A DNA stretch of 64,000 bases from a virus (Duplodnaviria > Heunggongvirae > Uroviricota > Caudoviricetes). The notes under the pieces were generated by a model, which was not told where the DNA came from, made no database searches, and saw only the letters and a list, made by a program, of their open reading frames with translations. The position numbers and the translations under genes are program-made. Positions 1 through 64,000 of the stretch are shown here, in pieces (positions within the stretch are counted from its first letter, which is position 1; each line of letters starts with the position of its first letter). Location of the stretch: the IMG/VR virus record IMGVR_UViG_3300000944_000006, positions 18,380 through 82,379 of that record. The stretch is one strand, 5' to 3'.

Positions 1-51
1 ACTAATATACCCATATACATCAGACCAGATACTGCGCTACTGGCGTACCAC

Positions 52-456
52 TTAAAAATTGAATGCTTCTGTTTTTCCATACTTTACTATAACAGATTCT
101 ATTTTATTTTGCAAGTACGCTTTATGCTTTGGAATGTATTTTAATGCACCACCATCAAACTTAGAAACGTCTTCAGAAGGCAGTACAAGTAAAGCACCTT
201 TCTCCAAATGATTGCGTATGATAGAAAATTCTTTATCAATGCGGTTACAGAATTTGTCATAGTCTTCTGATTTCCAAAACGCCCGCCCGTCTCTTCCTTC
301 AGATTTTTTCATGGATAGAATGCATGTGTTTCCATATGTGTTCAGTTCGCTATTATCAAGCTTTGTGTTTCCAAGAACGAATAAAAAGTTTGGATATCCT
401 TTTATCACGTCTTTAGTCATTTTATTAGGGGAAGATATAATTACTTTATTAACCAT
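52..456 (-). CDS. hypothetical protein (134 aa)
   Basis: Uninterrupted ORF in line with the minus-strand gene array. No motif recognised with confidence. Confidence 0.45.
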   Translation of the reverse strand: MVNKVIISSPNKMTKDVIKGYPNFLFVLGNTKLDNSELNTYGNTCILSMKKSEGRDGRAFWKSEDYDKFCNRIDKEFSIIRNHLEKGALLVLPSEDVSKFDGGALKYIPKHKAYLQNKIESVIVKYGKTEAFNF

Positions 457-710
457 TGTCTTTTCTTCTTTTTATTATTTTTATTTTAAAGTGGTTTTAT
501 AAGAATGATAACTGGCCTTTCTGTTTCGAGGTAGCCAGTGTGGTGAAAATCTTCACGACCCATTTAAAGAAACTTGTATCTTAGCCGTTAGGCCGCGATA
601 GCTTGTTCTGAAAAACCGTTAACATTTAATGCATCAGTTAAATACTATTTATAAAAATTATATAGTGTTGTCAAACGAAATCTTATGAAAACGACATTAT
701 TTTCTTTCGT

Positions 711-718
711 TATAAATA
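711..718 (+). promoter_or_regulatory. T4-type late promoter box TATAAATA upstream of the GIY-YIG gene
   Basis: Exact TATAAATA about 63 nt upstream of the ATG at 782. Single occurrences are also expected by chance in AT-rich DNA. Confidence 0.3.
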
Positions 719-781
719 ATAGTGAAGTCGCGGTTTCCTATAACCCACTTCTCTAACATTTTAACCAAAGGACTAACCTTC

Positions 782-1420
782 ATGTCAGCTAAACCATATT
801 TATACACTGTATACAAAACAACAAATTTAATCAATAACAAAATCTATGTAGGCGCTCATAAAACGACAAACCCAGATGATTCTTATTTAGGGTCTGGTGT
901 TTATTTAAAAAGGTGTATTAAAAAATATGGAAAAGAAAATTTTAAAAAAGAAGTTTTGTTTATTTTTGAAACAGAGAAGGAAGCCCTGATAAAAGAAAGT
1001 GAAATAGTAGATGAAAATTTTGTCAAAAGTAAAGAAACGTATAATTTAAAATTAGGCGGTGGTAGAAAATTAGGCACTTCTGGATATAAATTTACGGAAG
1101 AACAGAAAAAGAAAATGTGCATTTCACAGCAAAAAAGATGGTCTAATCTTACAGATGAAGAAAGAATTTTAATCCAAGAAAAAAGAAATCGTATTCCCAA
1201 TAAATTAAAAGGGAAGAAGTTGACAAAAAACCATGCTAAAAAAATTAGCGAAGCATTAAAATCTAAAAACTTATTAACACATAATAGTGTTAAAATATCT
1301 ATTAATGATGAAATATTTCTTTCAATAAATAGAGCAGCAAAGGAACTGGATATTAAACCTACTACAATAGTCGGAAGATTAAAAAATAAAAAATATAGAA
1401 AATATTTTAGAATAGAATAG
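782..1420 (+). CDS. GIY-YIG homing endonuclease (seg-like), C-terminal NUMOD3-like repeats
   Basis: N-terminus LYTVYKTTNLINNKIYVGAHKT...YLGSG has the GIY-YIG architecture. Repeated basic K/G-rich motifs (GYKFTEEQKKKM, KGKKLTKNHAKKISEALK) follow. Start moved from 722 to the ATG at 782, which has an AAGGA upstream. Paralog of 63077..63748. Confidence 0.75.
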   Translation: MSAKPYLYTVYKTTNLINNKIYVGAHKTTNPDDSYLGSGVYLKRCIKKYGKENFKKEVLFIFETEKEALIKESEIVDENFVKSKETYNLKLGGGRKLGTSGYKFTEEQKKKMCISQQKRWSNLTDEERILIQEKRNRIPNKLKGKKLTKNHAKKISEALKSKNLLTHNSVKISINDEIFLSINRAAKELDIKPTTIVGRLKNKKYRKYFRIE

Positions 1421-1436
1421 ATGTCTATCTAAAACC

Positions 1437-2510
1437 CTATGTCAACCCCATAAGTTTAATATCTGTACTTGATTTTCCTGCTAAAGCCGCAGGCGTGTTT
1501 AAGTCATCGAAAATTTTAGGAGCGTTATCATTCATTCTTGTTAGCAGTCTTCGCAATGTTTTTTCAGATTGCTTTAGGCTATCAAACGACCATGTTGTTT
1601 CAAAACGATAATAAGATTTCAACAACGCCAAGCGAATAACTTTACCGTCCCAATCTTTAAGTAAATCATGGATATATACAGTATTGCCGAGAGACTTTGA
1701 CATCTTATCACCGCCAATCTTTAAAAATTCATTATGTATCCAGTATTTTGCAAATGTTTTGCCATTAGCACATTCACTTTGGGCACGTTCATTTTCATGA
1801 TGTGGAAATTTTAAATCTATTCCACCTGTATGAATATCAATAGTTTCGCCCAACGTAGCCTTAGCCATAGCAGAACATTCTATGTGCCAACCAACACGAC
1901 CTTTACCAAATGGTGATATCCATCCGACACCATCTTTTTCAGGCTTCCAAAGAACAAAGTCTTCTACATTCTTTTTAATGTCGGTTGTCGAATCAGAAAC
2001 GCGACTGCCTTTTCGCAATTTAGACAAAGTATTTCCAGATAGTTTTCCATAAGAATCATATTTTGTTACATCGAAAAACACATGCCCGTCTTTGACATAT
2101 GCATAGTCAGTTTCGACAAGACCTTTTATCATATCAATCATGTTTTGAATATTATCTGTGGCTTTTGGTTGATATGTTGGTTCAAGACATCCTAATTTAG
2201 TCAAATCATCTTGATATATCTTTGTATATTTTTCGGTTATCTGCTTTATCGACACACCTGTTTCAACAGACTTATTAATGATTTTGTCATCAATATCTGT
2301 AATATTTCTAGCATACAGAACACTATCTTCGCCATAAACATGACGTAGAACGCGAAAAAGAACGTCTGTGACAATAGCAGCGCGAGCATTGCCTATGTGA
2401 GCATAATTATATACAGTGGGGCCGCAGCCATACATGGTCACGCGCTTGGCATCTTGCGGAACAAAAATTTCTTTGTTGTTTGTGGCAGAATTATATAAAC
2501 GGATTTTCAT
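1437..2510 (-). CDS. cysS: cysteinyl-tRNA synthetase, class I catalytic core; C-terminal region truncated relative to bacterial CysRS
   Basis: CGPTVYNYAHIGNARAA (HIGH-type motif), KMSKS present, RNITDIDDKII, WHIECSAM and DDLNTPAA blocks align with bacterial CysRS. The protein stops about 90 aa short of the E. coli length, immediately convergent with the GIY-YIG gene. Start set at MKIRLYN. Confidence 0.8.
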   Translation of the reverse strand: MKIRLYNSATNNKEIFVPQDAKRVTMYGCGPTVYNYAHIGNARAAIVTDVLFRVLRHVYGEDSVLYARNITDIDDKIINKSVETGVSIKQITEKYTKIYQDDLTKLGCLEPTYQPKATDNIQNMIDMIKGLVETDYAYVKDGHVFFDVTKYDSYGKLSGNTLSKLRKGSRVSDSTTDIKKNVEDFVLWKPEKDGVGWISPFGKGRVGWHIECSAMAKATLGETIDIHTGGIDLKFPHHENERAQSECANGKTFAKYWIHNEFLKIGGDKMSKSLGNTVYIHDLLKDWDGKVIRLALLKSYYRFETTWSFDSLKQSEKTLRRLLTRMNDNAPKIFDDLNTPAALAGKSSTDIKLMGLT

Positions 2511-2878
2511 TTTACTAAATCTTCTCTGTCTACCCATGAGCGTTTTTCACTTGGAAATCGTAAAGATACGTGGCGAGTAAGTATGTAATTCTTTAAATCA
2601 TGTAGTTTTTCGAGTGAAATATTGTAGTTTCTAGTATTAAATGCCATTCCAAGAAATATAGATAATGTTGCATTTAATATAGATGCTTCGACAGCAAACG
2701 CTTCTGCCTTATATGCATATGCGTCATCAGTAATTCTTTCACGCGCCCATAAGTAAGCTACTGGTGCAATATCACAATCTGGGCATGCTCCTTCTAGTAC
2801 AGCCAAAATGTTTATGTCTAAAATTGAATAATTGCTCATGGTGATTCCCAAATCGTTTTCTACAACACATATTATCAT
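2507..2878 (-). CDS. hypothetical protein (123 aa)
   Basis: ORF directly downstream of the promoter-cassette copy at 2836-2915. Confidence 0.5.
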   Translation of the reverse strand: MIICVVENDLGITMSNYSILDINILAVLEGACPDCDIAPVAYLWARERITDDAYAYKAEAFAVEASILNATLSIFLGMAFNTRNYNISLEKLHDLKNYILTRHVSLRFPSEKRSWVDREDLVK

Positions 2879-2915
2879 AATATGTTGTGCATTGCAACAG
2901 TTATTTAAAGAATTT
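2836..2915 (-). promoter_or_regulatory. early promoter/leader cassette copy C (TTGCAA-N17-TAATAT, palindrome TGTTGTGCATTGCAACA, conserved leader ...GTAGAAAACGATTTGGGAATCACC-ATG)
   Basis: Homologous over about 80 nt to the cassettes at 41530, 50855 and 30606. The palindrome overlaps the -35 element. The cassette sits immediately 5' of the ATG at 2878. Confidence 0.6.
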
Positions 2916-3178
2916 TGGAAAGTGAGAAGGGAAGATTTGGGTGTACTTCCAACCGCCGATTCAATACCGTTTGATATTTAAGCGGAACTTTTCTACCTTG
3001 GGTTAACAAAGCGTTCTTTAGCACTTGCTCGTCGAACGTCCTACTACAGGATAGAAAATCAGACTACAGCCTTGAAGAGGCTGTTATTATCTGCACTTCT
3101 CGATGTCGGGTTACGTCCCGACAATCTTCTAATAGACACTGTTTTTTCGTATGTCAACGTCTATTTTAAATTTATATT

Positions 3179-3484
3179 TTAAATATCGTCTACAGCAGCT
3201 TCGTACATTTCTGAAAGCATAATTTCATTTTCGTACTTAGCTTTATCTTTACGAATCTTTTTACGCTTAGATAAAACTTTACGGACAATAGACGGGTCAA
3301 GATTATATGTCTTGGCTTCTTCAAGAATAGTTTTCTTATCGAATTGAAGGTCTTCAATTTCGATTTCGACAGCTTCGGCACGTTGAACGATATTCTTCAA
3401 CTGCTGTATTTCAATGCTGTTCATTTGCGTAGTGTCTGCCATATATATTCTTTCCTTTTTATTATAGTTACAGGCTTGTTTCAT
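3179..3484 (-). CDS. hypothetical protein (101 aa)
   Basis: ORF with a charged, helical-looking sequence. Confidence 0.45.
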   Translation of the reverse strand: MKQACNYNKKERIYMADTTQMNSIEIQQLKNIVQRAEAVEIEIEDLQFDKKTILEEAKTYNLDPSIVRKVLSKRKKIRKDKAKYENEIMLSEMYEAAVDDI

Positions 3485-3815
3485 ACAACGTTTGTCTAGT
3501 CAACGTTATTTTTCTTTCCCATATTTGCTTCTTGCAAAAAATAAAATAACATCCTTCGATTTCTATTTTATTTTCGTCTATGATTTTAATCTTTGCATCA
3601 TAAGACTTTTGGTTCATTGGATTGACTATCATACCTTTTAAGTCTTTGTCAAAGTCAAAAAGTATCTTTGTCCCTTTTTTGGAATATCCGCAGATATATT
3701 CTCCGCAAGGTTTTATATGTATTTCTTTTTCGTTAGGTGTCATCCAAACACCAGTTAGAAGTATCAAAGAAAGCTGTTTAAATAGTTGCATCATCCGTCG
3801 AAGATAAATCGACAA
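3468..3815 (-). CDS. hypothetical protein, probable N-terminal signal/TM segment
   Basis: Hydrophobic LSLILLTGVWM near the N-terminus. The start may be the internal MMQLF. Confidence 0.4.
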   Translation of the reverse strand: MSIYLRRMMQLFKQLSLILLTGVWMTPNEKEIHIKPCGEYICGYSKKGTKILFDFDKDLKGMIVNPMNQKSYDAKIKIIDENKIEIEGCYFIFCKKQIWERKITLTRQTLYETSL

Positions 3816-4053
3816 TAACCTTTTCTAATTTTTTCGGACAGCAGAAAATCTGCCCACGTCCATATTCAACACCATTAATAGTGTAAGATGCTTCTGTAAG
3901 AATTTGATGATTACCTTCACCAAGACCTTCCAGAATAGCCTGCCATATATTTACAGGAAGCTTTGGAAAGTCTTTATATATCCATCCTTTCCGCTTTATA
4001 TGTTGCGGTAAAGGTGGTGAAGCATCTATAAAATTTTGATATTGATTAGCCAT
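3778..4053 (-). CDS. hypothetical protein (91 aa)
   Basis: ORF in the minus-strand array. Confidence 0.4.
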   Translation of the reverse strand: MANQYQNFIDASPPLPQHIKRKGWIYKDFPKLPVNIWQAILEGLGEGNHQILTEASYTINGVEYGRGQIFCCPKKLEKVIVDLSSTDDATI

Positions 4054-4065
4054 AATAAAAATTCC

Positions 4066-4362
4066 TCATAAGTCATACCATTTTACCCAAGCATCACACA
4101 CAATGTCTAATCTTCCTTTTTTATAAGTCTCTTTATATGGTTCAATATAAAGACCTTCTACTAAAGCAAAAACGATAAAGTCAGGCTTTTTTCTAATAAT
4201 TTTTATGATTTCTTCGACAACTGCATCACTGACTTTCACCAAACTTACAATTTTTTTGTAATTAGTATTCTCAAAAATCTTTCTTGGATTAGATTCGAGA
4301 GAAGTTTCATGTTTCCATACACTATAAAGTTCTATAAATTTTTGACAATTTTGTTTTTTCAT
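4066..4362 (-). CDS. hypothetical protein (98 aa)
   Basis: ORF in the minus-strand array. Confidence 0.4.
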   Translation of the reverse strand: MKKQNCQKFIELYSVWKHETSLESNPRKIFENTNYKKIVSLVKVSDAVVEEIIKIIRKKPDFIVFALVEGLYIEPYKETYKKGRLDIVCDAWVKWYDL

Positions 4363-4582
4363 AATAAAATCTATTAACGTATAATGGTTAATAAATCAAT
4401 AATTATTTTGTGTAGACACTACCTATGGTATAAGAAATAAATCCTATAATTAATAATATACTAACACCACCGACTATGATTTCAAATAGTGGATACATAA
4501 ACATAAGATATCCTAATATAACCGCCACTAAAATCATGCAAGATAATATTGCAGAGCCTATAAAAGTTTCTTTTACCATTTC

Positions 4583-5305
4583 TTACAACTCTATAATTAA
4601 CGGTTCGTATTTACCATATTTCTTGTCAAGAAGATATCGTTCTTCTGGATATCCGTGTGGATTTGCCACAACACGCGTGTCACCTAACATATAGTCAACA
4701 GGGTCATGAATATGTCCGTGGCCCCATAGTGCAGGCTTTCTTGTTTTGATAAAATTATCTAAATTATTATGAAAGAAGTCGTTAATGGGATTTCCTTTCC
4801 ATCTATCCACAACAGACATGTTAGACGGACTATGATGTGTGAACACTAAATCGCCTTCTTCAACAACATCCATAAGCCATTCATAAGACTTTTTAAATTC
4901 TTCATTGGCACGTTCACCGCTCCAATCGCCAATATAATTTGAATCATTTAGCTGCTTCTCATACATAATTTCACGTATGGGGGAAGACATGTGCGTCCAT
5001 AAGGTACACATATGTACCTTACGACCTTTCACATCTATTGTGTGATTATTGTATGATGAATTTAAATTATTAAAAACAAAATTATTTACATCATCAAAAT
5101 CTTGGTGATAATATTCATGGTTTCCTGCTAAATATGCAATCTTCTGTTCTTCAAGTTCTTTAACAGAATGTATGCGCGTCTGTACTTCATAAGGATTACC
5201 TATATCGCCTGCAAGAACATATAAATCGACATTTTCACTTTTAGGAATGATAGGAATGTTACTACCATTTCTCATGTGCGTATCTGATACAAGAGCAATT
5301 TTCAT
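4583..5305 (-). CDS. calcineurin-like metallophosphoesterase
   Basis: MKIALVSDTHM, LAGDIGNP and LAGNHEYY blocks (D-x-H, GD, GNHE motifs). Confidence 0.65.
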   Translation of the reverse strand: MKIALVSDTHMRNGSNIPIIPKSENVDLYVLAGDIGNPYEVQTRIHSVKELEEQKIAYLAGNHEYYHQDFDDVNNFVFNNLNSSYNNHTIDVKGRKVHMCTLWTHMSSPIREIMYEKQLNDSNYIGDWSGERANEEFKKSYEWLMDVVEEGDLVFTHHSPSNMSVVDRWKGNPINDFFHNNLDNFIKTRKPALWGHGHIHDPVDYMLGDTRVVANPHGYPEERYLLDKKYGKYEPLIIEL

Positions 5306-5309
5306 ATTT

Positions 5310-5861
5310 TTACCAACTTACCCATATGTCAATTGTGTCATCTTCGTCTGCCAAGTGTTTAAACGTGTCATGCCACACTTTCTGGATTTCTTTCTGCCAA
5401 GGTTCGGCAATGATATAACTATAATCTTCACCGATGTAAACAGAAGCTACGTTATCATTTCGAAAATTATCTGATACGCAGTTTGCTAATTGCCAATGCC
5501 AAAAGTCCATGTAAGGTGTTTCAAGCCATTTACCGTCTTCAACGTCTTTTTTGTATTGTGAAAAAAGTATTTTCGAAGACCCTTTGTGGTTTCCTTCGAT
5601 ATCGTAATCACGAAGACCTTTTTCTTTGTGCCAATCATTATAATCGCCAGTTTCGGGGTGAAAATGTTTACCTGCTTTTCTAGCGTTATATCCAAGTTTA
5701 TTGTCTATAACTTTGTTCATATCCATAAAATCATATGTCTGATAATATTTCTTTCGGACATCACTTGCGTCATTAAAAAGATTCTTTTTCGCATCGAAAG
5801 CTTTCTGACGGGCCTGTAGTTCATCAAAAAGTTCTTGGTCTGTGTAAGTTTTTAGTGTCAT
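5310..5861 (-). CDS. hypothetical protein (183 aa)
   Basis: ORF tightly packed after the phosphoesterase gene. Confidence 0.5.
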   Translation of the reverse strand: MTLKTYTDQELFDELQARQKAFDAKKNLFNDASDVRKKYYQTYDFMDMNKVIDNKLGYNARKAGKHFHPETGDYNDWHKEKGLRDYDIEGNHKGSSKILFSQYKKDVEDGKWLETPYMDFWHWQLANCVSDNFRNDNVASVYIGEDYSYIIAEPWQKEIQKVWHDTFKHLADEDDTIDIWVSW

Positions 5862-6073
5862 GTGACTTCACCTTTCAGCATCTGTCCAAGAAAATATTTC
5901 GTCGAAAAGCTGCAACTATTTGCATCATAGATATGTGACATGCTGTTAATAGTTCCTACCATGGCAGTGCCATCACCATTTTCATAGCGAAATGAATCGC
6001 CTTTGTTTATGTTAGCGTGTTCTGAAATACGAACAAGTTCTTTACCGTCAATTGTATGAATTGATTTTCTCAT
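5858..6073 (-). CDS. hypothetical protein (71 aa)
   Basis: 4-nt overlap with the downstream gene suggests coupling. Confidence 0.4.
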   Translation of the reverse strand: MRKSIHTIDGKELVRISEHANINKGDSFRYENGDGTAMVGTINSMSHIYDANSCSFSTKYFLGQMLKGEVT

Positions 6074-6180
6074 AATAATAACTCCTGTTTAATTTGGTGG
6101 AGATGTCGTCTTTGAAGACGAGTCCAGTCCCGATATTTCACGGTCTGTCGATACCATTTCATCCCCATATCTTTATTTAT

Positions 6181-6483
6181 TTACTTTAAATCATCTGGCG
6201 TTAAATTAAATTTAAATCCGTATTTGAAAAACGGTGAACATATAGTTGCAGCAATTAATCCTATAGGCCCAAGAAAAAATATAAAAGAAGCAAACATAAT
6301 ATCACCAAAACGTTCGTTCTTCCAAGAATCTTTAGAAATTATTCCGAGAGAAACATGTCTTTTGTATGTTGCATCGTTAGGATTTCCAAGAAAAGAAAAC
6401 TTTCTATGAAAAGTCGCCCATGTCGCGCCAAAACCCAACGTTCCGCAAAATGCCCAAAATAGTATAATTAAAAATGTTTCCAT
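6181..6483 (-). CDS. small membrane protein
   Basis: Two hydrophobic segments (ILFWAFCGTLGFGATWATF, IFFLGPIGLIAATI). Confidence 0.4.
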   Translation of the reverse strand: METFLIILFWAFCGTLGFGATWATFHRKFSFLGNPNDATYKRHVSLGIISKDSWKNERFGDIMFASFIFFLGPIGLIAATICSPFFKYGFKFNLTPDDLK

Positions 6484-6521
6484 TTTAATGGCCTTTCTTT
6501 TTTAAGTTGCGTAAGCGCCGT

Positions 6522-6812
6522 TCATCCCCGAAAAGTGTAAACAGCATTATTCTTATAAGCACTATAAGCTTTACGCATTGCAAAAAATCTTTCAATTTTA
6601 TTTTTATAATAAAATTTATTCGAAATCTTATGCTTTGTCAAGCTTCTATAAACCCCTATATACTCTTTCGGTAAATCATACGCATATCTTTGACCACTTG
6701 CGTATATAACACCATCTATTTTATCACTATCCCATTTAGGCAAATCTGGATAAAGAATGTTCAAACTTGCTAAAGACGATTTATGAAAAAATGCTTTAAA
6801 ATAATTTTTCAT
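6522..6812 (-). CDS. hypothetical protein (96 aa)
   Basis: ORF. Confidence 0.4.
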   Translation of the reverse strand: MKNYFKAFFHKSSLASLNILYPDLPKWDSDKIDGVIYASGQRYAYDLPKEYIGVYRSLTKHKISNKFYYKNKIERFFAMRKAYSAYKNNAVYTFRG

Positions 6813-6813
6813 T

Positions 6814-7041
6814 TTATTCTTTCTTTGTTGCTAAGTAATCTTTACGATTTTGAAACATATACCAAGTAAGTGCTAAAAGAGAAACCACTGTGAATACAAT
6901 TTGTATGAAAGAAGTTTGTGATATTAGCAACCGTAGCTGAAATATCACCAAGCATATTAGTAAATATATAGCATATGGCGCAAAGGTATCATCAGTATCT
7001 GCCCATCCAGAATAAAAAAGTGATTTTATAAATTCTTTCAT
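6814..7041 (-). CDS. small membrane protein
   Basis: Hydrophobic core segments. Confidence 0.35.
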   Translation of the reverse strand: MKEFIKSLFYSGWADTDDTFAPYAIYLLICLVIFQLRLLISQTSFIQIVFTVVSLLALTWYMFQNRKDYLATKKE

Positions 7042-7045
7042 AACT

Positions 7046-7243
7046 TTACTTTCTCTTCTGTCTTATCAATTTTAAAATAGCTAATGGTATGACCAGTATA
7101 AACAACATTCCCGCTAAAAGAAACTCAATAATCAGCAAACTAGAATCTTCTGTTTCTTTTCCACCGCCTGTTAAGGCATAAAGAAATATAGAAAGCATCA
7201 TCATGACGCATATACATATACATATAAACATAAACAATTCCAT
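7046..7243 (-). CDS. small membrane protein
   Basis: Very hydrophobic 65-aa ORF. Confidence 0.35.
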   Translation of the reverse strand: MELFMFICICICVMMMLSIFLYALTGGGKETEDSSLLIIEFLLAGMLFILVIPLAILKLIRQKRK

Positions 7244-7246
7244 AAT

Positions 7247-7438
7247 CTAAGTTCCTTCGTTATAATCTGCAATAGATTGTATGACTTCATCAAATGTTTC
7301 CAGACACCACACATTATATCCGTTGTAAATTGAGATAATAGTGTCGCCTTTGTGTGTATCAATAGTTTTGATAAACTTCGGATTGATTGCAACACGTTTT
7401 ATGACGTTATGTTTTGTTCTTTTGGTAACTGTAATCAT
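7247..7438 (-). CDS. hypothetical protein (63 aa)
   Basis: ORF. Confidence 0.35.
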   Translation of the reverse strand: MITVTKRTKHNVIKRVAINPKFIKTIDTHKGDTIISIYNGYNVWCLETFDEVIQSIADYNEGT

Positions 7439-7444
7439 AATTTA

Positions 7445-7702
7445 TTAACTTGCTAATGGAACAAAACTAGTAATGCCGACTCTTGTTCCATTATTATTTT
7501 CTTTAATAATTTCTTCCCAATCTTCAATAGTTTCACGCGTAGGATGTATTGATGAAGACGACACAAATGTTCTTCCAAGACATCCATTTTCAAGAAAATA
7601 ATGCACTAAATAGTGGTACGGAAAATCGTCCGCCGTAGCTTCGTTATTTTCATCTTCATTATTTTTGGATTTACCGCTATTAATACTAATAACATTTGAC
7701 AT
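7445..7702 (-). CDS. hypothetical protein (85 aa)
   Basis: ORF. Confidence 0.4.
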   Translation of the reverse strand: MSNVISINSGKSKNNEDENNEATADDFPYHYLVHYFLENGCLGRTFVSSSSIHPTRETIEDWEEIIKENNNGTRVGITSFVPLAS

Positions 7703-7848
7703 GATTATCTCTCTTTAAATTTAATAGTTGTTTTATAATTATCGCATTTTTCGCATGTCATGCCAAGTAAGATACCAGACGGTGCTACAAATTTATCTGT
7801 TAAAACATATCTATGCATACAGAATATTTGTTTTAGAAACTTTTTCAT

Positions 7849-8550
7849 TTAACGAACTTTCTTTCTAAACGACCACTTATCAAACCCTTTTTTACCGACC
7901 CATTCTTTTTCGGTCAATGGTAAAGGCTCTTTGTAATCGACATTACAAAGTTCATTTGTAAAATACATACTAATTTCTTGAAAAGAATCCCAAGGGTTTT
8001 TAACTTTGGCAAATCCACGTTCTTTAAGATTGATATCTTTGTCAATAATAATCTTACCTGCCGTAGGATAAATTAAAAGAATCGGTGTTTTATTGTCTAA
8101 GCAAATCTGGTCAAGGTCTGGATAAGGGATATTTTCAAAGAAATCTAAAAGTTTTTGAAGTGTTCTTTTGCCAATATTTTCTTTAAGAAATTCCATGTCA
8201 CTTTCTACATGAAATGGAAAAAATCTCTCATATCTAGTTTTACCACTTCTACGAACACCATTAGTATCGTAGTAATCTTTTTGACTTGTATAAAATTCGA
8301 GAAATGGATATTTCTTTCCGCAGAAGTAAATAATATATTTGCTCATTCTACGCTCATGCGAATAGGTTACGTCATCAACAGTAAATTTAGTTGTCGTAGA
8401 AAGATTTCTCCAAATACTACTACTATAATCTAGTGACCAACTTTTTTCTAAGACAGTTTCTTCTTTGCGATTATAAACAATTGTCTTATCCACTCCCGCA
8501 GATTTAATAATCGTGTCATAATAATCGTGAAATTTTGAATTAATAATCAT
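7849..8550 (-). CDS. hypothetical protein (233 aa)
   Basis: Long ORF. No motif recognised. Confidence 0.5.
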   Translation of the reverse strand: MIINSKFHDYYDTIIKSAGVDKTIVYNRKEETVLEKSWSLDYSSSIWRNLSTTTKFTVDDVTYSHERRMSKYIIYFCGKKYPFLEFYTSQKDYYDTNGVRRSGKTRYERFFPFHVESDMEFLKENIGKRTLQKLLDFFENIPYPDLDQICLDNKTPILLIYPTAGKIIIDKDINLKERGFAKVKNPWDSFQEISMYFTNELCNVDYKEPLPLTEKEWVGKKGFDKWSFRKKVR

Positions 8551-8888
8551 GGCTTTTCCGCTTCACGTTCCCATAAATCTCTTTTAATAATTGTCATATA
8601 AATTACTCTTTTTGAGAAATTTGCCATAAAGATATCCCACTTATCGTCGGGATTCTCAAAAACAATATTGTAGACTTTACCTTCTTTAGTGTCGTCATAA
8701 ACAGTTTCTTTATATATAATATTCAATTCATCACAACCACCACCAATTCCCCAGACACTACCGCTCATATCTACATCAACAGACGCTAAAACGATATCGT
8801 CTGTCTTGTTAAGAATTACAACGTCAAGGTCTGCTACTTTAATGTTACCACTCTTATCAGAAACATAATTTAAAGAAGCTTTCATCAT
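8547..8888 (-). CDS. hypothetical protein (113 aa)
   Basis: 4-nt overlap with neighbours. Confidence 0.45.
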   Translation of the reverse strand: MMKASLNYVSDKSGNIKVADLDVVILNKTDDIVLASVDVDMSGSVWGIGGGCDELNIIYKETVYDDTKEGKVYNIVFENPDDKWDIFMANFSKRVIYMTIIKRDLWEREAEKP

Positions 8889-9427
8889 GACAAAAGCTTT
8901 CTAAAAGTAAGTGACACTCTCGGCTTAGCAGGGTCATAAGACATCTTAGGAATTCTATGAAGATGTGTTTGTTGCATACCCGCAGGCATGATAAACAACG
9001 ACCCATTTTCCAAAACTTTTTTATTGATAGAATCAACGCCTTTTGAACCAATTTCTTTCCAATTGATTTCACGATTTTGTCCGAAAGAAATGACAGCAAT
9101 AGGACATGTGTGGTCAATGCCTGCATCATCATCAGAATGCCATCCTAACCAATCCTTGCGTGTATCATATTTGTTAAGAAAACAGCCTTCGAAATATACG
9201 CCAGTTTTGACCAAAAGTTCAGCACGATAATATTCAATAAGGTCAAGATTTTCGTTCGGCTCATATGTACGCACACCACGGCCTGCGCCATATGTGTAAG
9301 GCTTGTTAAGTGTCGTATCCCAATATTCTTTACGTGGCGTATTCTCGCGCTGTATCCAATCTATTTCAAGAAGAGTTTCGTAATCTAATACGTCTGCGAA
9401 ATTTTTAAAATATAAAGGTTCCATCAT
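8885..9427 (-). CDS. 2OG-Fe(II) oxygenase superfamily protein
   Basis: WHSDDD (HxD), distal QTHLHRI histidine and RVSLTFR (2OG-binding Arg). Typical double-stranded beta-helix dioxygenase facial triad. Confidence 0.6.
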   Translation of the reverse strand: MMEPLYFKNFADVLDYETLLEIDWIQRENTPRKEYWDTTLNKPYTYGAGRGVRTYEPNENLDLIEYYRAELLVKTGVYFEGCFLNKYDTRKDWLGWHSDDDAGIDHTCPIAVISFGQNREINWKEIGSKGVDSINKKVLENGSLFIMPAGMQQTHLHRIPKMSYDPAKPRVSLTFRKLLS

Positions 9428-9627
9428 GGCAGAACTTCCTTTTCTATAATTTCAAATTCAATATCAACATATTTAGAAGATTTATTACCTTTTCTTCGCT
9501 TAATATTTTTTAGCGCAGATTTTGCAGATGTTTCATTGCCAAAAACATCTACGATTTGCGTATCTTGATATCCTTCATAGGACAACAGGGAGTCTGTAAT
9601 TTTAAGTATTATGAAAACGGTTTTCAT
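9424..9627 (-). CDS. hypothetical protein (67 aa)
   Basis: ORF. Confidence 0.35.
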   Translation of the reverse strand: MKTVFIILKITDSLLSYEGYQDTQIVDVFGNETSAKSALKNIKRRKGNKSSKYVDIEFEIIEKEVLP

Positions 9628-9629
9628 AA

Positions 9630-10121
9630 CTAAAAATCTGTCATTTTTTTATTTTCTACAAAGCCATTCTTTAAAAGAATATTCTTAACATCGTCAAAAC
9701 CGTCACTCTTTTTTAGCATATACATATTTTCTGATGCTTCATATAGTTCAGTATCAAACACAGAAAGTCCTGTTAAGAATTTTAGCATATAATCACAGCT
9801 TCTATCTGGTATAGAATTATTCTTTTCCCAAAAAAATTCTGACGAAAAGCACATGACTTCAGGAAGACCATTTTCATCATATCCAATACCAAAAAGCTGA
9901 TTTCCACACTCCCATGTCATATAATCAAGGTCTTCGCCTTCTTCATATTCATCTTCGTCCGCAGTATATACTAGAACTTCTAGTCCAGTTTGTTTGTTTT
10001 TAAACTTTCGGAAATAGTCTTCGAATCTATGCTTTTTCTTAGAAAGTCGTTTCCAATCAGAAGTATTTCCGCCATATTCTTCAACTAGAATTTCTTCTTT
10101 AATATAATCTGTAACAGTCAT
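9630..10121 (-). CDS. hypothetical protein (163 aa)
   Basis: ORF. Confidence 0.45.
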   Translation of the reverse strand: MTVTDYIKEEILVEEYGGNTSDWKRLSKKKHRFEDYFRKFKNKQTGLEVLVYTADEDEYEEGEDLDYMTWECGNQLFGIGYDENGLPEVMCFSSEFFWEKNNSIPDRSCDYMLKFLTGLSVFDTELYEASENMYMLKKSDGFDDVKNILLKNGFVENKKMTDF

Positions 10122-10327
10122 AATAATATAATCCCAAATAAACCAAATAATAAAGTTCTGGCTAATCTTTTTTGATTATCGCGCACTAATTTGCTGCTGA
10201 TAACCCAAAAGACAGACGAGACATATCTTTTATACGGATGTAATGAACAGAAAGGGCAATATTCAAAACATCTTCAAAATAATATGTTAACCCCGAAAGG
10301 CCAGATTGACTATACCTTAAAGAAGTT

Positions 10328-10774
10328 TTATGTGCTTGTCAAGCCATTTCGTAATTCTTCACGAACCTTCATTATTATCTTACCAAGCTTGTTTTCACCT
10401 ACACCATTACACACGCCCCAAAACGTATCGTTCCATGTATTATCTTCTACGATTAGACAATTACCTGTGCCTAGAAGTTTTGGCGTAAGGAACATATCAT
10501 TTCGATATTTCTCCCGCGTAAGTTCTAGCATAATATTTTCTTTGATGGAATCCCAATCTTTTCGTATTTTAAGATTTCTTCCATATTTTTTAGCATCGCC
10601 TGCATAGGTTAGTTTAGATATTTTGATTCGTTCTTCTTCGTCTAATGTCTTAGCAGCGACATATGCATGTTCTACAGAAGGATACAAAATATATTCAAAC
10701 ATTATGTCTACACGTTGAAAGTTAGACAACCATCTATATTTGCCATGAAAGCCAATTATATCTTCTTGAAGCAT
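10328..10774 (-). CDS. NADAR-domain protein (YbiA-like; NAD/ADP-ribose-associated)
   Basis: FHGKYRWLSNFQ...YPSVEHAYVAAK...GNCLIVEDNTWNDTFWGV matches the F-x-G-x-Y-x-x-LSNF signature of NADAR/DUF1768. Confidence 0.7.
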   Translation of the reverse strand: MLQEDIIGFHGKYRWLSNFQRVDIMFEYILYPSVEHAYVAAKTLDEEERIKISKLTYAGDAKKYGRNLKIRKDWDSIKENIMLELTREKYRNDMFLTPKLLGTGNCLIVEDNTWNDTFWGVCNGVGENKLGKIIMKVREELRNGLTST

Positions 10775-11016
10775 TAAGTTTCTAACTGTTCAGGAAAAAG
10801 ACATTTATCTGCACGGCAGTCATCAACTAACATTTCAAGCATTGTCAAGGCTTTTTGACGCATTTTATGTTGACTTCTTCCATACACACGAACAGATTGC
10901 ATTGTAGGAATGTGCGTTACAGTCATCCAAGAATTATTTGGGCCGCAATGCCACTGTCCCTTTAATGGCTTGTCAGTATTACCTACAATTTTTATATCTT
11001 TTTCGTCTAACATCAC
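10774..11016 (-). CDS. hypothetical protein (80 aa)
   Basis: ORF. Confidence 0.4.
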   Translation of the reverse strand: MMLDEKDIKIVGNTDKPLKGQWHCGPNNSWMTVTHIPTMQSVRVYGRSQHKMRQKALTMLEMLVDDCRADKCLFPEQLET

Positions 11017-11921
11017 ATGTCCCGCTTTTTTGTTTCGTAGAAGTGTTTAGCGATACCAAAACGAGGGACACCGCGCGGTGTAAGGTTTTGGTATTTGATT
11101 GTCGCAGGATTGCCAATATATTTTTCTTTATTTTTTAAAAGATATCGACAAAATGCCGTGTTGCCTTTTATACCTGCCTTGGCAGTCAATTCACCATCGA
11201 CTCTATAAAGAACACTCTTAGCAGCGCCCATCCATTTACCAGTACCTTCTATAATATCCAAAACTTCGTATTCAGCATCATAGAACTTTTTAACTTTCCA
11301 AATATATTTTGAAATCTTTTGTTCATATGGAGAATCGTGGGGAAAGCGTATCATTATGCCTTCATAACCTTGCTCAATACACATATCTAATTCTTCTTTA
11401 ATAGATTCAATATTAGAATCAAAAAATGCAGTATTAATCAAGTTAACTACACCGCCGTTTTCTGACAGTTGTCCTATGAATTTTTTATAATACATCCAAC
11501 GATTAAAAAATGACATATCAGAACCGTCATAAAAATCGAAAATATGAAACTGTAGATGTTCAACAGCTAATTCAATTTCTTCTTTTGTCGGAACTTGTTT
11601 TTTCGCGAGCGAAATGATTTGATTAAAATCATCTTTGAAGTCGTGATTATAAAGTTCTCCATCTATCACAAGTTTAGGAAATATTTTGAAAACAGGACGA
11701 AGAATATCTTGTATATGTCCTGTTGTTTGGAACAGATTGCCTTCTTTTGTGTAAGCCCCGTCTATAGTGATATAGCATCGAATACCGTCTGCTTTAGGCT
11801 GTCTACAAAGGGCTGTCACACTTGGTGTTGTTTTTATATTTCTAGCAAACCACTTTTCAAGTTCGACTTGCTTATCTTCATCTATCGGGAATGTCCGCGA
11901 TAACATAGGTTTAAATTTCAT
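11013..11921 (-). CDS. ATP-dependent DNA ligase, minimal (adenylation + OB domains only)
   Basis: Motif I KADGIRC (the K-x-D-G-x-R form typical of DNA ligases, as in T4 gp30 KADGAR), DGELY (motif III), YEGIMIR (motif IV). At 302 aa it lacks an N-terminal DNA-binding domain. Confidence 0.7.
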   Translation of the reverse strand: MKFKPMLSRTFPIDEDKQVELEKWFARNIKTTPSVTALCRQPKADGIRCYITIDGAYTKEGNLFQTTGHIQDILRPVFKIFPKLVIDGELYNHDFKDDFNQIISLAKKQVPTKEEIELAVEHLQFHIFDFYDGSDMSFFNRWMYYKKFIGQLSENGGVVNLINTAFFDSNIESIKEELDMCIEQGYEGIMIRFPHDSPYEQKISKYIWKVKKFYDAEYEVLDIIEGTGKWMGAAKSVLYRVDGELTAKAGIKGNTAFCRYLLKNKEKYIGNPATIKYQNLTPRGVPRFGIAKHFYETKKRDM

Positions 11922-12022
11922 TATTATCCTTTTATATTTAAAACCTGCTTCAGTGTATGGACGATTTCAACAAGGTCTTCTTGCGCTGCCATAACATTAT
12001 TTATGTCTTTTAAGAATATTTA

Positions 12023-12370
12023 CTATTTTTTGACAAAGTTATCTCCTGTTGTTTCTTTCTTTTCTTTTCGCTTAAAGAACCAAATCCACAGCAAAAATAA
12101 CACAGTAGGAGTTCCTATGACAACAGGACATGTAAATAATGCTAAAAGAAATCCCAACACAATCATAAGACAAGCACAGATAAACAGTGCCTGAATGAAA
12201 AGTATAGCTGTCGCAAGACCAAGTTTATTACGTCTATCTTTATCAAATTTAATACTCTTATCGAAAAGAGATGTTAAAAGCGGAACATCAGTTTCCCATC
12301 TAAACTTTCCCTCTCTTTCCTTCTCATAAAAAACATTATTCCAGAAGTTTGTCCATACATGCTTAACCAT
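12023..12370 (-). CDS. membrane protein
   Basis: Two strong TM segments. Confidence 0.4.
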   Translation of the reverse strand: MVKHVWTNFWNNVFYEKEREGKFRWETDVPLLTSLFDKSIKFDKDRRNKLGLATAILFIQALFICACLMIVLGFLLALFTCPVVIGTPTVLFLLWIWFFKRKEKKETTGDNFVKK

Positions 12371-12719
12371 AATTTCCTACACAATACCATCTTCCAAATT
12401 TTACAAAATGCTGTTGCATGTTGTCATGCTCACGTAAAAATTTATTAAGAAGTTTCTTTTGCACCTTTACTTTTGCTTGTGGATTTGCCTTTGTTTTACG
12501 CACATCCATGTTAACGGCTTGCGCCATATCTTCATATTCCTTGTTACTAACAGACGTTTTATAGTCTGTCAACACACGTTCCATTTCTGTGTGGTCGCGA
12601 AATAATAGAAAAATATATTTAGAATCTATTTGAATATATCCATTTGCCTTGGATTTAGATTCTTTTACGATATCATTAATCGTGTCTATATCGTCATATG
12701 TTGTCTTGATAGTTATCAT
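12363..12719 (-). CDS. hypothetical protein (118 aa)
   Basis: ORF. Confidence 0.45.
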   Translation of the reverse strand: MITIKTTYDDIDTINDIVKESKSKANGYIQIDSKYIFLLFRDHTEMERVLTDYKTSVSNKEYEDMAQAVNMDVRKTKANPQAKVKVQKKLLNKFLREHDNMQQHFVKFGRWYCVGNYG

Positions 12720-13054
12720 AGTGTTGATAGAGGATTTGCAATTTTCATTGGGGGATGTTTAAGACGTTGAAAGCCAGAAATCTTTTTAATTTTAGGTGAT
12801 GCTAGGTCTGATATATCAACAAGACAAAATATTCGAAGATAGCTGTCTGGCTTAATAAGATATTGTTCAGGAACTTTAAGTGTCTCGTTAGTATTAAAAT
12901 CCATAGGTAGAATTCCCTTGATTAAGGGCGATACGGTTATGTCCATATCAAATCTTATCGCATAATTAGTATAATTAAAAAAATATGTTACTGACGAATC
13001 GCTAGATTTGTATATATTAATTTTTGAAATATCTATGAAAAATTTATATAACAT
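12716..13054 (-). CDS. hypothetical protein (112 aa)
   Basis: ORF. Confidence 0.4.
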   Translation of the reverse strand: MLYKFFIDISKINIYKSSDSSVTYFFNYTNYAIRFDMDITVSPLIKGILPMDFNTNETLKVPEQYLIKPDSYLRIFCLVDISDLASPKIKKISGFQRLKHPPMKIANPLSTL

Positions 13055-13388
13055 CGTTTTTTGTTACTCTTTTTCCGTTAACTGTTATAAAATCAATCTT
13101 GGTTAACTTAAAACGTGAACTAATATATCCATATACTACAATAGTGTTAGGATTTTTTCTTGTATATTTAACTACACCGTTCTTTCCTAAAAATTCTCTT
13201 TCATAAAATTTACCCAACGTCTTACTTAAATGTTCTCCATCAAATAACGTATTTTTATCTATTACAATAAAAGACTGCGTTTGCTTAATATGCGGATTTA
13301 ATTTTTTGCCGTATGAAATTATTCGCATATATTGCTTTACAGTATAAAATTCTAAGACATCTATCGTAATTTTAACTTTCTTTACCAT
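13044..13388 (-). CDS. hypothetical protein (114 aa)
   Basis: ORF. Confidence 0.4.
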   Translation of the reverse strand: MVKKVKITIDVLEFYTVKQYMRIISYGKKLNPHIKQTQSFIVIDKNTLFDGEHLSKTLGKFYEREFLGKNGVVKYTRKNPNTIVVYGYISSRFKLTKIDFITVNGKRVTKNDVI

Positions 13389-13545
13389 AACTATGTTCTA
13401 TCGTTTGCAACTTCTAATTCTTCAAATGTGACATACGGATAGACAGGCTTATATACAAGTTCAAAATCATTTTGAATGTAAAGGTCTTCAGGTGTTATCC
13501 AAAACGCGCATGAAGAGTAGTAATTCATAATATACGGTAATGTTA

Positions 13546-13971
13546 TTAAAATGGCGGGTGTCTCTCTAATAGCAAATCGTGAATATATACGCGGTCTGAT
13601 TTATTAGTTGCCCCAAATAATCCTGCTAGTTTAGATGCCATAGCAAATCGTTTGAAATACGTTTCATCAGCCTCTTCGGGATTTAGTAAGATGACGTTCA
13701 GTTTACCAAAACGATAATTATCAAATTTATCACTGCCCTGTTTTTTTGTATAACTATGCGTTTCTATAGCCCAACGCTCGTTAATCAAATAATTTTGAAT
13801 AAGTTTGTAATTCGCAACACTTTTTGGGTAAATCAAAAAATCATAATCAGAAGGGACAACTTGATTTACTAATTGAGAACCGACAGCAGCTATACGTGTC
13901 CCTTCAAGTTTCTCACAAAAAAGCATGAGGCCTGTTATTTTTTGAAGAGAAGCTTTTTGAATATTTAGCAT
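13546..13971 (-). CDS. hypothetical protein (141 aa)
   Basis: ORF. Confidence 0.45.
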   Translation of the reverse strand: MLNIQKASLQKITGLMLFCEKLEGTRIAAVGSQLVNQVVPSDYDFLIYPKSVANYKLIQNYLINERWAIETHSYTKKQGSDKFDNYRFGKLNVILLNPEEADETYFKRFAMASKLAGLFGATNKSDRVYIHDLLLERHPPF

Positions 13972-13988
13972 CTAGTAATGTCCTTTTT

Positions 13989-14558
13989 TTAAGGAAGTGC
14001 GTAGAAAACGTGATTTCCTACTTGTTCGATTTTGTGTTTAGGGCTTGCCCAAAATGGGTTTACGTGGTGTGCATGATAGTGTAAAACATCGTTAGGTACA
14101 AGTCTTTCTTTACGATTTTTCTCCAAGGTTTTCATGCCGATACGAATAGAATCTTTCACGGCGTCTGAATATTCGCCATTTGGTGTGAAAGCTTTCTTGG
14201 CTTTCAGTAGGTTAGGGTCATTTTCATTCCACATAGAGAACTGCCAAGGCTGCTTTACAACACCACAAATAGTGTTGGGGTATTTTGGTGAATCCACACG
14301 ATTTAATATTACTGTAGCAATCAATTCTTTTCCAAGGTCTGATTCGCTTCTACCTTCACCCCAAATCGTCATGTACAGGCAGTTTGTTTCGCTGATTTGT
14401 ATGTCAGAAACTTTTGTTTTAACCGCTTCTATAACAGGCGTATATGTCTTCTCTGGGACTTGTGTATATGTCACGTCAGACATCATTGCATACATAAATG
14501 TTGTTAATATTGTTGCAGACACTGTAAACCTATTTACCATTACCATCGTCATAATCAT
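13989..14558 (-). CDS. SleB-type cell wall hydrolase (Hydrolase_2 family) with N-terminal signal/anchor
   Basis: MTIWGEGRSE...ATVILNRVDSPKYPNTICGVVKQPWQFSMW matches the SleB/Hydrolase_2 signature. Hydrophobic N-terminus. Confidence 0.65.
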   Translation of the reverse strand: MIMTMVMVNRFTVSATILTTFMYAMMSDVTYTQVPEKTYTPVIEAVKTKVSDIQISETNCLYMTIWGEGRSESDLGKELIATVILNRVDSPKYPNTICGVVKQPWQFSMWNENDPNLLKAKKAFTPNGEYSDAVKDSIRIGMKTLEKNRKERLVPNDVLHYHAHHVNPFWASPKHKIEQVGNHVFYALP

Positions 14559-14657
14559 ATTCCTTTTTTCTTAACTTGACTAAGAAATATGATATATCAG
14601 CATATAATTTAAAAAGCATTAATGCAACAAAAAAAATAACAGCAATAAAAAACCGTA

Positions 14658-14936
14658 TCATCGTGCCAATATTTCGTATTTTCGTAATATAATTTCATCT
14701 GATGGGATGTAATAATGTGTGATTTCGCTTTTTAGGTTTGTGTATGCAGATAAAGAATGTTTTATTTCAAAATATATAATAGAATTTAAATAGTCTTGTT
14801 CGGATAACAAGCTTCTAAAAATTTCGCTGTGTATATAAAATATTTCTTCTGGGTGGTTTCCTCGGAATCTTCGTTCGTTGTCTTTTCTCCGCGCCATAAA
14901 TCCAGTTGCTTTATATTTAAATTCAAACTTATACAT
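14658..14936 (-). CDS. small protein, FKYK...Y-x-IP-x-D-E-I family member
   Basis: N-term MYKFEFKYKATG, C-term YYIPSDEIILRKYEI. Paralog of the 14936, 15186, 39809, 40068 and 40333 genes. Confidence 0.5.
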   Translation of the reverse strand: MYKFEFKYKATGFMARRKDNERRFRGNHPEEIFYIHSEIFRSLLSEQDYLNSIIYFEIKHSLSAYTNLKSEITHYYIPSDEIILRKYEILAR

Positions 14937-15208
14937 TATATATCCGATATCTTTACGATTTCAATTTCTTCTTCTGGTATTCTAAAGTTTGCCCATTTTT
15001 TATATTCAATGAAATCGCGCTTTAAATGTACATAAAATGTATAATTCTTTTTTATCGTAATATTATGCACGCACCTTGGCCCAAAAGCTGTAGAAAATAT
15101 TATGATACGATACGACTTATACGCATGTTTCATTGTTAATGCATAGCCGCCTACAAGATGTCTTTGTTTAGCAGTAAGTTTGTATTTAAATGTCATAGAT
15201 ATTTTCAA
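14936..15208 (-). CDS. small protein, FKYKLT...IPEEEIEI family member
   Basis: MTFKYKLTAKQ ... FRIPEEEIEIVKISDI. Confidence 0.5.
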   Translation of the reverse strand: MKISMTFKYKLTAKQRHLVGGYALTMKHAYKSYRIIIFSTAFGPRCVHNITIKKNYTFYVHLKRDFIEYKKWANFRIPEEEIEIVKISDI

Positions 15209-15476
15209 TTTTATGAATAGTAATATGGTCTTCAGGAAAGCGATACTTATCTAAAGATATGAAACGGCTATGTTCTTTGTAAAAATTAATCGGATTTTCT
15301 AATGAAAAATGTATATAACATTTTTCATTCACATAATGAATTTTTCTAAATGCATCACTATAAAACGCAATTGTTTTATTAAATTGATGGACAGACTCTG
15401 GAATAGACAATACTTTCCCCATGCTAGTATGTATAATAGCACCTTCTGTTCTATATTTAAATTCTCTTTCAGACAT
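15186..15476 (-). CDS. small protein, same family
   Basis: EFKYRTEG ... YRFPEDHITIHKIENI. Confidence 0.5.
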   Translation of the reverse strand: MSEREFKYRTEGAIIHTSMGKVLSIPESVHQFNKTIAFYSDAFRKIHYVNEKCYIHFSLENPINFYKEHSRFISLDKYRFPEDHITIHKIENIYDI

Positions 15477-15516
15477 ATGTAATCATTATACAGCATATAG
15501 AACGACTAAACAATGT

Positions 15517-16245
15517 TTATTTTTTGGCGTTCCAGAACGTTATAAGACGCTTTAACAAAGCCTTTTTATGGTCGTTAATGTTTCCTTCAAACACTTGGAA
15601 CTTGCCATCTTGTATAGACACTAAAATCTTATATTTTTCAACATCAAGGTTATACATTTCATTAATCATAAGAGCATACATAGTACACTGTAGTCTATAA
15701 TCATTAATAAAAATTTGTTTCTTTGGTTTACGAGAATTTTTAAAATCAACAATCGTTACTTCACCGTCAATAATACCTACACAGTCACATGTACCTGCGA
15801 TTTTATATTTGTGCGAATATAAAGGTATTTCTATGCCCATCACTACATCTAAACGCTGTGAAAGATATTCTAGCATAGGCTTGAACATACGGTTTTCGCG
15901 GTCTGTCATGGCTTCGACAGTTTCGCCTAAAAGATATTTTTCACATGCATCATGAAGTTTGTTACCAATACCAGAAGAATCTTCTAAAATTCGAGTAGCT
16001 TCGTGTAATCCCTTGCGTTCATACCAATCGTCTAAAGGCTTACGGTCTTCGTCTGACAGGGATGCAGAAAGTATTGTTGTGACAGAAGGATATGACTTAC
16101 CATCTGGCGTCATATATGTTCTATACGCACCTGTATCATCGCGCACGATAGGTTTTATTTCTAATAGATTCTTTTTAAAATCTTTTTGAACTTTTAGAAA
16201 GACTTCTTTTTCAGAAAGTCGGTTAAGTATCTGATTTAGATTCAT
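15517..16245 (-). CDS. PD-(D/E)xK nuclease (RecB/lambda-exonuclease/Cas4-like)
   Basis: GTCDCVGIIDGEVTIVDFK (D...E-x-x-x-D-x-K) followed by a QCTMY (Q-x-x-x-Y) motif. Confidence 0.55.
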   Translation of the reverse strand: MNLNQILNRLSEKEVFLKVQKDFKKNLLEIKPIVRDDTGAYRTYMTPDGKSYPSVTTILSASLSDEDRKPLDDWYERKGLHEATRILEDSSGIGNKLHDACEKYLLGETVEAMTDRENRMFKPMLEYLSQRLDVVMGIEIPLYSHKYKIAGTCDCVGIIDGEVTIVDFKNSRKPKKQIFINDYRLQCTMYALMINEMYNLDVEKYKILVSIQDGKFQVFEGNINDHKKALLKRLITFWNAKK

Positions 16246-16549
16246 TCTTTGCTGTGTCGTTACTAAACGGTTTTAATTTATACGCTATGTAATAAAAATT
16301 CTTGCGAATAAGCGTTCGCATTTGTATAAAAGAAAGCCCAACAGAAAGCAACACAGCAAAAACATATGCGCCTGTGACGATAGACATGGCTATAAGAAAA
16401 TATGCACAAAGATATGCCATAAAACTTACTATAGGACTTTCGAACATAGCGTCATTCATGACATTAGGTGTTGACTTGTACATACGAAAAGGTTCTGCGA
16501 AAAATCCTACAACTTTTTCTTTGATTAATATTAATCTATCTTTGACCAT
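16223..16549 (-). CDS. membrane protein
   Basis: Multiple hydrophobic helices. Confidence 0.4.
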   Translation of the reverse strand: MVKDRLILIKEKVVGFFAEPFRMYKSTPNVMNDAMFESPIVSFMAYLCAYFLIAMSIVTGAYVFAVLLSVGLSFIQMRTLIRKNFYYIAYKLKPFSNDTAKNESKSDT

Positions 16550-17087
16550 ATGTTATTCCGTGTTTTGTGCCTTTTTTGTTTATAGTAAGAACTTCTCGGC
16601 GCTGTCTATCTTTGTCTGCATCGTAGGACACATGTACCCATCCACTTTGCGGAGAATCTTTGTAATGAAATTCAAGAATAAGTTGGTCAAACACAAGACC
16701 AGAATTTGCGATATGTTGTGCGACATAATAATTATCAAGACCAAGTATTTCAAAATCAACAGCACATCCTTTCATGTGTTGTGAATTTTTAGCACCTTTA
16801 ATTTTTGTGTTAAGTTCTTTGCTACGATACCCAGAAGATATCACAAGTGGTCTTTTATAGAAGTCACGGATAGGCTGTAGAACATATCTACAAAGGTCAA
16901 CAAGTGCTAAAAATTCTTCTTTGGAAGGAATGTTTTCTATACCATGCCTAGATGCGGTCTGTGAAACTAGAAATTCATTCAACCTAAAGTTCTTTGAAAG
17001 GAATGGGTTTTTCTTAAGAAGTTTTTTATATTCCACATCATCATCAGAAAATCTGATATGAGAATAACTATACCTGCGCCCAAACAT
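16536..17087 (-). CDS. zinc D-Ala-D-Ala carboxypeptidase-like peptidase (M15 family)
   Basis: SSGYRS...SQHMKGCAVDFE...WVHVSYD gives the H-D-H zinc ligand pattern of M15/VanY-like peptidases. Confidence 0.6.
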   Translation of the reverse strand: MFGRRYSYSHIRFSDDDVEYKKLLKKNPFLSKNFRLNEFLVSQTASRHGIENIPSKEEFLALVDLCRYVLQPIRDFYKRPLVISSGYRSKELNTKIKGAKNSQHMKGCAVDFEILGLDNYYVAQHIANSGLVFDQLILEFHYKDSPQSGWVHVSYDADKDRQRREVLTINKKGTKHGITYGQR

Positions 17088-17357
17088 TTAAAATTCTTTG
17101 CTTAAATCGACAGAATCACTTATAGTCGACCTTCGACCGACATAGTTATCAATGTCCTTTAGGCGTTTACCAAGTTCGCCATTAACTTTTCTTCCAGAAC
17201 CTTTACTTTGTATAAAGCCGCCGAATGCTATTATGACATGTTCAGTATTAGAAGATTCGCAATTCTCACATGGATGCGAATCTTCTCGTTCACTCATTTT
17301 ACACCAGACTTCATATATTTCTTCGCAATCATTGCATTTGAAATTATATACTATCAT
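17088..17357 (-). CDS. FmdB-like zinc-ribbon protein
   Basis: FKCNDCEE...HPCENCES forms a CxxC...CxxC ribbon at the N-terminus. Confidence 0.45.
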   Translation of the reverse strand: MIVYNFKCNDCEEIYEVWCKMSEREDSHPCENCESSNTEHVIIAFGGFIQSKGSGRKVNGELGKRLKDIDNYVGRRSTISDSVDLSKEF

Positions 17358-17363
17358 AGGTGC

Positions 17364-17549
17364 TTAGTGTACTTTCTGACGTGGTAGACGGTCATAAACG
17401 CCTGTGATAACCCATCGTTTCTGATTCATATAGTCTGGATTGCCAAGATTTTTATAGTCGTCTGCACAAGTAATGCCAGTTTTGACATCACCCATTTTTT
17501 GCCAACGATTATATTTTCCATCAGGGCGTTTTGTAAATTCTGTACGCAT
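17364..17549 (-). CDS. hypothetical protein (61 aa)
   Basis: ORF preceded by the conserved 19-mer CTAAGAAAGACTAAGTAAA. Confidence 0.4.
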   Translation of the reverse strand: MRTEFTKRPDGKYNRWQKMGDVKTGITCADDYKNLGNPDYMNQKRWVITGVYDRLPRQKVH

Positions 17550-17550
17550 A

Positions 17551-17569
17551 TTTACTTAGTCTTTCTTAG
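17551..17569. repeat. 19-bp perfect direct repeat, copy 1 (TTTACTTAGTCTTTCTTAG)
   Basis: Identical to 19465..19483. This copy contains the last codons and stop of the upstream gene and lies 1 nt from the next ATG. Confidence 0.8.
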
Positions 17570-18197
17570 CTTTTGGGGTTTCTTTCGGCGTTACGACTTT
17601 TTGTTCAGCAGGTTTATCAGTTGAAGCTTGCGAAACTTTAACAGGTTCTTTAGTAGCGTCTGTTTCGTTTTTAACCGCTTTTTCGACTTTCTTTTTAGTT
17701 GCCTTTTTCTTGGCAGGTTTTTCATCAGCAACTTTATCGACTTTTTTAGGTGCTTTTTCAGCAACTTTCTTCTTAACAGGTTTTTCTGCTGTGGGAAAGT
17801 CGAAACCAAAGACTTCCGAAATGATTTCATTAGAAAGATATGGAAGGTCTTCACCCGCGAAAATAGTTTCTACGAAGTCATATTCAAACGGATGTAGTGT
17901 ATCCATAAGACCTAAATAGATTGATTGTAGACGGTCTGCGCGAACGCGCGTAGGTTCTACAAAATAATTAAACACTTTATATTGTGATACAAGTGATGGC
18001 GCACGTCCAAGAGGATGATTACGCTTTGCAGCAGACACACCTTCTGGCAGTTGCCACATTTTGACTTCAGGATTTACAAGCAATCCCATAAAGTATTCAA
18101 AGCGTGGAAAGTTTTTATTTTCTTCGAGAAAAGCTTTTTTCTCTTCGTCAGTCTTCATGCCTGCGATTTTATTTAAAATTTCACCGATAGATTTCAT
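17556..18197 (-). CDS. hypothetical protein with lysine-rich histone-H1-like C-terminal tail
   Basis: C-terminus KKKVAEKAPKKVDKVADEKPAKKKATKKKVEKAVK... Start set at MKSIGEILNK (internal to the ORF-track start). Confidence 0.5.
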   Translation of the reverse strand: MKSIGEILNKIAGMKTDEEKKAFLEENKNFPRFEYFMGLLVNPEVKMWQLPEGVSAAKRNHPLGRAPSLVSQYKVFNYFVEPTRVRADRLQSIYLGLMDTLHPFEYDFVETIFAGEDLPYLSNEIISEVFGFDFPTAEKPVKKKVAEKAPKKVDKVADEKPAKKKATKKKVEKAVKNETDATKEPVKVSQASTDKPAEQKVVTPKETPKAKKD

Positions 18198-18214
18198 TAT
18201 TCTTTTTTCCTTTT

Positions 18215-18574
18215 TTAATGTATAGCGGTTGTTGGCGAAAGCACATCGAAGACTTTCTTGCATGTGTATTTATAAACCATGCCATTATCCCCATCTAGCT
18301 TTTGTTCTACGCCCATTTCATAATGTGGTGATGTAGCAGACATAGATGCTTCTGTTAGTTCAAAATGCTGTGACATGCCAAAATATGTCACAGACGATGT
18401 GTTTGCACATTGTATCGCTGACAGGATAGTCATATCCGATAGCAATTTCTGCATGAATACAGGACGTTGATAGATATCCGAAACTGAAAAGGTTATATTT
18501 CCAAGACGTTTTCGAATATCCGTCTTTTCGTCCATTTCATCGGCATAATCCATTAAATGTTCTTTTGTATTCAT
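18215..18574 (-). CDS. hypothetical protein (119 aa)
   Basis: ORF. Confidence 0.45.
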   Translation of the reverse strand: MNTKEHLMDYADEMDEKTDIRKRLGNITFSVSDIYQRPVFMQKLLSDMTILSAIQCANTSSVTYFGMSQHFELTEASMSATSPHYEMGVEQKLDGDNGMVYKYTCKKVFDVLSPTTAIH

Positions 18575-18588
18575 GTGATAATTTCCTT

Positions 18589-19092
18589 TTAAGTGTCTGT
18601 CAGTTCAGTTTGAACTGATTTTTCGTCTTTACGTGCATTAATTTCATAATTTATCATATCTTGTATAAGTTGTGATAGCATATGAGCGACAAGTGTTGCC
18701 TGTGTGCTTGACATAGATTTAATATCGTATGTTTTAGCAAGATTTTGGATAACGTCAAGAGAATCTTCTTCAATAATTTTATCTAATTCTTCCTTTAATC
18801 CCCCCATGTCTTCTTCTTTAACTTCGTCCACAAATGCGTTTATAACAGATGTTATAATTTTTTGGCGCTCTTTCCATTCACCATTTATCTTGTCTACAAC
18901 ACCTGAAGCAGGTTCATGTACGATAAGTATATTGCCATCATCTACAGGATATTGGCCTATCACATATCGATATACAGATTCTTTGTCTGGGGAATTTGTG
19001 GGGGAAGAAGGGGTTTTGCGGGATTTTTGTTGTTTTGTAAAATCAACTACATTATTATTGTTATTATTATCAGTTGTTTCGTCGGTAGGCAT
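18589..19092 (-). CDS. hypothetical protein with poly-Asn N-terminus
   Basis: TDNNNNNNVVDF. Acidic protein. Confidence 0.45.
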   Translation of the reverse strand: MPTDETTDNNNNNNVVDFTKQQKSRKTPSSPTNSPDKESVYRYVIGQYPVDDGNILIVHEPASGVVDKINGEWKERQKIITSVINAFVDEVKEEDMGGLKEELDKIIEEDSLDVIQNLAKTYDIKSMSSTQATLVAHMLSQLIQDMINYEINARKDEKSVQTELTDT

Positions 19093-19459
19093 TCAATATT
19101 TTTACTTGTCCTTTGTTGTTTATAAGTCGGTTCTTTAAAATTGGCATGTCATATTCATCTATGTAATTATATAACACATCAATTGCCTTAACCTTTACAA
19201 CATTCCCGTTTAAGCTGTCAAGGTCTAAATACACAATAAAAGATTTCATGAAATTAAATTCGTTTAATGAAAACCCATACTTACTAAACACTTTCTTGTT
19301 ATTCATAAAATAAGAAGACTGTTTATCTAAAACATATTTTTTGCCTTCATGTATTAGATAATAAGGTTTTGTTTTAGACTTAGAGCAAGCCCGTTCTCGA
19401 AATGAAACCTTCAATATTCTTGTTGAATATTTATTTTTTTCCGAAAAAGGCTTGCTCAT
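19070..19459 (-). CDS. hypothetical protein (129 aa)
   Basis: ORF preceded by the 19-mer repeat copy 2. Confidence 0.45.
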   Translation of the reverse strand: MSKPFSEKNKYSTRILKVSFRERACSKSKTKPYYLIHEGKKYVLDKQSSYFMNNKKVFSKYGFSLNEFNFMKSFIVYLDLDSLNGNVVKVKAIDVLYNYIDEYDMPILKNRLINNKGQVKILNAYRRNN

Positions 19460-19464
19460 TTTAG

Positions 19465-19483
19465 TTTACTTAGTCTTTCTTAG
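19465..19483. repeat. 19-bp perfect direct repeat, copy 2
   Basis: Identical to 17551..17569. This copy is non-coding and lies 5 nt upstream of the ATG at 19459. Confidence 0.8.
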
Positions 19484-19595
19484 TAAGTTTGTTGATGTCG
19501 CGTCTGTGCTAGACCCCATCTACTTGGCTACAAGCAACTTAATCCACCGTTCAAAAGTGTGCTAAGTCTTGTTAAGATTATACATTTCTTTGGAA

Positions 19596-19925
19596 TTAGT
19601 CAATAAGTATCTTGTCTATTTTGACTTGATAAGATTCAATTTCATCTGATTCGTATTCGCTACCAGTGATAGTAAAATAAAGAGTGTGTGGTTGTTTTAC
19701 GCGATATTCACTAACGTTTTGCCAATTGTCTCCGTTTGCATTTGGCAATGGCGTGATATCAATATAATTGAGGATTTGTTTTGCATCAATGTCAAGATAT
19801 ATTGCATCTGTGAGTCTTGAAGGTTTAATATATAACCCAATCAAATTATCTACTTTATTGTGGATAATTTCTGAATTATAAACTATGGAACTATGCGCTT
19901 TGTATTTTTTGCCGATAATAAACAT
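19596..19925 (-). CDS. hypothetical protein (109 aa)
   Basis: ORF. Confidence 0.45.
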   Translation of the reverse strand: MFIIGKKYKAHSSIVYNSEIIHNKVDNLIGLYIKPSRLTDAIYLDIDAKQILNYIDITPLPNANGDNWQNVSEYRVKQPHTLYFTITGSEYESDEIESYQVKIDKILID

Positions 19926-19961
19926 TTTTCTTCAATATATTATCGTAACATCAATTGCAAA

Positions 19962-20363
19962 TTATTCTTTGGTAAAATTTCCCCTGCCAAAGATTTTTAC
20001 ACTTGTGTACATAATACGTGCGCGATGTTTGGCAACACCAGATGCGTCCATAATATATCTGAATTCTTTGTCTGCGAAAGATTTTGTTTTTAATCCATGT
20101 TCGTAAAGATAATCGTGTATTACAGCAGCAAATGTATATTTTCCGAATGGCGGTACAAACGCCCATAATGGCCTTGGTACGCTTGCTAAATCAGTATGTG
20201 TGCCTTTGGGTATAAATATTTCTGTATCGTCAGTAAGTTTTATTTGTATGTCTCTTGTCGTAACAAATCCATATTCAGAAACTTGCGTCACTGTATTATA
20301 TTGATACTCTTTTACATAATTTCTATAATGTGCAATACCTTTATACTTAAACATTATTTTCAC
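19962..20363 (-). CDS. DUF1353-like protein
   Basis: DLASVPRPLW...FGKYTFAAVIHDYLYEHG...ADKEFRYIMD resembles the DUF1353 conserved core. Confidence 0.4.
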   Translation of the reverse strand: MKIMFKYKGIAHYRNYVKEYQYNTVTQVSEYGFVTTRDIQIKLTDDTEIFIPKGTHTDLASVPRPLWAFVPPFGKYTFAAVIHDYLYEHGLKTKSFADKEFRYIMDASGVAKHRARIMYTSVKIFGRGNFTKE

Positions 20364-20406
20364 CCGTTATTTGCTGATAAAAATATTTATAATTTTCGCA
20401 CTTAGG

Positions 20407-20736
20407 TTAACATAAATTTATACTACATTGATTCAATTTCGCTGAATCTAATTTAATATTTCTTATATCGGCTCTTATAATATCTAAATTAGTCAATTTA
20501 AGGATTTCAATTGATTTAGAAGTTTTGAAATAAAGCGTTTCTTTACTATCTTTAAATTTTACGAAAACTTTGTTCAAAAAGTTTTGTTGTGTATCATTTC
20601 CTACATGAAAGTGTACACTAAATAAAACCTCACGCAACCCGTCCTCGGCATAATATCTTAAGCATACATCATTGTGGCCCATGTAATATACACTAACATC
20701 GCGTATATTTGAAAAGTCTATTTTATATTTGTACAT
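20407..20736 (-). CDS. small protein, MYKYKI family
   Basis: Starts MYKYKIDFSN. Paralogous N-termini at 20723, 28514, 29413, 33604 and 35719. Confidence 0.45.
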   Translation of the reverse strand: MYKYKIDFSNIRDVSVYYMGHNDVCLRYYAEDGLREVLFSVHFHVGNDTQQNFLNKVFVKFKDSKETLYFKTSKSIEILKLTNLDIIRADIRNIKLDSAKLNQCSINLC

Positions 20737-21100
20737 GTCTTTGCGTAACCGTGTCTACAAATCGAAAATCTTCAAATGTTAATTCGACTGTATGTGAAGG
20801 AAAATTGAAAGATGTGCTATGTATAGTTGACACACAAAGAATAGCTTCAAAATATAAAATAGATTTTTCTTTGTTAAAATGATTTATAACACGTCTTAGA
20901 ATTGAATTTGCGAAGTCAGTGTTCATTTGTTCATCGCTCGTAGGAAAAATATGTGCATAAATCTTGTGCGTACCTACAAAATAACTAACCATAACATTGC
21001 CACTATCTGTAATAATGACATCCCATGCAGTAGAAAAATCTATTTTAAATTTTTGCGGCGTTTCTAACATGGTTGAAATCTTTCTTTTCTTTAAAAGCAC
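20723..21100 (-). CDS. small protein, MYKYKI-family-like (QKFKIDFST)
   Basis: N-terminal region similar to the neighbouring gene. Confidence 0.4.
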   Translation of the reverse strand: MLLKKRKISTMLETPQKFKIDFSTAWDVIITDSGNVMVSYFVGTHKIYAHIFPTSDEQMNTDFANSILRRVINHFNKEKSILYFEAILCVSTIHSTSFNFPSHTVELTFEDFRFVDTVTQRHVQI

Positions 21101-22448
21101 CGTTATTATAAACTGTCGTTAGTTTATTGTCATCAAGTATATCATCTTCGCCTGTTGTATATTCTCCATTTAGATTAACAGATGTCAGAAATCCTTTTTT
21201 GAATTTCTTTGAATTGTTGGTGAATGATTTGAATGCGGCACGGCGTCCACCATCATCAATAAAAGAATTGGCAGAAGACATAAACTGAAACGTGTTTTTC
21301 GAAACATTTTGGTACATGCTTCCGCGCATACACAGCACAAAGTTGTTAATAGATACTTTACTTGCCTTACATAACTTAACAAAATTTTCAAAATCTTTTA
21401 GAGACTGCCAATCATACTGGAACATAATTTTAACACGATGCGAAATGCGATATCCACGGTCTGTTGTTGTCTGGGGGAAAGTTGCCAAAATCTTTTCCAT
21501 AAGCGCAATGACTTCTTCTTGTGTGATGCCGTTACCACATTTAAGATGCACTTTACGTGTTGTATATGATTCTATTTTTTCTTTTAATATTTCGCATATA
21601 TATGTTTCAACAGCATCTTCGGCATTATGTGTGTCAATAGTTAATGCGGTATTATCTGGCGTTTGCTCGCTGTCAAAGCTTTCTAAAAAGTGTTGATATG
21701 CAAGAACTTCGTTTTGAACGCCCCACGACAATGTGACAAGATTGTCATTTCCATTATATCCACTATTATCTGTAAAGAAATTAGAATAAATTTCATTTCC
21801 AATATTTACGGCAGATGTTGCTTCTGTTGTGTCAAAATTTATAAGATGTGCGATAGCTGTTATATCTGCTGTTTCCTTCGAAGACATTTCAGAAAAGCTT
21901 TCATCATGCAGTACAATATCTTCTGGGCCAATATCATCATATCCAATAGACGTTTCTTCGTCTATAATATCTTTTAAAATTTTCTTTATTTCTCGCGAAA
22001 TTGTAGCAACTGTGGATGGTAGCCATATCGCACGTAACAAAGCCTTTTCTATGTGCGACACAAGCCATGCACACTTAGGGTCTGTGTTGATGACTTGGTA
22101 TAAAGGCGTCTTAAACGGTACAACAGACCCTTCTGGCAGGGCTTGTATTTTTATTGGTATAGCGCCGTCATATGTTTTTAAAATATATTCCCATCCTTCG
22201 TAATTAAATTCCATACCAGATTTTTCTGCAACATTTTGTGCAATTTTCAAATCATCTTCTGTGATAGGTTTCGAAAGATGTTGATTTATAAAAAGGTGAT
22301 GTCCTGTATAGACCATTTCCTTAATAGGTTTGTACTTATCGTCAGACGAACCATTTGCTTCACCACACACAGACGCGTGTTCTAATGTTAATTGGTAATG
22401 ACGTGCAGCGTCAAGTTTGTGGAATAATGTGTTAAGAATAATGCTCAT
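21045..22448 (-). CDS. nicotinamide phosphoribosyltransferase (NAMPT/NadV) family protein, divergent; possibly non-catalytic
   Basis: Block EGWEYILKTYDGAIPIKIQALPEGSVVPFKTPLYQVINTDPKCAWLVSHIEKALLRAIWLPSTVATISREIKKIL aligns closely with NAMPT ([74 protein letters not shown]). Where NAMPT has HDFGYRG the phage protein has HDESFSE, and the His247-equivalent position appears to be Asp. Confidence 0.7.
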   Translation of the reverse strand: MSIILNTLFHKLDAARHYQLTLEHASVCGEANGSSDDKYKPIKEMVYTGHHLFINQHLSKPITEDDLKIAQNVAEKSGMEFNYEGWEYILKTYDGAIPIKIQALPEGSVVPFKTPLYQVINTDPKCAWLVSHIEKALLRAIWLPSTVATISREIKKILKDIIDEETSIGYDDIGPEDIVLHDESFSEMSSKETADITAIAHLINFDTTEATSAVNIGNEIYSNFFTDNSGYNGNDNLVTLSWGVQNEVLAYQHFLESFDSEQTPDNTALTIDTHNAEDAVETYICEILKEKIESYTTRKVHLKCGNGITQEEVIALMEKILATFPQTTTDRGYRISHRVKIMFQYDWQSLKDFENFVKLCKASKVSINNFVLCMRGSMYQNVSKNTFQFMSSANSFIDDGGRRAAFKSFTNNSKKFKKGFLTSVNLNGEYTTGEDDILDDNKLTTVYNNGAFKEKKDFNHVRNAAKI

Positions 22449-22498
22449 ATGGGAATACCTATTTTTTAATAGCTTATTAGATATTTACATACAAGATG

Positions 22499-22837
22499 TC
22501 AACGCTTTTTCACGTAATGGTCAATTTCGATACGGCCAATTTTAGTTGCTGTAACATCAACATAGAAATAATTGCCACTACCAGACGAATATGCTTCTTT
22601 TTCAAAAGATACGTCTTCTTTAGTAAATTCTCCATACACATTATACTGAATTGGCCCAAGATAGAAAAATTTATTTTTATCCACAAGATATTTCGGGATA
22701 ATTATCTTTGCATAGGCAGTTAAAGTTTTACCTTCTTCTTCAGAATATACAGTACCAATTTTTACATAAGAATAATAAATATCGTCGGTAGTTTTAAGTT
22801 CTATACCTTTCCAAACAGTTTTCATTATACTTGTCAT
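22499..22837 (-). CDS. hypothetical protein (112 aa)
   Basis: ORF. Confidence 0.45.
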   Translation of the reverse strand: MTSIMKTVWKGIELKTTDDIYYSYVKIGTVYSEEEGKTLTAYAKIIIPKYLVDKNKFFYLGPIQYNVYGEFTKEDVSFEKEAYSSGSGNYFYVDVTATKIGRIEIDHYVKKR

Positions 22838-23121
22838 GTGTTTATTTCTATTTTATCAAGATTAATGACTTTAAGATATACTATTTTTGCAGTAAATCCA
22901 CTTTTAGTTTCCTCTTCGCCTTTTTTGACTACTTCGAAACCCCCATACACATCAACACAGACGCCTTTCCATAAAAACTGTTCGGGTATGATAGATACGT
23001 CTTCAATAAGAAATCGTATATTATACTTTTCATCTTCATTAGTATGAAAAATTTTTTGAAGATACAGTTCACCAGTATTTGAATACTCGCAGACTTCAAG
23101 CTTTTTGATAACGCCCTTCAT
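22834..23121 (-). CDS. hypothetical protein (95 aa)
   Basis: ORF, 4-nt overlap. Confidence 0.45.
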   Translation of the reverse strand: MKGVIKKLEVCEYSNTGELYLQKIFHTNEDEKYNIRFLIEDVSIIPEQFLWKGVCVDVYGGFEVVKKGEEETKSGFTAKIVYLKVINLDKIEINT

Positions 23122-23123
23122 GG

Positions 23124-23750
23124 TTACAAACCACCAAGACCACCAAGCAGACCATTACCACCTTTGCCTTTAAGCAAGTTGTGCAGACCTTTTGTGATGC
23201 CGTCAATTGCAAGCATAGAATCAATATCGATTGTAAAATTATACTTGTGCGCCGCACAGATTTCAAGTTTTTCGACATCTTCTTTAAATCCAATAAAGGA
23301 TTTCTGGACAAACTTTTCAGCACCAGATGGAAGTGTAAGCTTTGATAAAGGGTGTGAATCTATTGCAGAAATATAAAGAGAACGAAGAATAATATCTTCG
23401 TCAAACGTAAGATGACGCTTCTTTTCTATGACATCATCAAAAGAATGATGGTCTTTGCCTGTACGTGATGCAATTTCTATAGATGCAACACGAAGCATTG
23501 TCTGGGAAGTCTTTTCATCATTTTTTACTGAAGTGCTATAGTGCGTGTCCATGTAATGCAACAGGAACATAAATTCTGCGTATGATGTGCGCGAACCTTT
23601 TGTGAAAACAGACCATGCAAGATATTCTTCGATTTTTAAACGAAGGTGTTTGTCTACACTTTCCCAATTCATAACGTCTTTATCGGTGTGTACAAAAACA
23701 TTATCTAGTTGTTCGCACGGCTCATACTGAAAAATGTTAATATCAGTCAT
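23124..23750 (-). CDS. hypothetical protein with Gly-rich C-terminus
   Basis: Ends KGKGGNGLLGGLGGL. Confidence 0.45.
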   Translation of the reverse strand: MTDINIFQYEPCEQLDNVFVHTDKDVMNWESVDKHLRLKIEEYLAWSVFTKGSRTSYAEFMFLLHYMDTHYSTSVKNDEKTSQTMLRVASIEIASRTGKDHHSFDDVIEKKRHLTFDEDIILRSLYISAIDSHPLSKLTLPSGAEKFVQKSFIGFKEDVEKLEICAAHKYNFTIDIDSMLAIDGITKGLHNLLKGKGGNGLLGGLGGL

Positions 23751-23759
23751 AGTTTTCTC

Positions 23760-24341
23760 CTAAGAAAGTTCTTCAAAAACAGATGGAAAATCATCCGAAA
23801 AATGACCTTCGATTAAATTTTCTAATACAGTTTTGTTTAAGAAACATGACCGTATCTGGTGATTGACATAATACCATATAAAATCTAAACATAAAAGTGT
23901 GTACGCATATGGCTTAAACATGTCTGGATAAGGAAAGAATAATAAAAAGCCTGCGGTTGCAAGAAATACCATAGATGATATTATGGATGTTTTTTTGACA
24001 TATATTTTAATATCTTCTTGCCACACAAACCAGTAGCTAATTGTAGGTAGTGGATTTGGGTATCTTTTATATTTTGCGGCATATTCTACAACTTTTTTTA
24101 GCTGCTCATTAACAACCTTATGACGCTGTTTCAAAACACCATTTGCAGTATTTTGTAGACCAGTGAGGCCGACAGACATTGCTACAACACAACATGTAAA
24201 AATTTTGATGAGTATTAGGCCAGAAAGAAGAAGTTCCATATATGGGAAATTGATTGCAAACATTGCTGCAAGAAATGCTACACCAACAGTACTAGCAAGT
24301 ACATATTTCAACAATATTTTTTCCATAATAAAATTTCTCAT
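23760..24341 (-). CDS. integral membrane protein (about 4 TM)
   Basis: Several long hydrophobic segments. Confidence 0.45.
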   Translation of the reverse strand: MRNFIMEKILLKYVLASTVGVAFLAAMFAINFPYMELLLSGLILIKIFTCCVVAMSVGLTGLQNTANGVLKQRHKVVNEQLKKVVEYAAKYKRYPNPLPTISYWFVWQEDIKIYVKKTSIISSMVFLATAGFLLFFPYPDMFKPYAYTLLCLDFIWYYVNHQIRSCFLNKTVLENLIEGHFSDDFPSVFEELS

Positions 24342-24391
24342 TTGTTTGGTGTTATACTACGCCAATATAATCTAGATGTCAAATTTATATG

Positions 24392-24468
24392 TGGTACGCG
24401 AGGCAAGATTCGAACTTGCGATAGTTCCGTTATGAGCGGAAAGCTTTAGACCACTTAGCTACTCGCGC
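24392..24468 (-). tRNA. tRNA-Met or tRNA-Ile2 (anticodon CAU), CCA encoded
   Basis: Hand-folded cloverleaf: acceptor GCGCGAG/CTCGCGT, anticodon stem TTCCG/CGGAA, loop CTCATAA, T-arm GCAAG-TTCGAAT-CTTGC. 77 nt. Not initiator-like. Confidence 0.7.
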
Positions 24469-24482
24469 ACGACATATAAATT

Positions 24483-24529
24483 TGGAGCGAACAACGGGAC
24501 TCGAACCCGTATATCCGCTTGGTGTTGTT
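24483..24529 (-). pseudogene. tRNA 3' half remnant (T-arm GGGTTCGAGTCCC + acceptor 3' strand + CCA-like end), no 5' half
   Basis: Only 47 nt separate the flanking tRNAs. It contains a perfect T-arm and a 6-bp AACAAC/GTTGTT stem but no D-arm or anticodon arm. Confidence 0.4.
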
Positions 24530-24604
24530 TGGCATGCCCGACAGGACTTGAACCTGTGACCCCAGATTAAAAATCTGATGTTCTACCAACTGAACTACGG
24601 GCAT
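24530..24604 (-). tRNA. tRNA-Lys (anticodon UUU)
   Basis: Acceptor ATGCCCG/CGGGCAT, D-arm GTTC-AGTTGGTAG-AAC, anticodon stem TCAGA/TCTGG with loop TTTTTAA, T-arm ACAGG-TTCAAGT-CCTGT, discriminator G + CCA. Confidence 0.7.
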
Positions 24605-24749
24605 ATCTAACAACAATGTTTTTATCGAATCTAAAGGTACGTTCGATATACCTTTGCAAGTTCCAACGTCTTGGGTAATAATGCATACCGAACATCTTAC
24701 CAAGTGCAAAAGTAAATTTATAGAATCAATATTAAACCTTTTTGGCTAT

Positions 24750-25031
24750 TTAGTAAAGAGGAATAAGTTGCTTACAAGAAACTTTATTTTCTTTTCCATC
24801 AACGCTTATTACATTAACATAATGTTCATCTGAAGACACTATAAAAACTGTCCCAAGAATATTGTGTGCATATGGCTTACTATATTCACAGGACGTTCCT
24901 GTAACAGTTTCGTTTTTATAGCTATGGGGCGGCGGATATAATGCTAAAGAAGCTACAGCTAATATTAACACCAATCCTATCAAAACTGAAAAGAAAATAA
25001 CTTCGAAGCTTAAGTCGTCACAGTGCTTCAT
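24750..25031 (-). CDS. small membrane-anchored protein
   Basis: N-terminal TM VIFFSVLIGLVLILAVASLALY. Confidence 0.4.
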   Translation of the reverse strand: MKHCDDLSFEVIFFSVLIGLVLILAVASLALYPPPHSYKNETVTGTSCEYSKPYAHNILGTVFIVSSDEHYVNVISVDGKENKVSCKQLIPLY

Positions 25032-25183
25032 TTTTTATCCCTGTGTTGTTGATGTTACTATTACAAGAAATATGGCTATGCACACTAAAGAAATAGGCCA
25101 AAGTGCCTTAATAGCAACAACTTTATCTTCGTAGTTTTTCATAATAAAACATTTTAAATCAATTAAAACATTACGTCAATATG

Positions 25184-25909
25184 TTATCTTAGTCGATTAC
25201 GTCTTTTCTTGTTAGACCGCTTTTTAGACGATGCATTACCTTTAGAAAAAAGCTGCTTAGAATGTCTACTGTCTCGTTGCCCTTCTTTTGATTTAATATC
25301 GTTATCGCCAGACCTGTATTTTTCGTAGACCTTGTGTGCAGGTGATTTAAATGTCCAAAGGCGCTTTGTCATAACCTGTATTTCGCATATAACACCGTCT
25401 ATGTCGACTTTAAAATGATGACTTCCGTAATAGCCATAATCTTTATCACGACCTTTTTCTTTATAGTCATATTTAAAAATTATAGCTTTTTTCTTTAAAG
25501 CCTTTACAACTTTTTCAACTTCGTAATCGTCTTTAAGAAGAATAGCGCCTCGCAGAAAATCATGTATGTCACCTGCCGACACACCGCGCTTAAAAACTTT
25601 ATCAATAAAAGAATCTGCGGGCTTAACACCTATTAAAATTTTAGCACCTTTGCCAGATACATGTTTCATCAAACTTTCAAACTTTTTTGTCCGCACAGTG
25701 ATGTATTTCTTTGCAACAAAATCATATGCGGCAAATCTTTCATCGTCATTATTTGTAGGAAGGTCTTTAAAGTCCTTTGCCCAAGGCTGTTTCTTTACAT
25801 TAGACTTACGGCGTTCTGTCAAAAGAGAATCAAAGATGTCCCAATTTTCATTAAACTGTATTTTATTTTCTATCAAATCTTCATAATAAAAATCTGTAAA
25901 TCTATGCAT
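25184..25909 (-). CDS. RelA/SpoT-homolog small alarmone synthetase-like nucleotidyltransferase (toxSAS-like) with basic C-terminal tail
   Basis: RTKKFESLMK (R-x-K-x3-S-x2/3-K), DFLRGAIL (D-x-x-G-x-R region), YYGSHHF (Y-x-S-x-H), VICEIQVMTKRLW (E-x-Q-x-R/M-T) reproduce the RSH synthetase-domain motif order. C-terminus KKRSNKKRRNRLR. Confidence 0.65.
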   Translation of the reverse strand: MHRFTDFYYEDLIENKIQFNENWDIFDSLLTERRKSNVKKQPWAKDFKDLPTNNDDERFAAYDFVAKKYITVRTKKFESLMKHVSGKGAKILIGVKPADSFIDKVFKRGVSAGDIHDFLRGAILLKDDYEVEKVVKALKKKAIIFKYDYKEKGRDKDYGYYGSHHFKVDIDGVICEIQVMTKRLWTFKSPAHKVYEKYRSGDNDIKSKEGQRDSRHSKQLFSKGNASSKKRSNKKRRNRLR

Positions 25910-26324
25910 TCTTAACCTTGTTAAAATAAAAGCTGTCGCCGTTCACGTAGTATTTATAATTAAACTTATCAACAATTTCTTTTGCGAAGCGTTCATAGAT
26001 AATGAATTTCTTTTCTGTTCCGCCGCTTGTTGTGAAATAGAAGCTATTTGGACAGTTTTCAGTGATGTAAGCGAAGATATGGTTACGAACAGTAGCAAAG
26101 ACCTTAAGAGGGTTTTTTATGCGGTTCCCGTAACTTTTCGTTGAAGAGAATGTCCCAAAGAATTCTGTTTCATGTGTGATGAATGGCATACCATGCTTAT
26201 CGTATCCGCCAATGATATAGAACGTTATGTCACGGTCTTTTACTTCGAAGACATAATCTGTTCCATCAACAGTAAAGGCTTTTAAAACATGCTTAGTCAT
26301 AATAATATCGCATTTCTCCATCAA
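25902..26324 (-). CDS. hypothetical protein overlapping the RSH gene start by 8 nt (candidate partner/antitoxin)
   Basis: Translationally coupled gene immediately upstream of the RSH gene. Confidence 0.45.
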   Translation of the reverse strand: MMEKCDIIMTKHVLKAFTVDGTDYVFEVKDRDITFYIIGGYDKHGMPFITHETEFFGTFSSTKSYGNRIKNPLKVFATVRNHIFAYITENCPNSFYFTTSGGTEKKFIIYERFAKEIVDKFNYKYYVNGDSFYFNKVKNA

Positions 26325-26365
26325 TACGGCTTACCTTACCATAAAAGAACAATGATGTCAAATGG

Positions 26366-27193
26366 TTAGCTAAGATTTTCGAAAATATGCTTAAAGGATG
26401 GTAAAGATATGTCACAGCTTTCGACAGTATATTTCTTTTCACGGTCTTTAGGGCGGAAGTTTTTCTTTCTCATGATGGTTGTAGCAACTAAATCAAATTC
26501 TTTCTTAGAATTATCCCATTTTAAAAAGAATGGGCTGTTAACATTTGTCTTAAGGTCTGTAAGCACAGCACCTATGTCCTTGTGTCTGTTACCTGACTTG
26601 TTTATGTTTTTACCATGCTTTTTAAACGCTTTTATAAACAGGTCTTTTAATTCTTCTATAGTAATTTGCTTACCATTTCGAGAATCATTTAATCTGTCAA
26701 TAAAATGACGTGTAAATTCAATATCAATATCTAAGTTTTTCCACACGCGGTCAAGATAGTTTTCAAGTTCTTTTAACTGCTTTCTTGTGACAGGCGGGTC
26801 TTTTGATTCAAAAATAGTTTTTGAAAATGACTTTGGAAATTTATGTGCAAGACTTAAAAGACGTTCTATAGGTGTTGCTACAAGATATACAGCTATCTTT
26901 TCATCTGGATTTTCATACATCACGCCCATATATCTATGATGTCCATCAAGAATTTTCTTGTCTGAAGAAACGATTAAAGGCTTCTTCATAATTTCTTTAA
27001 CGCCCTTTTCTTTAATCAATCGAGCAAATTGTTGTATCTTCATGTGATTAAAATCAGATTGTGTTGGTTTAAGATTTCCTACGCGCACATATGTTTTGAT
27101 AGTTCGTATATTATGCTGCGTTTTAAGCCATTTAATAAAATCTTTAGCATGGGCCGATTTTATCTGGGGCATGTCTTTACGTTTGATGTCCAT
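26366..27193 (-). CDS. ParB/Srx-like nuclease domain protein
   Basis: LKPTQSDF...KKILDGHHRY matches the ParB N-terminal nuclease-domain signature (L-x-P-T-Q ... DGHHR). Confidence 0.6.
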   Translation of the reverse strand: MDIKRKDMPQIKSAHAKDFIKWLKTQHNIRTIKTYVRVGNLKPTQSDFNHMKIQQFARLIKEKGVKEIMKKPLIVSSDKKILDGHHRYMGVMYENPDEKIAVYLVATPIERLLSLAHKFPKSFSKTIFESKDPPVTRKQLKELENYLDRVWKNLDIDIEFTRHFIDRLNDSRNGKQITIEELKDLFIKAFKKHGKNINKSGNRHKDIGAVLTDLKTNVNSPFFLKWDNSKKEFDLVATTIMRKKNFRPKDREKKYTVESCDISLPSFKHIFENLS

Positions 27194-27208
27194 AAAGACT
27201 ATTTATAG

Positions 27209-27502
27209 TTAAGAAAATTTTATATTGTGTATATACATTTGACCATATTCAAGATGGCCCGAATCTAATTCTAAAGACGTTTCAAAAAATTTAATATTAC
27301 CACTGTTTCTCCAAGCATATGTTAAATCATCCATATCAATTTCAAAGTAAATATATTTTGCATGTTGGGGTATGTTAGTAGAATTTGGAAAATAAATTCT
27401 GGTATATATTTTAACATTATCGAAACGTAAATAATGTCTGTGTTTACCTAAAAAGTGTCTACCATCATTTTCAGACATATTGATTTTAATTTTTTTAAGC
27501 AT
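27209..27502 (-). CDS. hypothetical small protein
   Basis: ORF in a dense array of small genes. Confidence 0.4.
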   Translation of the reverse strand: MLKKIKINMSENDGRHFLGKHRHYLRFDNVKIYTRIYFPNSTNIPQHAKYIYFEIDMDDLTYAWRNSGNIKFFETSLELDSGHLEYGQMYIHNIKFS

Positions 27503-27816
27503 TATAAAAACTTTAATCCATAGATAGGTATGTGATAAAATAATTCTTTGTTTGTAGGCAAACTTTCTTCAAAAAATTCTGGCGAATAACCTTTTTGAAG
27601 GCATAGTCTAACAGCGTCTATATCAACTAGAAAATACGCATACGAAAAATCTTCAGTAGGCGTTTGATGTGTTGGAAGGTTTATGTCACAAGATACATCT
27701 GGTTCAATTTCAACAGCAAATACTTCTGCATTACCATCACCATAAACGCTTTTGCTTACGCTTCTACGAAACATATTCATATCTATTTTTAGTTTAACTT
27801 TAGTAAGATTTTTCAT
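27502..27816 (-). CDS. hypothetical small protein
   Basis: ORF in the array. Confidence 0.4.
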   Translation of the reverse strand: MKNLTKVKLKIDMNMFRRSVSKSVYGDGNAEVFAVEIEPDVSCDINLPTHQTPTEDFSYAYFLVDIDAVRLCLQKGYSPEFFEESLPTNKELFYHIPIYGLKFL

Positions 27817-28157
27817 TTTATAATAATTTCATGCATCGGTAAAAACCACGCGTTAGGTTCTCCGTTTTCATATCTAGGCAATTGGTTATAATAAATAGTA
27901 TCACAAAGTACAGGTGAATTATGTAATTTTTTCAGCACTTTATTAATTGCGTTAATATCACACTTAAAATAGATATTTTTCTCTCGGTGGTCGTTAAAAG
28001 AAATTATAGGCAATATAGTATCTACGCCCTTACGACTTTTGTGGAATCTAAAATAAATTCTTTTACCCAAATTGATGTCAAAAACCCATTCGTAAATACC
28101 ATCAGAATAAAAAGCGTCTGGACTATATAATTTAACATTAACCTTATTCATGTGCAT
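27813..28157 (-). CDS. hypothetical small protein
   Basis: ORF in the array. Confidence 0.4.
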   Translation of the reverse strand: MHMNKVNVKLYSPDAFYSDGIYEWVFDINLGKRIYFRFHKSRKGVDTILPIISFNDHREKNIYFKCDINAINKVLKKLHNSPVLCDTIYYNQLPRYENGEPNAWFLPMHEIIIK

Positions 28158-28533
28158 TATCCAAGATTTTTACAATTCTTCCAACAGTATTTGCGCCATC
28201 CCATGTTCTACATTTTCCTAAACATTCTTCAACAACGTTTATACGTTTTCCGCTTCTAAGAAATTCTTCTATTACATTAGGTGGTAAACTACACTTAAAT
28301 AAAATCGTATATTCGACACTTTTTACGTGGGTTTTATCTAACATAAAATTTTTTAATTTTCCATATGTGAGTGGCGATATATAAAAATCAAATGTATTAT
28401 ATTCTTCCAGACCTTTTCCTACCATAGTTTCTATGACATGAGTTTGTGTATCGCCAGAATCTAATTCTGTCGTGATATAGCTATTCTCTATGGAAGTTAT
28501 ATTTATTTTATAGTTATGTAACATCATCACCAA
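28144..28533 (-). CDS. hypothetical small protein
   Basis: ORF in the array. Confidence 0.4.
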   Translation of the reverse strand: MVMMLHNYKINITSIENSYITTELDSGDTQTHVIETMVGKGLEEYNTFDFYISPLTYGKLKNFMLDKTHVKSVEYTILFKCSLPPNVIEEFLRSGKRINVVEECLGKCRTWDGANTVGRIVKILDNAHE

Positions 28534-28924
28534 GCTTTTTAATATGTGTTATTTTTCCGCGTATAGCCATACCTTCATGCATCGATTTTGGCGTAATACC
28601 ATCTTCCAAAAAATTTATACGAGGTTGGTAAGAGGTATTTCTATCAAATTCTTTAAAAAAATAAAACATCTCTGCTGCAGAGATAGAGCATTCAAAAAAT
28701 ATTTCAACGTGGTTTATTATACCTGTGCCAACAATTTGTTCATTAAGGTTATGCAAGGAATATAAAAACTCTCTGTGTCCGTTTCTTAAATAGAAATCAA
28801 ATGGATTGGAACAGATATAATCACCATCAATAGTCAAGTGAAAACCAACTTCAATAAAGTCATTTTTTGTATCGGCATATTTTTCAAAACATATATTTTC
28901 AGCAATTATTTTATACTTATACAT
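28514..28924 (-). CDS. small protein, MYKYKI family
   Basis: MYKYKIIAEN. Start set at the MYKYK methionine. Confidence 0.45.
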   Translation of the reverse strand: MYKYKIIAENICFEKYADTKNDFIEVGFHLTIDGDYICSNPFDFYLRNGHREFLYSLHNLNEQIVGTGIINHVEIFFECSISAAEMFYFFKEFDRNTSYQPRINFLEDGITPKSMHEGMAIRGKITHIKKLGDDVT

Positions 28925-28938
28925 TTTTTCTGTCATTA

Positions 28939-29406
28939 TTATTCACCATCAATTTCTGTCAAACAGGATATATCCCAAAAACATCCAGACGCACAATCCC
29001 ATCCATAATACCAGTTTATATCATAGCGACAAGACCATTGATAAGGCGTTATTAAAATACCTTTATACGCACCATAAACCTTTTTCCAATCTATTCTGTA
29101 AAGACTAAGCAAGCCACCATTATTAGGATTTGGCTTTGCCCATTTCTTGTCAAATCGGCGTAATTCACTTTGCGATTTGATATGCAAAACATCTGTCATG
29201 TCGACATCAAATTTATACTCATGCTCACATTTTCTAAATGATTCGGTATCGCACCATGTTTTCCACCCAAGTTCTTGTTCATCAGACAACCAAAAACCGA
29301 CAGGCTTACCACATGCGCCTTCGTCTTTATCATATACTTCGAAAGAGCGGTTCTTATCGAACTGCCAATCTTCGGGATTACGTGATGGAAAATGTGATAA
29401 TATCAT
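28939..29406 (-). CDS. hypothetical Cys/Trp-rich protein
   Basis: GWDCASGCFWDISC motif. No family assigned. Confidence 0.4.
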   Translation of the reverse strand: MILSHFPSRNPEDWQFDKNRSFEVYDKDEGACGKPVGFWLSDEQELGWKTWCDTESFRKCEHEYKFDVDMTDVLHIKSQSELRRFDKKWAKPNPNNGGLLSLYRIDWKKVYGAYKGILITPYQWSCRYDINWYYGWDCASGCFWDISCLTEIDGE

Positions 29407-29412
29407 AATAGT

Positions 29413-29799
29413 CTATTCGTTATATACTGTAATACCGCTTCTTTCATCAACAATCTTGATTATATTACCTGTCGGCATTTGACCGAAAGAATAAGAATTT
29501 GTCTCTGGCGTTTCTAATATGTTTAAGCGGCGAGAGATTTTCTCGTCTCCTGTCTCAAAATATCCAATAATGTGGTCTTTGTGCATATCACATTCAAAGT
29601 ATAATGTATATTCGCCCGTAATTTTATCAATAGATTCAAATAAAGAAACTCTTTTATAGTCATCAAAATAAAAATCAATAATATTTGTATCTCGATGTTT
29701 TTTGTAACTATCGCTGTAGCATTCTATAAACTTTAAAGAATCTTCATCAGAGTAGATACTTAGACTAATAGACGTTATTTTTATTTTATACTTGTACAT
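29413..29799 (-). CDS. small protein, MYKYKI family
   Basis: MYKYKIKITS. Confidence 0.45.
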   Translation of the reverse strand: MYKYKIKITSISLSIYSDEDSLKFIECYSDSYKKHRDTNIIDFYFDDYKRVSLFESIDKITGEYTLYFECDMHKDHIIGYFETGDEKISRRLNILETPETNSYSFGQMPTGNIIKIVDERSGITVYNE

Positions 29800-29977
29800 T
29801 ATTTTCCAACAATATCAAAATTTTCCAATACGGGCTTGCAATCTGTCCCTCTTTACCTTCTTTGGCTAATTTGTAATGTGTGCTTATTGTAGACCGATTC
29901 ACACCACATATCTTGGCCCATTGATTTTGATTCAAACCCAAAGATTCAATTCTCTCGATATAATTCGTTTTATCCAT
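29786..29977 (-). CDS. helix-turn-helix DNA-binding protein (63 aa)
   Basis: LGLNQNQWAKICGVNRSTIS is an HTH signature. Confidence 0.5.
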   Translation of the reverse strand: MDKTNYIERIESLGLNQNQWAKICGVNRSTISTHYKLAKEGKEGQIASPYWKILILLENNVQV

Positions 29978-30030
29978 TTTGGATATCCTTATTTCTCGAC
30001 TTTAGAAAACTACTTCCCATAAACTAAATA

Positions 30031-30606
30031 TTAAAGTTGGCTACGAATCGTTCCGTGGTCGTTCAAGCAAGGGATTTTCATATCATCAATTTTGATATAG
30101 GCGGTTTCTTTTCCAAGAAATTCTTGTTTGCAAACTTCAACGCCGTTCCAATCAATATAACCATATTCAGGGTTTTTAGTAAGGGCTTCAACACTTGCTG
30201 TCAATGATTCAAATGTCCGTTCGCGACGAGCAAAAACATAGTCAGCGCCGCTTGAAATCAACACAGCACCTTCTACAGGGGCTTCGTTTTCTTGGCTTTC
30301 GACATATCCCATACTACCAGTTGTTCCTTGCACAACAGCTATAGACGCTGTTCCGTCAGGATGTAGCCACATCTTTTTGTAATAGGCCATATCAATCATA
30401 CCATCAAAACCTTTACCACTAAAAGCGTTGATAATTTCTTCAACTTCAGACTGCTTAGGCCCGTCTGTGTAAGAAACGTTAATAGATGCGCCACCTGCGT
30501 ATTTTTCAGACCGAACTGAAAACTTCGTTTCTGGGTATTTTGATTTTAAAGTCTTACGAATGATTTTCGCAATTTCGACAACAGATTTATAAACAGCTTC
30601 TGCCAT
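30031..30606 (-). CDS. hypothetical protein (about 191 aa), expressed from promoter cassette copy D
   Basis: Start set at MAEAVYK with GGAGAA 8 nt upstream. Confidence 0.5.
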   Translation of the reverse strand: MAEAVYKSVVEIAKIIRKTLKSKYPETKFSVRSEKYAGGASINVSYTDGPKQSEVEEIINAFSGKGFDGMIDMAYYKKMWLHPDGTASIAVVQGTTGSMGYVESQENEAPVEGAVLISSGADYVFARRERTFESLTASVEALTKNPEYGYIDWNGVEVCKQEFLGKETAYIKIDDMKIPCLNDHGTIRSQL

Positions 30607-30695
30607 AACATTTTCTCCATTTTTGCTACGAACTATAATTATCACACTATGTTGTGTATTGCAACACTTATTTTGATTTATTTTTAAATTTATCT
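30606..30695 (-). promoter_or_regulatory. early promoter/leader cassette copy D (TTGCAA, palindrome TGTTGTGTATTGCAACA)
   Basis: A 34-nt stretch AAATAAATCAAAATAAGTGTTGCAATACACAACA is identical to copy B (50855..). The leader is homologous to copies A and C. Confidence 0.6.
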
Positions 30696-30800
30696 TGCAA
30701 AAATAATATAAATTTATTTTTCTTTTTCAGATGTATCAATCTTTCGTTGTTATGCTGAATATCAGTATGCGCTTTGTATAACAGCCATTTTTACAATCCT

Positions 30801-30840
30801 CTAAATAAAGAAAAAAGAAGAGGAAATTGTTCCTCTTCTT
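30801..30840 (-). terminator. rho-independent terminator (11-bp stem AAGAAGAGGAA/TTCCTCTTCTT, 4-nt loop, U-run on minus strand)
   Basis: Hairpin 17 nt after the stop of the 30858..31373 gene, followed on the minus strand by TTTTCTTTATTT. Confidence 0.6.
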
Positions 30841-30857
30841 TATAATATCAGCAGGTA

Positions 30858-31373
30858 TTAAGCTGCTTGTCGCTGATGTTCAGTAGCTTTCCATTCAGCA
30901 AAACGTTGCATTGTGACGCGCGAATCATCTGTTGAATATTTGCGAATCATTTTTTCAATAGCAGACCAATTTGGCGTTGTCCGCGTCTGGGGGTTTTCCA
31001 TATGTGTGTATGGTGTACCGCGTAGGAAACCGTATGCAAGATGCGTAGACCGTGCGGCGGAACGAACAATTGTTTTACGATGGTCTTGAAGGCTCTTATA
31101 CGCGTTTAGACGTGCGCGGGCCTGCTGTTGCCATTTTTCAAGCTTTTCAGGCGATACATTGTTTTGTGCAATATACGCTTTTTGCTTTTCAAGTTGGCGC
31201 TTCAGCTTCGTTTCTTCTGTGCGAATCGTCCGTGATTCGTCAGAAAGGTTTTTCAATTTGATTTTCATTTTAATAGACATATAATTCCTCTTTGTCTGTC
31301 TTTGTGCGAATGTTTGTTGTTTCATAATAATAAAATAAGGAATTATTTTACGGCGGTGATTTATTGCGTTCAC
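30858..31373 (-). CDS. hypothetical protein
   Basis: ORF in a locally GC-richer segment. The true start may be an internal Met (MSIKMK). Confidence 0.45.
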   Translation of the reverse strand: MNAINHRRKIIPYFIIMKQQTFAQRQTKRNYMSIKMKIKLKNLSDESRTIRTEETKLKRQLEKQKAYIAQNNVSPEKLEKWQQQARARLNAYKSLQDHRKTIVRSAARSTHLAYGFLRGTPYTHMENPQTRTTPNWSAIEKMIRKYSTDDSRVTMQRFAEWKATEHQRQAA

Positions 31374-31428
31374 AAATTACGCATAGTGATATCCTTTTCT
31401 GCTAATGTTTAAATCTTTTTACAAAATT

Positions 31429-31499
31429 TGGAGGAATACTAGGGACTCGAACCCCATGCTTTAAGGATTGAAAGCCTTAGCAAACCCGCGTTGTATTCC
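31429..31499 (-). ncRNA. tRNA-like element with non-canonical structure (7-bp acceptor GGAATAC/GTATTCC, T-arm GGGGTTCGAGTCCC, CCA end, short D-arm, apparent 8-nt anticodon loop CTTTCAAT)
   Basis: Hand folding gives a perfect acceptor stem, canonical T-arm and encoded CCA, but only 11 nt for the D region and the stem TAAGG/CCTTA closing an 8-nt loop. Confidence 0.4.
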
Positions 31500-31555
31500 A
31501 CATATAATCATTATTTATGGGAAAGCAACCAGTAGCAGCAGCTTTCCCAATGTTA

Positions 31556-32416
31556 CTATTTATTAACGTTGATGAACGGTACTGCGCCAGACCCCATATA
31601 AGTCGGTAATTGACCATTCCAAGATTCGACAGAACGTAGTTCAATCACTTGTGGATTACGGGCAATCGCATCGCCTTCCAAATCTAGTGCATCAGCTTTA
31701 GCTTTTGCTTCGATAAGAATTGCTTCAGCACGGCCTTTTGATTCCGCAATTTTAATTTGCGCTTCGGCGTTAGCTGTTTGAATTTGGTTCTCACGTTCTT
31801 GTGCGACCTGCGTGGCACGAATTTTCGCGTCGATAGACTGCACAACAGATGGTGGTAAATTCATTTCACCAATCCAGTAAAGTTTTTCGATATTGATACC
31901 GAATTGCTTAACTTGCGCCTGTACGTTAGCTTGGGCGTTTTTCATAAGCGTCACCTTACCTTCGCCATAAACAGCTTCGATAGGCATTACAGACCCGCCT
32001 TCAACAAGTGCATCACGTACCATGTTACGAAGATATACATCCGTAATTTCATGGATACCACGACGATATTTCTGGAATAGAATATCAACTTTTTCAGGGT
32101 CGACATAATACGACATACCAATATCAGCAGATACTACAAGACCGCCTCTTGTTTGGAATGAAACGCTTTCGTCAGTTTTAGAACCACGGCGCGAATCAGA
32201 AGTCCATTCTTCGTTTTGGGTAAATGTCGGGAAGATATGAAGTTCTTGCGTAGGCGGAATAAATTCATATCCCACACCTACCACTTCTTCATTGACAGCA
32301 TTGTCAGACCCTAATTTGTCAACTTTGACCCCCACATGCCCTACAGGGACTTTTGAACAAGCTGATACTGCTACGAGCGCAAGGGCTGCAATAAATGGTG
32401 TGAAAAATCGTTTCAT
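31556..32416 (-). CDS. SPFH/band-7 (HflK/HflC-stomatin-like) lipoprotein
   Basis: Lipobox LVAVSAC after a signal peptide. Central region and C-terminal coiled-coil AEAQIKIAESKGRAEAILIEAKAKADA are typical of SPFH-domain proteins. Confidence 0.65.
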   Translation of the reverse strand: MKRFFTPFIAALALVAVSACSKVPVGHVGVKVDKLGSDNAVNEEVVGVGYEFIPPTQELHIFPTFTQNEEWTSDSRRGSKTDESVSFQTRGGLVVSADIGMSYYVDPEKVDILFQKYRRGIHEITDVYLRNMVRDALVEGGSVMPIEAVYGEGKVTLMKNAQANVQAQVKQFGINIEKLYWIGEMNLPPSVVQSIDAKIRATQVAQERENQIQTANAEAQIKIAESKGRAEAILIEAKAKADALDLEGDAIARNPQVIELRSVESWNGQLPTYMGSGAVPFINVNK

Positions 32417-32443
32417 ACGAATCTCTTTCTTTTTGTTTAAGGA

Positions 32444-32653
32444 TTACTCTTCGATAGAATTGGGAAGAAGAATTTTTTTGGCGCTATCTTTACCCATTGC
32501 ATAAGCGAATAGACATACTGCTAAAACAGCAAGAAATCCAAACGCAACAATAAAGCCACTACCACTATTTAATAAGTGCGGAATTATCATTCCTGCGGCA
32601 ACTGCCAGTAAAAACATACGGGCGATGTGATAAAAAATTCTAAGTAAATACAT
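32444..32653 (-). CDS. small two-TM membrane protein upstream of the SPFH gene
   Basis: 69 aa, two hydrophobic helices. Same-strand neighbour 27 nt upstream of the SPFH gene. Confidence 0.45.
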   Translation of the reverse strand: MYLLRIFYHIARMFLLAVAAGMIIPHLLNSGSGFIVAFGFLAVLAVCLFAYAMGKDSAKKILLPNSIEE

Positions 32654-32862
32654 ACGCTTTATAAATCCTTCATTCTCAATTTATGCATTAATGTTAATTA
32701 AGCTTTTCTATATTGTCAATAATTATTTTAATATTTTTAAATGGATTACTATTTTTTTTCTGGTGTAATATTCGAAAGCTTACAAGCTTTTTTTAAATCT
32801 TCGGTACTACAATAAGCGGGCTATATATGTAAGACGCCGCACGAATTTTTCTTGCAAGGATT

Positions 32863-33273
32863 TTACGCATTTTTTGTTATCACTTTTTCTATTTTTATAG
32901 TTATGCAATCATATATTTCGCGGAAATCTATATGTGGAACACTGTACGCTGATTTTATAAAATTTTCAATGTCTTTTCTTTTCCCTGTGATATTAAAATA
33001 TATATCATGGGTTTCGTCAAACAAGCGATTAGTGTGCGTGCCTTTATCTTCTTCCGTTGTATTAAAAACATCCTGCAATTCAGATAAAGATTTTTTTAAC
33101 AAATACAACGGCAATTTGACATCAATAGTTTTAGGATGGTCTTGGGTAAACATAATATTGCATAAAGCGCGTGATGCACCAGACAAGCTTGGGTATAAGA
33201 AAATGCCTACGAAATGAGCATTTGGTATACGATATTTGGCTGTAATAAATTCGTTTTCTTTATTTTCTGTCAT
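32863..33273 (-). CDS. hypothetical protein (136 aa)
   Basis: ORF. Confidence 0.45.
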   Translation of the reverse strand: MTENKENEFITAKYRIPNAHFVGIFLYPSLSGASRALCNIMFTQDHPKTIDVKLPLYLLKKSLSELQDVFNTTEEDKGTHTNRLFDETHDIYFNITGKRKDIENFIKSAYSVPHIDFREIYDCITIKIEKVITKNA

Positions 33274-33293
33274 TAACTTTTGCGCCTAGCATT

Positions 33294-33530
33294 TTAAAAC
33301 TGTCCGTTATTTCTGCGATTGATATCGCGAACAATCATCTTAACTGATATGTTAACATTCTTGTTACTTGGCGAACCGCTTGCAGTAAGCTTCATACGAT
33401 TTTTCTTGAAGTTATATTCTACACTAAAATGTCCATTTTTAGTGCGAGAAATGTCAACAAATTCGACATCTTTAATGCCGTTGACTTCCCTTTTGAGAAT
33501 CTTTTTAGCTTTAGAATTCCAGATTGACAT
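33294..33530 (-). CDS. hypothetical protein (78 aa)
   Basis: ORF. Confidence 0.4.
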   Translation of the reverse strand: MSIWNSKAKKILKREVNGIKDVEFVDISRTKNGHFSVEYNFKKNRMKLTASGSPSNKNVNISVKMIVRDINRRNNGQF

Positions 33531-33603
33531 AATAATCTCCTATATGTGTGTCTATGCGTCACCGTATCATAATAATAACAATGTGTCAAACATTACATTT
33601 GTA

Positions 33604-33981
33604 CTATCGTGTTATCTTAACAAGATTAACGCCCATTACATCTGTGAAAGATAATATACGATTAGATTCTTTAATAGGCGGATTATTAGATTTGAAATAA
33701 AAAGTATTTGGATATTTTTCAAAATATCTATCGACTATAGTATCCTTTATATAGTATTTAGATTTGTCTTTATTTGGGTATTTGTCATTGTAGACATACA
33801 GATACTGATTACTGTCGCGCAAATTAACATTAAAATAATCCAACATTTCTTCATATAATTTCACATTGTTCTCAAAAACAATGCAGTTGGAATCGCCTAA
33901 TCCAAAAACCACGCTTGATATTCTTGTATCAAATTCTATAAGCGAAACTTTATTAAAAGGTATTTTGAATTTATACATCAT
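33604..33981 (-). CDS. small protein, MYKYKI family (MMYKFKIPF)
   Basis: N-terminal family motif. Confidence 0.45.
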   Translation of the reverse strand: MMYKFKIPFNKVSLIEFDTRISSVVFGLGDSNCIVFENNVKLYEEMLDYFNVNLRDSNQYLYVYNDKYPNKDKSKYYIKDTIVDRYFEKYPNTFYFKSNNPPIKESNRILSFTDVMGVNLVKITR

Positions 33982-34345
33982 ATTTTCTAATTTTACGAAT
34001 ACAGTTCAAAATTTTAAATTTATAACGTTCCTTATCCTTTTTTTGAATATCTAAAAACAAGTATAAAGAAGGGTCTTGTTTTCTTACCCATTTTGCTAAT
34101 CTGCGTGAATATAATGTCCCGTAATTATCAAGACGGCTTGCCCAATACTCTTGCCGAACATCATGAGATGAAAACTTGGTTTCTTGGTCAAGATATAAAA
34201 TTTTACTTAGGTCAAATTTACAATGCTTCTTGCGGAAAAAATTATATATTTTACGCAAAGTTTTTCGCTTAGGGCTATATGCCCAAAACCAAAGATTTTC
34301 TAACAGACGTGAAAACTTCCGAAGTATTTTAAGTTTAAATAGCAC
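33971..34345 (-). CDS. hypothetical basic protein (124 aa)
   Basis: ORF, K/R rich. Confidence 0.4.
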   Translation of the reverse strand: MLFKLKILRKFSRLLENLWFWAYSPKRKTLRKIYNFFRKKHCKFDLSKILYLDQETKFSSHDVRQEYWASRLDNYGTLYSRRLAKWVRKQDPSLYLFLDIQKKDKERYKFKILNCIRKIRKYDV

Positions 34346-34346
34346 T

Positions 34347-34742
34347 TTACTTTTTCTTCTTACGTCTTGCTTTTTCAGCTATAATCGCATCTTCATTTTC
34401 ATCATACCAAGATTGCCATTTTTCAAGCTTTTTTTCGTATTGTTTGATATCTATATCATAAGAATAATCTGATTGGATATACTGTATGCAAAAATATACT
34501 TCATCACCATCGCCACGATACATACCACCTTCATATTCGAAAGAGCATTTCGAAAAGTCGTTTACAGGTGTCCACAATTGAGGGTCTACGCGTGTAGAAA
34601 AATATCCTTTTTCTTCGCCTGCTATAAACTTATCAAACACATCTTTTAATTGCTGAATAGTTTGGTCGGTGATTGCTTCCCAATATACACGATGGTCGAC
34701 AGTTTTCTTTTCTGGCTTAACAGGTTTTTTTCTTAAAATCAT
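34347..34742 (-). CDS. hypothetical protein (131 aa)
   Basis: ORF. Confidence 0.45.
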   Translation of the reverse strand: MILRKKPVKPEKKTVDHRVYWEAITDQTIQQLKDVFDKFIAGEEKGYFSTRVDPQLWTPVNDFSKCSFEYEGGMYRGDGDEVYFCIQYIQSDYSYDIDIKQYEKKLEKWQSWYDENEDAIIAEKARRKKKK

Positions 34743-34770
34743 AATAAAGAATATCCATAATAAATTTAGT

Positions 34771-35067
34771 CTAAATCTTAGACATTTTCAAATATTTATC
34801 AAGAACAAAATCCATAGAATATCGTTCTTTGTGTACGCGTGTTCTAAATGCGCCATTTTCTTCGCTGATAATAAAATCTGATATTTGTACAATACGCGTA
34901 TTTAAATCATGCAGACCGCTAAGTTTTTTGAAGGTAAGTTTGAAAAAGTCGCCAACATTTTCTTTGGTAAAGAACACTGTTTCGTTGCCAGTGTTCTTTA
35001 AAATTTCTTCCATATCCGTCTTAAGACTAATAGAGACATATGCATAAAATGTGTGCGTATTTTTCAT
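34771..35067 (-). CDS. hypothetical protein (98 aa)
   Basis: ORF. Confidence 0.4.
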   Translation of the reverse strand: MKNTHTFYAYVSISLKTDMEEILKNTGNETVFFTKENVGDFFKLTFKKLSGLHDLNTRIVQISDFIISEENGAFRTRVHKERYSMDFVLDKYLKMSKI

Positions 35068-35102
35068 AATAAGCCATATATTATTGACTTATTTTAAGTG
35101 TG

Positions 35103-35741
35103 TCAAACTATATTTGGCATGTCGTTATAAAAATCTACAAAGACATCATATACGTCTGCAAGAGCAACAAAATCACAAGACGCATCATCTATACCATCAC
35201 TGTTTAAATCTGCTGTGCTATTAGTTGTCACAAGTATTCCTAAAGGTTCTCCATATTCAGAAACAACAGGCGAACCAGACATTCCACCACCTACAGGCTG
35301 ATAATATATATGTTCATAGGCGTCATGCGACAATATAAGTGGTGGATTTTCCATTTTGGCTATCCAAGTAGGTGTTACATAACCATCAGAACCAGAAACA
35401 TCTCTTTTGTAATGAACGCGCATAACACGTTCTGAAAGATGCCCTGAAGCATGGGGGTATCCCCACGTATAAAGCCTTTCCCCGCGTTTTGGTTCGCGTG
35501 GTCTAGCCATAGAAGATAAATTACAACCGATTAAAGCTGCGTCTATAACACCTGTTCCTGCCATTATTTCTCCGCTCACAAATGGTGGTAGTTTACGTTC
35601 TTGTTCTTTTAAAACATGCATAGCAGTTACCCAACCACCTGCCCATTGCCAATATGTTCCAGACGCTTCTACACGCTTTGATGCGTGGAAATGCTTTTTT
35701 ATTATAAATCCAAAGTCTTCAGGTCTTTTCATCACAATCAT
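35103..35741 (-). CDS. trypsin/chymotrypsin-like serine peptidase
   Basis: Candidate catalytic His in TAMHVLKE and an oxyanion/Ser motif GGGMSGSPVV (GDSGGP-like). Locally GC-richer codon usage. Confidence 0.5.
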   Translation of the reverse strand: MIVMKRPEDFGFIIKKHFHASKRVEASGTYWQWAGGWVTAMHVLKEQERKLPPFVSGEIMAGTGVIDAALIGCNLSSMARPREPKRGERLYTWGYPHASGHLSERVMRVHYKRDVSGSDGYVTPTWIAKMENPPLILSHDAYEHIYYQPVGGGMSGSPVVSEYGEPLGILVTTNSTADLNSDGIDDASCDFVALADVYDVFVDFYNDMPNIV

Positions 35742-36021
35742 ATTTATAAATTATTTTTACAATACGTGTTTCATCAACAAAATAAATTCTTTGTAAAAAG
35801 TTTTCTATGCACAGTTGGTTCCAAAATTTAGTCGATGGCCCCATTCCTGTATTAATAAGTTCAAGCATTTTTTCGTCGTGAATACTATCTAATGGTATCG
35901 TTAAGGGTGTGCCCTGAATGTTCAAATTTATTTGAACATGTGGACTTGGATATGAAAAATTATCAGAAGTAGAAAGATATATACTATGTATGTCTTCAGT
36001 TTTAATATAAAATTTATACAT
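35719..36021 (-). CDS. small protein, MYKYKI family (MYKFYIKTED)
   Basis: Start set at the family methionine. Confidence 0.4.
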   Translation of the reverse strand: MYKFYIKTEDIHSIYLSTSDNFSYPSPHVQINLNIQGTPLTIPLDSIHDEKMLELINTGMGPSTKFWNQLCIENFLQRIYFVDETRIVKIIYKYDCDEKT

Positions 36022-36352
36022 AATCAATACCAACAATAGTTTTCATATTTGCGAAATAGATTCTTTTAATACCATCTGGTAATTTAATTTTATGCCATGC
36101 CTCATTATCTTGTGGTATAGGAGTTTGTTGCAACAACATACTTTGAAAAATTGGACATAATATGTGTTCAAACGATAATGTAAAATCTAATTGGCATTCT
36201 GTTTTCGTGCGTATATTTCGTGTAATTATATTTGCAGTATTTTGACTATATACATAGTTATTAGCAGACGCCAACCATATATACGGGTCGATATTTTTTC
36301 GTTGTATATAAAATTTCTCATAGTAGCAGTCATTTGTCATAGAGTTTCCCAT
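36014..36352 (-). CDS. hypothetical small protein
   Basis: ORF. Confidence 0.4.
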   Translation of the reverse strand: MGNSMTNDCYYEKFYIQRKNIDPYIWLASANNYVYSQNTANIITRNIRTKTECQLDFTLSFEHILCPIFQSMLLQQTPIPQDNEAWHKIKLPDGIKRIYFANMKTIVGIDYV

Positions 36353-36702
36353 ACAACATGGTCTATATCAGCATCAAGAAATAAACCATACGAATCTGAA
36401 GAAAATTCGTTTAATCTTGGATTAGATAAAAATATTTTTTTAAAGCCAAGATTATTTGAGTACACATATCTCCAATTTGTATCAGTATATCCAATTTTAC
36501 ATTTTGAATGTAAAAAGCCATTTAAAAATTTTCTACTATATAAGCATCTAATGGAAAATTCATTAAGACCGCCATGAAATATGACTATATTTTCATTTAC
36601 GTCAGAATAATTTTTATTTGTTGACGTAGAAATCAAAAATTTATTTACAATTCTACCATCTATAGTAAATTTTTTCGGTATATCTGTTATACTATGCTTC
36701 AT
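36337..36702 (-). CDS. hypothetical protein (121 aa)
   Basis: ORF. Confidence 0.4.
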   Translation of the reverse strand: MKHSITDIPKKFTIDGRIVNKFLISTSTNKNYSDVNENIVIFHGGLNEFSIRCLYSRKFLNGFLHSKCKIGYTDTNWRYVYSNNLGFKKIFLSNPRLNEFSSDSYGLFLDADIDHVVWETL

Positions 36703-36750
36703 AATATCTACGCTCTCACAGCATGGTCTAAGTTAGTTAATAAATTATTT

Positions 36751-37038
36751 TTATGAGAATCGGTAGAAGATGAAAGTGCAAATGCTGATATCTTCGATAG
36801 AAAGAGGGTCGATAGGTGTCCAATAATCTGTTTGATGCGGTTTTAAATACTTTAAAAATATTTTGTTAGTTTCTCTGGATTTTCGTATCAAAATTCTGTT
36901 TGATACAGCACCATATACTGGAAAAATTGCAACAGTTCCTATAGGATAAATTCTATGAAATGATGTGGCAACCGACATAGAACTTATGTCAGATACTTTG
37001 ATAAGAAATTTTTGTGGTAAAACAAAAGTATTTGACAT
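36751..37038 (-). CDS. hypothetical protein (95 aa)
   Basis: ORF. Confidence 0.4.
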   Translation of the reverse strand: MSNTFVLPQKFLIKVSDISSMSVATSFHRIYPIGTVAIFPVYGAVSNRILIRKSRETNKIFLKYLKPHQTDYWTPIDPLSIEDISICTFIFYRFS

Positions 37039-37061
37039 AAAATATTTCTCCTATAAAAAAA

Positions 37062-37138
37062 TGGCACACCTAACAGGACTCGAACCTGTAACATCCTGCT
37101 TAGAAGGCAAGCACTCTATCCAGTTGAGTTATAGGTGT
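37062..37138 (-). tRNA. tRNA-Arg (anticodon UCU), CCA encoded, followed by a U-run
   Basis: Acceptor ACACCTA..., D-loop TAACTCAACTGGATAGAGT, anticodon stem CTTGC/GCAGG with loop CTTCTAA, T-arm GGTTCGAGTCC. 77 nt. TTTTTTTATAGG follows the 3' end on the minus strand. Confidence 0.7.
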
Positions 37139-37262
37139 AAAAATAAAAAAATGGGTCGGATGTATCAATTCCTGTTACCTTATTTACAATTAAATACCAT
37201 AATTCATCGAAGCGGTGTATTGGGAGAAATCTTCTCTGAATCTTTTGTAAATGACCACAAGT

Positions 37263-37523
37263 TTATTTTATAAAATCTCCATCTTTTTCTTCCCGTATGT
37301 ATTCAAGAACTTCCGAATCCTGTTCTTTAGAATATATAACACCTTTGTAGTAACCTTGGTTGTCACCACTTTCCATATAACCAATTTCAGCAACTTTAAT
37401 ATTTTCAAATGATTCGCCAAGAAACACCACAAGGGACTGTTTCAAAAAATCAAAATCGTGATAGTCTTCCACATAAATAATTCGTGGTAAGTCAATCTTA
37501 AAGTTTTTCTCAATTTGCTTCAT
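37263..37523 (-). CDS. hypothetical protein (86 aa)
   Basis: ORF. Confidence 0.4.
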   Translation of the reverse strand: MKQIEKNFKIDLPRIIYVEDYHDFDFLKQSLVVFLGESFENIKVAEIGYMESGDNQGYYKGVIYSKEQDSEVLEYIREEKDGDFIK

Positions 37524-37533
37524 GTTTCTTACA

Positions 37534-37839
37534 TTAACATTTTACAATTTGGTTGTCAACATCAATAATCAAATTAGTTATATTTTCTGGCTGCAATCCT
37601 ACATGCATGACACCATTATAAAAATCTATATCCAACATGAATAAGTTTTCAATATTAAAGTAAAATGTCACGTTTTCAATATTTTCTAAGGTTGTGTACG
37701 TTCTTCCGCAAGCAACATCAAATAAAGATTTTGGTATATGTACTTTATACTTTTCTGTGCTGTTTCCCACAAACAAATCTCCAAATTCTTCTAAAGACAG
37801 TCGCATATTATCATCTAAAGAAAAGCTTGCCTTAAACAT
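37534..37839 (-). CDS. hypothetical protein (101 aa)
   Basis: ORF. Confidence 0.4.
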   Translation of the reverse strand: MFKASFSLDDNMRLSLEEFGDLFVGNSTEKYKVHIPKSLFDVACGRTYTTLENIENVTFYFNIENLFMLDIDFYNGVMHVGLQPENITNLIIDVDNQIVKC

Positions 37840-37994
37840 ACGCTGCTTAATAAAAATTTATTTAAGCTTGTTTTCGCGTACCTTTTGCGCTCGTAGCAAC
37901 TTTTCGTTCGTCATACCTTTAGTGAAATTGCCGTAGTGATTATTCTTCGTCCACGCATTGAAATATGCTTTTTGATTATTGTTTAAATTCATAA

Positions 37995-38456
37995 CTAGAA
38001 CAACTTAACAGTCTTACCATCATATTGCAACACGATATTTTTAGCGCGTGAAATCGTTGTATGATAACCGACATCAACAATATCAGAATCATAAACTTCG
38101 CAAAATACTTTCACGTCTTTGCTTTCGTATGGTACGCTGTCTCTTATAATCTTATGTATATTCCAATCTAAAAAAACTCTTCCAAATGGGTCGCCTATGC
38201 TATAATATACATGACCACCTTCAGTAATAGTATTAAATGGGCTGTCTGTCTTGCGATATATAAAGAATATCTTTTTTTGTGGCATATCAAACTGAAGAGT
38301 TGTTGTGCTAATACGATTAGTATTAATATGATAATGAATTAAACCATTTGAAGGCAGTATTCCGTTAGCATTTATACTTATCGATGATGTAGAAATCTGC
38401 TGTTTAGCATTTAGATATTGTTTAAGTATATGTTCTTCTTCGTCATCATTTTCCAT
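37995..38456 (-). CDS. hypothetical protein (153 aa)
   Basis: ORF. Confidence 0.45.
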   Translation of the reverse strand: MENDDEEEHILKQYLNAKQQISTSSISINANGILPSNGLIHYHINTNRISTTTLQFDMPQKKIFFIYRKTDSPFNTITEGGHVYYSIGDPFGRVFLDWNIHKIIRDSVPYESKDVKVFCEVYDSDIVDVGYHTTISRAKNIVLQYDGKTVKLF

Positions 38457-38461
38457 GTATA

Positions 38462-39115
38462 TTACCAGACTTTTCGTTTTTTACCTTCACAAAGTTTTAT
38501 TACTTGTTCGGTTGTCAATTTTTTATAACGCTCATTATTATATGTAAAATCCGCGCCTTCATCCTGTGCCATCAATTTATCTGTAAAACGTTTTTTAGGG
38601 AAAAATCCAAACTTAGCATGTTGCTCATTTACAGAAAATAGAACGTTAATATATTCGTCTAAAACATCACCATGTTGCGCTACACATAAGATATTCTCGC
38701 CTGTGCGCTTTTCATAATATCCGCCTGTAACATAATTATTCACAACGCTATTATCATCTTCAAGGTATGAAAGCGTTGCTATGTTAGGAACATTTGTTTC
38801 ATTTACGGTTTCGGGCGGAACTTTTGGATAATAGACTTCCATGACTTCTTCTGGCAAATCTTCATTAGAATTTATTTGTAATCTACCATAGCTTTTACGT
38901 CGACCAAGTGTTCCTAACAAGGACAGTGAAAGACTCTTGTATAAATCGCAATTTACGTTAATACGTTGCCCCCACGTATAAGACCACGAAAGGTCTTCGG
39001 CAGTAATCAAAGGCTTCTTCTTAAGCGCAAGTTTTCTATTCATGTCTTCTACAATAGTGTCCACAGAAGACTTGACGTGCTTTGGCATTTTTTCCAGTGT
39101 CGTTTCAACTTGCAT
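38462..39115 (-). CDS. hypothetical protein (217 aa)
   Basis: ORF. Confidence 0.5.
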   Translation of the reverse strand: MQVETTLEKMPKHVKSSVDTIVEDMNRKLALKKKPLITAEDLSWSYTWGQRINVNCDLYKSLSLSLLGTLGRRKSYGRLQINSNEDLPEEVMEVYYPKVPPETVNETNVPNIATLSYLEDDNSVVNNYVTGGYYEKRTGENILCVAQHGDVLDEYINVLFSVNEQHAKFGFFPKKRFTDKLMAQDEGADFTYNNERYKKLTTEQVIKLCEGKKRKVW

Positions 39116-39131
39116 AATTTTCTAATCCCGT

Positions 39132-39139
39132 TATAAATA
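39132..39139 (+). promoter_or_regulatory. T4-type late promoter box TATAAATA 6 nt upstream of the resolvase ATG
   Basis: Exact TATAAATA at 39132-39139, ATG at 39146. Confidence 0.35.
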
Positions 39140-39145
39140 AAATTA

Positions 39146-39712
39146 ATGAGCAATAAAACATTTTGCGGGATAGATTATTCATACACATCCCCCGCGTTCA
39201 CGCTATACGACTCTTCTACAAAATTGTATAAGACACATTATCTTACAAAAACAAAGCGATGTCAAGGTATTTTCAAATCTCCTAAAGGAAATTACGAACT
39301 TATTGGGGAACCTTCTTATGAAGGCATTATAAACGGCTCACAGCGTTACTACACGATTGCTAAATGGGTTTTAGAAGAACTACAGCCCTATGACATACAA
39401 ACCATTCTTATAGAAGGTTATAGCCTTGGGTCTAAAGGTTCGCGGGTCTTTGATATCGCAGAAAATGCGGGTATGTTAAAATACGCTTTGCTTGATAGCG
39501 GATATGATATTGTAGTTAAATCACCAAAAGAAATCAAAAAATGGTTTTGTGGTAATGGTAGTGTAGGGAAATATACCGTCGAAAAAGTTTTTAATTTAAC
39601 AACTGGTTTTGACATACGCGATGTTATTCTATCTAAAGCAGAAAATCCAGTTTCGGATATATGCGACAGTTTTGCTATGTGCGAAATGGCAAGGTCTGTT
39701 GACAAACTTTAA
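39146..39712 (+). CDS. RuvC-like Holliday junction resolvase
   Basis: N-terminal FCGIDYSYTSP (catalytic Asp), TILIEGYSLG (Glu), C-terminal DICDSFAMCEMA (Asp pair). RuvC/YqgF-fold acidic residue order. Confidence 0.55.
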   Translation: MSNKTFCGIDYSYTSPAFTLYDSSTKLYKTHYLTKTKRCQGIFKSPKGNYELIGEPSYEGIINGSQRYYTIAKWVLEELQPYDIQTILIEGYSLGSKGSRVFDIAENAGMLKYALLDSGYDIVVKSPKEIKKWFCGNGSVGKYTVEKVFNLTTGFDIRDVILSKAENPVSDICDSFAMCEMARSVDKL

Positions 39713-39753
39713 ATTTTAATTTAAGATTCTTCTTAATAGGAGAATTCAAAGAT

Positions 39754-39822
39754 ATGTCGCGCGAACATATTAATGTATTCGAAATTCCAGAAGATGAAAT
39801 TGTACATCATGTCGAAGCATAG
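39754..39822 (+). pseudogene. 22-codon minigene retaining only the C-terminal family motif (MSREHINVFEIPEDEIVHHVEA), preceded by a strong SD
   Basis: AGGAGAA 9 nt before the ATG. The peptide ends with the IPEDEI signature of the FKYKLTG family, whose intact members follow directly downstream. Confidence 0.4.
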
Positions 39823-40087
39823 ATACAAATATAAATTGACGGGGGAAATTGAGGAAGGCATTTTTAGTAATTTCTATATGTGGTGCAGTTCGAATAACAC
39901 AGGCAATAAAAATATATTTTTAGGCATTAAAGAATTAGAATCATATAATCTTGGAATTTCCACAGTGTATTTTACTTTGCCGAAAACCATTAATTCCTAT
40001 ATAGCACATGATAAATCTACTATTGTCACTTATTCAATACCAAATGGTGTTGTAGAAATTATATCGGTTGTATCACATGATTCATAA
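39809..40087 (+). CDS. small protein, FKYKLTG...Y-x-IP family member
   Basis: MSKHRYKYKLTGEIEEG ... YSIPNGVVEII. Start set at the ATG at 39809. Confidence 0.5.
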   Translation: MSKHRYKYKLTGEIEEGIFSNFYMWCSSNNTGNKNIFLGIKELESYNLGISTVYFTLPKTINSYIAHDKSTIVTYSIPNGVVEIISVVSHDS

Positions 40088-40355
40088 TTACAAAGTAACA
40101 TGCGAAGTGCAACAACTTAACCGTGGAGTAATTTATCTATATCTCAATGTTTATAAGAATGGTGTTGGTAATAAAATGATTTGTATAGATTCTAATTTAC
40201 TAGAACCATATATTAACATAGGAAACGTAATTTTATATTTTATCACCAAAAATAAAATTCATACTTACTACAGTAAATCGAAAAGTGGTATAACATATGA
40301 TGTTTATACAATACCAGATGACGACATAAGGATTGTCCGATATGTTCAAATATAA
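40068..40355 (+). CDS. small protein, same family
   Basis: C-terminus YDVYTIPDDDIRIV. Confidence 0.5.
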   Translation: MYHMIHNYKVTCEVQQLNRGVIYLYLNVYKNGVGNKMICIDSNLLEPYINIGNVILYFITKNKIHTYYSKSKSGITYDVYTIPDDDIRIVRYVQI

Positions 40356-40629
40356 ATTGACAGGTATTATAACAGATTGTGATGGTGAAACATCCTTATA
40401 CCATTATGTCTCTGAAGAAAAAGAGATATATGTTGATTGTCCCAAATTGCAAAATATACACACAAACAATTCAAAAGTAACTGTATATTTTACAACACCA
40501 AAGTTTATAGAATCTTATTTAAATACAAGCGACAGCGACAGTAATTATGATGTTTATACAATACCAGAAGACGAAATGGAAATTATGTCAAGCGATATCG
40601 TCATAGATAAATGGGAAGATGGTAGTTAA
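40333..40629 (+). CDS. small protein, same family
   Basis: MSDMFKYKLTGIITDCDG ... YDVYTIPEDEMEIM. Confidence 0.5.
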   Translation: MSDMFKYKLTGIITDCDGETSLYHYVSEEKEIYVDCPKLQNIHTNNSKVTVYFTTPKFIESYLNTSDSDSNYDVYTIPEDEMEIMSSDIVIDKWEDGS

Positions 40630-40976
40630 ACGTCTTTTTCTTCGGCAGATTTCTTAGAAGCTTCTTTTAGGTCTTTATAATCTTGCTCACACCAAAATCC
40701 CCTAATATATAAAAGCCTGTCAACATGCTTTGCACCACACTTAATTCTGTATCCGCCTGCAATCTTGTTATGCACAATCATATGACAGTCTTTACAAAGT
40801 GTTATGCCATTATCTACATCAAACCTTAATTCAGGACTGTATGTGGCGTGTTTAATGTGATGTGCATGGCGATTTTGTTTGGAACCACAGCACTGACAAA
40901 CTTTGTCACGCTTAACAACAGCAACTTTCCACATTCTATATTCTTTGGTTTTTCTCCAAGCTTGTTTACTAGACAT
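40626..40976 (-). CDS. HNH homing endonuclease
   Basis: CQCCGSKQNRHAHHIKH...NGITLCKDCHMIVHN forms an HNH zinc-binding/catalytic motif. Confidence 0.7.
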   Translation of the reverse strand: MSSKQAWRKTKEYRMWKVAVVKRDKVCQCCGSKQNRHAHHIKHATYSPELRFDVDNGITLCKDCHMIVHNKIAGGYRIKCGAKHVDRLLYIRGFWCEQDYKDLKEASKKSAEEKDV

Positions 40977-40978
40977 AT

Positions 40979-41245
40979 TTACGACTTCCCATAAAGAATT
41001 TCATATGCGGCGATAAGATGGTCGACGGCATTTTCAAATTGATATTCAGAAGATATACCCGCTTTACGAATACGGGCTTTGATGCTTTTTAAATCTTTAA
41101 TAGATTTATTTTTTACAGCGAAGTCAATAGAACGATACATGCCCGAAAATTCATGCATGTTGTTAGGTGTTTTAGATGCTCCCAGACGTTCGTTAATTTC
41201 ACGAACTTCATCAAGCCTATGTTTAAGTGTATTGTTATTGCTCAT
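40979..41245 (-). CDS. hypothetical protein (88 aa)
   Basis: ORF. A TATAAATA box (41251-41258, minus strand) lies 5 nt upstream of the ATG. Confidence 0.45.
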   Translation of the reverse strand: MSNNNTLKHRLDEVREINERLGASKTPNNMHEFSGMYRSIDFAVKNKSIKDLKSIKARIRKAGISSEYQFENAVDHLIAAYEILYGKS

Positions 41246-41529
41246 ACACCTATTTATAGTGAATCTATTCTATGTTAGAACAGTTTAAGTACGCTTGTAC
41301 CAGAATAACGTCCAACACGGCGGTTTTTACGGCGGCGGTAAGCAGAAGATACACGCGGCTTATCAGATACAACTGTTTTATTGTTGTTATTCTGGCTAGG
41401 TGTTTGGTTTTTCATCTTTGCATGTCCTTTTTAAAATATTAAAGATTGATTAAGGATATACTTATAATTTCATCACGAAAAAAAGTAGATACGTTTTGGC
41501 AATACAGCTATGCATTTATGCAAGGTGAA

Positions 41530-41602
41530 AATCAAAATAAATGTTGTAATGCACAACATACTGTGATAGAATGATTGTAGAAACGATTTGGGAGAATCAA
41601 AT
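41530..41602 (+). promoter_or_regulatory. early promoter/leader cassette copy A (TTGTAA-N17-TAGAAT, palindrome TGTTGTAATGCACAACA, leader ATGATTGTAGAAACGATTTGGGAGAATCAAAT-ATG)
   Basis: -35 at 41544-41549, -10 at 41567-41572. The 32-nt leader with GGGAGAA is identical to that of copy B. Confidence 0.65.
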
Positions 41603-41875
41603 ATGGCTTTTAAGTTCGAAAATATTGCTGAAATAGGTGAAACTATTAAATCATTTAGTTTTAAACCATTTCCAGATAGAGAAGACATGTATGTCCAAGG
41701 TAAAGTTATTGCCAAAGGTGATATAAATCATCCTACGCATGGTAACTACTATAAAGGATATACGGTCATAGCAGAAGTTTCAACAGATGGTAATATCAAA
41801 CAAGGCGACACCTTCTATGTTCCGTTTGAACTTTCTTTTATGGACTTTGATGAACGTGTTTCTAAAGTTGACTAA
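41603..41875 (+). CDS. hypothetical protein (90 aa) expressed from cassette copy A
   Basis: MAFKFENIAEIGE. Start ATG placed 8 nt after GGGAGAA. Confidence 0.55.
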   Translation: MAFKFENIAEIGETIKSFSFKPFPDREDMYVQGKVIAKGDINHPTHGNYYKGYTVIAEVSTDGNIKQGDTFYVPFELSFMDFDERVSKVD

Positions 41876-42447
41876 AGTGAAGTAGCAAGTCCAGTATGCT
41901 TTTCTATAGACTTCAAAAGCATATCGTTATATATGCCTTCGTCTTTAGATTTTGTTTTAACAGACGTTCCTCTTACAGAAAGATATTCAACATCATATAA
42001 ATCCATTGACGTAAGTGTTATACGCACGACATTAACGCCTTTTGAATTTCTTCCTATGCGAAATTGTAGGCCATCATTAGAACCAACAAGTTTTTTTGCT
42101 CCTATCATATAAAGGGCTTTGTTGCCAATCTGCCTAACGATTTCTTTCGAAACAGTCATATTAGTAGCTTCGTTTAAACTTGTTTGTGATACTTTACCTG
42201 TTTTAATAGGGTTACTTCCGACAACATATGTTTTTAAAGAACCTGTGCCTTTATATATTTTATATTGAGTGCCAGACTTTATGTTATATTTTTTAACAGC
42301 AGATTTGGCTTTTTCATTTAAACTTTCCAAGGAAAATTCGACTACTTTGTTAATGTTTCCAGAAAATTCACACACATATACTGTTTTATCAGAAGATTTT
42401 CCTTCACGAACAAGTTCTAATTTTTCAACCAATAGTTTATGTGTCAT
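41872..42447 (-). CDS. hypothetical protein (191 aa)
   Basis: ORF. Confidence 0.5.
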   Translation of the reverse strand: MTHKLLVEKLELVREGKSSDKTVYVCEFSGNINKVVEFSLESLNEKAKSAVKKYNIKSGTQYKIYKGTGSLKTYVVGSNPIKTGKVSQTSLNEATNMTVSKEIVRQIGNKALYMIGAKKLVGSNDGLQFRIGRNSKGVNVVRITLTSMDLYDVEYLSVRGTSVKTKSKDEGIYNDMLLKSIEKHTGLATSL

Positions 42448-42448
42448 A

Positions 42449-43945
42449 TTATATTTTCTCCCACCTATCCGTTATAGGGCGTCCTACAGGGGCCATAGAA
42501 AAGTTTTTGTATCCATACTTAGATATAAGATTAACAATGTTCTTAACGTACTCATGATTGCAGTCAGACACCAAACGATTTACTAAACCATGTTCATCAA
42601 TATATTCCAGTGTTAAAACACAATGGTCGTAATCATGTGAATGGTCGTCATTAATTGAACATACAGTAAGACGTAGCGCATCTTTGGGGAAGTTGTAATC
42701 CTGTCTAAGACGATAATAAACTTCCAATGCCATGTCTTCGCAGTTATGTCCTAAAATACCATTTTCAAAAACAAATGTAGACGTTCCTGCTACTGTTATA
42801 TCGTAACACTTCTTCACGCCATTAGAAGTAATATCTTTAGTTTTTATCCTAGTTTGCCCAAGACCTTCAAAACCATAGTCTTTTTGATGTGAAGAATTTT
42901 TGTTATATATTACTCTATATATAGGCTGTGTTCCAGAACCGCCATGTTTCTCTTGCGTGTAAATTCTAGCAGACTTACCAACACGCAGTAAAGCGGCCTG
43001 TATCCATTCAGCAAATTTTTTACATGACGTTGAATATGTTTTATCAGGTTCCGTACCCCATCCACCGTTACTAGATTTTACATGATAATGTCCATCACCT
43101 AAAAAATATCCTTCAAGTATATAATTTAGACATACTTCTGGAAGATTTAAGTATTTGTCCATACGAATATCAAAAGAATTTTCCTTAAGTGGTTTTAAGA
43201 AATCCTTAAACCAAGACTTCAAAAATCTTACACAAGGAACACCAGAATTATTTTTAAATAATGTATAAGGAATTTTATATTTATCTAAAATAGGAAGAAT
43301 AAATTCAGGAATGTCATGTCCAGATGTAGAAACTTTACTAATTTTATTACTTCCCTGCGGACGGTCTACCCATCCTTCTGCAAGATAATGTCCCACAACA
43401 AACCAAATATCGTCATCAAGAACATTCTCAATTTCTGTGTATGGTAGATTTAAAGCACACGGAACATATTCCCAATGAACACTCTTTCCATCAATAATTT
43501 CTTTCAATTTTCTTTTTGTGTATCCGTTTTGTTGTTGTTTTTCTTTAGACCACATATTATGATTTTCTGTAACAACAATTTCATTTCCGTTATGAAACGG
43601 TACAGTAAAGGTTTCTAAATTTCCTTTATCCATTTTATTTATGATAACTTTATCAATATATTTTTTTTCGACAAAATCATAAGACATACAAACATCACCT
43701 ATTTGTGCATCTTTGATTGGAACAGCTACATATTCATCATTACGTTTTAACCATATTTTTTGATTTTCTTCTACACAATCACCTAATAGAATAGGTCTGC
43801 CAAAGAAATCCACATCAACAGTAGGACGCGTCCAGTGTTCAGGTACTGCCCAATTATTTTGGTCTGAACGCCATACGAAAATAGATTTAACATCCTCATG
43901 TACTTTTTTAAAAGTAGCTACCTGTGCGTGTGTAAGTTTTAACAT
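42449..43945 (-). CDS. intein-containing protein: 153-aa extein resembling a papain/transglutaminase-like Cys hydrolase, split by a 345-aa LAGLIDADG intein
   Basis: Intein blocks: C at N-junction (LLGD/CVEENQ), VVTENHNMW (T-x-x-H block B), two LAGLIDADG motifs (FVVGHYLAEGWV, ILEGYFLGDGHY), C-terminal YDITV...FENGILGHN followed by C. Spliced extein junction GDCEDMA (G-x-C-x-x-x-A) plus downstream HSHDYDH suggests a Cys-His-Asp hydrolase. Confidence 0.6.
   Translation of the reverse strand: MLKLTHAQVATFKKVHEDVKSIFVWRSDQNNWAVPEHWTRPTVDVDFFGRPILLGDCVEENQKIWLKRNDEYVAVPIKDAQIGDVCMSYDFVEKKYIDKVIINKMDKGNLETFTVPFHNGNEIVVTENHNMWSKEKQQQNGYTKRKLKEIIDGKSVHWEYVPCALNLPYTEIENVLDDDIWFVVGHYLAEGWVDRPQGSNKISKVSTSGHDIPEFILPILDKYKIPYTLFKNNSGVPCVRFLKSWFKDFLKPLKENSFDIRMDKYLNLPEVCLNYILEGYFLGDGHYHVKSSNGGWGTEPDKTYSTSCKKFAEWIQAALLRVGKSARIYTQEKHGGSGTQPIYRVIYNKNSSHQKDYGFEGLGQTRIKTKDITSNGVKKCYDITVAGTSTFVFENGILGHNCEDMALEVYYRLRQDYNFPKDALRLTVCSINDDHSHDYDHCVLTLEYIDEHGLVNRLVSDCNHEYVKNIVNLISKYGYKNFSMAPVGRPITDRWEKI
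42743..43777 (-). mobile_element. LAGLIDADG homing-endonuclease intein (about 345 aa)
   Basis: Boundaries computed from junctions ...PILLGD|CVEEN and ...GILGHN|CEDMA. Confidence 0.6.
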
Positions 43946-43946
43946 A

Positions 43947-44813
43947 TTACTTCGTCAGACTCCAAAATTTATTCATAAGTATATTGAAGTCTTTAGACGT
44001 TCCTGTATTAACAATCTTTTCTACATTAGCAATTGCCTTAGGCGACTTAAGTTGTTTGAAAACTTGCGTCACAAGATTGGCAGATTGCGCGTCTACCAAA
44101 ACTTCTTTCTTATCAGAAAATTTAATTTTCATTGCTTGGTGACGCTTTGTGATATCAAAGATTTGGTTAAGATTTGTGTCTTTAGTTTCGTTTAAAGATT
44201 CTTGCAAAAGGTCTTTTTCTTTAAGAAGTGCTTTTACTCTTTTAATAACATCAGAATCTGTGATAGAATCGGTTTTATATTGTTGGTTTAATTCTCCAAC
44301 TTTTGTACTAACCATAAATTTATTTTTTATGAAATTATTAAGCATTTTAGCGGTTGCGACTTTTTTTGAATCTGTCATGCCAATAAAAATTTTAAACTTT
44401 TTTAAAGATATTGCTCCTGCAAAGTAGTCATCCATAGCCATTAAAGCGCCTTTACTATCTACACCATAATTACCACTTGTTTTGAAGTTTTTTGTTTGTG
44501 CTATTATTTTAGATTCGTTTAACATAGACGATTGAACGACTTTACCAGTTCCTTCCTTCACTTCTTCTAAACGACTTTCAAAAAGTTTCGTAGGAAATGT
44601 AAATCCGTCATATTCGTATTTTTCTGTTTTATTTTCTTCGTTCATTTTTTTATTTTTCCAAGTAGCTATTACTTTACCTTTATCTAACAAGTTTACAACT
44701 TTATGTAGACCAATTTTAGCATGGTCAAATTCAACTTTTGCCATACGTCCTATAGAAAATGTTCCTAACGACTTCGTTTCACCGTATTTGTCGGTTGCTT
44801 TTACCTCATACAT
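43947..44813 (-). CDS. structural-module protein related to the downstream leader-bearing trio (shares the LG-x-x-G repeat unit), lacks the N-terminal leader
   Basis: Start set at MYEVKATDKYGE. Segment KYGETKSLGTFSIGRMAKVEFDH resembles EKYFLGVKGHSGTAMLFEYN of the 44818 gene. Confidence 0.45.
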   Translation of the reverse strand: MYEVKATDKYGETKSLGTFSIGRMAKVEFDHAKIGLHKVVNLLDKGKVIATWKNKKMNEENKTEKYEYDGFTFPTKLFESRLEEVKEGTGKVVQSSMLNESKIIAQTKNFKTSGNYGVDSKGALMAMDDYFAGAISLKKFKIFIGMTDSKKVATAKMLNNFIKNKFMVSTKVGELNQQYKTDSITDSDVIKRVKALLKEKDLLQESLNETKDTNLNQIFDITKRHQAMKIKFSDKKEVLVDAQSANLVTQVFKQLKSPKAIANVEKIVNTGTSKDFNILMNKFWSLTK

Positions 44814-44817
44814 TTGA

Positions 44818-45156
44818 TTACAAAAACTTCTTAAGGATAGAAGATGTTTTCTTAGTGAGAACAATATCACTATATCTTTTGTTGTTATATTCAAAAAGCA
44901 TAGCTGTTCCGCTATGACCTTTAACACCTAAAAAATATTTTTCACCCACTTCTAAAACAACTGAATTTTTATTTTCTTCTACTTTGTCACCTTTAAAATT
45001 TTTAAAACGAATTGGTTTCCCTACACGACCTTTGTTTAATTTCACATACATGTCGCGTAAATCTAAGTCTGTTTTAATGTTTTCTCTCAAAACGTCTTCA
45101 TCGTCATTATTTGATGAACGCATTTCTACAAGATGTTGTTTAATATTCTTTGTCAT
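44818..45156 (-). CDS. putative capsid-targeted internal protein 1 (N-terminal MTKNIKQHLVE/MR leader)
   Basis: N-terminus conserved with the 45376 and 45671 genes and ends in L-x-E, the T4 prohead protease cleavage motif. Confidence 0.5.
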   Translation of the reverse strand: MTKNIKQHLVEMRSSNNDDEDVLRENIKTDLDLRDMYVKLNKGRVGKPIRFKNFKGDKVEENKNSVVLEVGEKYFLGVKGHSGTAMLFEYNNKRYSDIVLTKKTSSILKKFL

Positions 45157-45164
45157 GTTATTTC

Positions 45165-45374
45165 CTATCCTTCTTCATCACTCACGCACAATTCGCTCTG
45201 TGGATTATCTTCGCAGAATAATCTTGCACCGTAAGGGGCTGTGATTGTAGTGTTATCTCTTATGGCAGTATCTTCACTACTTCCTTTGGTTGTGGCACAC
45301 CCTAATGAAGACGCTGCAACCATAAGACAAACGAATAAAAAACAAAGTGATTTTAATTTAAAATTCTTGAACAT
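45165..45374 (-). CDS. small lipoprotein
   Basis: Signal peptide with lipobox SSLGC. Confidence 0.45.
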   Translation of the reverse strand: MFKNFKLKSLCFLFVCLMVAASSLGCATTKGSSEDTAIRDNTTITAPYGARLFCEDNPQSELCVSDEEG

Positions 45375-45375
45375 G

Positions 45376-45696
45376 TTATTTCCTAAATATTCTTCCAGAA
45401 TTAAAGATTATACCTTCGTCTTTAAGATAATCTTTATAGTGCGAATACTCTTCTACAAATTCATCATAAGCCTTTTCGACTTTTTTTATGCGATTTAAAG
45501 CTTTACGTGACTTTCTAACTTTAAATTCTTTTTTAAGATTTTGTACATCTTTTCTAAGTTCGAAAACTACGTTGTCAAATTTTTCGACAACGTTATCACC
45601 AGAAATCCCGTTAGTTAAACCTTCATCAAGACGTATTTCTGCAAGATGTTCGTGGATTTTCTTTGTCATGTTATTTTTGATTCTCTTCTTTAACAT
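45376..45696 (-). CDS. putative capsid-targeted internal protein 2 (MTKKIHEHLAE/IR leader)
   Basis: Shared N-terminal leader. Confidence 0.5.
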   Translation of the reverse strand: MLKKRIKNNMTKKIHEHLAEIRLDEGLTNGISGDNVVEKFDNVVFELRKDVQNLKKEFKVRKSRKALNRIKKVEKAYDEFVEEYSHYKDYLKDEGIIFNSGRIFRK

Positions 45697-46660
45697 ATTC
45701 AGGTGTTTTATAATTAGATTTAGTGTTTTTATTACCTAGCATATATGCTTCGCCAAGTGCGTCTTGAACAGACGGGGAAAACTTTAATTTATATTTCTTT
45801 GCGATTTTTTCCAAAGCGTCACTAAAGGAAACTTTCTTACCTTCGTTCAAAGTACCATCACTTTTTTGCTTTTTAGCGACTTTAGGATTATCAACAACAC
45901 GTCCAACAGCAGCTTTACGTGCAACATGAACTTGGTAGCCGTTGCGACCAATAATTCCATAACCTTTACGCGACTTTAAGAAGTTGTTTGCATCACTTTC
46001 TGTGTTGAAACAATATGTCTGATACATTTTACCATCTTTTTTAAATACGGAACGAACATCACCATCAGAAGCAGATTGTATTTTATTCCATTCCGTAGGT
46101 TTTACAGGTTCGTTTTCGTCAAGAGAAACTTCTTCTTTGAAGTATTCAACTTTACTGTGCGAAATCATTTGACGATAATTACCAGATTTTTTAGGATAGT
46201 CTCTTTCACTTACGCGCGAAGGATTAATTTCTTTCCAAGAATTATTTTGCTTTCCAAGAAATTCGCCTAGTGCATTAGCATTTTTAAAAACTTTAACTTT
46301 ATATCTAGGACGACGACCACTTACAGTCATTTTTTCAAATTCTTTTTCTGCGGCATAAAATTTATTCTCGTTCAGATACCCATCATCAGATTGTTTGACA
46401 GTTACGTTATCACCGCCTTCATTATCTTTAGCAACATGTATCATTTCACCTTGTTTGCCAATAACACCAAGCTTATCACCGCCATTACCAACGATTTTTT
46501 CTATATATGAATTAGCAGCAGATTCGGAATTAAATTTAATAGTATCAAAGATTTTACCATTCTTTTCGAATGTTGACGTAACGCCACAATCAATTTTTTC
46601 TTTGTTAGGGGATTTCTTTGCAGAACGCATTTCCCAAAGGTGTTCGCGAATATTCTTCAT
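45671..46660 (-). CDS. putative capsid-targeted internal protein 3 (MKNIREHLWE/MR leader) with internal duplication
   Basis: Shared leader. Two internal repeats (FDTIKFNSESAANSYIEK...IHVAKDN and YQTYCFNTESDANNFLKS...VHVARKA). Confidence 0.5.
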   Translation of the reverse strand: MKNIREHLWEMRSAKKSPNKEKIDCGVTSTFEKNGKIFDTIKFNSESAANSYIEKIVGNGGDKLGVIGKQGEMIHVAKDNEGGDNVTVKQSDDGYLNENKFYAAEKEFEKMTVSGRRPRYKVKVFKNANALGEFLGKQNNSWKEINPSRVSERDYPKKSGNYRQMISHSKVEYFKEEVSLDENEPVKPTEWNKIQSASDGDVRSVFKKDGKMYQTYCFNTESDANNFLKSRKGYGIIGRNGYQVHVARKAAVGRVVDNPKVAKKQKSDGTLNEGKKVSFSDALEKIAKKYKLKFSPSVQDALGEAYMLGNKNTKSNYKTPEYVKEENQK

Positions 46661-46715
46661 TTTATGTCTAAAGCCTTTTTATATTAAAATACATTATATA
46701 TTTATAATGTTTATT

Positions 46716-47063
46716 TTATTGGCTTGAAAGACCTTGAAGAATCGCTGATTGAATGCCTGCTACATCGCCCGCAAGGATAAGATTATCGAAAGCACCACTT
46801 TTAACTTGTGCTTCTATTGTTTTATAAGTGCTTTCAAAGTTAATAAGGACACGCTTTGTGCCTTCTTCAAGAACAACACCTGTGATAAAATCTGCTGCAA
46901 AGGCTTCAATATATTGTGTATATGTAACAGGATTAAGCATCAAAGGATAGACGCCTTCTTCATCTGGGTCTTTCGATGTATCTTCTATTTCAAAAGACCA
47001 TCCACGACTGATTGCTAGGATAATTGCTATATTATCTGGTAATTCGAAAGAAATTTCTGCCAT
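46716..47063 (-). CDS. hypothetical structural-module protein (115 aa)
   Basis: ORF in the late block. Confidence 0.45.
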   Translation of the reverse strand: MAEISFELPDNIAIILAISRGWSFEIEDTSKDPDEEGVYPLMLNPVTYTQYIEAFAADFITGVVLEEGTKRVLINFESTYKTIEAQVKSGAFDNLILAGDVAGIQSAILQGLSSQ

Positions 47064-47069
47064 ATTATA

Positions 47070-48596
47070 TTACGCCTGTACCCATGTGTCTGTTCCACCA
47101 CTATTTATAACTCTTCTATATAGTATTCCATCATCACCTTCGCGAATTTCTGCCCGAATAGCTTCTGGTGTCCATCCAAGCATAAGAGTTTCATCGTCAT
47201 TATCTGCAATACCCACAGAAGTTGTTCCGTTTTGACTTCTTATAGAAATTGTCTCTTGGAAATGGTCTGCGCCATTTTGAACAACAACAGTAATAGGTAC
47301 GTTAGCAATAATTACACCTGCGCCTAACGTACCTACAAGTGTATTTGTGGCTTCTGCGTCATTTGATATTAGACCTGCTGTAGGATGATTTTGGTCTTCT
47401 TTAGAATTAACTGTGACATTTGTACGATTAAGTGGTACGGTATATCTTAACACTAAAGAACTTGTTGCTGCATCCCATTCATAGACTTTAGCTTCACCTA
47501 CATATGGTGATGCAATAGCAACACCTGAATTGCCCCCATCGCCATTGTCGGCAATATAAAATGGTTGTGCAACAACTTGTGACATAGCTGTAACAGGCAT
47601 AGCAGGTGATGCTTCAAGACCTGCACTATCTGCGCCTGAATACCATGTACCAAGACCATTAATAAGTGTTCTTGTAGCGCCATTTGGTTCGTAATCTGAA
47701 TCTGTTGCGCCTGTGATAGAATCAATAGGTTGTGGCGATGCAGGATTTACAGTAAAACTTCCACTCACACCGTCCCTAACATAATAGTTGAAAACAGTTC
47801 CTGAAAAAGGTGCTGAAGCGTCACCAGAACGCGGCCAAGATATTAAATCATTTGATAGTGGCATGATAAGACGGCTATCATAATATTGATTAGAATCCAT
47901 ATTTGCGTTTGTACATGCCATGACGGGATTAGCCCCTTCAAGAATATATTCACGAACGCCTGTGCCGTGCAATTCGATATATTCCCAAGGGGCTAGTTTT
48001 ATATCTTCTTGTCCGTCAATTGTATTACCAAAACCGTCTGTTAATTTAATTGTATTTGCAAGAGGGCCGTTAACAACATGTATCAAACCTTCGTTTAAAT
48101 TTGTATTAGAACCAAAGTTTCTAAACCCAAAGAAGAATGTAAAATCAAAACCTAAACCGTATGACAATAGTGGCATAGGCGATTCATTACTGCCTGTAAC
48201 TTGGTCAGAAACACCATAAAAACCTTGTGTAGATGTGATGATAGCGCCATTAGAAAGACCTGTAAAAACGATAGGTTCGCCAAGAGACATAAATTCTCGA
48301 TAAAGAACGTTCCCCGCATTAAAGTCTGCGCCAGATGCATAAACTTCTATTGTATTTCCGTTTCCTAAAGAGACGCCTTGAACTTTACCAGTGTCCGTGT
48401 AACCAACAGCCAAAACAGTTAGCGCAGGTTGCCCTGCATTTGCTAAAAGCTGTTGTTCAAGACCTAGTGTAGACCCTGAAGCAATATCTCCTACATCAGA
48501 AATAAGTGCTACAGGGTTTTCGACAGTTGCAGCAGGATTTCCACCCACTTCAAATGCCGATGTACCGTCTTTAGTAATATCGACTAAAGAACGCAT
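47070..48596 (-). CDS. putative tail fibre/structural protein (Gly/Ser/Thr/Asn-rich, 508 aa)
   Basis: Composition and size typical of fibre proteins. Much higher GC and small-residue content than neighbouring genes. Confidence 0.45.
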   Translation of the reverse strand: MRSLVDITKDGTSAFEVGGNPAATVENPVALISDVGDIASGSTLGLEQQLLANAGQPALTVLAVGYTDTGKVQGVSLGNGNTIEVYASGADFNAGNVLYREFMSLGEPIVFTGLSNGAIITSTQGFYGVSDQVTGSNESPMPLLSYGLGFDFTFFFGFRNFGSNTNLNEGLIHVVNGPLANTIKLTDGFGNTIDGQEDIKLAPWEYIELHGTGVREYILEGANPVMACTNANMDSNQYYDSRLIMPLSNDLISWPRSGDASAPFSGTVFNYYVRDGVSGSFTVNPASPQPIDSITGATDSDYEPNGATRTLINGLGTWYSGADSAGLEASPAMPVTAMSQVVAQPFYIADNGDGGNSGVAIASPYVGEAKVYEWDAATSSLVLRYTVPLNRTNVTVNSKEDQNHPTAGLISNDAEATNTLVGTLGAGVIIANVPITVVVQNGADHFQETISIRSQNGTTSVGIADNDDETLMLGWTPEAIRAEIREGDDGILYRRVINSGGTDTWVQA

Positions 48597-48605
48597 GGCA
48601 GTTTA

Positions 48606-49265
48606 TTACGCTAGTACGATAACACGTATTTCGTTTGTAGAAGGTGCTACAGCGAAAGATACGTCCACCGTGTTTGCATCTACACGTGTAGAATCTGCAA
48701 TGACAGTTTCGCCAGTAGCAACGTCTACGAACTGTACCATAACATCAAGTGTTGCAAGGTTATGCGTAAGTGTATAAGATGTTAACGAACCATCACCAAC
48801 AGTTTCTTGATAACGTTTGATAGACAGAATATTTGCAATATCGTCTTCGTTATCACGAATAAGTGCTGTAAATTCAGCAATTGTATCAACAGTTGCATCG
48901 ACAGCATCATTTGTAAATGCGGCTGTAATACGACCATCAATAACAGTTACAAGGTCTGTGATTTGGGCAGATGTGTGTGTATGACCTACAAGCGCGAACG
49001 CAGAAGGTTCAAGACCACGGAATAAGTCAGCATCGAGGCCAGAGCCTTGTCCATCAACAGTTAAAAGCGCATTAAGAATATCTGTTGCAGGCATGTCGCC
49101 TGAAATTGGATTCCACTGAACACCGTCTGCATATTTGATAAGACTTTCCGTTGTATTATAATAAATACGGCCTGCTGTTGGTACGGCAGGGTCTGTTGGT
49201 AGGTTTTCGAGAACAAGATTCAATATTGAATTTAGAACCATGTCCAATTTAGTTAAGTGTCTCAT
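48606..49265 (-). CDS. putative tail fibre protein with tail-collar-like GHTHT motif
   Basis: ALVGHTHTSAQITDL resembles the conserved G-x-H-x-H segment of phage tail-collar fibre domains. Confidence 0.4.
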   Translation of the reverse strand: MRHLTKLDMVLNSILNLVLENLPTDPAVPTAGRIYYNTTESLIKYADGVQWNPISGDMPATDILNALLTVDGQGSGLDADLFRGLEPSAFALVGHTHTSAQITDLVTVIDGRITAAFTNDAVDATVDTIAEFTALIRDNEDDIANILSIKRYQETVGDGSLTSYTLTHNLATLDVMVQFVDVATGETVIADSTRVDANTVDVSFAVAPSTNEIRVIVLA

Positions 49266-49281
49266 TTTTTAATTTTCCTTT

Positions 49282-49629
49282 TTAATCGACTCTTGCTGTT
49301 CCCATCACAGGAATTGAAAAAACAACGGTTGTAATGTTTTCGTTGTCATGTGTTATTTCGCCTATAATCTGCTTGCCGTTTTCGTCATAAATCGTCACAT
49401 CAGCAATGTGACCACGATTATGAACGAGCGTCCAAATAGTTGAAGGTGTCTCTTGTATATATATAAAAGGTAATGCGACTTGCGGTTGTGTAAACTGTGT
49501 TTGCGCTAATACCGATACTACTTTTGCAGAAACTTTCATAGAACGTCTTCGCAGCATAAGCTTACCTGCTTTACCTACAAATTCACCAGATGCTTGATAA
49601 TATGCGGATAATTTACCAGACCCTGACAT
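49282..49629 (-). CDS. hypothetical late protein (115 aa)
   Basis: ORF abutting the next gene (shared nucleotide). Confidence 0.45.
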   Translation of the reverse strand: MSGSGKLSAYYQASGEFVGKAGKLMLRRRSMKVSAKVVSVLAQTQFTQPQVALPFIYIQETPSTIWTLVHNRGHIADVTIYDENGKQIIGEITHDNENITTVVFSIPVMGTARVD

Positions 49630-49943
49630 TATCGAGTAATACCTTCTATAATTTCAAAACTATCTGTTTCTGTACGAATTTCGCCACCCGCAGGACTTGT
49701 TAATTTTATATCAATAAAAACTTTTCCAAGGGGCCATTCATCAGTGTTTGCAAAATGCAATTGACAGACACAATTAGTAGCATCTAACCAAGCAAAATCT
49801 AAGTCTGCGACAAGATTCAATCCATCTGTTCGTATTTGTGATTCGCCTGTCCATCCCGTAAGGTCTGCCAGTGTTTCATTATCTATTGTCTGAACTTGTA
49901 TTTCACCTATGAATGAAAATGTATCGCCTCTTTTAAATTGCAC
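49629..49943 (-). CDS. hypothetical late protein (104 aa), GTG start
   Basis: First gene after the late promoter. GTG at 49941-49943 preceded by AAGG. Confidence 0.45.
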   Translation of the reverse strand: MQFKRGDTFSFIGEIQVQTIDNETLADLTGWTGESQIRTDGLNLVADLDFAWLDATNCVCQLHFANTDEWPLGKVFIDIKLTSPAGGEIRTETDSFEIIEGITR

Positions 49944-49973
49944 AGAAAACCTTATAAAATATACTTATGTCTG

Positions 49974-49981
49974 TATTTATA
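49974..49981 (-). promoter_or_regulatory. T4-type late promoter TATAAATA driving the leftward structural block
   Basis: Exact TATAAATA on the minus strand 30 nt upstream of the GTG start. Confidence 0.45.
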
Positions 49982-50000
49982 AAAGCAATTTAAACTTCCC

Positions 50001-50029
50001 TTGACAAAAGTATATTTTTTGAATAGTAT
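50001..50029 (+). promoter_or_regulatory. sigma70-like early promoter TTGACA-N17-TAGTAT
   Basis: Perfect -35 hexamer, 17-nt AT-rich spacer, good -10. The gene starts 31 nt downstream with GGAAGGA. Confidence 0.6.
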
Positions 50030-50060
50030 TGTTTTAAAATTGTATTGGAAGGATATTATT

Positions 50061-50711
50061 ATGGGCGGTTCTGTTAATGTAGCTATTCGATTAAAAAATG
50101 GCGAAGCATTTTGTGTTGAACGTTGGACTAACAATATTCCATTTTGGCTTATAAACCATGAAATGTATGTTGATGATAAACATGCCGTGAAATATCTATC
50201 AATGACGTTAGAAAATGACCCTAAAGTAGACAAATATTGCACAGGCAAACCACAGCGTTTATGCAATAGTTCATACGGAATTATTATTTTTGATTATGTC
50301 ACAAATACTATTATTGATAATAATGAATATTCACACCTTAACCGAATATCATCAATAAGTTCTTTCGAGAGAGGGTATTCAAAAGATATGAAAGAAACCA
50401 AATATAAAATACACGACCATGTTAAGGGTCTTATAGAAGCAGGTCGTATAAAAGACATATTGAAATGGAATAATACCCCAATCATAAAAAATCCTACTAA
50501 AACACAAGTCTATGATTTTCTTGAAAAAGAAAAACATGATAGATTCGAAAAAAGCGGATATTTGATGATTAACACAAACCCTATGATGTATTGTCAATAT
50601 CCTAGTAATCACAACAAAGGCTCTTTCAAACTAATCAAAAAACATTTGAAGGATATAAATTTCCCTATGAATAAATCACAGGGACTTAATAAAACTAAAT
50701 GGATAAAATAA
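50061..50711 (+). CDS. hypothetical protein (216 aa)
   Basis: Start set at the ATG at 50061 (MGGSVNVAIRLKNGEAF). Confidence 0.55.
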   Translation: MGGSVNVAIRLKNGEAFCVERWTNNIPFWLINHEMYVDDKHAVKYLSMTLENDPKVDKYCTGKPQRLCNSSYGIIIFDYVTNTIIDNNEYSHLNRISSISSFERGYSKDMKETKYKIHDHVKGLIEAGRIKDILKWNNTPIIKNPTKTQVYDFLEKEKHDRFEKSGYLMINTNPMMYCQYPSNHNKGSFKLIKKHLKDINFPMNKSQGLNKTKWIK

Positions 50712-50854
50712 CATGAAGCTATTTATTGAGTGTCTTATTTCTTCATTATACATAAAAGTTATCTGGGGAAAACGATGTTCGACATATGAAGAATCATGTA
50801 TAGTTTGCGAAAAGTGGAAAGAACATGACGAAATGTTCGAATAATATATAAATA

Positions 50855-50935
50855 AAAATAAATCAAAATAAGTGTTGCAATACACAACAGTCTATGCTAC
50901 ATAATGATTGTAGAAACGATTTGGGAGAATCAAAA
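50855..50935 (+). promoter_or_regulatory. early promoter/leader cassette copy B (TTGCAA, palindrome TGTTGCAATACACAACA, leader identical to copy A)
   Basis: The 32-nt leader ATGATTGTAGAAACGATTTGGGAGAATCAAA is identical to copy A. The upstream 34 nt are identical to copy D. Confidence 0.65.
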
Positions 50936-51100
50936 ATAACTGAATATACAGATTTAAAAGCGAACGTTATTAAAGGTGTTATATCTTCATTAACAAAAAA
51001 AGGTCTGTTGTTCGATGCATATGGCGACCACGAAAGCAAAAAAGTTCTGAACTGGATTTCAGACAAAGGTATTGATGCTTATTACGAAAACTTTGGTTAA
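50936..51100 (+). CDS. ORF downstream of cassette copy B whose expected ATG is ATA (start uncertain; possibly defective)
   Basis: Where copy A has ...GGGAGAATCAAATATGGC, copy B has ...GGGAGAATCAAAAATAACT. The only in-frame ATG (50894) lies inside the promoter -10 region. Confidence 0.3.
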   Translation: MTEYTDLKANVIKGVISSLTKKGLLFDAYGDHESKKVLNWISDKGIDAYYENFG

Positions 51101-51112
51101 AGAAAGCGAGAA

Positions 51113-51361
51113 TTGACTATGAAAATATTATTTCAAATGGCATGTGTCATTATAGGTGTTCTTTTAGCATTGCTATACCAAGCAAACGAAGAACTTTCTA
51201 CATCAGTAGATTTTGTAAAACTATCTGAACATGCATCAGAAGTTAATAAAAAAGAATGGTGTGAAATTTTAACGTCGATAGAAGATGAAGAATTAGGGCA
51301 GAAAATTTACAGCATAAATTCGGATTTGTCTTTTTGTTTTGTAAGTGTAACTATATACTAA
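51113..51361 (+). CDS. small membrane-anchored protein (82 aa)
   Basis: N-terminal TM ILFQMACVIIGVLLALLY. Confidence 0.4.
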   Translation: MTMKILFQMACVIIGVLLALLYQANEELSTSVDFVKLSEHASEVNKKEWCEILTSIEDEELGQKIYSINSDLSFCFVSVTIY

Positions 51362-51501
51362 GTTATGAGAAAAAGTTACAAATATAATTTTGAAGGCGTT
51401 ACTATGAAAGCAACAGCCATATCAAAAGAAGACGCTTTGAAAAAGATAAAACTATTTTATCCAGAAGCGTCTTCTAAAGATGTTAAGCAGGTTAGCCGTA
51501 G

Positions 51502-51813
51502 TTAAATACTTTCATAAGTTTTCTCGAAGATATCGCTTCGACATGGATATAATTCACCTTCCACACCACGTATGATATAATCGTTTTCAGAAACTTTCAT
51601 GTTTCCTTCTAGCGTGGTGATGTATATGTCACCTTCTTCAATTTTATAAAGTGCGTTATTGTCAATAATAAACGCCATCACTTCTTTAGAATTTTCAAGA
51701 CGATTTTGAATTGCCTGTATAACAACAGGTCTTTTGCGATAATTGTTAATCATATATGTAGTCATTTCCTTGTTCTTTATATTTTCTTTTATATTTTCTA
51801 CCAACCTTTTCAT
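51502..51813 (-). CDS. hypothetical protein (103 aa)
   Basis: ORF. Confidence 0.4.
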   Translation of the reverse strand: MKRLVENIKENIKNKEMTTYMINNYRKRPVVIQAIQNRLENSKEVMAFIIDNNALYKIEEGDIYITTLEGNMKVSENDYIIRGVEGELYPCRSDIFEKTYESI

Positions 51814-52423
51814 AAGTCAAAGTATCACCAGAAGGATGGTAATATGATGTGATTGATGATTTTGCCTGTCCATAATACTCATTAGAAAAAATGTACCAAG
51901 CATAATTATGTCTTGGTGAAGACGACTCTGGCGTTTTTTCTACCCATAACGGACGTTTTTGTATGACTATCTTATGAGCAAAATAATCGCTATTAAAAAT
52001 GTCGTTACGCTTCCCTGCACAGTCCCATTCGTTTCTTAGAAGAACCGACATGGTTACGTTTCGTGCAGAATTACGATACTTGGAAAGAACCTTTAATCCT
52101 TCACGAACAAATTTTTCAGATTGGTCAAACGGGGGATTTGTAATTATATCATAATATCCCTTCTTCACGCCATATTCAGGGTCTTCAAAATAATCAACGC
52201 CACTTTTTAAATCCGTAGACAAGACATCATAACCACGATTTTTTAGATATGTTGTAATGTGCTTACCGCCCGCGCAAGGTTCCCAAATCTTACCTTTACT
52301 CGGAGTATATTTACCCGCATGAGCATATAAAGAATCCATAAGAATTATGTCGCGTGAGTAATAAGCTTCATTTTGTATTCGGTCAAAATTTGATTTAACC
52401 ATTGCTTTATCAGTATATGTCAT
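51746..52423 (-). CDS. DNA N6-adenine (or N4-cytosine) methyltransferase, Dam-like
   Basis: EPCAGGKH (motif I, AdoMet-binding glycines) and ITNPPF (catalytic (D/N)PP(F/Y) motif IV). Confidence 0.55.
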   Translation of the reverse strand: MTYTDKAMVKSNFDRIQNEAYYSRDIILMDSLYAHAGKYTPSKGKIWEPCAGGKHITTYLKNRGYDVLSTDLKSGVDYFEDPEYGVKKGYYDIITNPPFDQSEKFVREGLKVLSKYRNSARNVTMSVLLRNEWDCAGKRNDIFNSDYFAHKIVIQKRPLWVEKTPESSSPRHNYAWYIFSNEYYGQAKSSITSYYHPSGDTLTYEKVGRKYKRKYKEQGNDYIYD

Positions 52424-52578
52424 ATTATTTTTTCAGCAGTCTTCGAGAAACTTCACGTAAAATATCTGTGTCAATTTTTCTTGGCACATGTATTCCACTT
52501 GGATTATCTATGTCAGTTGTTCCAAGAAGATATCTAACAAGTCGTTCGTTTGAACATTTACTATAAGTTCTTCCGTAG

Positions 52579-52770
52579 CTATCTGGCATTATTACTGTTC
52601 ATCTTTCTAATTTTTTTTATTTTATTTTTTATTTTAAAATTTAATTTGTGATATTTCCACAAATACCTTGCAAAATCTATAGCAAAAAATGCAATGATTA
52701 TTGCAAGATATATTAAAGATATATCGTCAAAATTAGTAACGCTTACCGCCTTCTTTTGTACGATTTTCAA
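52579..52770 (-). CDS. small membrane protein
   Basis: TM segment LIYLAIIIAFFAIDF. Confidence 0.35.
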   Translation of the reverse strand: MKIVQKKAVSVTNFDDISLIYLAIIIAFFAIDFARYLWKYHKLNFKIKNKIKKIRKMNSNNAR

Positions 52771-53194
52771 GTTTATGGTCTGGACGATTAGCGTTAAACT
52801 TCATCTTATCGCTTAATGCGCTTTCAGAAGCATCTCCAAGACCTTCCTGTTCATCAAGCTTTCCAAGAAGGTCAAATGTACGAATAAGTACATCACATAA
52901 TTCCACACGTAGCATAGAATATTGTGGCAATTTATCGTCTTGAAGACCTTTTCTATCCCCTTCCATTGCTTCCGCAACTTCTGAAACAATAAGCATAAGC
53001 TTTTCTGGAACCTTATCAAAGACATCCATATCCGCGCCTGTAGCAAGGTCTGTCCACCAACCTGCTTCTTTAGATGCACCATAACAAGCTGCTTTAAGGT
53101 GCTGTGCAGAAATGTATATAGAATAGTATTTAGCCTGTTCTGCTGTCATATCATTCATACCATTCATATCTTCAGAATCTTTTTTATACGTCAT
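52733..53194 (-). CDS. MazG-like nucleoside triphosphate pyrophosphohydrolase
   Basis: EVAEAMEG (E-x-x-E-x-x-E) and ELCDVLIRTFDLL (E-x-x-D) all-alpha NTP-PPase motifs. Confidence 0.5.
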   Translation of the reverse strand: MTYKKDSEDMNGMNDMTAEQAKYYSIYISAQHLKAACYGASKEAGWWTDLATGADMDVFDKVPEKLMLIVSEVAEAMEGDRKGLQDDKLPQYSMLRVELCDVLIRTFDLLGKLDEQEGLGDASESALSDKMKFNANRPDHKLENRTKEGGKRY

Positions 53195-53200
53195 ATTTTT

Positions 53201-53383
53201 TTATTTTCCTTTTGAAATTTTTTCTGCAAAAGACATAACTTTTTTTAACTGTTCCATGTTCATATCTTGAAGTAAGTTATCTATATCTTCTAAGATACCA
53301 CTTTCTGCAATAACAACGAGTTTAGCAACTTCTATTGGAGAAATTGCTGAAACTTTTTCGACATGCTCATGAACTTTCAACAC
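53201..53383 (-). CDS. hypothetical protein (60 aa)
   Basis: ORF. Confidence 0.35.
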   Translation of the reverse strand: MLKVHEHVEKVSAISPIEVAKLVVIAESGILEDIDNLLQDMNMEQLKKVMSFAEKISKGK

Positions 53384-53814
53384 TATTTCTCCAATAGAAA
53401 TTTAAGAACGTTCGTGTGGATATCCATAGCGGATTCTTCGCCAACAATATCGCCATAAGCTTTTTCAACATCAGTTTCGTCTAGCTGAAAAATGTCTTTA
53501 TATGGCTTTGCATCATCAGCAAATGAAATGCTTTTGATACCTGTCATATTTACCATAAGTTGTGTGATTTCGTCCATAGTGATGTTCGCATACACCATAC
53601 CGATATCTGCATTAGAAGAAATTACATCAACGCCCATATCAGATAAAGTTTTTTCAAAGTCTGTAAATTCTATCATCAACAAATCTAAAATAATCTGTGA
53701 CTTTGTGCTTACGGTTGTTGCGCCAGAATGCATCTGTACAGTTGGTATATCTGCTTGCAAATTTGGCGTTTCGCTTGATGCTGCATTTTTGATGTCGTGT
53801 CCATTTAATTCCAT
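53383..53814 (-). CDS. hypothetical protein (143 aa)
   Basis: ORF. Confidence 0.45.
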   Translation of the reverse strand: MELNGHDIKNAASSETPNLQADIPTVQMHSGATTVSTKSQIILDLLMIEFTDFEKTLSDMGVDVISSNADIGMVYANITMDEITQLMVNMTGIKSISFADDAKPYKDIFQLDETDVEKAYGDIVGEESAMDIHTNVLKFLLEK

Positions 53815-54024
53815 TTAATCAGTTTCCTTTGCCTGCGGCTTTTGTGGATGTTTTGATTTGCTGAAGTCTGGCTGCGAACGAAGATGTGATGATATAGCAT
53901 AAGCAGAAGTGCCTAGTAAAAGTCTCTTTTTAAATATTCCCATCTTTTTTTCCTTCATTTGGTTTCGTAACTTCAAATAATTCTTTGTAGTCTTCATCGT
54001 TTCGTAACTGTTCCCAAGCTTCAT
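53815..54024 (-). CDS. hypothetical protein (69 aa)
   Basis: ORF. Confidence 0.35.
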   Translation of the reverse strand: MKLGNSYETMKTTKNYLKLRNQMKEKKMGIFKKRLLLGTSAYAISSHLRSQPDFSKSKHPQKPQAKETD

Positions 54025-54235
54025 CGCCTGCGATTTTAAGTCTTTCGAAACTTAAAGTTCCGCATCTTTTACACACATGCTCGTTATATGCAACCTTCCC
54101 AATAAGCTTTTCTCGTATTTTTTTAAATATTTTCATTACAAATCCTTCATTCAAAGTGAACATTAACGTGTGGTATGATTTTTGACATAACATTATCAAA
54201 ATCATCTGGTACATCATCATTCCACACGCCTTCAT
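53930..54235 (-). CDS. hypothetical protein (101 aa)
   Basis: ORF, partly overlapping neighbours. Confidence 0.35.
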   Translation of the reverse strand: MKACGMMMYQMILIMLCQKSYHTLMFTLNEGFVMKIFKKIREKLIGKVAYNEHVCKRCGTLSFERLKIAGDEAWEQLRNDEDYKELFEVTKPNEGKKDGNI

Positions 54236-54350
54236 GTGCGCGTAACCAAGCTGTGAAAATATCTTCGTCAGAAACTACAATATTATGCTTAGTCATAAGT
54301 TTCTGTAATTTTTGTATAATACTATGCTTCACAAGCAAAACATTCTCCAT
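54147..54350 (-). CDS. hypothetical protein downstream of nrdA
   Basis: Start set at internal MENVLLVK. Confidence 0.35.
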   Translation of the reverse strand: MENVLLVKHSIIQKLQKLMTKHNIVVSDEDIFTAWLRAHEGVWNDDVPDDFDNVMSKIIPHVNVHFE

Positions 54351-57135
54351 TTGATGCCTGAACACCTGCTTCAGACCGTATATAATATAATGACTTAATA
54401 TAAGGATTGACAAAAGCTTCTGAATGTATCATCGCAACATATTCTGGGTCTTCATCAGCAGATATATACAAATTTATAGATTGTGCTTGGTCAATATATT
54501 TTTGTCGTTGTGCCGCATAACGTATAATCGTCAATTGGTCAATCTCAAAAGCTGTTTTGAACAAAGCCTTTTCATCGTCACTAAAAAATTCTAAATGCTG
54601 AACAGACCCTTTATTATCGACAATGGAATCAATAATTGCATCTGTATATTGTCCATGCTTTTCAAGATATTCGATAAGAACTGGATTTATACGGTTCATT
54701 TTACCTGCGGCTGTACCTTGCGTATAAACATTTTTAGGAAATGGTGATATGCCTTCAGAAACACTACCACACACAATAGCAGATGATAGAGTAGGTGCTA
54801 CTGCCATAAGTGTAGCATTGCGTCGACCAAGACCCTTACAAGATTCTGGTTCACCTAATTCTGCGGCAAGCCATTCCGTAGCAGCTTCTGCTTGTACTTG
54901 GATATTTTTAAATATTTCCACATTTTTAAATTGCGCTTCAAGGCTTTCCCAAGGAATACCATTTTTCTGAAAATATGTGTGAAGACCGAGTGTGCCCAAG
55001 CCTAATGCACGGAAACGTTGTGTGAAACGAACGACTTTTTCAAGACCTTCCATATCTTTACCGCGCTGTATAAGGTCTTCGCAAACGCAATCTAAAAGAA
55101 CAATTGCTGTTTCAATCGCATTCGTATCTTTCCATTCATCATATTTTGCCAGATTCATAGACGATAGAACGCAAGAAAATGTATGTTCTTCATCAGAAGG
55201 TAGCGCAATTTCAGAGCAGTTAAATGTTTTCATGCCCTGTGCAATAAATATGTGTTCATCTGTATGTACAGTTGGACAATATACATCTTCTTTACCATAA
55301 TACTCTATAGATTTTATTTTGTAACCCTTTTTAGAATTATCACGATACTTTCGATTTTCTAAATGAACACCTTTTCGGGATAAAAATCCTGTATGTTTTT
55401 CGACAACCAAGCAATCATTTTTATTTCCTACAATAAGTCTCCAACAATCTTTTGTGTTATATAGCTTTTGTCCACCTTTTCCATCTGGCAATAATGATTC
55501 ACCTGCTTTTCTTAGTATTCGTATAGAAGTTTGAAGTCCTAAGTTTTGGAATAAAATTTGAAGTTCTTTAATAAAATCTAAGTTAATATCTGTGTATGAT
55601 AAATGTATAGGATTTCCTTTTGAAGGAGATACATTTATTGTACCATCTGCGTATAATAGCCCGCGAACATATTCCCATTGTGTCTTTTCGTCAGATTCCC
55701 ATATCCAAGAAGGGACATACCCTTTTTCAAAATTCAAGGCTTTTTTAAGAGTAGCAGAAGACAATGTTCTTTTTCTATGGCTTCCTTCGCGAACATGTGA
55801 TTCGCGAAACTTAGCAGGTGTTCTTCCGCGATATTTTCCAGTTTTTCCTATTTCATATTTATCGCATCCGTATTTGTAATGTATTCGGTCAAATTTTTCT
55901 TTGATTTCATTCTCTAAATCAAAATCATTTTCCCAAAGACACAGATGAATAGAATTTTTGTGTTGCGTTCCGTCCGATTGATACTGACCTAACAAAAATG
56001 CTTCATCTTGCATATCGGCATTTCCAAAAATACCTTTGTTAGTTTGAATTGCAATTTTATGACCTATGTTCAGGTCTTTCAATTCAATTCGTGTGATATT
56101 ATTTCTTGCATCAATAACAGGAAACCCATGATTATCCGTGGCTTTAATTTCCATTCCATTTTCTAATGTAACTTTATAAACATCTTGGTTTTCGCCACGT
56201 AAAATCATTTTTGTAGAATTTACCTTATTTTCGCCGTCAAATAATACCAAAGATTCATTTATATCATGAAGTTCTTTAGCTGTTAAATATCCATATGACG
56301 AAACTACGCGCGTATCACCTGTTATACAAAGATTAGAAGCTTTGATTAGCATACCACTATTTTTAATAGCAGGTGGTGCTAAATCATTCATGCGGTCAAT
56401 AAAACAAAAATATCCCTTGCCTGTAACAAGCTTACGCAACAACGCACGTTTAAAGCGAGAATTTGCTTCTTTGTCGCCATTCACTAATCGTGCAATAAAT
56501 TCATCAGAAATATTCCAACCAATATTTAAATCATCTGGATAATTTTTCATATGGTCGCAAATATCCCAAAAATCTCCATGTTCGATTGGAAGATAGCCTG
56601 CCCATGCACCGCGTCTCGAAGACCCTTGTGACACTTGAACTGCTGTATTAACATGTCCTTGGATAACAGGAACTACCCCATCTGCAACACCGTCTACACC
56701 ATATTTCTCGCCACGCGGACGTATATCCCCAAGATATGATGACGTTCCAAAGCCATATTTTGAAAGCATTGCCGTTTCTGTATAAGACCCAAAGAAACCT
56801 GCTATACTATCTGGTGTATAGTTTCCAGAACAGCTTACAGAAAGCCCTTTTTCCGTCCCTGTATTGGACATAACAGGCGTTGAAAGAGAAAGATAACCTT
56901 TCCACACAACATCAAAGAAACGCTTCTCCCAATGCTTAGAATTAGGCATATGGGCGGCGAGTGTTTTAGATATTCTCTTTAATTGCTCTTTATATGTTGT
57001 AGCTTCGAACAGATATTTTTGTTTGAACATAGACCATCCAATAGTTGTAAACCACATAGGAAGGTCGCCATCTTCTTGCATTTTTTTCCGCTCTTGCGAA
57101 AGTTCTTCATAAGTATTTTCGTTTAAATTATCCAC
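54322..57135 (-). CDS. nrdA: ribonucleotide reductase class I large subunit (no ATP-cone), interrupted by an intein at the active-site cysteine
   Basis: Extein junction ...IKASNL|CSEIALPS restores the catalytic SNLCSEI motif. C-terminal CFAC pair present. Extein about 567 aa. Confidence 0.8.
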   Translation of the reverse strand: MDNLNENTYEELSQERKKMQEDGDLPMWFTTIGWSMFKQKYLFEATTYKEQLKRISKTLAAHMPNSKHWEKRFFDVVWKGYLSLSTPVMSNTGTEKGLSVSCSGNYTPDSIAGFFGSYTETAMLSKYGFGTSSYLGDIRPRGEKYGVDGVADGVVPVIQGHVNTAVQVSQGSSRRGAWAGYLPIEHGDFWDICDHMKNYPDDLNIGWNISDEFIARLVNGDKEANSRFKRALLRKLVTGKGYFCFIDRMNDLAPPAIKNSGMLIKASNLCITGDTRVVSSYGYLTAKELHDINESLVLFDGENKVNSTKMILRGENQDVYKVTLENGMEIKATDNHGFPVIDARNNITRIELKDLNIGHKIAIQTNKGIFGNADMQDEAFLLGQYQSDGTQHKNSIHLCLWENDFDLENEIKEKFDRIHYKYGCDKYEIGKTGKYRGRTPAKFRESHVREGSHRKRTLSSATLKKALNFEKGYVPSWIWESDEKTQWEYVRGLLYADGTINVSPSKGNPIHLSYTDINLDFIKELQILFQNLGLQTSIRILRKAGESLLPDGKGGQKLYNTKDCWRLIVGNKNDCLVVEKHTGFLSRKGVHLENRKYRDNSKKGYKIKSIEYYGKEDVYCPTVHTDEHIFIAQGMKTFNCSEIALPSDEEHTFSCVLSSMNLAKYDEWKDTNAIETAIVLLDCVCEDLIQRGKDMEGLEKVVRFTQRFRALGLGTLGLHTYFQKNGIPWESLEAQFKNVEIFKNIQVQAEAATEWLAAELGEPESCKGLGRRNATLMAVAPTLSSAIVCGSVSEGISPFPKNVYTQGTAAGKMNRINPVLIEYLEKHGQYTDAIIDSIVDNKGSVQHLEFFSDDEKALFKTAFEIDQLTIIRYAAQRQKYIDQAQSINLYISADEDPEYVAMIHSEAFVNPYIKSLYYIRSEAGVQASNGECFACEA
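55219..56328 (-). mobile_element. LAGLIDADG homing-endonuclease intein in nrdA (370 aa)
   Basis: Starts CITGDTRVV, contains FLLGQYQSDGT and RGLLYADGT LAGLIDADG motifs, ends ...GMKTFN before Cys+1. Penultimate residue is Phe rather than His. Confidence 0.7.
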
Positions 57136-58129
57136 GCGCTACAAACCCCAACTTTTCTTCAGGCCAATCCCGATTATAATCACTCCCAATATTAAAGAAG
57201 AAGTCATGTACTTGACCGCCCCCAATCATTTTATAAAACCATTTTGCAATAGGATTATAGTTATTCTCAATTTCAAAAATTGGTTCAATGTCGAGTTGTT
57301 CTAAACACAAATTTATACGGGACTTAACAAAATTCTTCATTTGCTTTTTTGTTATTCCAAGTATCTTTCCTTTTTCAAATATCATTTCAATAATTTGCTT
57401 TTCATGTTCCCATATTTTGTAAGCAGCTTTTACAATACGGGCTTCAAGTGGAATGATAGAACGTTTATCAAGATTCATTTCCTTCTTAAGTGTTTTGTAA
57501 AGCCATGCACCACCAACAGAATGTAGCATTTCGTCTTTCACAGAAAATGCAATTCCTGCATTAATATTAACTAACTTATTCTTTGGCTGATTCTGGAAGT
57601 GACATAGAAACGCAAACGAAGAATAAAGAACAGCACCTTCTACAATAGAAAATACTCCCAATGATGTTAACTTATCTTCGTGGTCAATATATTCATCAAT
57701 AAATTCCATGCGCTCTTTAAGTACAGGATTGTCTACATAACCAAGATAAAATTCTGGTGTGGATAGACCAAGAAGACGATTGATTTCGTCATAAAATACG
57801 GCATGAACATTACTTTCCATATATGAAAATGCCGTTGCCATTTGTTGTATATCAGGTCGCGGAAAGTCTCGCATAACTCTATCTCCCCAATATTCACCAC
57901 CTGCTTTAAGTTCATATGTCGTAAAAAGTCGAAGAACTGTTATAACACCGTGCTTTTCAGATTCGGTTAAATTTGTTTTCATGTCCTGTATATCTTTTGA
58001 TACTAGGATTTCATCTGGCGTCCAAAGTATTTTTCGCTGTTGTTTTGCTAGTTCAGTTGCTTGGGGATAGTATTTTGTGTAGTCCATAGTCGGAATACAC
58101 ATGCGGGGAAGGTCGCCGTGTGTTTTCAT
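57128..58129 (-). CDS. nrdB: ribonucleotide reductase class I small subunit
   Basis: Di-iron ligand segments ESNVHAVFYDE and SVKDEMLH (cf. RDEALH). 8-nt overlap with the nrdA start. Confidence 0.75.
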   Translation of the reverse strand: MKTHGDLPRMCIPTMDYTKYYPQATELAKQQRKILWTPDEILVSKDIQDMKTNLTESEKHGVITVLRLFTTYELKAGGEYWGDRVMRDFPRPDIQQMATAFSYMESNVHAVFYDEINRLLGLSTPEFYLGYVDNPVLKERMEFIDEYIDHEDKLTSLGVFSIVEGAVLYSSFAFLCHFQNQPKNKLVNINAGIAFSVKDEMLHSVGGAWLYKTLKKEMNLDKRSIIPLEARIVKAAYKIWEHEKQIIEMIFEKGKILGITKKQMKNFVKSRINLCLEQLDIEPIFEIENNYNPIAKWFYKMIGGGQVHDFFFNIGSDYNRDWPEEKLGFVARG

Positions 58130-58173
58130 CGTTTATTATTGCCTTATTATTTTATTATTATTGGTCATATTAT

Positions 58174-59217
58174 TTATAGGTTTTTCCACTGTGTGAACTT
58201 GATTTTTGCATTTAATCCGACATAAGAATTGTCTAAAAAATATTGGTCTAAACCATCCTTTTCAACTTCACCTTGTAGTATCATATCATTTACATCTTTT
58301 GATTTTATATTGTGCGGTAAGAGAGTAACACGATATCCATCATCGATAGTTTTCTTGATATTTCGTAAAGTCTCTTTGTGACGAGTCTCATTATCAAAGA
58401 CTATACATAGCTGATTTTTTGGTATTACGTCTTTAACACGTCCGAATGAAGAACCAGATGCAGAAACAGCATTTCTAAAGAACATTGAATCGAATTGCCC
58501 TTCTGTCACAATAACTTTTTCGGACAAATTTATTTTGTCAAGATTGTATATTAGTGGTGCATTCTCATTCAACTTTACGTGAAGATATTTTATAGGGTGA
58601 TGTTTTTTAAGACTTCGCATAGAAAATCCTATCAAAACACCTTTACGATTTCGGTAAGGAATGATGATACGACCATCTTTACTATTCTTTAATTTCTCTT
58701 TGTATTTCGGAAGTATGTTAGACATCTTTGATATATCGTCCATATAATATAAGTCAGATATATCAGGCAACTTTCTTGCGTTTAAATAAGCCCGTGCAGG
58801 ATGGCTTCTTTCTAATTTCTGCACGGGCAGCATCAATTCATGAAGTACCGACTTTTCTTCTTCAATTACTACTGGCGCAAACACAGCATTTGTAAGGTCT
58901 ACATGTGTATCAGATTGTTTGATAGAAGACTTTCCTTTATTTAGATAAACATTTTTTACAACTTCATTGTAAATAGACGTGTCGAAATCTTTTAAGAAAA
59001 ATTGATATTTTTTGTGATATTCGCAGTTATGACATTTATACCAAAGGTTTTTGTCATGCGTGTTAACATATATGTATCCTCTTGCGCGAGTAGAAACACG
59101 CTTAGAGTCGCCACATATGGGACAAGAAAAGTTCCAAAGGTATGTATTTACCTTCTTAAAATTTTTAAGTTTGTACTGAATCATTGAAACTGATTCAGCA
59201 AGGTCATGTAATTCCAT
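58174..59217 (-). CDS. DNA primase, T4 gp61-like (zinc ribbon + TOPRIM)
   Basis: FSCPICGDSK...ARGYIY...YKCHNCEY zinc ribbon, VTEGQFDS and FDNETRH TOPRIM acidic motifs, SKDVNDMI block as in T4 gene 61 protein. Confidence 0.7.
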   Translation of the reverse strand: MELHDLAESVSMIQYKLKNFKKVNTYLWNFSCPICGDSKRVSTRARGYIYVNTHDKNLWYKCHNCEYHKKYQFFLKDFDTSIYNEVVKNVYLNKGKSSIKQSDTHVDLTNAVFAPVVIEEEKSVLHELMLPVQKLERSHPARAYLNARKLPDISDLYYMDDISKMSNILPKYKEKLKNSKDGRIIIPYRNRKGVLIGFSMRSLKKHHPIKYLHVKLNENAPLIYNLDKINLSEKVIVTEGQFDSMFFRNAVSASGSSFGRVKDVIPKNQLCIVFDNETRHKETLRNIKKTIDDGYRVTLLPHNIKSKDVNDMILQGEVEKDGLDQYFLDNSYVGLNAKIKFTQWKNL

Positions 59218-59233
59218 GCGTCCCTGTTTATTA

Positions 59234-59806
59234 TTATTTTTTTAGAACAGTGACGCTTTCATTAACGGATATAATTTCATTATGCAACGATTTATTTTCA
59301 TCATTTCCAATTTTAAATTGGATTTTTGGTAAATGGATTGCTTCTTCATCATCAACATACATATTAACTATGTAAAAATACATACCATCTTCAAAATCTG
59401 TTGGTATGTCTACGTTAACTCGTATTTTATAACAATATGGCTTTAAGACGTTTTCGAAAAGATTTCTTTTCTTTTGTTCAGATAACATTGGCGGATACAG
59501 GTCATATGTTACATCATTTAAATTTATAATTTTACCATTACGGATATGTCTACGAAGCTGAATGTTTTTTAGCCTTGGTTCTGAAAGACACACTTCGCGA
59601 TTAAAACTTAATTTTCTGTCTTTGCTATCTACTTTATATACAACAGGGTCATATTGATTAAGGTATTTAACTTTCTGGTCAAAGTTTTTTGAGGAAAAAA
59701 TAGCAATAATGAACGCGATAACGCCGACATGAAAATATAAAATTAAATCTTTTAAGAGCATTGTTAAATTATTGTTTGAATAAGAGCGCCTAAAAATGCC
59801 ATACAA
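59234..59806 (-). CDS. N-terminally membrane-anchored protein (190 aa)
   Basis: TM VGVIAFIIAIFSS near the N-terminus. Confidence 0.4.
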   Translation of the reverse strand: MYGIFRRSYSNNNLTMLLKDLILYFHVGVIAFIIAIFSSKNFDQKVKYLNQYDPVVYKVDSKDRKLSFNREVCLSEPRLKNIQLRRHIRNGKIINLNDVTYDLYPPMLSEQKKRNLFENVLKPYCYKIRVNVDIPTDFEDGMYFYIVNMYVDDEEAIHLPKIQFKIGNDENKSLHNEIISVNESVTVLKK

Positions 59807-59976
59807 ATAGCCGTAATAACGGTAAAAATTATTTTTTGTAATACAGTAACATCTTTTTTATCAGCTTTTGTAGCTAATGCATCTCTGTTTTCGTCAATCC
59901 TTTCGTCATTTCTAGCAACCGAACCTTCTAGTTTCGCTATCTTTACTTCAGTATTATCCGTCATTTTATGTTTCAT
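59764..59976 (-). CDS. small C-terminally anchored membrane protein (70 aa)
   Basis: C-terminal TM IIFTVITAICMAFLGALI. Confidence 0.4.
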   Translation of the reverse strand: MKHKMTDNTEVKIAKLEGSVARNDERIDENRDALATKADKKDVTVLQKIIFTVITAICMAFLGALIQTII

Positions 59977-60023
59977 CCCAACTTAATTATTTATATTAAC
60001 ACTTTTTTAGATTTGTAAAGTGG

Positions 60024-60533
60024 TTATGTTATCGGGCCAGATAAGCGTCTGGCAATCGGTTTGTCGTAAGATTTTTCCATAGCCCTACGCCCGAACCAGA
60101 AAGTTACAATAGACGAAAACAACGTTTGTGTATTTGCATCCCACATAGTTGCAATCAAATCGAGATTTAATTCTGCTTGTTTTAAAAGTACACAGAATGT
60201 CACAACCTTTAAGAAAACAAACAAAAAGAAAAACAAATACGTCACGACAGGACGTACTGATGCTCTAAGGTTAGACATAAATTCAGATTGATTTGCGCCA
60301 ATAGCAATATCATGTTCATACAATTTTTTCATTTCTTCAATGTCAGCTTCGACATTAAGAACTTGGATTTTTTGAAGGGTTTCTGCGCTAGCAATTTTAG
60401 CACGTTCTTTCGTCATGGCAAGTTCATGAGCAAAAGCCTGTTTCTGTTTGCGTATTTCAACAATTTCAGTAGCAATTGCCGAACCTAAGCCTAAAGCTGT
60501 GCCTAAAACACTCCCTGTAATATTCGCTTCCAT
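60024..60533 (-). CDS. membrane protein (169 aa)
   Basis: Amphipathic N-terminus and central TM YLFFFLFVFLKVVTFCVLL. Confidence 0.4.
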   Translation of the reverse strand: MEANITGSVLGTALGLGSAIATEIVEIRKQKQAFAHELAMTKERAKIASAETLQKIQVLNVEADIEEMKKLYEHDIAIGANQSEFMSNLRASVRPVVTYLFFFLFVFLKVVTFCVLLKQAELNLDLIATMWDANTQTLFSSIVTFWFGRRAMEKSYDKPIARRLSGPIT

Positions 60534-60537
60534 ATTC

Positions 60538-61092
60538 CTAAGACCTTTTTTTCTTTACCAAATACTTTGTTTTCTTCTTCTTTTTACGGAGTCCGATAAG
60601 TTCTGGTTGTTTACGTCTAGCAATATTTATATCATTTTTACCCTGTATAATGGTATCTTGTGTTAATTCTGGTACACCTACACCTGCTGTGTTCACAGTA
60701 GGTAAATCTTCCAAAATCATATTATAGTCAAAATCTGGGTCAATATTCTCTTGAATATATTTTGTAAATTCGTTTTTTGCGATATTAAAGTCCATATTTT
60801 CATCTTCATAATGCTCTTTAAGAAGGGCAAATGCTGTAACAATTTTTAGTGAAGATGATGATGAAAACTTATCTAAAGTCTTCTTTATCGTCAAAACAAT
60901 CGAATGAAAGCGTGTGAAAGCTTTCTTTTCTTGCGAAGTTTTACGTTGAACACGTTTCTTAATGATATTACCGTCTTTATCAATAATGCCATGTTCAAAA
61001 GCATCCCATTCATCAAAATCTTTAAGCAAGAGCGTTATAAAACGTCTTGTGTAAAGGATATCCATGACGAGGGATTTAGTAGAATCTGCCAT
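60538..61092 (-). CDS. hypothetical protein with Lys-rich C-terminus
   Basis: Ends LRKKKKKTKYLVKKKRS. Confidence 0.45.
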   Translation of the reverse strand: MADSTKSLVMDILYTRRFITLLLKDFDEWDAFEHGIIDKDGNIIKKRVQRKTSQEKKAFTRFHSIVLTIKKTLDKFSSSSSLKIVTAFALLKEHYEDENMDFNIAKNEFTKYIQENIDPDFDYNMILEDLPTVNTAGVGVPELTQDTIIQGKNDINIARRKQPELIGLRKKKKKTKYLVKKKRS

Positions 61093-61649
61093 TATTTTAT
61101 CTGGTCAAATAGCCTATTAACATTATCAAAATGCTTATCAACATCTTCAGGAGAAATTATTTCAAACTTACCTTCTATAGAATCTCTATCTGATAAAGTT
61201 CGTGTCAATACCATAATAAGGGAGCCGCGAGAACCTTTTTTAATAGTTAAAGATGCTCTTCTAGTTTTAATAACAACATTTTTGCGAATTTTGACATCCC
61301 ATTTTTCAGCAACAGCATTTTTATTTAAATTATATCGTTCAGTATTTTCATTTAAATATTCATCAAAGCCAAAAGATTCTTTAACCACATGCTTAATATC
61401 GTCTTTGTAATGTGAATTTGACAGCATAGATTTTTGCATAGAGATTTTTTTCTTCTTGCCCTTATACATCTGATATCCTTGAAACCCTTTGTCACCAACT
61501 TTCGTGACCGTCATGGTTACTTTACCGTTAGCCATAATAAGTTCATCGCCTACTGACACGTCATCTGGATTGATATCCACTTTTTTACTTTCGCGAATAT
61601 TTAAAAGCTTATCAGCAATCGTCTTTTGTTCTTCTGGCGTTATATACAT
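61092..61649 (-). CDS. hypothetical protein (185 aa)
   Basis: ORF. Confidence 0.45.
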   Translation of the reverse strand: MYITPEEQKTIADKLLNIRESKKVDINPDDVSVGDELIMANGKVTMTVTKVGDKGFQGYQMYKGKKKKISMQKSMLSNSHYKDDIKHVVKESFGFDEYLNENTERYNLNKNAVAEKWDVKIRKNVVIKTRRASLTIKKGSRGSLIMVLTRTLSDRDSIEGKFEIISPEDVDKHFDNVNRLFDQIK

Positions 61650-61653
61650 TTTA

Positions 61654-63093
61654 TTAAATTCCTTTTATTATATTTAGAACAAATTTTCTTACGCGCAGGT
61701 CAACCTTTTCGCCCATCAATACAGACGCGAACATTTCTGCCCAAAATTCTCTTACATTTGTTCTAGCATATTCAGTCACGAACCATGAATCATCATAGAT
61801 AAAATCGCCATTTCTTCTTTTGGTTTTTGGTGTTAGTATTCTACGAAGCTTTTGTAATGTTGTCGGACGGCCTTTATAAGTCATGGTAACAAATCCTTTT
61901 GTAAGCATTTCATGAGACTTTCCCATATAATCCCCACTACCATCTGATGTTACGACTATGCCAAAAGGTTTATTTCTAGCACCTTCTTTACCAAAAGACA
62001 GTATTTGGCGACCAGAAGACATATCCAAGACATCTCTTACCATTTCTTCGCCCTTAGAAAGACCATATTTTTTATTTTTGCTTTTATTCCAATAAAATTT
62101 AATATCGTTTGTGTTTTTTATAGATGAAAAAAGGGCTTTTTTAAAAACTGTATAATCTGCGCTACGAACCATGTGCCTTTTAAATTCTTCATCTTTTCTT
62201 ATTTTAGCGTTTTTACCATTAGACTTTTTAGCTTGCGAATAAACTTCTTCTAATGCCTTTCTATCCTTTGAAGAAAAATATTCATAATCTATTTTGTGAC
62301 CTATTTCATGAATAATAACCCGAATAAAAAATCGGTCTGTGTCATGGCGAGGGTCGATAACAAGTTCTTTACTATTAGAATAGTAAAGTCCTGCTGCACG
62401 TCTTGATGAAATAGTCCCAATTATTATATCAGAATTGTCCCATACATTTTCTATTTTTGTACGTTTCATGATACGATATGCTACATTAAGACTTTTCTTA
62501 ACTTTATCTAACTTCTTTGGGTCAAAATTTTCTCTTACCTTAATTTCATTTTTACCTACTTTGATAGTGTTGGTAGATGTTTTGTTAAAAGATGATTTTA
62601 CTTCATCCCAATTAACTTTTTCGGAAAATCTTTTAACCCAATCATGATTAAGCTTTTTATTATTTGTTGCCCATTTATAAAAATCTATAGACGTTTTAAA
62701 AACAATTTTTTCAAGGGCTTTTGGAAATCTTCTTGATACAGCTTCACATGCTTTTAAGTACATGTCCACATTACCATCAAGTTTAGGATAATGAAATGCA
62801 TGTCTAAGTTCTTCGACATAATCATACATTAAACTGTCTGAATATTCCAAACCACTCATAAATTCATTATCAGACCCGTCCCATGATGTGTTGATAAATT
62901 TAGAAAAGTCTTTCTTAGCAATAAACACGTAATGTTTTTCATCCAAACCATTACTATTTTCCGTGTTATAGGGAAAAATAACCATATGATTAGTACGAAA
63001 AGGTGTGCGCGTTGCCATTCTTGCTATACAAGAATTAGAATCGTCGTAATACGGCCTTTCGAATCTTGCCATTTTATTATTCACCATCCACAT
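61654..63093 (-). CDS. large protein with HExxH zinc-metallopeptidase motif
   Basis: VIIHEIGHKIDYEY contains HEIGH. Confidence 0.45.
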   Translation of the reverse strand: MWMVNNKMARFERPYYDDSNSCIARMATRTPFRTNHMVIFPYNTENSNGLDEKHYVFIAKKDFSKFINTSWDGSDNEFMSGLEYSDSLMYDYVEELRHAFHYPKLDGNVDMYLKACEAVSRRFPKALEKIVFKTSIDFYKWATNNKKLNHDWVKRFSEKVNWDEVKSSFNKTSTNTIKVGKNEIKVRENFDPKKLDKVKKSLNVAYRIMKRTKIENVWDNSDIIIGTISSRRAAGLYYSNSKELVIDPRHDTDRFFIRVIIHEIGHKIDYEYFSSKDRKALEEVYSQAKKSNGKNAKIRKDEEFKRHMVRSADYTVFKKALFSSIKNTNDIKFYWNKSKNKKYGLSKGEEMVRDVLDMSSGRQILSFGKEGARNKPFGIVVTSDGSGDYMGKSHEMLTKGFVTMTYKGRPTTLQKLRRILTPKTKRRNGDFIYDDSWFVTEYARTNVREFWAEMFASVLMGEKVDLRVRKFVLNIIKGI

Positions 63094-63748
63094 AAAAAAT
63101 GTTTGGATATTTTTTAGACTTTACTCTATTTCTATAATAGCTTGGGTTCTTTTTCAAAAGTCTTTCTGCTGTTCCACATGTTTCATAAATTACACCATCT
63201 ACAGAAATTCTTTTGCCCGCACTAGGATTATTTCTACCCAATTTAGATTTTCGTAATTTAGTTTTAGTTTCTTCTGAATGTTTATATCCATTTTTCATTC
63301 GTGTTGATATAGATTTTTCAACAATTTCTTTTGGAATGGTTCTGCCGATTAAAGATTTAGATATATTTTCTCTTCGTTTTTTTGTATGTTTTGTTCCTTT
63401 TAAAGAATTTGAAATTTTCAATTTTGTTTCATCAGAATGTTGATATCCGTGCCTTCCATATTTTTCATTGCCGCCAACACCACCTTGCCTTAAATTATAT
63501 GTGTTAGGATTTTTTACAAATTCTTTATTTACTACCTCTTTTTCCTTCTTAAAAATTTCTTCCTTTGACAAACATTCAAATAATATTTCTTTTTTAAAGT
63601 TTTTCCTACCATATTTTTTTATAGATTTTTTAATAACTACGCCACTTCCCAAATATCCATCATTTGGGTTAGATGTTTTGTGAACGCCAACATAAATTTT
63701 TCCATTTATAACATTTGTTATCTTATAAAGCGTATATATTTTTTTCAT
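63077..63748 (-). CDS. GIY-YIG homing endonuclease (second copy)
   Basis: MKKIYTLYKITNVINGKIYVGVHKT...YLGSG... plus NUMOD3-like repeats. About 60% identical over the N-terminal domain to the 782..1420 protein. Start set at MKKIY. TATAAATA (63754-63761, minus) lies 5 nt upstream. Confidence 0.7.
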   Translation of the reverse strand: MKKIYTLYKITNVINGKIYVGVHKTSNPNDGYLGSGVVIKKSIKKYGRKNFKKEILFECLSKEEIFKKEKEVVNKEFVKNPNTYNLRQGGVGGNEKYGRHGYQHSDETKLKISNSLKGTKHTKKRRENISKSLIGRTIPKEIVEKSISTRMKNGYKHSEETKTKLRKSKLGRNNPSAGKRISVDGVIYETCGTAERLLKKNPSYYRNRVKSKKYPNIFYVDGE

Positions 63749-63771
63749 AATATTATTTATAAGATAACAAA

Positions 63772-64000
63772 TCAGTTGAACCAATCCGCTAACTGACTTA
63801 CAACAAGTTTTTTCCACATTGGGTCTGATAAATCAGCCGCATAAGGCACAAGATATCCAAATTCACGAATAGGTATGTACTTGTCTTTCGGCAGTCTACT
63901 AAACCAATCTTTACAAAGTTTTAAAAGAACTTTTTTATTCTCTAAAGGAACGTCATATCTATCGCCAACAAATTCAAGAATATCTTCAAGACGCCCAAAA
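63772..64000 (-). CDS. partial CDS running off the window edge (C-terminal about 75 codons)
   Basis: Open minus-strand frame ending ...QLADWFN stop at 63772. The N-terminus lies outside the window. Confidence 0.4.
   Translation of the reverse strand, partial: FGRLEDILEFVGDRYDVPLENKKVLLKLCKDWFSRLPKDKYIPIREFGYLVPYAADLSDPMWKKLVVSQLADWFN

What the first reader, a model, noticed from the sequence alone, without database searches (positions are those of the whole stretch)
30858..32653. Locally GC-richer island encoding an SPFH/band-7 lipoprotein with a co-oriented small membrane protein, flanked by a terminator and a tRNA-like element
SPFH (HflK/HflC, stomatin, flotillin) proteins organise membrane microdomains and, as HflKC, regulate FtsH (which controls lambda CII). 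A phage-encoded lipoprotein version with an upstream two-TM partner resembles bacterial NfeD-SPFH operons. By eye this 1.8-kb segment has higher GC than its surroundings, suggesting horizontal acquisition. It is bounded by a strong terminator (30801-30840) on one side and the tRNA-like element (31429-31499) between the two genes on the other.
Basis: partly seen in the sequence, partly recalled or inferred. Interest (0 to 1): 0.6.

Follow-up and report, generated by a model that had tools for sequence, protein, structure and literature searches.

The report
SPFH cassette plus odd tRNA–protein pair
The GC-richer 1.8 kb of this large phage holds two unrelated add-on units: a common and ordinary phage membrane pair (a small two-helix protein plus an SPFH lipoprotein), and a tRNA-like RNA with an eight-base anticodon loop that in many phages sits next to one uncharacterised small protein, and whose counterparts elsewhere carry stop-codon anticodons.

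Summary
The segment 30858-32653 is the GC maximum of the window (0.410 against 0.337). It encodes a Band_7/SPFH lipoprotein with a co-oriented two-TM partner, ends at a good intrinsic terminator, and contains a real tRNA-derived element at 31429-31499.

It is not one island. Unit A is the small two-TM protein plus the SPFH lipoprotein. This is a widespread phage cassette (phrog_200, 579 GenBank phage records), and the small partner is conserved with it. It is neither HflK/C nor an NfeD operon, and its function is unknown.

Unit B is the tRNA-like RNA plus a 140-aa helical protein. It is an independent, conserved pair. An RNA-motif search found 42 distinct non-canonical elements, all with a homolog of this protein within 1.6 kb (34 within 150 nt). 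None of the 42 other hits, 39 of them canonical tRNA-Glu genes, has one. Searches starting from the protein found tRNAs with CUA or UCA anticodons beside it, several with 8-nt anticodon loops. These include four isolated phage lineages.

The protein family has about 3,400 cluster representatives and no Pfam, PHROG or PDB match. The likely role of unit B is a non-canonical UGA-reading or quadruplet-reading tRNA with a dedicated helper. That role is inferred, not shown.

The parts
32691..32719 (-). Sigma-70-like promoter candidate for unit A (TTGACA, 17-nt spacer, TAACAT)
   Evidence: It is the joint-best match in the 3.5-kb scan, 10 of 12 positions. The total number of promoter-like sites is not above the shuffle expectation, so this is only a candidate.
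32444..32653 (-). 69-aa small inner-membrane protein with two TM segments, a short polar loop and a basic tail. It is the conserved partner of the SPFH lipoprotein.
   Evidence: ORF and hydrophobic segments. A small two-TM ORF lies directly upstream of the SPFH gene in CKB-S1, ORM_20, phi1026b, L004, L006-L009, L019 and L020. An HMM built from 9 partners of other phages hits this ORF at E=9.1e-9, and the next best ORF in the window scores 0.06. A Pro at the end of TM1 is nearly invariant. No Pfam, PHROG or word-seeded homolog was found.
31556..32416 (-). 286-aa SPFH/Band_7 lipoprotein: signal peptide, lipobox VSAC with Cys20, SPFH domain starting 2 residues after the Cys, a 65-residue helix, and a conserved C-terminal W-x-G-x-x-P motif
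   Evidence: Pfam Band_7 E=1.7e-21. phrog_200 'lipoprotein' E=6e-78 over the full length. 579 phage records by tblastn. AF2 model pLDDT 78.9. The top Foldseek hits are the prohibitin, erlin, HflK/C, stomatin and QmcA cage subunits, E 1e-14 to 1e-8. Invariant C20, W266, G268 and P271.
31519..31548 (-). Stable hairpin 8 nt after the tandem stops TAG-TAA of the SPFH gene. It has no U-run.
   Evidence: Sequence. The MFE fold of 31512-31552 gives a 9-bp outer stem plus a small inner hairpin, dG -17.1 kcal/mol. The relatives L019 and L020 also have a hairpin directly after their SPFH gene.
31429..31499 (-). 71-nt tRNA-like RNA. Acceptor stem GGAAUAC/GUAUUCC, 13-nt D region containing GGG, 5-bp anticodon stem UAAGG/CCUUA, 8-nt loop CUUUCAAU (31474..31467), 5-nt variable region, canonical T arm, discriminator U and encoded CCA.
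   Evidence: It belongs to a set of 42 distinct phage elements with the same loop motif, all linked to the ORF140 family. Across the 41 aligned, the acceptor stem is 99.3% paired with all 7 pairs changing on both sides, and the T stem is 99% paired.
31345..31373 (-). Promoter-like block between the RNA and the 140-aa gene (GTGAAC, 17-nt spacer, TAAAAT)
   Evidence: Read from the sequence. The block is nearly identical in L022: TGAACG(C/T)AATAAATCACCGCC(G/T)TAAAA. Its function is inferred only.
30858..31280 (-). 140-aa all-helical basic protein ('ORF140'). It is a member of a large uncharacterised family that sits next to stop-anticodon tRNAs and tRNA-like RNAs.
   Evidence: The start is at the ATG after the AGAGGA ribosome-binding site, and the gene call on the Logan copy agrees. 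Homologs. Family size: 3,445 cluster representatives at E<=1e-3 and 2,453 at E<=1e-10. No Pfam, PHROG, NCBIfam, PADLOC or PDB match. AF2 pLDDT 85.5. No Foldseek hit better than E=2.
30804..30841 (-). Intrinsic terminator ending unit B
   Evidence: 12-bp stem, 4-nt loop, then UUUUUUCUUUAUU. The independent Logan assembly of this phage breaks just past it.

Best explanation
The GC-richer stretch consists of two independent accessory units on the minus strand of a large, AT-rich, otherwise unrelated phage.

Unit A (about 32719..31519) has a sigma-70-like promoter candidate, a 69-aa two-TM protein, a 286-aa SPFH lipoprotein and a hairpin.
- Shown: it is a member of a widespread phage cassette in which the small two-TM protein and the lipobox-bearing SPFH protein travel together.
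- Inferred: the lipoprotein is exported and acylated at Cys20, so its SPFH domain sits directly on the periplasmic face of a membrane. Like its structural relatives (prohibitin, HflK/C, QmcA, stomatin), it oligomerises through the long helix into a ring or cage. The two-TM protein is its inner-membrane partner or client. The unit acts on the cell envelope during infection, through superinfection exclusion or envelope stabilisation.

Unit B (31499..30804) has a 71-nt tRNA-like RNA, a promoter-like block, a 140-aa helical protein and a terminator.
- Shown: this RNA-protein gene pair is conserved across many phages. Its acceptor and T stems covary. In other members of the protein family, the neighbouring RNA is a tRNA with anticodon CUA or UCA, often with an 8-nt loop of the form C-U-[N-CUA or U-UCA]-A-N.
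- Inferred: the RNA is matured like a tRNA. It reads UGA, either as UCA within an expanded loop or as the quadruplet UGA-A/G with UUCA. The protein is its dedicated helper or regulator.
For: Unit A:
- Family assignment: Band_7, phrog_200 and 579 phage records.
- The small two-TM ORF is conserved upstream in 10 of 11 lipobox-type loci examined. The profile test gives E=9e-9.
- The model has the full-length SPFH fold, matching known cage formers.
- Cys20 and the C-terminal motif are invariant.
- The closest relatives of the SPFH protein (72% and 64% identity) have no other gene in common with the window within 4 kb.
- L022 shares ORF140 (60%) and a trypsin-like gene (62%) with the window but has no SPFH cassette.

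Unit B:
- Four loci found by protein homology alone carry the identical motif GGCUUUCAAUCC in a tRNA-like frame, each with a different but fully paired acceptor stem.
- The motif search gave 84 distinct elements. 42 are non-canonical, and every one has a co-oriented ORF140 homolog: within 150 nt in 34 and within 1.6 kb in all. Of the other 42, 39 are canonical tRNA-Glu genes, and none has one nearby.
- Covariation is strong.
- ARAGORN at default of the set 'tRNA-??? (ttca)', meaning an 8-nt loop.
- Protein-first loci and isolated phages: DSS3_MAL1 tRNA(CUA), Stenotrophomonas DLP_5 tRNA-Sup-CTA, Agrobacterium OLIVR1 8-nt loop (CCUA), Synechococcus phage BUCT-ZZ01 tRNA(CUA), L142 (CUA), L143 (UCA), L140 and L149 (UUCA).
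- By my tally, 13 of 20 protein-first loci have a stop-anticodon tRNA next to the homolog.
- The isolated 71-nt sequence folds into a cloverleaf-like minimum-energy structure with the 8-nt loop.
Against: There are no expression, aminoacylation or readthrough data.

Unit B:
- The element fails standard tRNA detectors and its D region is only 13 nt.
- In many family members only 3 bp of the anticodon stem are kept.
- The loop's first seven bases equal a tRNA-Glu(UUC) loop, so a Glu-type reading cannot be excluded.
- The window uses the standard code: coding coverage is 89% with the standard code, and reading TGA or TAG as sense raises it only to 92-93% without lengthening the largest ORFs appreciably. 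TGA ends 17 of 114 genes. There is no excess of long extensions after TGA.
- Loci carrying the element show no consistent TGA recoding.
- 7 of 20 protein-first loci show no such tRNA.
- ORF140 has no recognisable fold relative.

Unit A:
- The biological role is unknown in every phage. The literature search found only a prophage SPFH protein of Pasteurella multocida studied as a virulence factor (PMC9872710).
- Inner-membrane versus outer-membrane localisation cannot be told from Ser at +2.
- The promoter count is not above chance.
Confidence: 0.55

Rival explanations
1. The tRNA-like element is a tRNA-Glu(UUC) derivative: either a nuclease-resistant variant or a decoy. It would mimic the tRNA-Glu anticodon loop to soak up or evade a host anticodon nuclease or another tRNA-Glu-binding factor, with ORF140 stabilising it.
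For: The first seven loop bases CUUUCAA are identical to those of canonical phage tRNA-Glu genes. GAA makes up 1,136 of 18,825 codons in the window. It is established that phages carry tRNAs with altered anticodon loops to escape tRNA-targeting defences (my knowledge, not tested here). The degenerate lower half with a conserved upper half would suit a mimic.
Against: Homologs of ORF140 sit beside tRNAs with CUA or UCA anticodons. These have the same loop frame, GG-C-U-U-NNN-A-Y-CC, in which NNN is the stop anticodon. None of the 39 canonical tRNA-Glu genes has the protein nearby.
Confidence: 0.2
2. The tRNA-like element is a decaying tRNA pseudogene or a mere RNase P/RNase Z processing signal between transcripts, and its position next to ORF140 has no meaning.
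For: It scores below threshold with tRNA detectors and has a truncated D arm. The 91-nt stretch including flanks folds no better than shuffled sequence (z -0.76).
Against: The RNA-protein linkage recurs in 42 distinct elements and in 13 of 20 protein-first loci. The acceptor and T stems covary almost perfectly and the loop motif is invariant. Pseudogenes do not keep this.
Confidence: 0.05
3. One reading: the SPFH lipoprotein and its partner are a phage version of HflK/C or of an NfeD-SPFH operon and modulate host FtsH.
For: The fold resembles HflK/C. The profile gives weak PDB matches to HflC, HflK and QmcA. Like HflK/C, the SPFH domain would face the periplasm. Many carriers are temperate phages.
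Against: The hflK equivalog model scores 23.4 bits against a cut-off of 159.4. There is a single SPFH gene rather than a heterodimer pair. The partner has no NfeD domain. Foldseek ranks prohibitin and erlin as high as HflK/C. The cassette is also common in strictly lytic large phages, including T4-like phages (PMC1524935).
Confidence: 0.15
4. The whole 1.8 kb is one recently acquired foreign island.
For: It is the GC maximum of the window. Both coding units have a patchy distribution in unrelated phages.
Against: The two units occur separately everywhere else examined. SPFH relatives lack the RNA and ORF140. ORF140 loci lack SPFH. The small TM gene and the intergenic DNA have ordinary GC (0.36 and 0.35). 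GC3 is only 1.2 to 1.8 sd above the mean.
Confidence: 0.08
5. The small two-TM protein is a holin or antiholin-like protein, and the SPFH lipoprotein tunes lysis timing.
For: The size and topology resemble class II holins. There is a very weak Pfam hit to a holin family (E=0.055).
Against: That hit is not significant. No endolysin or spanin lies nearby, and in other phages the cassette lies among early or nucleotide-metabolism genes.
Confidence: 0.08

Closest known systems
Phage SPFH/'prohibitin family' lipoproteins (PHROG 200; e.g. Burkholderia phage phi1026b lipoprotein with gp49, Vibrio phage CKB-S1 'putative lipoprotein', SPFH ORFs of T4-like phages RB43, 44RR and Aeh1)
   Same: Full-length match to phrog_200, 43-53% identity. 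The lipobox, SPFH domain, long helix and conserved C-terminus are shared, and a small two-TM ORF lies directly upstream (PMC1524935).
   Different: Only the host genome background differs. The closest relative is 72% identical and sits among unrelated genes. No member has a demonstrated function in a phage.
PM0222 (Pmorf0222) of a Pasteurella multocida prophage island
   Same: It is described as a prophage-borne SPFH HflK/C-like protein released with outer-membrane vesicles that signals through TLR1/2, which fits a lipoprotein (PMC9872710).
   Different: It was studied as a bacterial virulence factor, not for a role in phage biology. I did not compare its sequence with the window protein.
HflK/HflC-FtsH and QmcA-YbbJ (SPFH-NfeD) complexes of E. 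coli
   Same: The SPFH fold with a coiled-coil helix that builds membrane cages, and an adjacent gene for a small membrane protein.
   Different: It is not an hflK equivalog. It has a lipid anchor instead of a TM helix and is a single subunit type. The partner lacks the NfeD OB-fold domain.
Phage-encoded suppressor tRNAs (amber CUA, opal UCA) of recoded phages and their standard-code relatives
   Same: The ORF140 family sits beside annotated suppressor tRNAs (DLP_5 tRNA-Sup-CTA, DSS3_MAL1 'tRNA-Pyl'). Borges et al. expected that many phage suppressor tRNAs have non-canonical structures that escape detection (bioRxiv 10.1101/2021.08.26.457843).
   Different: The window element has an 8-nt loop and a shrunken D arm, and it lies in a genome region that uses the standard code. 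I found no description of a dedicated partner protein.
+1 frameshift-suppressor tRNAs (SufB2, SufJ) and engineered UAGN/quadruplet decoders
   Same: An 8-membered anticodon loop with the layout C32-U33-NNNN-A37-N38, as in engineered UAGN readers (papers PMC4238358, PMC7803779 and PMC4764823, listed; the layout itself is from my knowledge).
   Different: Those are mutants or laboratory constructs derived from sense tRNAs. Here the expanded loop is natural, conserved across phages, aimed at a stop codon and linked to a protein gene. Decoding has not been tested.

Membership tests
SPFH / Band_7 superfamily (PF01145) | Sequence match to the Band_7 profile above Pfam's gathering score | tested here: met
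   77.5 bits against 23.6, E=1.7e-21, residues 22-218
SPFH / Band_7 superfamily (PF01145) | SPFH alpha/beta domain followed by a long coiled-coil helix, as in cage-forming members | tested here: met
   AF2 model pLDDT 78.9 with helix 189-253. Foldseek probability 1.00 to prohibitin, erlin, HflK/C, stomatin and QmcA.
SPFH / Band_7 superfamily (PF01145) | Assembly into a large membrane-attached oligomer | not testable with these tools
   Inferred from fold similarity only
Phage SPFH lipoprotein cassette (PHROG 200 plus small two-TM partner) | Full-length match to phrog_200 | tested here: met
   E=6e-78, residues 1-286
Phage SPFH lipoprotein cassette (PHROG 200 plus small two-TM partner) | Signal peptide with a lipobox Cys directly before the SPFH domain | tested here: met
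   VSAC with Cys20, invariant in 32 homologs
Phage SPFH lipoprotein cassette (PHROG 200 plus small two-TM partner) | Homologous small two-TM ORF immediately upstream and co-oriented | tested here: met
   Present in 10 of 11 lipobox-type loci. HMM of the other phages' partners hits the window ORF at E=9.1e-9.
HflK / HflC (FtsH modulators) | Score above the equivalog cut-off of TIGR01933 (hflK) | tested here: not met
   23.4 bits against 159.4
HflK / HflC (FtsH modulators) | Two paralogous subunits encoded together, each with an N-terminal TM helix | tested here: not met
   One SPFH gene only, with a lipobox instead of a TM anchor
NfeD-SPFH operon | Partner protein carries the NfeD C-terminal OB-fold domain (PF01957) | tested here: not met
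   No NfeD hit at E<=0.1. The 69-aa protein consists of two TM segments and a short tail.
NfeD-SPFH operon | Membrane protein gene adjacent to and co-transcribed with the SPFH gene | tested here: met
   27-nt gap on the same strand. Co-transcription is inferred.
Canonical bacterial/phage tRNA (Rfam RF00005) | Score at or above the gathering threshold, or detection by ARAGORN at default settings | tested here: not met
   22.1 bits against 29. Not found at default settings.
Canonical bacterial/phage tRNA (Rfam RF00005) | 7-bp acceptor stem, T arm with a GTTCRANNC-type loop, and a 3' discriminator followed by CCA | tested here: met
   GGAAUAC/GUAUUCC, UGGGG-UUCGAGU-CCCUA, U-CCA
Canonical bacterial/phage tRNA (Rfam RF00005) | Normal D arm (about 19-21 nt between the acceptor and anticodon stems) and a 7-nt anticodon loop | tested here: not met
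   The D region is 13 nt. The stem is perfect only with an 8-nt loop: 5 pairs, against 3 in the 7-nt register.
Conserved phage pair: stop-anticodon or expanded-loop tRNA(-like) RNA plus ORF140-family protein (defined here) | ORF140-family protein gene | tested here: met
   Homologs at 31-61% identity. The family HMM hits the window ORF.
Conserved phage pair: stop-anticodon or expanded-loop tRNA(-like) RNA plus ORF140-family protein (defined here) | Co-oriented tRNA-like RNA within about 150 nt, with loop motif GGCUUUCAAUCC or a CUA/UCA anticodon | tested here: met
   The RNA ends 148 nt upstream of the start codon. The motif is identical to that of the 42 group-B elements.
Conserved phage pair: stop-anticodon or expanded-loop tRNA(-like) RNA plus ORF140-family protein (defined here) | The RNA decodes a stop codon or a quadruplet, and the protein acts on it | not testable with these tools
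   Inference from the anticodons of related loci

The most novel reading that the evidence does not exclude
Phages carry a natural, widespread class of tRNAs with an expanded 8-nt anticodon loop (C-U-[U-UCA or N-CUA]-A-N), some with a mitochondrion-like reduced D arm. These would read stop codons, possibly as four-base codons (UGA-A/G, UAG-N) that shift the frame by +1. Each would come with a dedicated, so far undescribed helper protein (the ORF140 family, about 3,400 cluster representatives, absent from Pfam and PHROGs). [quoted passage not shown]
Probability: 0.3. Interest if true: 0.85.

Novelty: new variant of a known kind. Interest (0 to 1): 0.55.

Why it matters
The SPFH cassette is ordinary. 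It adds one more member to a very common phage gene pair whose function nobody has tested. The useful point is that the small two-TM protein is a true co-inherited partner, so the two should be studied together.

The tRNA-like/ORF140 pair matters more.
- It ties an unannotated, very large protein family to suppressor-type tRNAs.
- It shows that standard tRNA finders miss most of these RNAs: 27 of 43 here.
- It suggests that phages using the standard code deploy stop-codon or quadruplet readers under protein control.
- That bears on how stop-codon recoding starts in phages, and on programmed readthrough and frameshifting.
- It could also supply natural parts, a tRNA scaffold plus a helper protein, for genetic-code expansion.

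Tried and rejected
- Near-identical DNA in GenBank phages: none. The window's largest unknown protein also has no phage match.
- Host tRNA fragment or attP idea: the exact 23-mer of the T arm and acceptor is absent from IMG/VR and from 185,579 species genomes. Rejected.
- Paralogy of the element with the window's three real tRNAs (Met, Lys, Arg): only generic tRNA positions are shared.
- Conservation of the tRNA-like element next to SPFH relatives: absent in L019 and L020. This redirected the search to the downstream gene.
- Defence-system models (PADLOC) for all three proteins: nothing.
- Homologs of the 69-aa protein by word-seeded search: only itself. Homology had to be shown with a local HMM.
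- Function of ORF140 from Pfam, PHROGs, NCBIfam, a PDB profile search and Foldseek: nothing significant. Weak Foldseek rows to RF2 domain 1 (E 3-5, probability <=0.28) are noise-level and were not used.
- Stop-codon recoding as the reason for a suppressor: no sign in the window, in 28 group-B loci compared with 52 control loci, or in the 10 kb beyond the window end.
- Long in-frame or +1 extensions after TGA stops: not enriched relative to TAA and TAG.
- Systematic linkage with small RF-1/GGQ proteins: seen in only a few loci.
- A MAFFT alignment of the RNAs misplaced the 5' acceptor strand. I replaced it with a segment-anchored, N-padded alignment. In that alignment the 5' strand was chosen as the best complement within about 37 nt, which biases pairing upward. 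By my estimate, chance would give 7 of 7 pairs in only about 4% of sequences, whereas they are seen in 39 of 41.
- A covariance model was not built.
Full report
**Context.** The window is AT-rich (33.7% GC) and almost all of its genes are on the minus strand. It encodes ribonucleotide reductase, a primase, a nicotinamide phosphoribosyltransferase and three ordinary tRNAs, so it comes from a large phage. It has no close relative in GenBank phages. The same phage was found only as a JGI contig of 151 kb and as Logan fragments.

**The observation.**
- The stretch 30858-32653 has 41.0% GC, against 33.7% (sd 2.2) for windows of equal length. The maximum of the whole window (0.412) starts at 30851.
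- The 286-aa ORF 32416..31556 matches Band_7 at 77.5 bits, E=1.7e-21.
- It begins with MKR, a hydrophobic stretch and the lipobox V-S-A-C. The Cys is invariant in 32 homologs.
- A 69-aa ORF with two hydrophobic segments ends 27 nt upstream.
- A 12-bp hairpin with a U-run lies at 30841..30814.
- At 31499..31429 there is a sequence with a perfect 7-bp acceptor stem, a canonical T arm and U-CCA.

The tRNA-like call needed care. ARAGORN finds the element only at a threshold where random sequence gives about 22 hits per 64 kb. Rfam found nothing in a 2.4-kb scan. On 111 nt, the Rfam tRNA model gives 22.1 bits, below the gathering score of 29, with E=0.0082 over 4227 families. By my arithmetic, that is about 0.001 for the tRNA model alone over the whole window. 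The element is therefore tRNA-derived but is not a standard tRNA.

**Composition.** The GC excess of the SPFH gene sits mainly at first codon positions (GC1 0.596, z 2.6; GC3 0.328, z 1.15). This reflects an Ala/Gly/Val/Glu-rich protein. The third gene has GC 0.415-0.434 and GC3 0.36 (z 1.8, on the 171-aa ORF). The small membrane gene (0.362) and the intergenic DNA (0.353) are ordinary. Composition alone is weak evidence for foreign origin. The comparative data below are better evidence.

**Unit A: the SPFH cassette.**
- The protein matches phrog_200 ('lipoprotein') over its full length, E=6e-78.
- tblastn finds relatives in 579 GenBank phage records, both temperate and lytic.
- SPFH ORFs in T4-like phages were noted in 2006 (PMC1524935).
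- In Vibrio phage CKB-S1, Ochrobactrum phage ORM_20, Burkholderia phage phi1026b, five IMG/VR loci and the two closest metagenomic relatives, a 60-80-aa ORF with two hydrophobic segments lies directly upstream, often overlapping the SPFH start.
- These small proteins are too diverged for word-seeded search. They align with a nearly invariant Pro at the end of TM1.
- An HMM built from the nine partners of other phages picks the window's ORF at E=9.1e-9. The next best ORF in the window scores 0.06.
- The partner is therefore a homologous, co-inherited component of the cassette.

*What the cassette is not.* It is not NfeD: there is no PF01957 hit and no room for an OB-fold. The SPFH protein is not HflK or HflC: the equivalog model gives 23.4 bits against a cut-off of 159.4, and there is a single gene with a lipid anchor.

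*Structure.* The AlphaFold model (pLDDT 78.9) shows the SPFH domain starting two residues after Cys20, followed by a 65-residue helix. Foldseek places it with the cage-forming subunits prohibitin, erlin, HflK/C, stomatin and QmcA, E 1e-14 to 1e-8. A sequence profile gives only weak PDB matches.

*Boundaries.* A TTGACA-17-TAACAT site lies upstream and a stable hairpin without a U-run follows the tandem stops.

*Mobility.* The closest relatives of the protein (72% and 64% identity) share no other gene with the window within 4 kb.

*Function.* This part is inferred. It would be a lipid-anchored SPFH ring on the periplasmic side of a membrane, with a two-TM partner, acting on the envelope during infection. 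No phage member has been tested. The one studied relative I found is a prophage protein of Pasteurella multocida, treated as a virulence factor (PMC9872710).

**Unit B: the tRNA-like RNA and ORF140.**

*Linkage to the downstream gene.* The SPFH relatives do not have the tRNA-like element, so I looked at the downstream gene. Its real start is the ATG at 31280, giving 140 aa. A first search found only nine homologs, but their upstream regions were decisive.
- L022 (60% identity), L023/L024 (44-47%) and L017 (38%) each carry a co-oriented element about 100 nt upstream.
- Each element has a different but fully paired 7-bp acceptor stem: GGACUAU/AUAGUCC, GGCUCAC/GUGAGCC, and CGCGCAU/GUGCGUG.
- Each also has a canonical T arm, N-CCA, a short D region and the identical 12-mer GGCUUUCAAUCC.

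*Motif search.* Searching IMG/VR for that 12-mer followed by a T loop gave 115 loci and 84 distinct elements. They fall into two classes.
- 39 are canonical tRNA-Glu(UUC) genes, with a D region of 19-21 nt and 4-5 of 5 anticodon-stem pairs in the 7-nt-loop register. None of these, nor 3 atypical elements, has an ORF140 homolog nearby.
- 42 are non-canonical. The stem is never perfect in the 7-nt register and is often perfect with an 8-nt loop CUUUCAAU. The D region is 10-21 nt.
- Every one of the 42 has a co-oriented ORF140-family gene, within 150 nt in 34 and within 1.6 kb in all. The gene lies either after the RNA or before it at a near-constant 37-45 nt spacing.

*Covariation.* I used a segment-anchored alignment of 41 elements.
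- The acceptor stem is 99.3% paired, and all seven pairs change on both sides.
- The T stem is 99% paired.
- Only the inner three pairs of the anticodon stem are well kept.
- Shuffles and slid registers give 37-60% pairing.
- The 5' strand was chosen as the best complement nearby, which inflates the pairing figure. By my estimate, chance would yield a full stem in only about 4% of sequences.

*Detection.* ARAGORN at default settings detects 16 of 43 elements and labels 12 of them 'tRNA-??? (ttca)', that is, an 8-nt loop.

**What the RNA reads.** Searches that start from the protein remove the motif bias.
- Bacteriophage DSS3_MAL1: the homolog follows an annotated 'tRNA-Pyl' (anticodon CUA) with loop context GG-CUU-CUA-AC-CC. 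This is the same frame as GG-CUU-UCA-AU-CC in the window.
- Stenotrophomonas phage DLP_5: the homolog is followed after 8 nt by tRNA-Sup-CTA.
- Agrobacterium phage OLIVR1: the neighbouring 'tRNA-Val' has a perfect 5-bp stem only with the 8-nt loop GCCCUAAC, and ARAGORN reads CCUA.
- Synechococcus phage BUCT-ZZ01: an unannotated tRNA(CUA) lies 150 nt upstream.
- IMG/VR loci add CUA (L142), UCA (L143) and UUCA (L140, L149).
- By my tally, 13 of 20 protein-first loci have a stop-anticodon tRNA beside the gene. Seven show none, and one of those is cut by a contig end.

By homology of the loop frame, the window's anticodon is best read in one of two ways. It could be UCA (opal) inside an expanded loop. 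Or it could be the four-base UUCA, which would pair with UGA-A/G. The layout C-U-NNNN-A-N is the one used in engineered quadruplet decoders (my knowledge; related papers are listed). The identity of the first seven loop bases with tRNA-Glu keeps a Glu-type or decoy reading alive.

**The protein.**
- A profile search of 1.84 billion cluster representatives finds 3,445 relatives at E<=1e-3 and 2,453 at E<=1e-10.
- Neither the window protein nor twenty further family members match Pfam-A or PHROGs, apart from one marginal PHROG hit at E=0.003.
- There is no PDB relative by sequence.
- The AlphaFold model is confident (pLDDT 85.5) and all-helical, but Foldseek finds nothing better than E=2.
- The invariant residues are K8, L12, E15, I19, H67, R77, H80-L-A, F85-L-R, E95, T101, P103, E109, Q125, F127-A and W130.

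**What unit B is for.**
- The window uses the standard code. Coding coverage is 89% with code 11, and reading TGA or TAG as sense raises it only to 92-93% without lengthening the largest ORFs appreciably. TGA ends 17 of 114 genes.
- Extensions after TGA are not longer than after other stops.
- Loci carrying the element show no consistent TGA recoding.
- The RNA is therefore not serving a recoded genome, at least not in the parts I could read.
- Borges et al. proposed that standard-code, low-GC phages acquire suppressor tRNAs before recoding. They also expected many phage suppressors to be structurally non-canonical and undetected. This element fits both remarks.
- My best guess is a tRNA-like molecule that is matured by the tRNA machinery, reads UGA or UGA-R at selected sites or times, and is assisted or restrained by ORF140. 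Only the anatomy and the linkage are shown. The decoding and the protein's action are inferred.

**How the two units relate.**
- L022 comes from a related phage. It shares ORF140 (60%) and a trypsin-like gene (62%) with the window.
- L022 has the RNA-ORF140 pair and even the same promoter-like block between them.
- Where the window has the SPFH cassette, L022 has a tRNA array and unrelated small ORFs.
- The region is thus a variable accessory slot. The SPFH cassette and the RNA-protein pair are neighbours by accident.

**Verdict.** The SPFH finding is correct and ordinary: a new member of a known, functionally untested phage cassette. It belongs to an apparently undescribed, widespread pairing of stop-codon-type tRNAs, many with expanded loops, with a large unannotated protein family.

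Noticed in passing
L017 2418-2858 (IMGVR_UViG_3300037524_000086): A phage contig carries a permuted (two-piece) tmRNA gene. Rfam tmRNA_permuted scores 123 bits and beta_tmRNA 84 bits, and the tag peptide is ANDSVYEDVRLAA. It lies directly upstream of, and slightly overlaps, the 8-nt-loop tRNA-like element, which is followed by the ORF140 homolog.
   Followed up: partly
L023 about 2784-2838: A second, smaller tRNA-like element lies in tandem just before the main tRNA-like element. It has acceptor CCCCCUC/GAGGGGG, T loop UUCAAUU and G-CCA, but hardly any lower half.
   Followed up: no
L023 3501-3863, L024 1538-1900, L118 11307-11693, L148 2603-3202; also L020 3272-3508: Small RF-1/GGQ-domain proteins (peptidyl-tRNA hydrolase type, motif GKGGQ) sit right after the ORF140 homolog in L023 and L024, and near it in two other loci. 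One also precedes an SPFH cassette in L020. The linkage is not systematic.
   Followed up: partly
L153 1324-1400 (Agrobacterium phage OLIVR1, NC_055840.1 40274-40347) and L157 363-438 (Synechococcus phage BUCT-ZZ01): The 'tRNA-Val' annotated in OLIVR1 looks mis-assigned. It has an 8-nt loop GCCCUAAC, and ARAGORN reads the anticodon as CCUA. BUCT-ZZ01 has an unannotated tRNA(CUA).
   Followed up: partly
window 54322-57135 (-): The ribonucleotide reductase large subunit (937 aa) is split by an insertion of about 400 residues. The copy on the Logan contig carries Intein_splicing and LAGLIDADG_3 Pfam hits, so the insertion is an intein with a homing endonuclease.
   Followed up: no
window 63077-63817 (-): The ORF just upstream of the 479-aa gene has weak NUMOD3 and I-TevI DNA-binding hits in the precomputed annotation. 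It is probably a GIY-YIG or HNH-type homing endonuclease.
   Followed up: no
window 47070-49629 (-): This is a second GC-rich patch (about 0.40) made of three ORFs of 508, 219 and 115 aa. They have high GC1 and GC2 but low GC3, so the cause is amino-acid composition. The 508-aa protein has no PHROG hit and no GenBank phage match.
   Followed up: no
window 30031-30645 (-): The gene after the terminator encodes a 204-aa protein with an LPD29 domain ('large polyvalent protein associated domain 29', E=1.7e-22) and a phrog_15549 match. Here the domain occurs as a stand-alone small protein.
   Followed up: no
window 35719-36036 and 35103-35741 (-): A 105-aa ORF ends in UGA-A. The +1 frame after that quadruplet runs straight into the overlapping 212-aa trypsin-like gene. 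A UGAA quadruplet reader would fuse the two. Such overlaps are common after all three stop codons here, so this is probably chance.
   Followed up: partly
L018 4729-4846: There is a 'skipping-rope' RNA (Rfam RF02924, 41.2 bits against a gathering score of 36.7) about 1.2 kb downstream of a distant ORF140 homolog. That locus has no recognisable tRNA-like element.
   Followed up: no

Follow-up and report, generated by a model that had tools for sequence, protein, structure and literature searches.

A repeated promoter-like cassette with an invariant dyad over the -35 element in a distant T4-like phage

The 64,000-nt stretch of phage DNA analysed here (the window) had been predicted to carry four copies of an early promoter and leader of ~85 bp, each built around a palindromic TGTTG-N7-CAACA core and placed in front of an unrelated gene. 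Two readings had been offered: a mobile regulatory element like the promoter-early-stem-loop (PeSL) cassettes of T4-type phages, and an operator for a dimeric regulator. This raises the question of whether the four sites are copies of one element and, if so, what the palindrome does.

The window contains four exact matches to TGTTG-N7-CAACA where 0.10 would be expected, a number that none of 100 shuffled sequences reached. All four lie in intergenic gaps, each pointing at a downstream gene, and the ~85-bp copies (A to D) were found at the places originally claimed (Table 1). An nhmmer profile built from the four copies scored them at 44-72 bits and the next-best window site at 9 bits. From this fall in score we conclude that the window has exactly four copies and zero degenerate ones. 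Flanking sequence recovered for this phage in an independent assembly contributed two further copies, E and F, just outside the window. Together, the window and flanks hold six dyads in 83,042 nt versus 0.14 expected (Poisson P about 1e-8). All six copies are intergenic, and in each the strand reading TTGY has a Shine-Dalgarno (SD) sequence and a start codon at a distance of 27-50 nt downstream. They are 5-28 kb from each other, on both strands, and form no dense tandem array. The motif GGAGAA(A)TCA occurs five times in the 83 kb, four of them at cassettes. The genes downstream encode unrelated proteins, as had been predicted and as comparison of the proteins bore out, and most are ORFans. The sequence evidence supports reading the sites as homologous promoter-plus-leader cassettes ahead of unrelated, mostly ORFan genes.

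Table 1. Coordinates of the cassettes and associated features in the window. The TGTTG-N7-CAACA dyads were located by exact pattern search of the window; promoter elements and start sites are predicted.
Feature	Position	Strand	Description
Cassette A	41529..41605	+	A-rich tract 41529-41541; dyad 41542-41558
Cassette A promoter	41544-41549; 41562-41565; 41567-41572	+	-35 TTGTAA; TGTG; -10 TAGAAT; 17-nt spacer
Cassette A start region	41576-41580; 41590-41594; 41603	+	TGTAG, predicted start about 41579; SD GGGAG; ATG
Cassette A gene	41603..41875	+	90-aa ORFan; 4-nt overlap with 3' end of convergent gene 41872-42447
Cassette B	50853..50938	+	Chimeric; dyad 50873-50889; -35 TTGCAA 50875-50880
Cassette B -10 alternatives	50900-50905; 50898-50903	+	CATAAT (19-nt spacer) or TACATA (17-nt spacer)
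Cassette B 3' part	50909-50913; 50923-50927; 50936	+	TGTAG; SD; ATA replacing the ATG of A
ORF after cassette B	50936..51100	+	54 codons from ATA; no SD-positioned ATG
Cassette C	2837..2912	-	Dyad 2899..2883; -35 TTGCAA 2897..2892; -10 TAATAT 2874..2869; 17-nt spacer; TGn present
Cassette C 3' part	2864..2860; 2849..2846; 2839	-	TGTAG; SD GGGA; ATG
Genes behind cassette C	1437..2839	-	2507-2839, 110 aa, function unknown; 1437-2537, 366 aa, cysteinyl-tRNA-synthetase-like
Cassette D	30604..30686	-	A-rich tract and dyad 30686..30650; dyad 30666..30650; -35 TTGCAA 30664..30659
Cassette D promoter	30646..30643; 30640..30635; 30629..30626	-	TGTG; -10 AATTAT, 18-nt spacer; GTAG
Cassette D 3' part	30618..30615; 30606	-	SD GGAG; ATG
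Strong intrinsic terminator	30814..30841	-	12-bp stem and T-run; 17 nt after the upstream gene
First D-operon gene	30031..30606	-	191 aa, LPD29 domain; Pfam PF18847, E = 1.5e-22; phrog_15549
Second D-operon gene	29786..29977	-	63-aa Xre/Cro-type helix-turn-helix protein

Such a family could reflect shared ancestry only, if the copies arose by recent duplication or as an artefact of assembly and the palindrome is incidental. That there are just six copies, some pairs of which have long exact identities, is in keeping with this. We nevertheless give it almost no credence. An independent Logan assembly (run SRR2835688) is 100% identical and branches exactly at the repeats, one of its contigs starting exactly at the cassette D repeat. 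The segments beside the arms have strongly diverged and the arms have not, six of six copies keep their orientation to the downstream SD and start codon, and the unique middle segment of B means that it is not a simple mis-join. We consider it probable, as part of the explanation that we prefer as a whole, that the four window sites and the two outside are copies of one regulatory cassette of a new, distant T4-like phage.

The order of elements in a full copy is an A-rich tract, a -35 element TTGYAA within the dyad, TRTG, a -10 element, TGTAG, a GGAG ribosome site and a start codon. The AT-rich AAATCAAAATAA tract lies upstream of TTGYAA, the spacer measures 17-19 nt, and the -10 elements are TAGAAT, TAATAT, AATTAT, CATAAT or TACAAT. 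Spacing is fixed at 3 nt between the dyad and TRTG and at 3-4 nt between the -10 element and TGTAG. The dyad extends from about -37 to about -21 and contains the -35 element in five copies; copy F has lost the -10/start module and has perfect dyad arms and the SD leader. An SD of GGGAG or GGAG stands 7-8 nt ahead of the ATG in A, D, E and F, while C has GGGA.

Several details of the original prediction had to be revised. Its palindrome formula contained too many variable positions, the correct form being TGTTG(T/C)AAT(G/A)CACAACA. The leader described as conserved in all copies, TGTAGAAACGATTTGGGAGAATCA, occurs in exact form in A and B only, C having an indel variant and D differing substantially. 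The end 8 nt before the start codon, which had been attributed to the leader as a whole, is that of the SD GGGAG. An ATG and a 17-nt spacer had been ascribed to every copy, whereas B has ATA at the position of the ATG of A and a -35/-10 spacing of 19 nt.

We assessed the promoter call against the background of the window. The cassette promoters reach only about 9/12 on a generic hexamer score (-35, 4/6; -10, 4-5/6). Equal or better hexamer pairs number 337 in the window versus about 297 expected, which is near chance in AT-rich DNA, and a generic promoter scan did not separate the cassette sites from the window background. Conservation and position, and not the strength of the consensus match, are therefore the basis of the call. 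As the second element of an explanation that we hold to be likely overall, we predict that a full copy is a host sigma-70-type promoter that has an A-rich UP-like tract and probably initiates at the A of TGTAG. Downstream of this predicted start would come a leader of about 24 nt that contains the GGAG ribosome site. By analogy with T4-type phages, unmodified host polymerase would transcribe the small, mostly ORFan genes soon after infection. Cassette A is the sole candidate promoter for its plus-strand gene, which sits between minus-strand genes. The 90-aa product had no PHROG, Pfam or NCBIfam match, and its sole match among 5.8 billion proteins was itself. At cassette D, the strong terminator lies about 145 nt upstream of the dyad, outside the repeat, so a new transcription unit begins with D.

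Elsewhere in the window, likely promoters have a perfect TTGACA without any dyad, and the cassette class may therefore differ in timing or factor. An alternative is that the cassettes are activator-dependent middle-type promoters, in which the dyad binds a phage activator or sigma appropriator that replaces -35 recognition, like the T4 MotA box. The non-consensus -35 compared with the perfect TTGACA elsewhere in the same DNA, the conserved block that reaches well past the hexamer, the suboptimal 19-nt spacers of B and E, which would be poor without help, and the presence of middle-type PmSL cassettes in phage nt-1 (PMC4122927) all point this way. However, the core is TGCAA or TGTAA rather than the Mot box TGCTT (compare the nt-1 PmSL GGGTTGCTTCGG), no homologue of MotA or AsiA came to light in the 83 kb covered, and the unaided host enzyme should be able to use A and C, which have TGn and the optimal spacer of 17 nt. 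We regard this alternative as very unlikely.

Copy B is a mosaic. Positions 50853-50889 are identical to D over 37 nt, dyad included; the middle 13 nt are unique, with 2 extra nt; and positions 50903-50934 are identical to A over 32 nt. The A/B identity is as originally claimed, and the B/D identity, also noticed at that time, is real and longer than the 34 nt reported. In a recombination test, the informative sites divided 12/0 versus 4/18 (Fisher p = 3.3e-6, Bonferroni-corrected 1.1e-4), which gives statistical support to reading B as a recombinant of a D-type upstream half and an A-type downstream half, an exchange of the sort proposed for PeSLs. The copies would then descend from one another and swap segments by recombination, and would be PeSL-like in that respect. 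The ORF that follows B looks 5'-truncated, matching only positions 39-85 of 94 in phrog_25342 and only 42-89 of 114 in phrog_18303. A homologue search with this ORF returned only itself, and a search of a representative library returned long repetitive proteins only. We also considered that cassette B had been inserted into a gene and rejected this, because the upstream 43-aa ORF is not like the missing N-terminus by sequence.

T4-type markers are a gp61-type primase beside nrd genes in the window, and gp32, gp33 and gp53 in the flank. A comparison with PeSLs is apt because the genome is a distant T4-like one. No related genome was found in any collection searched, the closest having about 37% primase identity; the best primase identities across all these collections were 34-37%. 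A megablast search with 11.5 kb around A and B gave no match among 50,697 phage records, and the 24-mer AAATAANTGTTGYAATRCACAACA had 0 matches in metagenome and genome collections. A 17-mer scan of IMG/VR returned 67 loci with a single hit each, in unrelated coding or other contexts, none with promoter flanks. A 508-aa protein has relatives at 60-64% identity that share no other window gene, and no relatives were found for a 329-aa protein.

Like PeSLs (Arbiol et al. 2010, PMC2839356; PMC4122927), the cassettes recur between the genes of a T4-like genome as composites of about 80-100 bp, with an AT-rich tract, a sigma-70-type promoter, an inverted repeat whose ascending arm carries the -35 element, a conserved leader, an SD and an ATG. 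They also adjoin ORFans and show evidence of having recombined with one another. The PeSL promoter consensus of nt-1 and KVP40 is TTGYVH-N17-TAWWAT (Comeau et al. 2014, PMC4122927). The cassette TTGYAA fits its -35 part, and the PeSLs of Vibrio phage nt-1 have their -35, TTGCAC, inside the ascending stem of the inverted repeat. Unlike in PeSLs, the repeat arms are 5-6 bp, AT-rich, weak and without a U-tract, and the terminator half is missing. The copies are also sparse (six in 83 kb), lie on both strands and have an invariant arm sequence, and their density is below that of the described hyperplastic regions. As RNA, the cassette hairpins have folding energies of -2.7 to -7.0 kcal/mol (z +0.55 to -1.3), no better than shuffled sequence, and no U-tract. 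The nt-1 PeSL stems, folded the same way, reach -14.1 to -18.0 kcal/mol (z -4.3 to -5.1) and have U-tracts. A terminator scan reported none at the window dyads, which have 2/5 G-C pairs per arm and no T-run after them. A blastn search of the cassette against phages gave chance matches only (E >= 0.8), all within coding regions, and no similarity to published PeSLs.

A true PeSL would have the palindrome act as a stem-loop attenuator or terminator of upstream transcription and its ORFans move as mini-circles, as in RB49/phi1 and nt-1/KVP40. The T4-like genome, the matching layout (PMC2839356; nt-1 examples) from AT-rich tract and promoter through the inverted repeat over the -35 to SD and ATG, the mosaic copy B, the flanking ORFans and the placement of E and F in short gaps between small same-strand genes argue for it. 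Three observations argue against it. The hairpins are weak and lack a U-tract compared with the strong nt-1 stems. Upstream of D, where termination is called for, there is a strong terminator separate from the repeat. With copies 5-28 kb apart on both strands, excision between direct pairs would remove 5-28 kb and not single ORFans. We consider a true PeSL unlikely. The original PeSL-like reading is thus partly supported: the homologous cassettes, the T4-type genome, a -35 that fits TTGYVH and lies in a repeat arm, and the recombinant B speak for it, whereas the stem-loop terminator is absent and the copies form no dense array.

The dyad might alternatively act in RNA, the hairpin and the GGAGAA(A)TCA leader together forming a site of processing, stability or translational control, such as one of RegB-like cleavage at GGAG. 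In copy F the dyad and SD leader are present without a promoter, so its dyad would be transcribed only within a longer mRNA; the GGAGAA(A)TCA motif is almost exclusive to cassettes; and B and E are internal to same-strand gene runs. Against this, the dyad in A, C and D is upstream of the predicted start, behind a terminator or in a divergent gap, and would rarely be in RNA, and the hairpins are no stabler than shuffled sequence. A covariation count on the dyad in the six copies found no compensatory changes, a result that is uninformative since the arms never vary. A search of Rfam returned three tRNAs only and no cassette match. An RNA-level element is in our view highly improbable.

The pattern of variation in the dyad favours binding to DNA. 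The arms have 0 changes at 10 positions in six copies, whereas the loop has at least 5 changes over 7 positions (5/7 positions vary) and the 3 nt after the dyad at least 5. Arms that are invariant in all six copies, even in the promoter-less F, beside a variable loop favour sequence-specific binding by a dimer. The dyad is too weak to serve as a terminator, and its arms are unchanged where the loop has drifted, which makes an operator its most likely function. A putative operator for a dimeric DNA-binding protein is accordingly how we interpret it, as the third element of the explanation that we judge probable in its entirety. The six copies are closely related, so gene conversion could have homogenised the arms, and selection need not account for all of their invariance. 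A bound dimer would occupy -37 to -21, block polymerase and switch the whole set of cassettes off together. No relevant report of a TGTTG-N7-CAACA operator emerged from a literature search. The geometry matches that of TnrA/GlnR sites (TGTNA-N7-TNACA), but these differ at positions 5 and 13 and are a lead only. The LexA box (CTGT-N8-ACAG) was rejected, as it fits copy C alone, and with one mismatch.

The best candidate for a protein that binds the dyad is the 63-aa Xre-type product of the second gene behind cassette D. It matches the Pfam Xre-like-HTH family at E = 8e-4, under the family cutoff, and its AlphaFold2 model (pLDDT 86.5) has four helices. The top Foldseek matches of the model are HipB, C-proteins, HigA, 434 Cro and Aca11, with probabilities of 0.75-0.99 but E >= 0.19. 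The 53 nt that separate the HTH gene from the LPD29 gene show neither a terminator nor a promoter; the LPD29 gene has a GC content of 0.40 compared with 0.337 for the window. A homologue search for the 63-aa protein returned only itself, making it an ORFan, and it has no sequence similarity to Aca families or solved structures. The HTH gene is present at one of the six cassettes only. The dimeric-regulator operator suggested at the outset is thus the favoured reading, given the invariant arms and variable loop, the retention of the arms in the promoter-less copy and an Xre-type HTH in the D operon. A fuller scenario seems to us decidedly unlikely: in a lytic T4-like phage, immediate-early and possibly anti-defence genes would form one regulon, the Xre HTH, a Cro/Aca-like protein, would bind the dyad at all cassettes and shut them off after the first burst, and the cassettes would also act as recombination points that bring new ORFans into the regulon.

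Comparable designs are documented in other systems. In acr-aca operons, an inverted repeat in the core promoter is combined with a downstream HTH autorepressor (PMC9410906, PMC6765145). Here too an inverted repeat covers core elements of a predicted phage promoter, and in D a gene for LPD29, a conflict-associated domain, is followed by a small Xre-type HTH gene whose modelled product resembles HipB, C-proteins and Aca11. In contrast to acr-aca operons, the dyad is also found at five loci without an HTH gene, which would imply a regulon and not a single autoregulated operon if the HTH protein binds it, and no anti-CRISPR was identified here. Like the operators of Cro/CI and HipB, the dyad is 17 bp long, has 5-bp half-sites about 12 bp apart and lies over the -35 element, a geometry compatible with an Xre-fold dimer. 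HipB operators have the form TATCC-N8-GGATA. Unlike in the Cro/CI systems of temperate phages, the genome is of the lytic T4-like type, each promoter has a single putative operator and not a tandem set, and there is no sign of a repressor-antirepressor switch.

T4-type phages are thought to shuffle and express accessory genes by means of repeated promoter cassettes. The present lineage is very distant from the described PeSL carriers and shares their cassette logic, except that a short dyad of invariant sequence takes the place of the terminator stem. T4 itself shuts off early genes by sigma remodelling (AsiA, MotA, ADP-ribosylation), and we know of no T4-type phage in which early promoters are controlled by a DNA-binding repressor. 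If the dyad is an operator, it would represent early-gene shut-off in a T4-like phage by a classical repressor, and a single motif would be a simple handle for finding the genes with which an uncultured phage takes over its host and counters defence. If it is only a relic, the cassettes would be an ordinary case of conserved early promoters.

A further resemblance is to the early promoters of phage N4, where a short conserved hairpin likewise lies in a repeated promoter, here predicted to be early. N4 hairpins have a 3-nt loop and are recognised by a giant virion RNA polymerase, whereas the loop here is 5-7 nt, the -35 and -10 elements are normal and the genome is T4-like.

The original prediction described four window copies of a promoter and leader repeat (cassettes A to D), and all four positions were borne out. 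Each cassette contains an exact 17-bp palindrome, TGTTG-N7-CAACA (henceforth the dyad, with arms TGTTG and CAACA and loop N7). This pattern was observed four times in the window against 0.10 expected, and none of 100 shuffles reached four. Read on the downstream gene's strand, the dyad core of these copies is TGTTG(T/C)AAT(G/A)CACAACA. An nhmmer profile built from the four copies scored 44-72 bits for them and 9 bits for the next-best window site, a gap indicating that the window contains exactly four family members. Two more exact dyads (copies E and F) were found in the left-flank contig L235, giving six in 83,042 nt versus 0.14 expected (Poisson about 1e-8). Among all 5+7+5 inverted repeats in this 83-kb DNA, TGTTG is the commonest arm, and four of the five occurrences of GGAGAA(A)TCA are at cassettes. 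The original observation is confirmed and extended.

Coordinates of the cassette family and of other features (window positions unless marked L235)
Feature	Position	Strand	Remark
Dyad of A	41542-41558	+	exact TGTTG-N7-CAACA
Dyad of B	50873-50889	+	exact TGTTG-N7-CAACA
Dyad of C	2883-2899	-	exact TGTTG-N7-CAACA
Dyad of D	30650-30666	-	exact TGTTG-N7-CAACA
Copy E	L235 3955-4022 (dyad 3955-3971)	window's -	exact dyad; about 3.1 kb left of window start
Copy F	L235 9050-9096 (dyad 9050-9066)	window's -	exact dyad; about 8.2 kb left of window start
ORF after cassette B	50894-51100	+	from its only in-frame ATG
LPD29-domain gene	30031-30606	-	D operon
Xre-type HTH gene	29786-29977	-	D operon; 63 aa
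Likely TTGACA promoters without dyad	50001	+	example
Likely TTGACA promoters without dyad	35106, 33589, 32719, 26361, 24382	-	examples
TATAAATA motif	711-718, 39132-39139, 50847-50854	+	examples
TATAAATA motif	27200-27207, 41251-41258, 63754-63761	-	examples
GIY-YIG Seg-like genes	782-1420	+	free-standing
GIY-YIG Seg-like genes	63077-63817	-	free-standing
CysRS-like gene	1437-2537	-	
Nicotinamide phosphoribosyltransferase gene	21045-22448	-	
Ribonucleotide reductase large subunit	54322-57135	-	937 aa
Second intein + LAGLIDADG protein	42449-43945	-	498 aa
Small paralogous gene cluster	44818-47063	-	repeats 45139-45167, 45357-45385, 45652-45680, 46614-46657
32-nt direct repeat	40296-40327, 40546-40577	+	
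Small adjacent ORFs	40068-40355, 40333-40629	+	
tRNA-like segment	31420-31457	+	GGGACTCGAACCCC

The additional contigs were reached by exact-protein look-ups, which led to an independent Logan assembly of run SRR2835688. One Logan contig equals the window at 100% identity over 10.9 kb. Two flank contigs match it exactly over overlaps of 811 nt and 12.3 kb and extend the sequence by 9.9 kb to the left and 9.1 kb to the right; the source contig is 151 kb. Two Logan contigs terminate exactly within cassette repeats: one begins at the D repeat, and the record behind L236 ends within the 32-mer common to A and B. These break positions fit a 31-mer assembly, the use of 31-mers being an assumption. 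Because Logan contigs break at the repeats, they independently confirm that the cassette repeats are real. Another break, at window position 811, lies inside the conserved N-terminal motif of the + strand GIY-YIG gene and suggests further Seg-like paralogues elsewhere in the genome.

Genes for gp32, for the late co-activator gp33 and for the baseplate protein gp53 lie in the left flank and identify the phage as a T4-like myovirus, though a distant one. The window has 34% G+C and three tRNAs, and nearly all coding is on the - strand. Its products include ribonucleotide reductase subunits, NAMPT, DNA ligase, a CysRS-like protein and GIY-YIG Seg-like endonucleases. The primase, of T4 gp61 type and adjoining the nrd genes, has ≤37% identity to anything known and matches T4-like cyanophages best. 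Nucleotide, motif and protein searches of phage and metagenome collections found no close relative.

We aligned the full copies on the dyad and on TGTAG. They have an A-rich tract (AAATCAAAATAA in A, B and D), a -35 element (TTGYAA) at dyad positions 3-8, and TRTG beginning exactly 3 nt past the dyad. A -10 variant follows (TAGAAT, CATAAT, TAATAT, AATTAT or TACAAT), with TGTAG 3-4 nt further on and a ribosome site (GGAG or GGGA) 7-8 nt ahead of the start codon. Spacers between -35 and -10 measure 17 nt (A, C), 18 nt (D) or 19 nt (B, E). The constant distance from -10 to TGTAG makes the A of TGTAG the likely start, with a leader of about 24 nt. A conserved leader had been proposed for all four window copies; its exact 24-nt form is found in A and B only, C being an indel variant and D different. 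Copy E is complete, within a 91-nt gap preceding a 64-aa gene, and reads TGTTGTAAAACACAACA, aac, TATG, gca, TACAAT, ata, TGTAG and, further on, GAGGAGAAATC-ATG. The proteins downstream of the four window copies show no similarity among themselves, as predicted.

Promoter function is supported by the positions of cassettes A and D. Cassette A, in a 187-nt gap, is the sole possible promoter for a + gene between - strand genes; some 145 nt upstream of cassette D, a strong 12-bp terminator closes the preceding gene. Consensus strength lends no support: the cassette hexamers score about 9 of 12, and hexamer pairs of this quality occur in the AT-rich window about as often as expected by chance (337 versus about 297 expected). 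Other likely window promoters have a perfect TTGACA-17-TAnnnT without the dyad, so the dyad class is a distinct subset. Our preferred reading is that the cassettes form a family of host-type promoters sharing a conserved leader, carried by a novel T4-like phage; we infer their promoter activity and "early" timing. The T4 late-promoter motif TATAAATA occurs 19 times in the window (12.6 expected); for 14 of these sites an ORF starts within the next 70 nt. Six are just 3-8 nt ahead of ATG, predicting nearly leaderless late mRNAs, and one is 18 nt upstream of the cassette B dyad. A gp33 gene is present in the left flank.

PeSLs (promoter-early stem-loop cassettes) are repeated composites of ~100 bp with an AT-rich tract, a sigma-70-like promoter, a stable stem-loop, an SD and ATG; the stem-loop, placed between or over -35 and -10, terminates transcription, as shown by lacZ fusions (PMC2839356). 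In the Vibrio phages nt-1 and KVP40 the promoter consensus is TTGYVH-N17-TAWWAT and the stem A3-4G3-loop-C3T3-4 (PMC4122927). We examined nt-1 at 50.5-56.5 kb, where the -35 TTGCAC falls within the ascending stem arm (e.g. GGGTTGCACTATGCAGCCCTTTTT). The cassettes have the same -35 register (TGTTGCAAT...CAACA), which makes the design closely analogous. Under the same folding, however, the nt-1 stems reach -14.1, -18.0 and -16.3 kcal/mol (z -4.3 to -5.1) with U-tracts after them, whereas the dyads reach -2.7 to -7.0 kcal/mol (z +0.55 to -1.3) with no U-tract. With such weak stems, the cassettes fall short of the PeSL definition in its terminator half. They are also sparse (5-28 kb apart, on both strands), whereas PeSLs are dense in hyperplastic regions beside ORFans and occur at indels separating sister phages (PMC2839356). 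No sequence similarity of the cassette to phage records was found. The proposed likeness to PeSLs stands for layout and for exchange between copies, and not for the terminator; the cassettes are best read as working like PeSLs in those two respects, with the terminator replaced by a short invariant dyad.

Exchange between cassettes, a prediction of the PeSL model, is visible in copy B, which is D-type upstream and A-type downstream around a unique 13-nt middle with 2 extra nt. As had been claimed, A and B are identical over 32 nt, a stretch that opens with the 3' part of the -10 and stops one base short of the start codon; the identity claimed for B and D holds over 37 rather than 34 nt, spanning the A-rich tract and the entire dyad. 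At informative sites (A and D differ, B agrees with one of them), B is D-like at 12/12 left of the breakpoint and A-like at 18/22 to its right (Fisher p = 3.3e-6; 1.1e-4 corrected for 33 breakpoints). The cassettes are best read as recombining with one another, an exchange seen within this genome only; gene mobility between genomes we infer. Copy B looks damaged. Its leader does not precede an ATG as originally described, having ATA at the position of A's ATG; its spacing is 19 nt, and its 54-codon ORF gives weak profile hits to just the C-terminal half of two PHROG families. Protein searches found no homologues of this ORF, which is probably a 5'-truncated remnant. Its only in-frame ATG is inside the -10 region without a ribosome site; the metagenome gene caller's version is 68 aa, from this internal ATG.

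In six copies, the ten positions of the dyad arms are all unchanged. At least five changes are required to explain the seven loop positions, and at least five more for the three bases that follow the dyad. From these counts, the probability that ten arm positions stay unchanged at the loop's rate is about 1e-3, or about 7e-3 for the seven outside the -35 TTG. Copy F, TGTTGTTATATACAACA-TGTATTGAGAAAAAAGGAGAAATCAAT-ATG, begins directly behind the upstream gene's stop codon and keeps the dyad and ribosome-site leader; ~19 nt with TRTG and the -10/start module are gone. Lacking a promoter, and with a loop more divergent than any other (TTGTTA versus TTGYAA), it still has perfect arms, so -35 function seems to constrain the loop and something else the arms. 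Copy F thus supports two overlapping constraints on the dyad. A hairpin would tolerate compensatory changes in the arms; none are seen across the six copies, and the stem is weak as well. Invariant half-sites around a variable centre are the product of a dimeric sequence-specific DNA-binding protein, and the dyad most likely binds a regulator. As the dyad extends over about -37 to -21, a bound protein would occlude polymerase, and a candidate dimeric regulator would in this way block it at the cassettes.

A candidate binder is the 63-aa protein of the D operon, encoded 53 nt after the LPD29 gene with no signal visible in that gap. It has a weak Xre-HTH Pfam match (E = 8e-4, scoring too low for the family cutoff) and a confident four-helix model (pLDDT 86.5). 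All its Foldseek matches are Xre-fold dimers (HipB, restriction-modification C-proteins, HigA, 434 Cro and Aca11; probability 0.75-0.99, E ≥ 0.19), and searches detected no homologues. In acr-aca operons, where a strong promoter has an internal inverted repeat, that promoter is repressed by the operon's own HTH (PMC9410906). Cassette D has the same order, a promoter with an inverted repeat, a conflict-domain gene and a small HTH; this is a resemblance, not membership. To a specialist the cassettes are a variant of something known; the operator reading would be interesting if proven. The LPD29 gene has 40% G+C versus 34% in the window, suggesting recent acquisition.

The ribonucleotide reductase large subunit is split by an intein with a LAGLIDADG domain, and a second protein, encoded elsewhere, has intein and LAGLIDADG signatures. 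Of the two free-standing GIY-YIG homing endonuclease genes, the first is a + strand island with TATAAATA ahead of it. The paralogous cluster repeats 5' ends and ribosome sites. The 32-nt direct repeat (94% identical, 250 nt apart) falls inside two adjacent small ORFs, probably tandem paralogues. The CysRS-like product is 45-49% identical to jumbo-phage copies, and the PeSL-rich nt-1 segment, like the window, has a phosphoribosyltransferase gene. The tRNA-like segment, with no ARAGORN or Rfam call, resembles a T-arm and 3' end and may be a tRNA fragment.

Follow-up and report, generated by a model that had tools for sequence, protein, structure and literature searches.

An intein-split gene of a T4-like phage predicted to encode a minimal BTLCP cysteine peptidase, with the insertion directly before the putative catalytic cysteine

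The gene analysed here comes from a T4-like phage and lies in a stretch of DNA of 64,000 nucleotides (the window), where a frame that is open across 1,497 nt, in a genome of 33% GC, encodes a small protein interrupted by an intein. The locus raises the question of what kind of protein the two flanking halves form once they are joined, and whether the cysteine that follows the intein also serves in catalysis. The preliminary description had proposed a small papain/transglutaminase-like hydrolase with the intein inserted exactly at its putative catalytic cysteine, and had considered the protein unassignable to any named one. Our results agree with the former proposal and contradict the latter, since the family does have a name: the gene very probably encodes a minimal, signal-less enzyme of the BTLCP / Peptidase_C93 family (PF06035; the LapG/HvyA family), split by a mobile class-1 LAGLIDADG intein immediately before the nucleophile.

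The boundaries given earlier (intein at aa 57-401, spliced extein of 153 aa, junction GD-C-EDMA) are reproduced exactly by a codon-by-codon check (Table 1). A protein identical to the 498-aa window protein occurs on a 9.3-kb Logan contig, and the cluster record of the identical protein comprises JGI and Logan sources, the longest contig being of 151 kb. A megablast search with positions 41000-46000 against 50,697 phage records returned no match, hence there is no close sequenced isolate. The neighbours of the gene, both in the window and in a syntenic contig (L002), are replication and nucleotide-metabolism genes together with unknown ORFs.

Table 1. Window coordinates of the intein-split gene, its parts and its key residues
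Feature	Position	Strand	Basis or remark
Precursor ORF (N-extein + intein + C-extein)	42449..43945	-	ATG start, 498 aa; ORF list and sequence
N-extein, aa 1-56 (MLKL...PILLGD)	43778..43945	-	invariant D28, W38 and D56 inside (alignment A1)
Codon of Asp56	43778..43780	-	codon-by-codon check
Intein, aa 57-401, 345 aa	42743..43777	-	Cys1, TENH block B, two LAGLIDADG motifs, C-terminal His-Asn
Codon of intein Cys1	43775..43777	-	codon-by-codon check
LAGLIDADG motif 1, aa 182-192, IWFVVGHYLAEG (GHYLAEG)	43370..43402	-	acidic E190; G185, H186, A189, E190 and G191 invariant in 19 inteins
LAGLIDADG motif 2, aa 277-286, LEGYFLGDGH	43088..43117	-	acidic D284; G283, D284 and G285 invariant in 19 inteins
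Codon of intein Asn401	42743..42745	-	codon-by-codon check
C-extein, aa 402-498 and stop codon (CEDMALEV...RWEKI*)	42449..42742	-	ORF and sequence
Cys402 (extein Cys57): intein +1 nucleophile and predicted catalytic nucleophile	42740..42742	-	33/33 in A1, 19/19 in A2; codon-by-codon check
His441 (extein His96): predicted triad histidine	42623..42625	-	33/33 in A1, 19/19 in A2
Asp461 (extein Asp116): predicted triad aspartate	42563..42565	-	A1 column: D 27, E 5, G 1 of 33

The insertion looks like a canonical class-1 intein with a two-motif LAGLIDADG homing endonuclease, for which both splicing and cleavage are predicted. The residues of the splicing blocks are present (C57, the T-E-N-H of VVTENHNMW, H400-N401 and C402), and the Pfam model LAGLIDADG_3 (PF14528) matches with 46.6 bits against a cut-off of 22.5 (E 4e-12), in keeping with the preliminary assignment of a canonical LAGLIDADG intein; the Intein_splicing model reaches 27.8 bits, which is under its cut-off of 35.8 (E 2.5e-6), and the match to Hint is weak. 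In a structural model of the precursor the intein is confident (high pLDDT) and beta-rich at both ends, and the N-extein is of low confidence. GC3 is 0.18 in the intein and 0.31 in the exteins. A search of PDB sequences with the intein found nothing, and the PHROGs families matched by the full-length protein were exclusively intein-containing ones, e.g. an anaerobic RNR family. Among isolate phages, tblastn retrieved only inteins of ~24% identity, located in nrdD genes of Lactococcus phages and in a methyltransferase gene of a Mannheimia phage, from which we conclude that this intein lineage is absent from the isolate collection. The nrdA gene of the window likewise carries a class-1 intein with a LAGLIDADG endonuclease, whose Cys+1 is a catalytic cysteine of the host protein (site N-L|C-S-E). 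The similarity between the two window inteins is only marginal (25% over 83 aa, E 0.005), and we therefore rejected the derivation of one from the other.

The insertion is genuine and is no reading artefact, because an intein-free homologue (P0002, 154 aa, 57% identical) is contiguous across GD-C, with the unbroken sequence ILRGDCDDFMLEVYY (GDCDDF motif), and because the two halves of the window protein match adjoining DNA there: in a tblastn search of the P0002 contig (L002, 160.9 kb), aa 5-57 and aa 393-497 were matched side by side, and no match was obtained for aa 58-392. This contig is collinear with the window, the order of the primase, nrdA, nrdB, a methyltransferase-like gene and others being kept; P0002 occupies the syntenic position of the window gene, and the nrdA gene of L002 is also intein-free. 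The DNA at the junction is identical in 11 of 11 positions around GGTGAT|TGCGA, and the empty site of the L002 type reads ATTCTAAGAGGTGATTGCGATGATTTC.

The same site is occupied in other proteins. We found 18 further metagenomic proteins with homologous full-length inteins, all located at GD|C ... H(N/Q)|C(E/D), in exteins that are highly divergent transglutaminase-like proteins. The inteins of this intein-bearing set (P0169-P0187, at least two of which are found on large phage-like contigs) are 37-56% identical to the window intein according to BLASTP. Their exteins share the GD|C site with the window extein and the D, C and H are invariant, but they are only ~17-25% identical to it, many are longer (200-267 aa), and many match Transglut_core (PF01841) alongside, or in place of, PF06035. 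Among the 19 proteins, C1, E134, D228 and C+1 (intein numbering) are 100% conserved, and 49 intein columns as well as both acidic residues of the endonuclease are conserved at 90% or more; in some members block B is altered, or the last two residues are (FQ or HQ). The mean pairwise identity is 48% for the inteins and 23% for the exteins, with an extreme pair (P0176 and P0177) at 83% and 26%, respectively, and the nearest partner is the same for intein and extein in only three of the 19 proteins. As the identity of the inteins exceeds that of the exteins, the comparison suggests that the intein has spread laterally among divergent hosts, although differing evolutionary rates, instead of transfer, could in part produce such a difference. 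With ~19 protein clusters sharing the exact insertion site, we are dealing with an intein family and not with a mere curiosity.

The relationships of the extein are remote. A word-index protein search with the extein alone found nothing, and homologues were recovered only by an exhaustive HMMER search, followed by a profile of the resulting alignment (A1, 33 homologues). Neither the extein nor P0002 has a family in PHROGs, where the more distant small homologues fall only into phrog_12671 ("peptidase") and phrog_22465 (unknown). Small BTLCPs in isolate phages, as detected by tblastn, are confined to a few Xanthomonas jumbo phages and Rhizobium phage L338C, in which they are annotated as hypothetical or as "periplasmic protein". 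Most small phage BTLCPs have no assigned function in PHROGs.

The family membership emerges upon removal of the intein: the 153-aa extein, spliced in silico, matches PF06035 with 28.8 bits, just over the cut-off of 27 (E 1.2e-6), and the unspliced protein scores 16.7 bits, below threshold. PF06035 is precomputed on all 120 matches listed for profile A1. Compared with PDB sequences, this profile retrieves LapG (4u65_E, E 9.4e-15; 4fgo_A, E 1.2e-10), aligning GDC(D/E)D, DH and LD opposite GDCED, AH and LD of LapG, a match that the single extein attains at only E ~0.4. The AF2 model of the spliced extein (pLDDT 95.1, pTM 0.89) has a transglutaminase-like fold closest to LapG, the best Foldseek match (E 6e-6, probability 1.0), and a fold search of BFVD also gave significant matches (E 1e-7 to 7e-4). 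The extein has no profile or fold match to NlpC/P60 or CHAP cell-wall peptidases. We also considered the protein as an orthologue of LapG; the equivalog model NF045674 (CystProtLapG) of NCBIfam gives 18.7 bits against a cut-off of 320, and the window protein is therefore not filed as LapG.

Six residues (D28, W38, D56, C57, H96 and W150) are invariant in the 33 homologues of alignment A1. Cys57, the Cys+1 of the intein, falls opposite the nucleophile of LapG (GDCEDYA), DvhG and HvyA and opens helix 57-72 of the AF2 model; His96 falls opposite RAHMVL of LapG and stands at the start of strand 96-104; the Asp116 column falls opposite the Asp of LVLD and follows strand 110-115. A cysteine at the start of a helix, a histidine at the start of a strand and an aspartate after the next strand are as expected for this fold, and on the grounds of alignment and secondary-structure position we predict that Cys57, His96 and Asp116 form a triad at the positions used in the family. 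The cluster HSHDYDH (extein residues 90-96, 33-39 aa past the cysteine), which had been suggested as the source of both His and Asp, would thus supply the histidine (its last residue, H96, conserved in 33 of 33) and not the acid, as the triad aspartate lies 20 residues beyond H96 in VSDCN. Since homology points to the catalytic cysteine directly, the argument from the preference of inteins for active sites is now unnecessary.

Residues that bind Ca2+ in characterised relatives also appear to be kept. D28 and D56 are aligned with D111 and D134 of LapG, which are Ca2+ ligands, and D56 and E58 correspond to D316 and E318 of DvhG, and by offset to D134 and E136 of LapG; this conservation of D-C-E and of an N-lobe Asp suggests a putative Ca2+ site. 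Mutagenesis of relatives bears on the same positions: the C317A and D316A/E318A variants of DvhG are inactive (PMC13090378), and the function of HvyA, a BTLCP that prevents capsulation in Caulobacter crescentus, requires C192, H226, D241 and W178 (PMC4241560), which are equivalent to C57, H96, D116 and W38 of the window extein.

LapG (P. fluorescens / L. pneumophila; 4U65 chain E, 4FGO) and DvhG are Ca2+-dependent periplasmic proteases, and have in common with the window extein the PF06035 domain, the G-D-C-E-D motif of nucleophile and Ca2+ ligands, the aligned His and Asp, and the D111 equivalent (D28). The window protein differs from them in being phage-encoded, lacking a signal peptide and being interrupted by an intein; the identity is ~21%, the extein has 153 aa compared with 221 positions in the NCBIfam LapG model, and, unlike for LapG, a LapD or adhesin partner is absent among the neighbours scanned. 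HvyA is a Sec-exported periplasmic protein of 272 aa encoded in a capsule locus (PMC4241560), whereas the window gene lies among phage replication genes and its product lacks a signal sequence. By inspection we found no signal peptide: the N-terminus MLKLTHAQVATFKKVHEDVK is devoid of a hydrophobic core, and the AF2 model confidently places residues 6-22 of the extein in a helix of the fold. Export to the periplasm, where they act, is shared by the characterised members LapG, HvyA and DvhG (PMC4241560, PMC13090378). An N-terminal signal sequence is typical of characterised BTLCPs and lies outside the Pfam definition.

The position of the intein, between Asp56 (at a Ca2+-ligand position) and the nucleophile Cys57, implies that the 498-aa precursor would have no assembled active site. 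Standard splicing would start with an N-S acyl shift at Cys1 of the intein, followed by trans-thioesterification onto Cys+1, cyclisation of Asn401 and an S-N shift, which would free the ~40-kDa intein/endonuclease and ligate the exteins, restoring the G-D-C-E-D motif. The cysteine that acted as the splicing nucleophile would then be reused as the catalytic thiol, with His96 and Asp116 as partners. Alleles that lack the intein would be cleaved by the released endonuclease at the conserved sequence of the GGTGAT|TGCGA type and would receive a copy of the intein; such homing would account for the presence of homologous inteins at one site in other large phages, whose transglutaminase-like genes are very divergent. 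Both splicing and endonuclease activity are what we infer from these features.

The reaction catalysed by the spliced protein is a separate matter. We infer peptidase, as against deamidase or transamidase, chemistry together with Ca2+ dependence; deamidases, transglutaminases and N-acyltransferases also use the transglutaminase-like fold, so that "protease" would be the default of the family. The roles proposed in the preliminary description (peptidoglycan peptidase, deubiquitinase-like or deamidase effector) are conjectural. A LapG-like fold devoid of protease activity, which with the same Cys-His-Asp triad modifies a host or phage protein as a deamidase, transglutaminase or acyltransferase in the manner of an effector, is an unlikely competitor.

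The conservation of a putative Ca2+ site fits poorly with an enzyme of the cytoplasm, where there is little free Ca2+. The small phage BTLCP may instead be directed at lysis or at the envelope, building up in the cytoplasm like an endolysin until the lesions made by a holin admit it to its target and to Ca2+, and the residues kept opposite the Ca2+ ligands of LapG are consistent with such a role. Some genomic neighborhoods also point in this direction: one homologue (P0044) is located directly upstream of a holin (PF04971, phrog_20) in phage contig L007, another (P0139, in L009) has baseplate/tail genes on one side and, three genes downstream, a GH108 endolysin, and in Xanthomonas phage PhiXhv-12 a weak homologue follows Rz-like spanins and a glycoside hydrolase at a distance of two genes. 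However, no recognisable holin or endolysin is present near the gene in the window or in L002, the contexts of P0003 and of the Rhizobium phage L338C homologue are without lysis genes, and three suggestive contexts out of ~8 are anecdotal and amount to a weak lead, hence we regard a lysis role as doubtful.

It is still more speculative, and in our opinion improbable, that small signal-less BTLCPs are widespread in phages as proteases that use the Ca2+ switch of LapG and hit the host envelope at or near lysis or after membrane permeabilisation, with the intein serving as a zymogen lock. If this were true, the intein would not be purely selfish, as it would hold a potentially toxic protease inactive until splicing, and the release could for example be under redox control via the Cys1/Cys+1 pair. 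Finally, a decayed, splicing-dead intein that leaves the gene an effective pseudogene, or a precursor with a different function, is very improbable, as the sub-threshold Intein_splicing score and the deviations of family members at block B or at their ends (FQ/HQ) are set against a 1,497-nt frame that is open at 33% GC, Cys1, TENH, His-Asn and Cys+1 that are all found in the window copy, acidic endonuclease residues and 49 columns that are at least 90% conserved in 19 proteins, and catalytic residues of the extein that are intact.

The minimal BTLCP enzyme split by a class-1 intein adds a new case to a known phenomenon, and the host family is one for which we found no report of inteins in the literature searched; two intein surveys mention no transglutaminase-like host. 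According to an intein survey, known hosts are strongly biased to replisome proteins, with terminases as common targets in viruses and phages, and the host described here is a transglutaminase-like cysteine peptidase instead of the usual enzyme of replication, nucleotide metabolism or packaging. Our findings extend the range of intein hosts to this group, and the insertion provides an independent marker of the critical codon in an uncharacterised family of small phage proteins. The use of one cysteine for splicing and for predicted catalysis would make the protein a natural conditional protease in which splicing-dependent activation could be studied and engineered, and the apparently intact LAGLIDADG enzyme may offer a new homing specificity centred on GGTGAT|TGCGA.

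Reading the DNA codon by codon, we placed the intein and its flanking exteins as listed in the table. The intein begins with CVEENQKIW, contains VVTENH as block B, and ends with ILGHN, followed by CEDMA of the extein; its two LAGLIDADG motifs read GHYLAEGW and FLGDGH. In comparisons with Pfam, LAGLIDADG_3 scores 46.6 bits (threshold 22.5) and Intein_splicing 27.8 bits, under its threshold of 35.8. In a structural model of the whole precursor the intein is confident; its ends are rich in beta structure, and two repeats of helix plus sheet surround the LAGLIDADG helices. The prediction is poor at N-extein residues 25-55. The gene is packed tightly, with a minus-strand ORF on either side.

Features of the window discussed in the text (intein, extein and residue limits are from codon-by-codon reading of the DNA; arrows mark splice or cleavage junctions)
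Feature	Position	Strand	Remark
Precursor ORF, 498 aa	42449..43945	-	uninterrupted, ATG start
N-extein, 56 aa	43778-43945	-	
Intein, 345 aa	42743-43777	-	
C-extein, 97 aa + stop codon	42449-42742	-	
Asp56	43778-43780	-	last N-extein residue
Intein Cys1	43775-43777	-	
Intein Asn401	42743-42745	-	
Cys+1 (C402)	42740-42742	-	
nrdA, 937 aa	54322-57135	-	interrupted by second LAGLIDADG intein
nrdA intein, 370 aa	55219-56328	-	insertion at ASNL↓C...TFN↓CSEI
T4 gp61-type primase	58174-59217	-	adjoins nrdA
Nicotinamide phosphoribosyltransferase	21045-22448	-	
HNH endonuclease (PF01844)	40626-40976	-	free-standing
phrog_314 homing endonuclease	63077-63817	-	
Three neighbouring ORFs	44818-45156, 45376-45696, 45671-46660	-	just upstream of intein gene
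Three tandem small ORFs (104, 95, 98 aa)	39773-40629	+	slight overlaps
69-aa ORF	45165-45374	-	lipoprotein-type signal (…AASSLGC↓ATT…), further cysteines

The 153-aa extein, spliced in silico, served as the query of an exhaustive HMMER search, which returned 51 proteins, among them the window protein itself (P0001) and a homolog of 154 aa (P0002, 57% identity) that runs unbroken (...PILRGDCDDFMLEVYYRLRQ...) across the insertion site. The latter is encoded on a 160.9-kb metagenomic contig (L002) collinear with the window, the two having the same order of the primase, nrdA, nrdB, a methyltransferase-like gene and several unknown ORFs, at 25-64% protein identity. In a tblastn comparison residues 5-57 and 393-497 of the window protein match adjoining L002 DNA and those in between are unmatched, and the DNA at the junction is identical over 11 bases (GGTGAT↓TGCGA). 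The window and L002 constitute a classic occupied/empty site pair, and the insertion is real. The continuity of P0002 and the tblastn matches, confined to the flanks, bear out the intein proposed in the preliminary description, whose boundaries (56 + 345 + 97 aa) also agree with our reading of the codons.

The spliced extein matches PF06035 (Peptidase_C93; bacterial transglutaminase-like cysteine proteinase, BTLCP) with 28.8 bits (gathering score 27, E 1.2e-6), vs only 16.7 bits for the unspliced protein. A profile built from an alignment of 33 small homologs (A1) retrieved 191 proteins; all 120 of the 120 listed carry a precomputed PF06035 assignment, and several matches bear the name "transglutaminase-like cysteine peptidase". 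Among PDB sequences this profile detects LapG (4u65_E, E 9.4e-15; 4fgo_A, E 1.2e-10), and it aligns the GDC(D/E)D, DH and LD motifs of the family with GDCED, AH and LD of LapG, respectively. The AlphaFold2 model of the spliced extein, calculated with A1, has a pLDDT of 95.1 and a pTM of 0.89, and P. fluorescens LapG is its sole significant match in the PDB according to Foldseek (E 6e-6, probability 1.0). Orthology with LapG was considered and rejected, as the NCBIfam equivalog model gives 18.7 bits vs the cut-off of 320.

Analysis of A1 reveals six invariant residues (D28, W38, D56, C57, H96 and W150, in the numbering of the spliced extein), as well as D or E at position 58 of every sequence and D in 27, E in 5 and G in 1 at position 116. 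The +1 Cys of the intein is the invariant C57 and thus the nucleophile of the family. In the model C57 starts helix 57-72, H96 starts strand 96-104, and D116 follows immediately after the adjacent strand 110-115, positions that match the arrangement expected for the fold. The main interpretation of the preliminary description, namely an intein at the catalytic Cys of a cysteine-hydrolase fold, holds, given this assignment of C57 and the PF06035 and LapG matches. It had also nominated an HSHDYDH cluster as the source of the triad His and Asp; the cluster does provide the triad His, with its final residue (H96, invariant in A1), but the acid is D116, outside the cluster. Counted along the alignment, with C135 presumed to be the nucleophile of LapG, D28, D56 and E58 correspond to D111, D134 and E136 of that protein. 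D111 is a Ca2+ ligand of LapG (eLife paper), in agreement with the C135-based offset. Mutagenesis has been published for the aligned residues of two relatives: DvhG is inactivated by C317A and likewise by the Ca2+-site double mutation D316A/E318A (PMC13090378), and HvyA needs C192, H226 and D241, and its W178S variant is non-functional (PMC4241560). Judging from the alignment, the intein lies between the putative Ca2+-ligand Asp and the nucleophile Cys and divides the catalytic and metal sites, so that the precursor should be inactive until spliced.

A search with the intein alone yielded 19 further proteins (37-56% identity), one of which, P0178, is a fragment. The insertion place is the same in all 18 full-length sequences, with the junctions GD↓C ... 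H(N/Q)↓C(E/D) in 16; P0171 has the N-terminal junction CD↓C, and in P0173 and P0182 the intein ends with FQ rather than H(N/Q). The in-silico spliced exteins of these 18 carriers are about 17-25% identical to that of the window and about 23% to each other, with D56, C57 and H96 invariant; PF06035 is detected in 14/19 spliced exteins and Transglut_core in 13/19. In the alignment of the 19 inteins, conservation reaches 90% or more in 49 columns, including Cys1, Cys+1 and the acidic LAGLIDADG residues E134 and D228 (intein numbering), which argues that both the splicing and the endonuclease functions have been maintained. The mean identity is 48% for inteins vs 23% for exteins (extremes: P0176/P0177, 83% vs 26%; P0171/P0186, 62% vs 18%), and intein and extein share the nearest neighbor in only three of the 19 proteins. 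Because the inteins are far more alike than their hosts and the nearest neighbors mostly differ, we infer, from identities rather than from a tree test, lateral spread through homing into the conserved GDCED-coding site. Two carriers that we looked up reside on large phage-like contigs (234 kb and 46 kb). Seven of the 18 inteins (P0171, P0173, P0176, P0177, P0181, P0182 and P0186) end with Gln instead of Asn (HQ/FQ before Cys+1), and the block B His is missing from some (e.g. TEKSP in P0175, TADSP in P0180); these are non-canonical splicing residues inside one intein family.

The window (GC 30-39%) also encodes nrdB, DNA ligase and an exonuclease. The primase-nrdA arrangement occurs in T4-like cyanophages as well (about 37% identity), hence we conclude that the window represents a distant T4-like myovirus known from metagenomes only; a DNA-level search revealed no close isolate phage. 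The direct neighbors of the intein gene have no recognisable function. By its insertion point, the nrdA intein has as Cys+1 the thiyl-radical cysteine, found in the N-x-C-x-E motif of class I RNR; the syntenic nrdA of L002 (612 aa) is devoid of an intein. The two window inteins exhibit only marginal similarity to each other (25% over 83 aa), and together with the HNH and phrog_314 endonucleases they amount to four homing-type elements in 64 kb. GC3 is lower in the 345-aa intein than in its exteins (0.18 vs 0.31), and deviates in the same direction, to a smaller extent, in the nrdA intein (0.20 vs 0.25 in the host); these AT-rich third positions are compatible with foreign origin or with weaker codon selection. 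The three neighbouring ORFs of the table share the N-terminal motif (K/N)I(K/H/R)(E/Q)HL-E(M/I)R (N-termini: MTKNIKQHLVEMRS, MTKKIHEHLAEIRL and MKNIREHLWEMRS) and look like a paralogous family, whose 329-aa member has several repeated matching places in L002. The tandem small ORFs, on the opposite strand to nearly all other genes, share YK(Y)KLTG/YKVTC near the N-terminus and VYFT..K.I.SY, with YDVYTIP(D/E)D in two of the three, and are apparent paralogs too. The 69-aa ORF has a counterpart in L002 (48% over 52 aa) and lies two genes upstream of the gene for the BTLCP; its product may be a spanin-like lipoprotein or an exclusion lipoprotein.

The intein gene encodes a protein of the BTLCP fold, its aligned triad and Ca-ligand set intact, broken by an intact-looking intein. 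The intein probably splices, and the ligated 18-kDa product would be a Cys-dependent hydrolase, most likely a site-specific protease of the LapG or DvhG kind, since no relatives are nearer than these two and, of the BTLCP members found, they alone are defined biochemically. Deamidase or transamidase chemistry on the same fold would not be separable from such proteolysis by fold alone. Export is a feature of the characterised BTLCPs (HvyA: PMC4241560; DvhG: PMC13090378), whereas the window protein lacks a signal peptide, its N-terminus being a confident helix of the fold; a LapG- or DvhG-like protease encoded here would either act in the cytoplasm or reach the envelope by another route. A lysis- or envelope-related role of small signal-less BTLCPs can be proposed only tentatively: homologs lie immediately upstream of a holin in one phage contig (L007 8001-8644), near a GH108 endolysin in another (L009 8001-9799) and near Rz-like spanins in Xanthomonas phage PhiXhv-12 (L006 857-4426), but no lysis-gene neighbors were seen in the other contexts examined, the window included.

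Taken separately, the elements of this system are well known: insertion of inteins at catalytic residues, homing by LAGLIDADG endonucleases, and the BTLCP enzymes. We found no description of an intein in a transglutaminase-like/BTLCP protein in the full-text literature, a coverage that excludes subscription journals and InBase; the 25 best-ranked of 120 publications in which inteins and transglutaminase both occur deal solely with protein engineering, labelling or transglutaminase enzymology, and two intein surveys do not mention a transglutaminase-like host. No member of this intein lineage occurs in the collection of isolate phages, where the small BTLCP has just a few copies, annotated as hypothetical. 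The site described here is a newly documented intein insertion site, common to about 19 metagenomic protein clusters and made up of components of known kinds.
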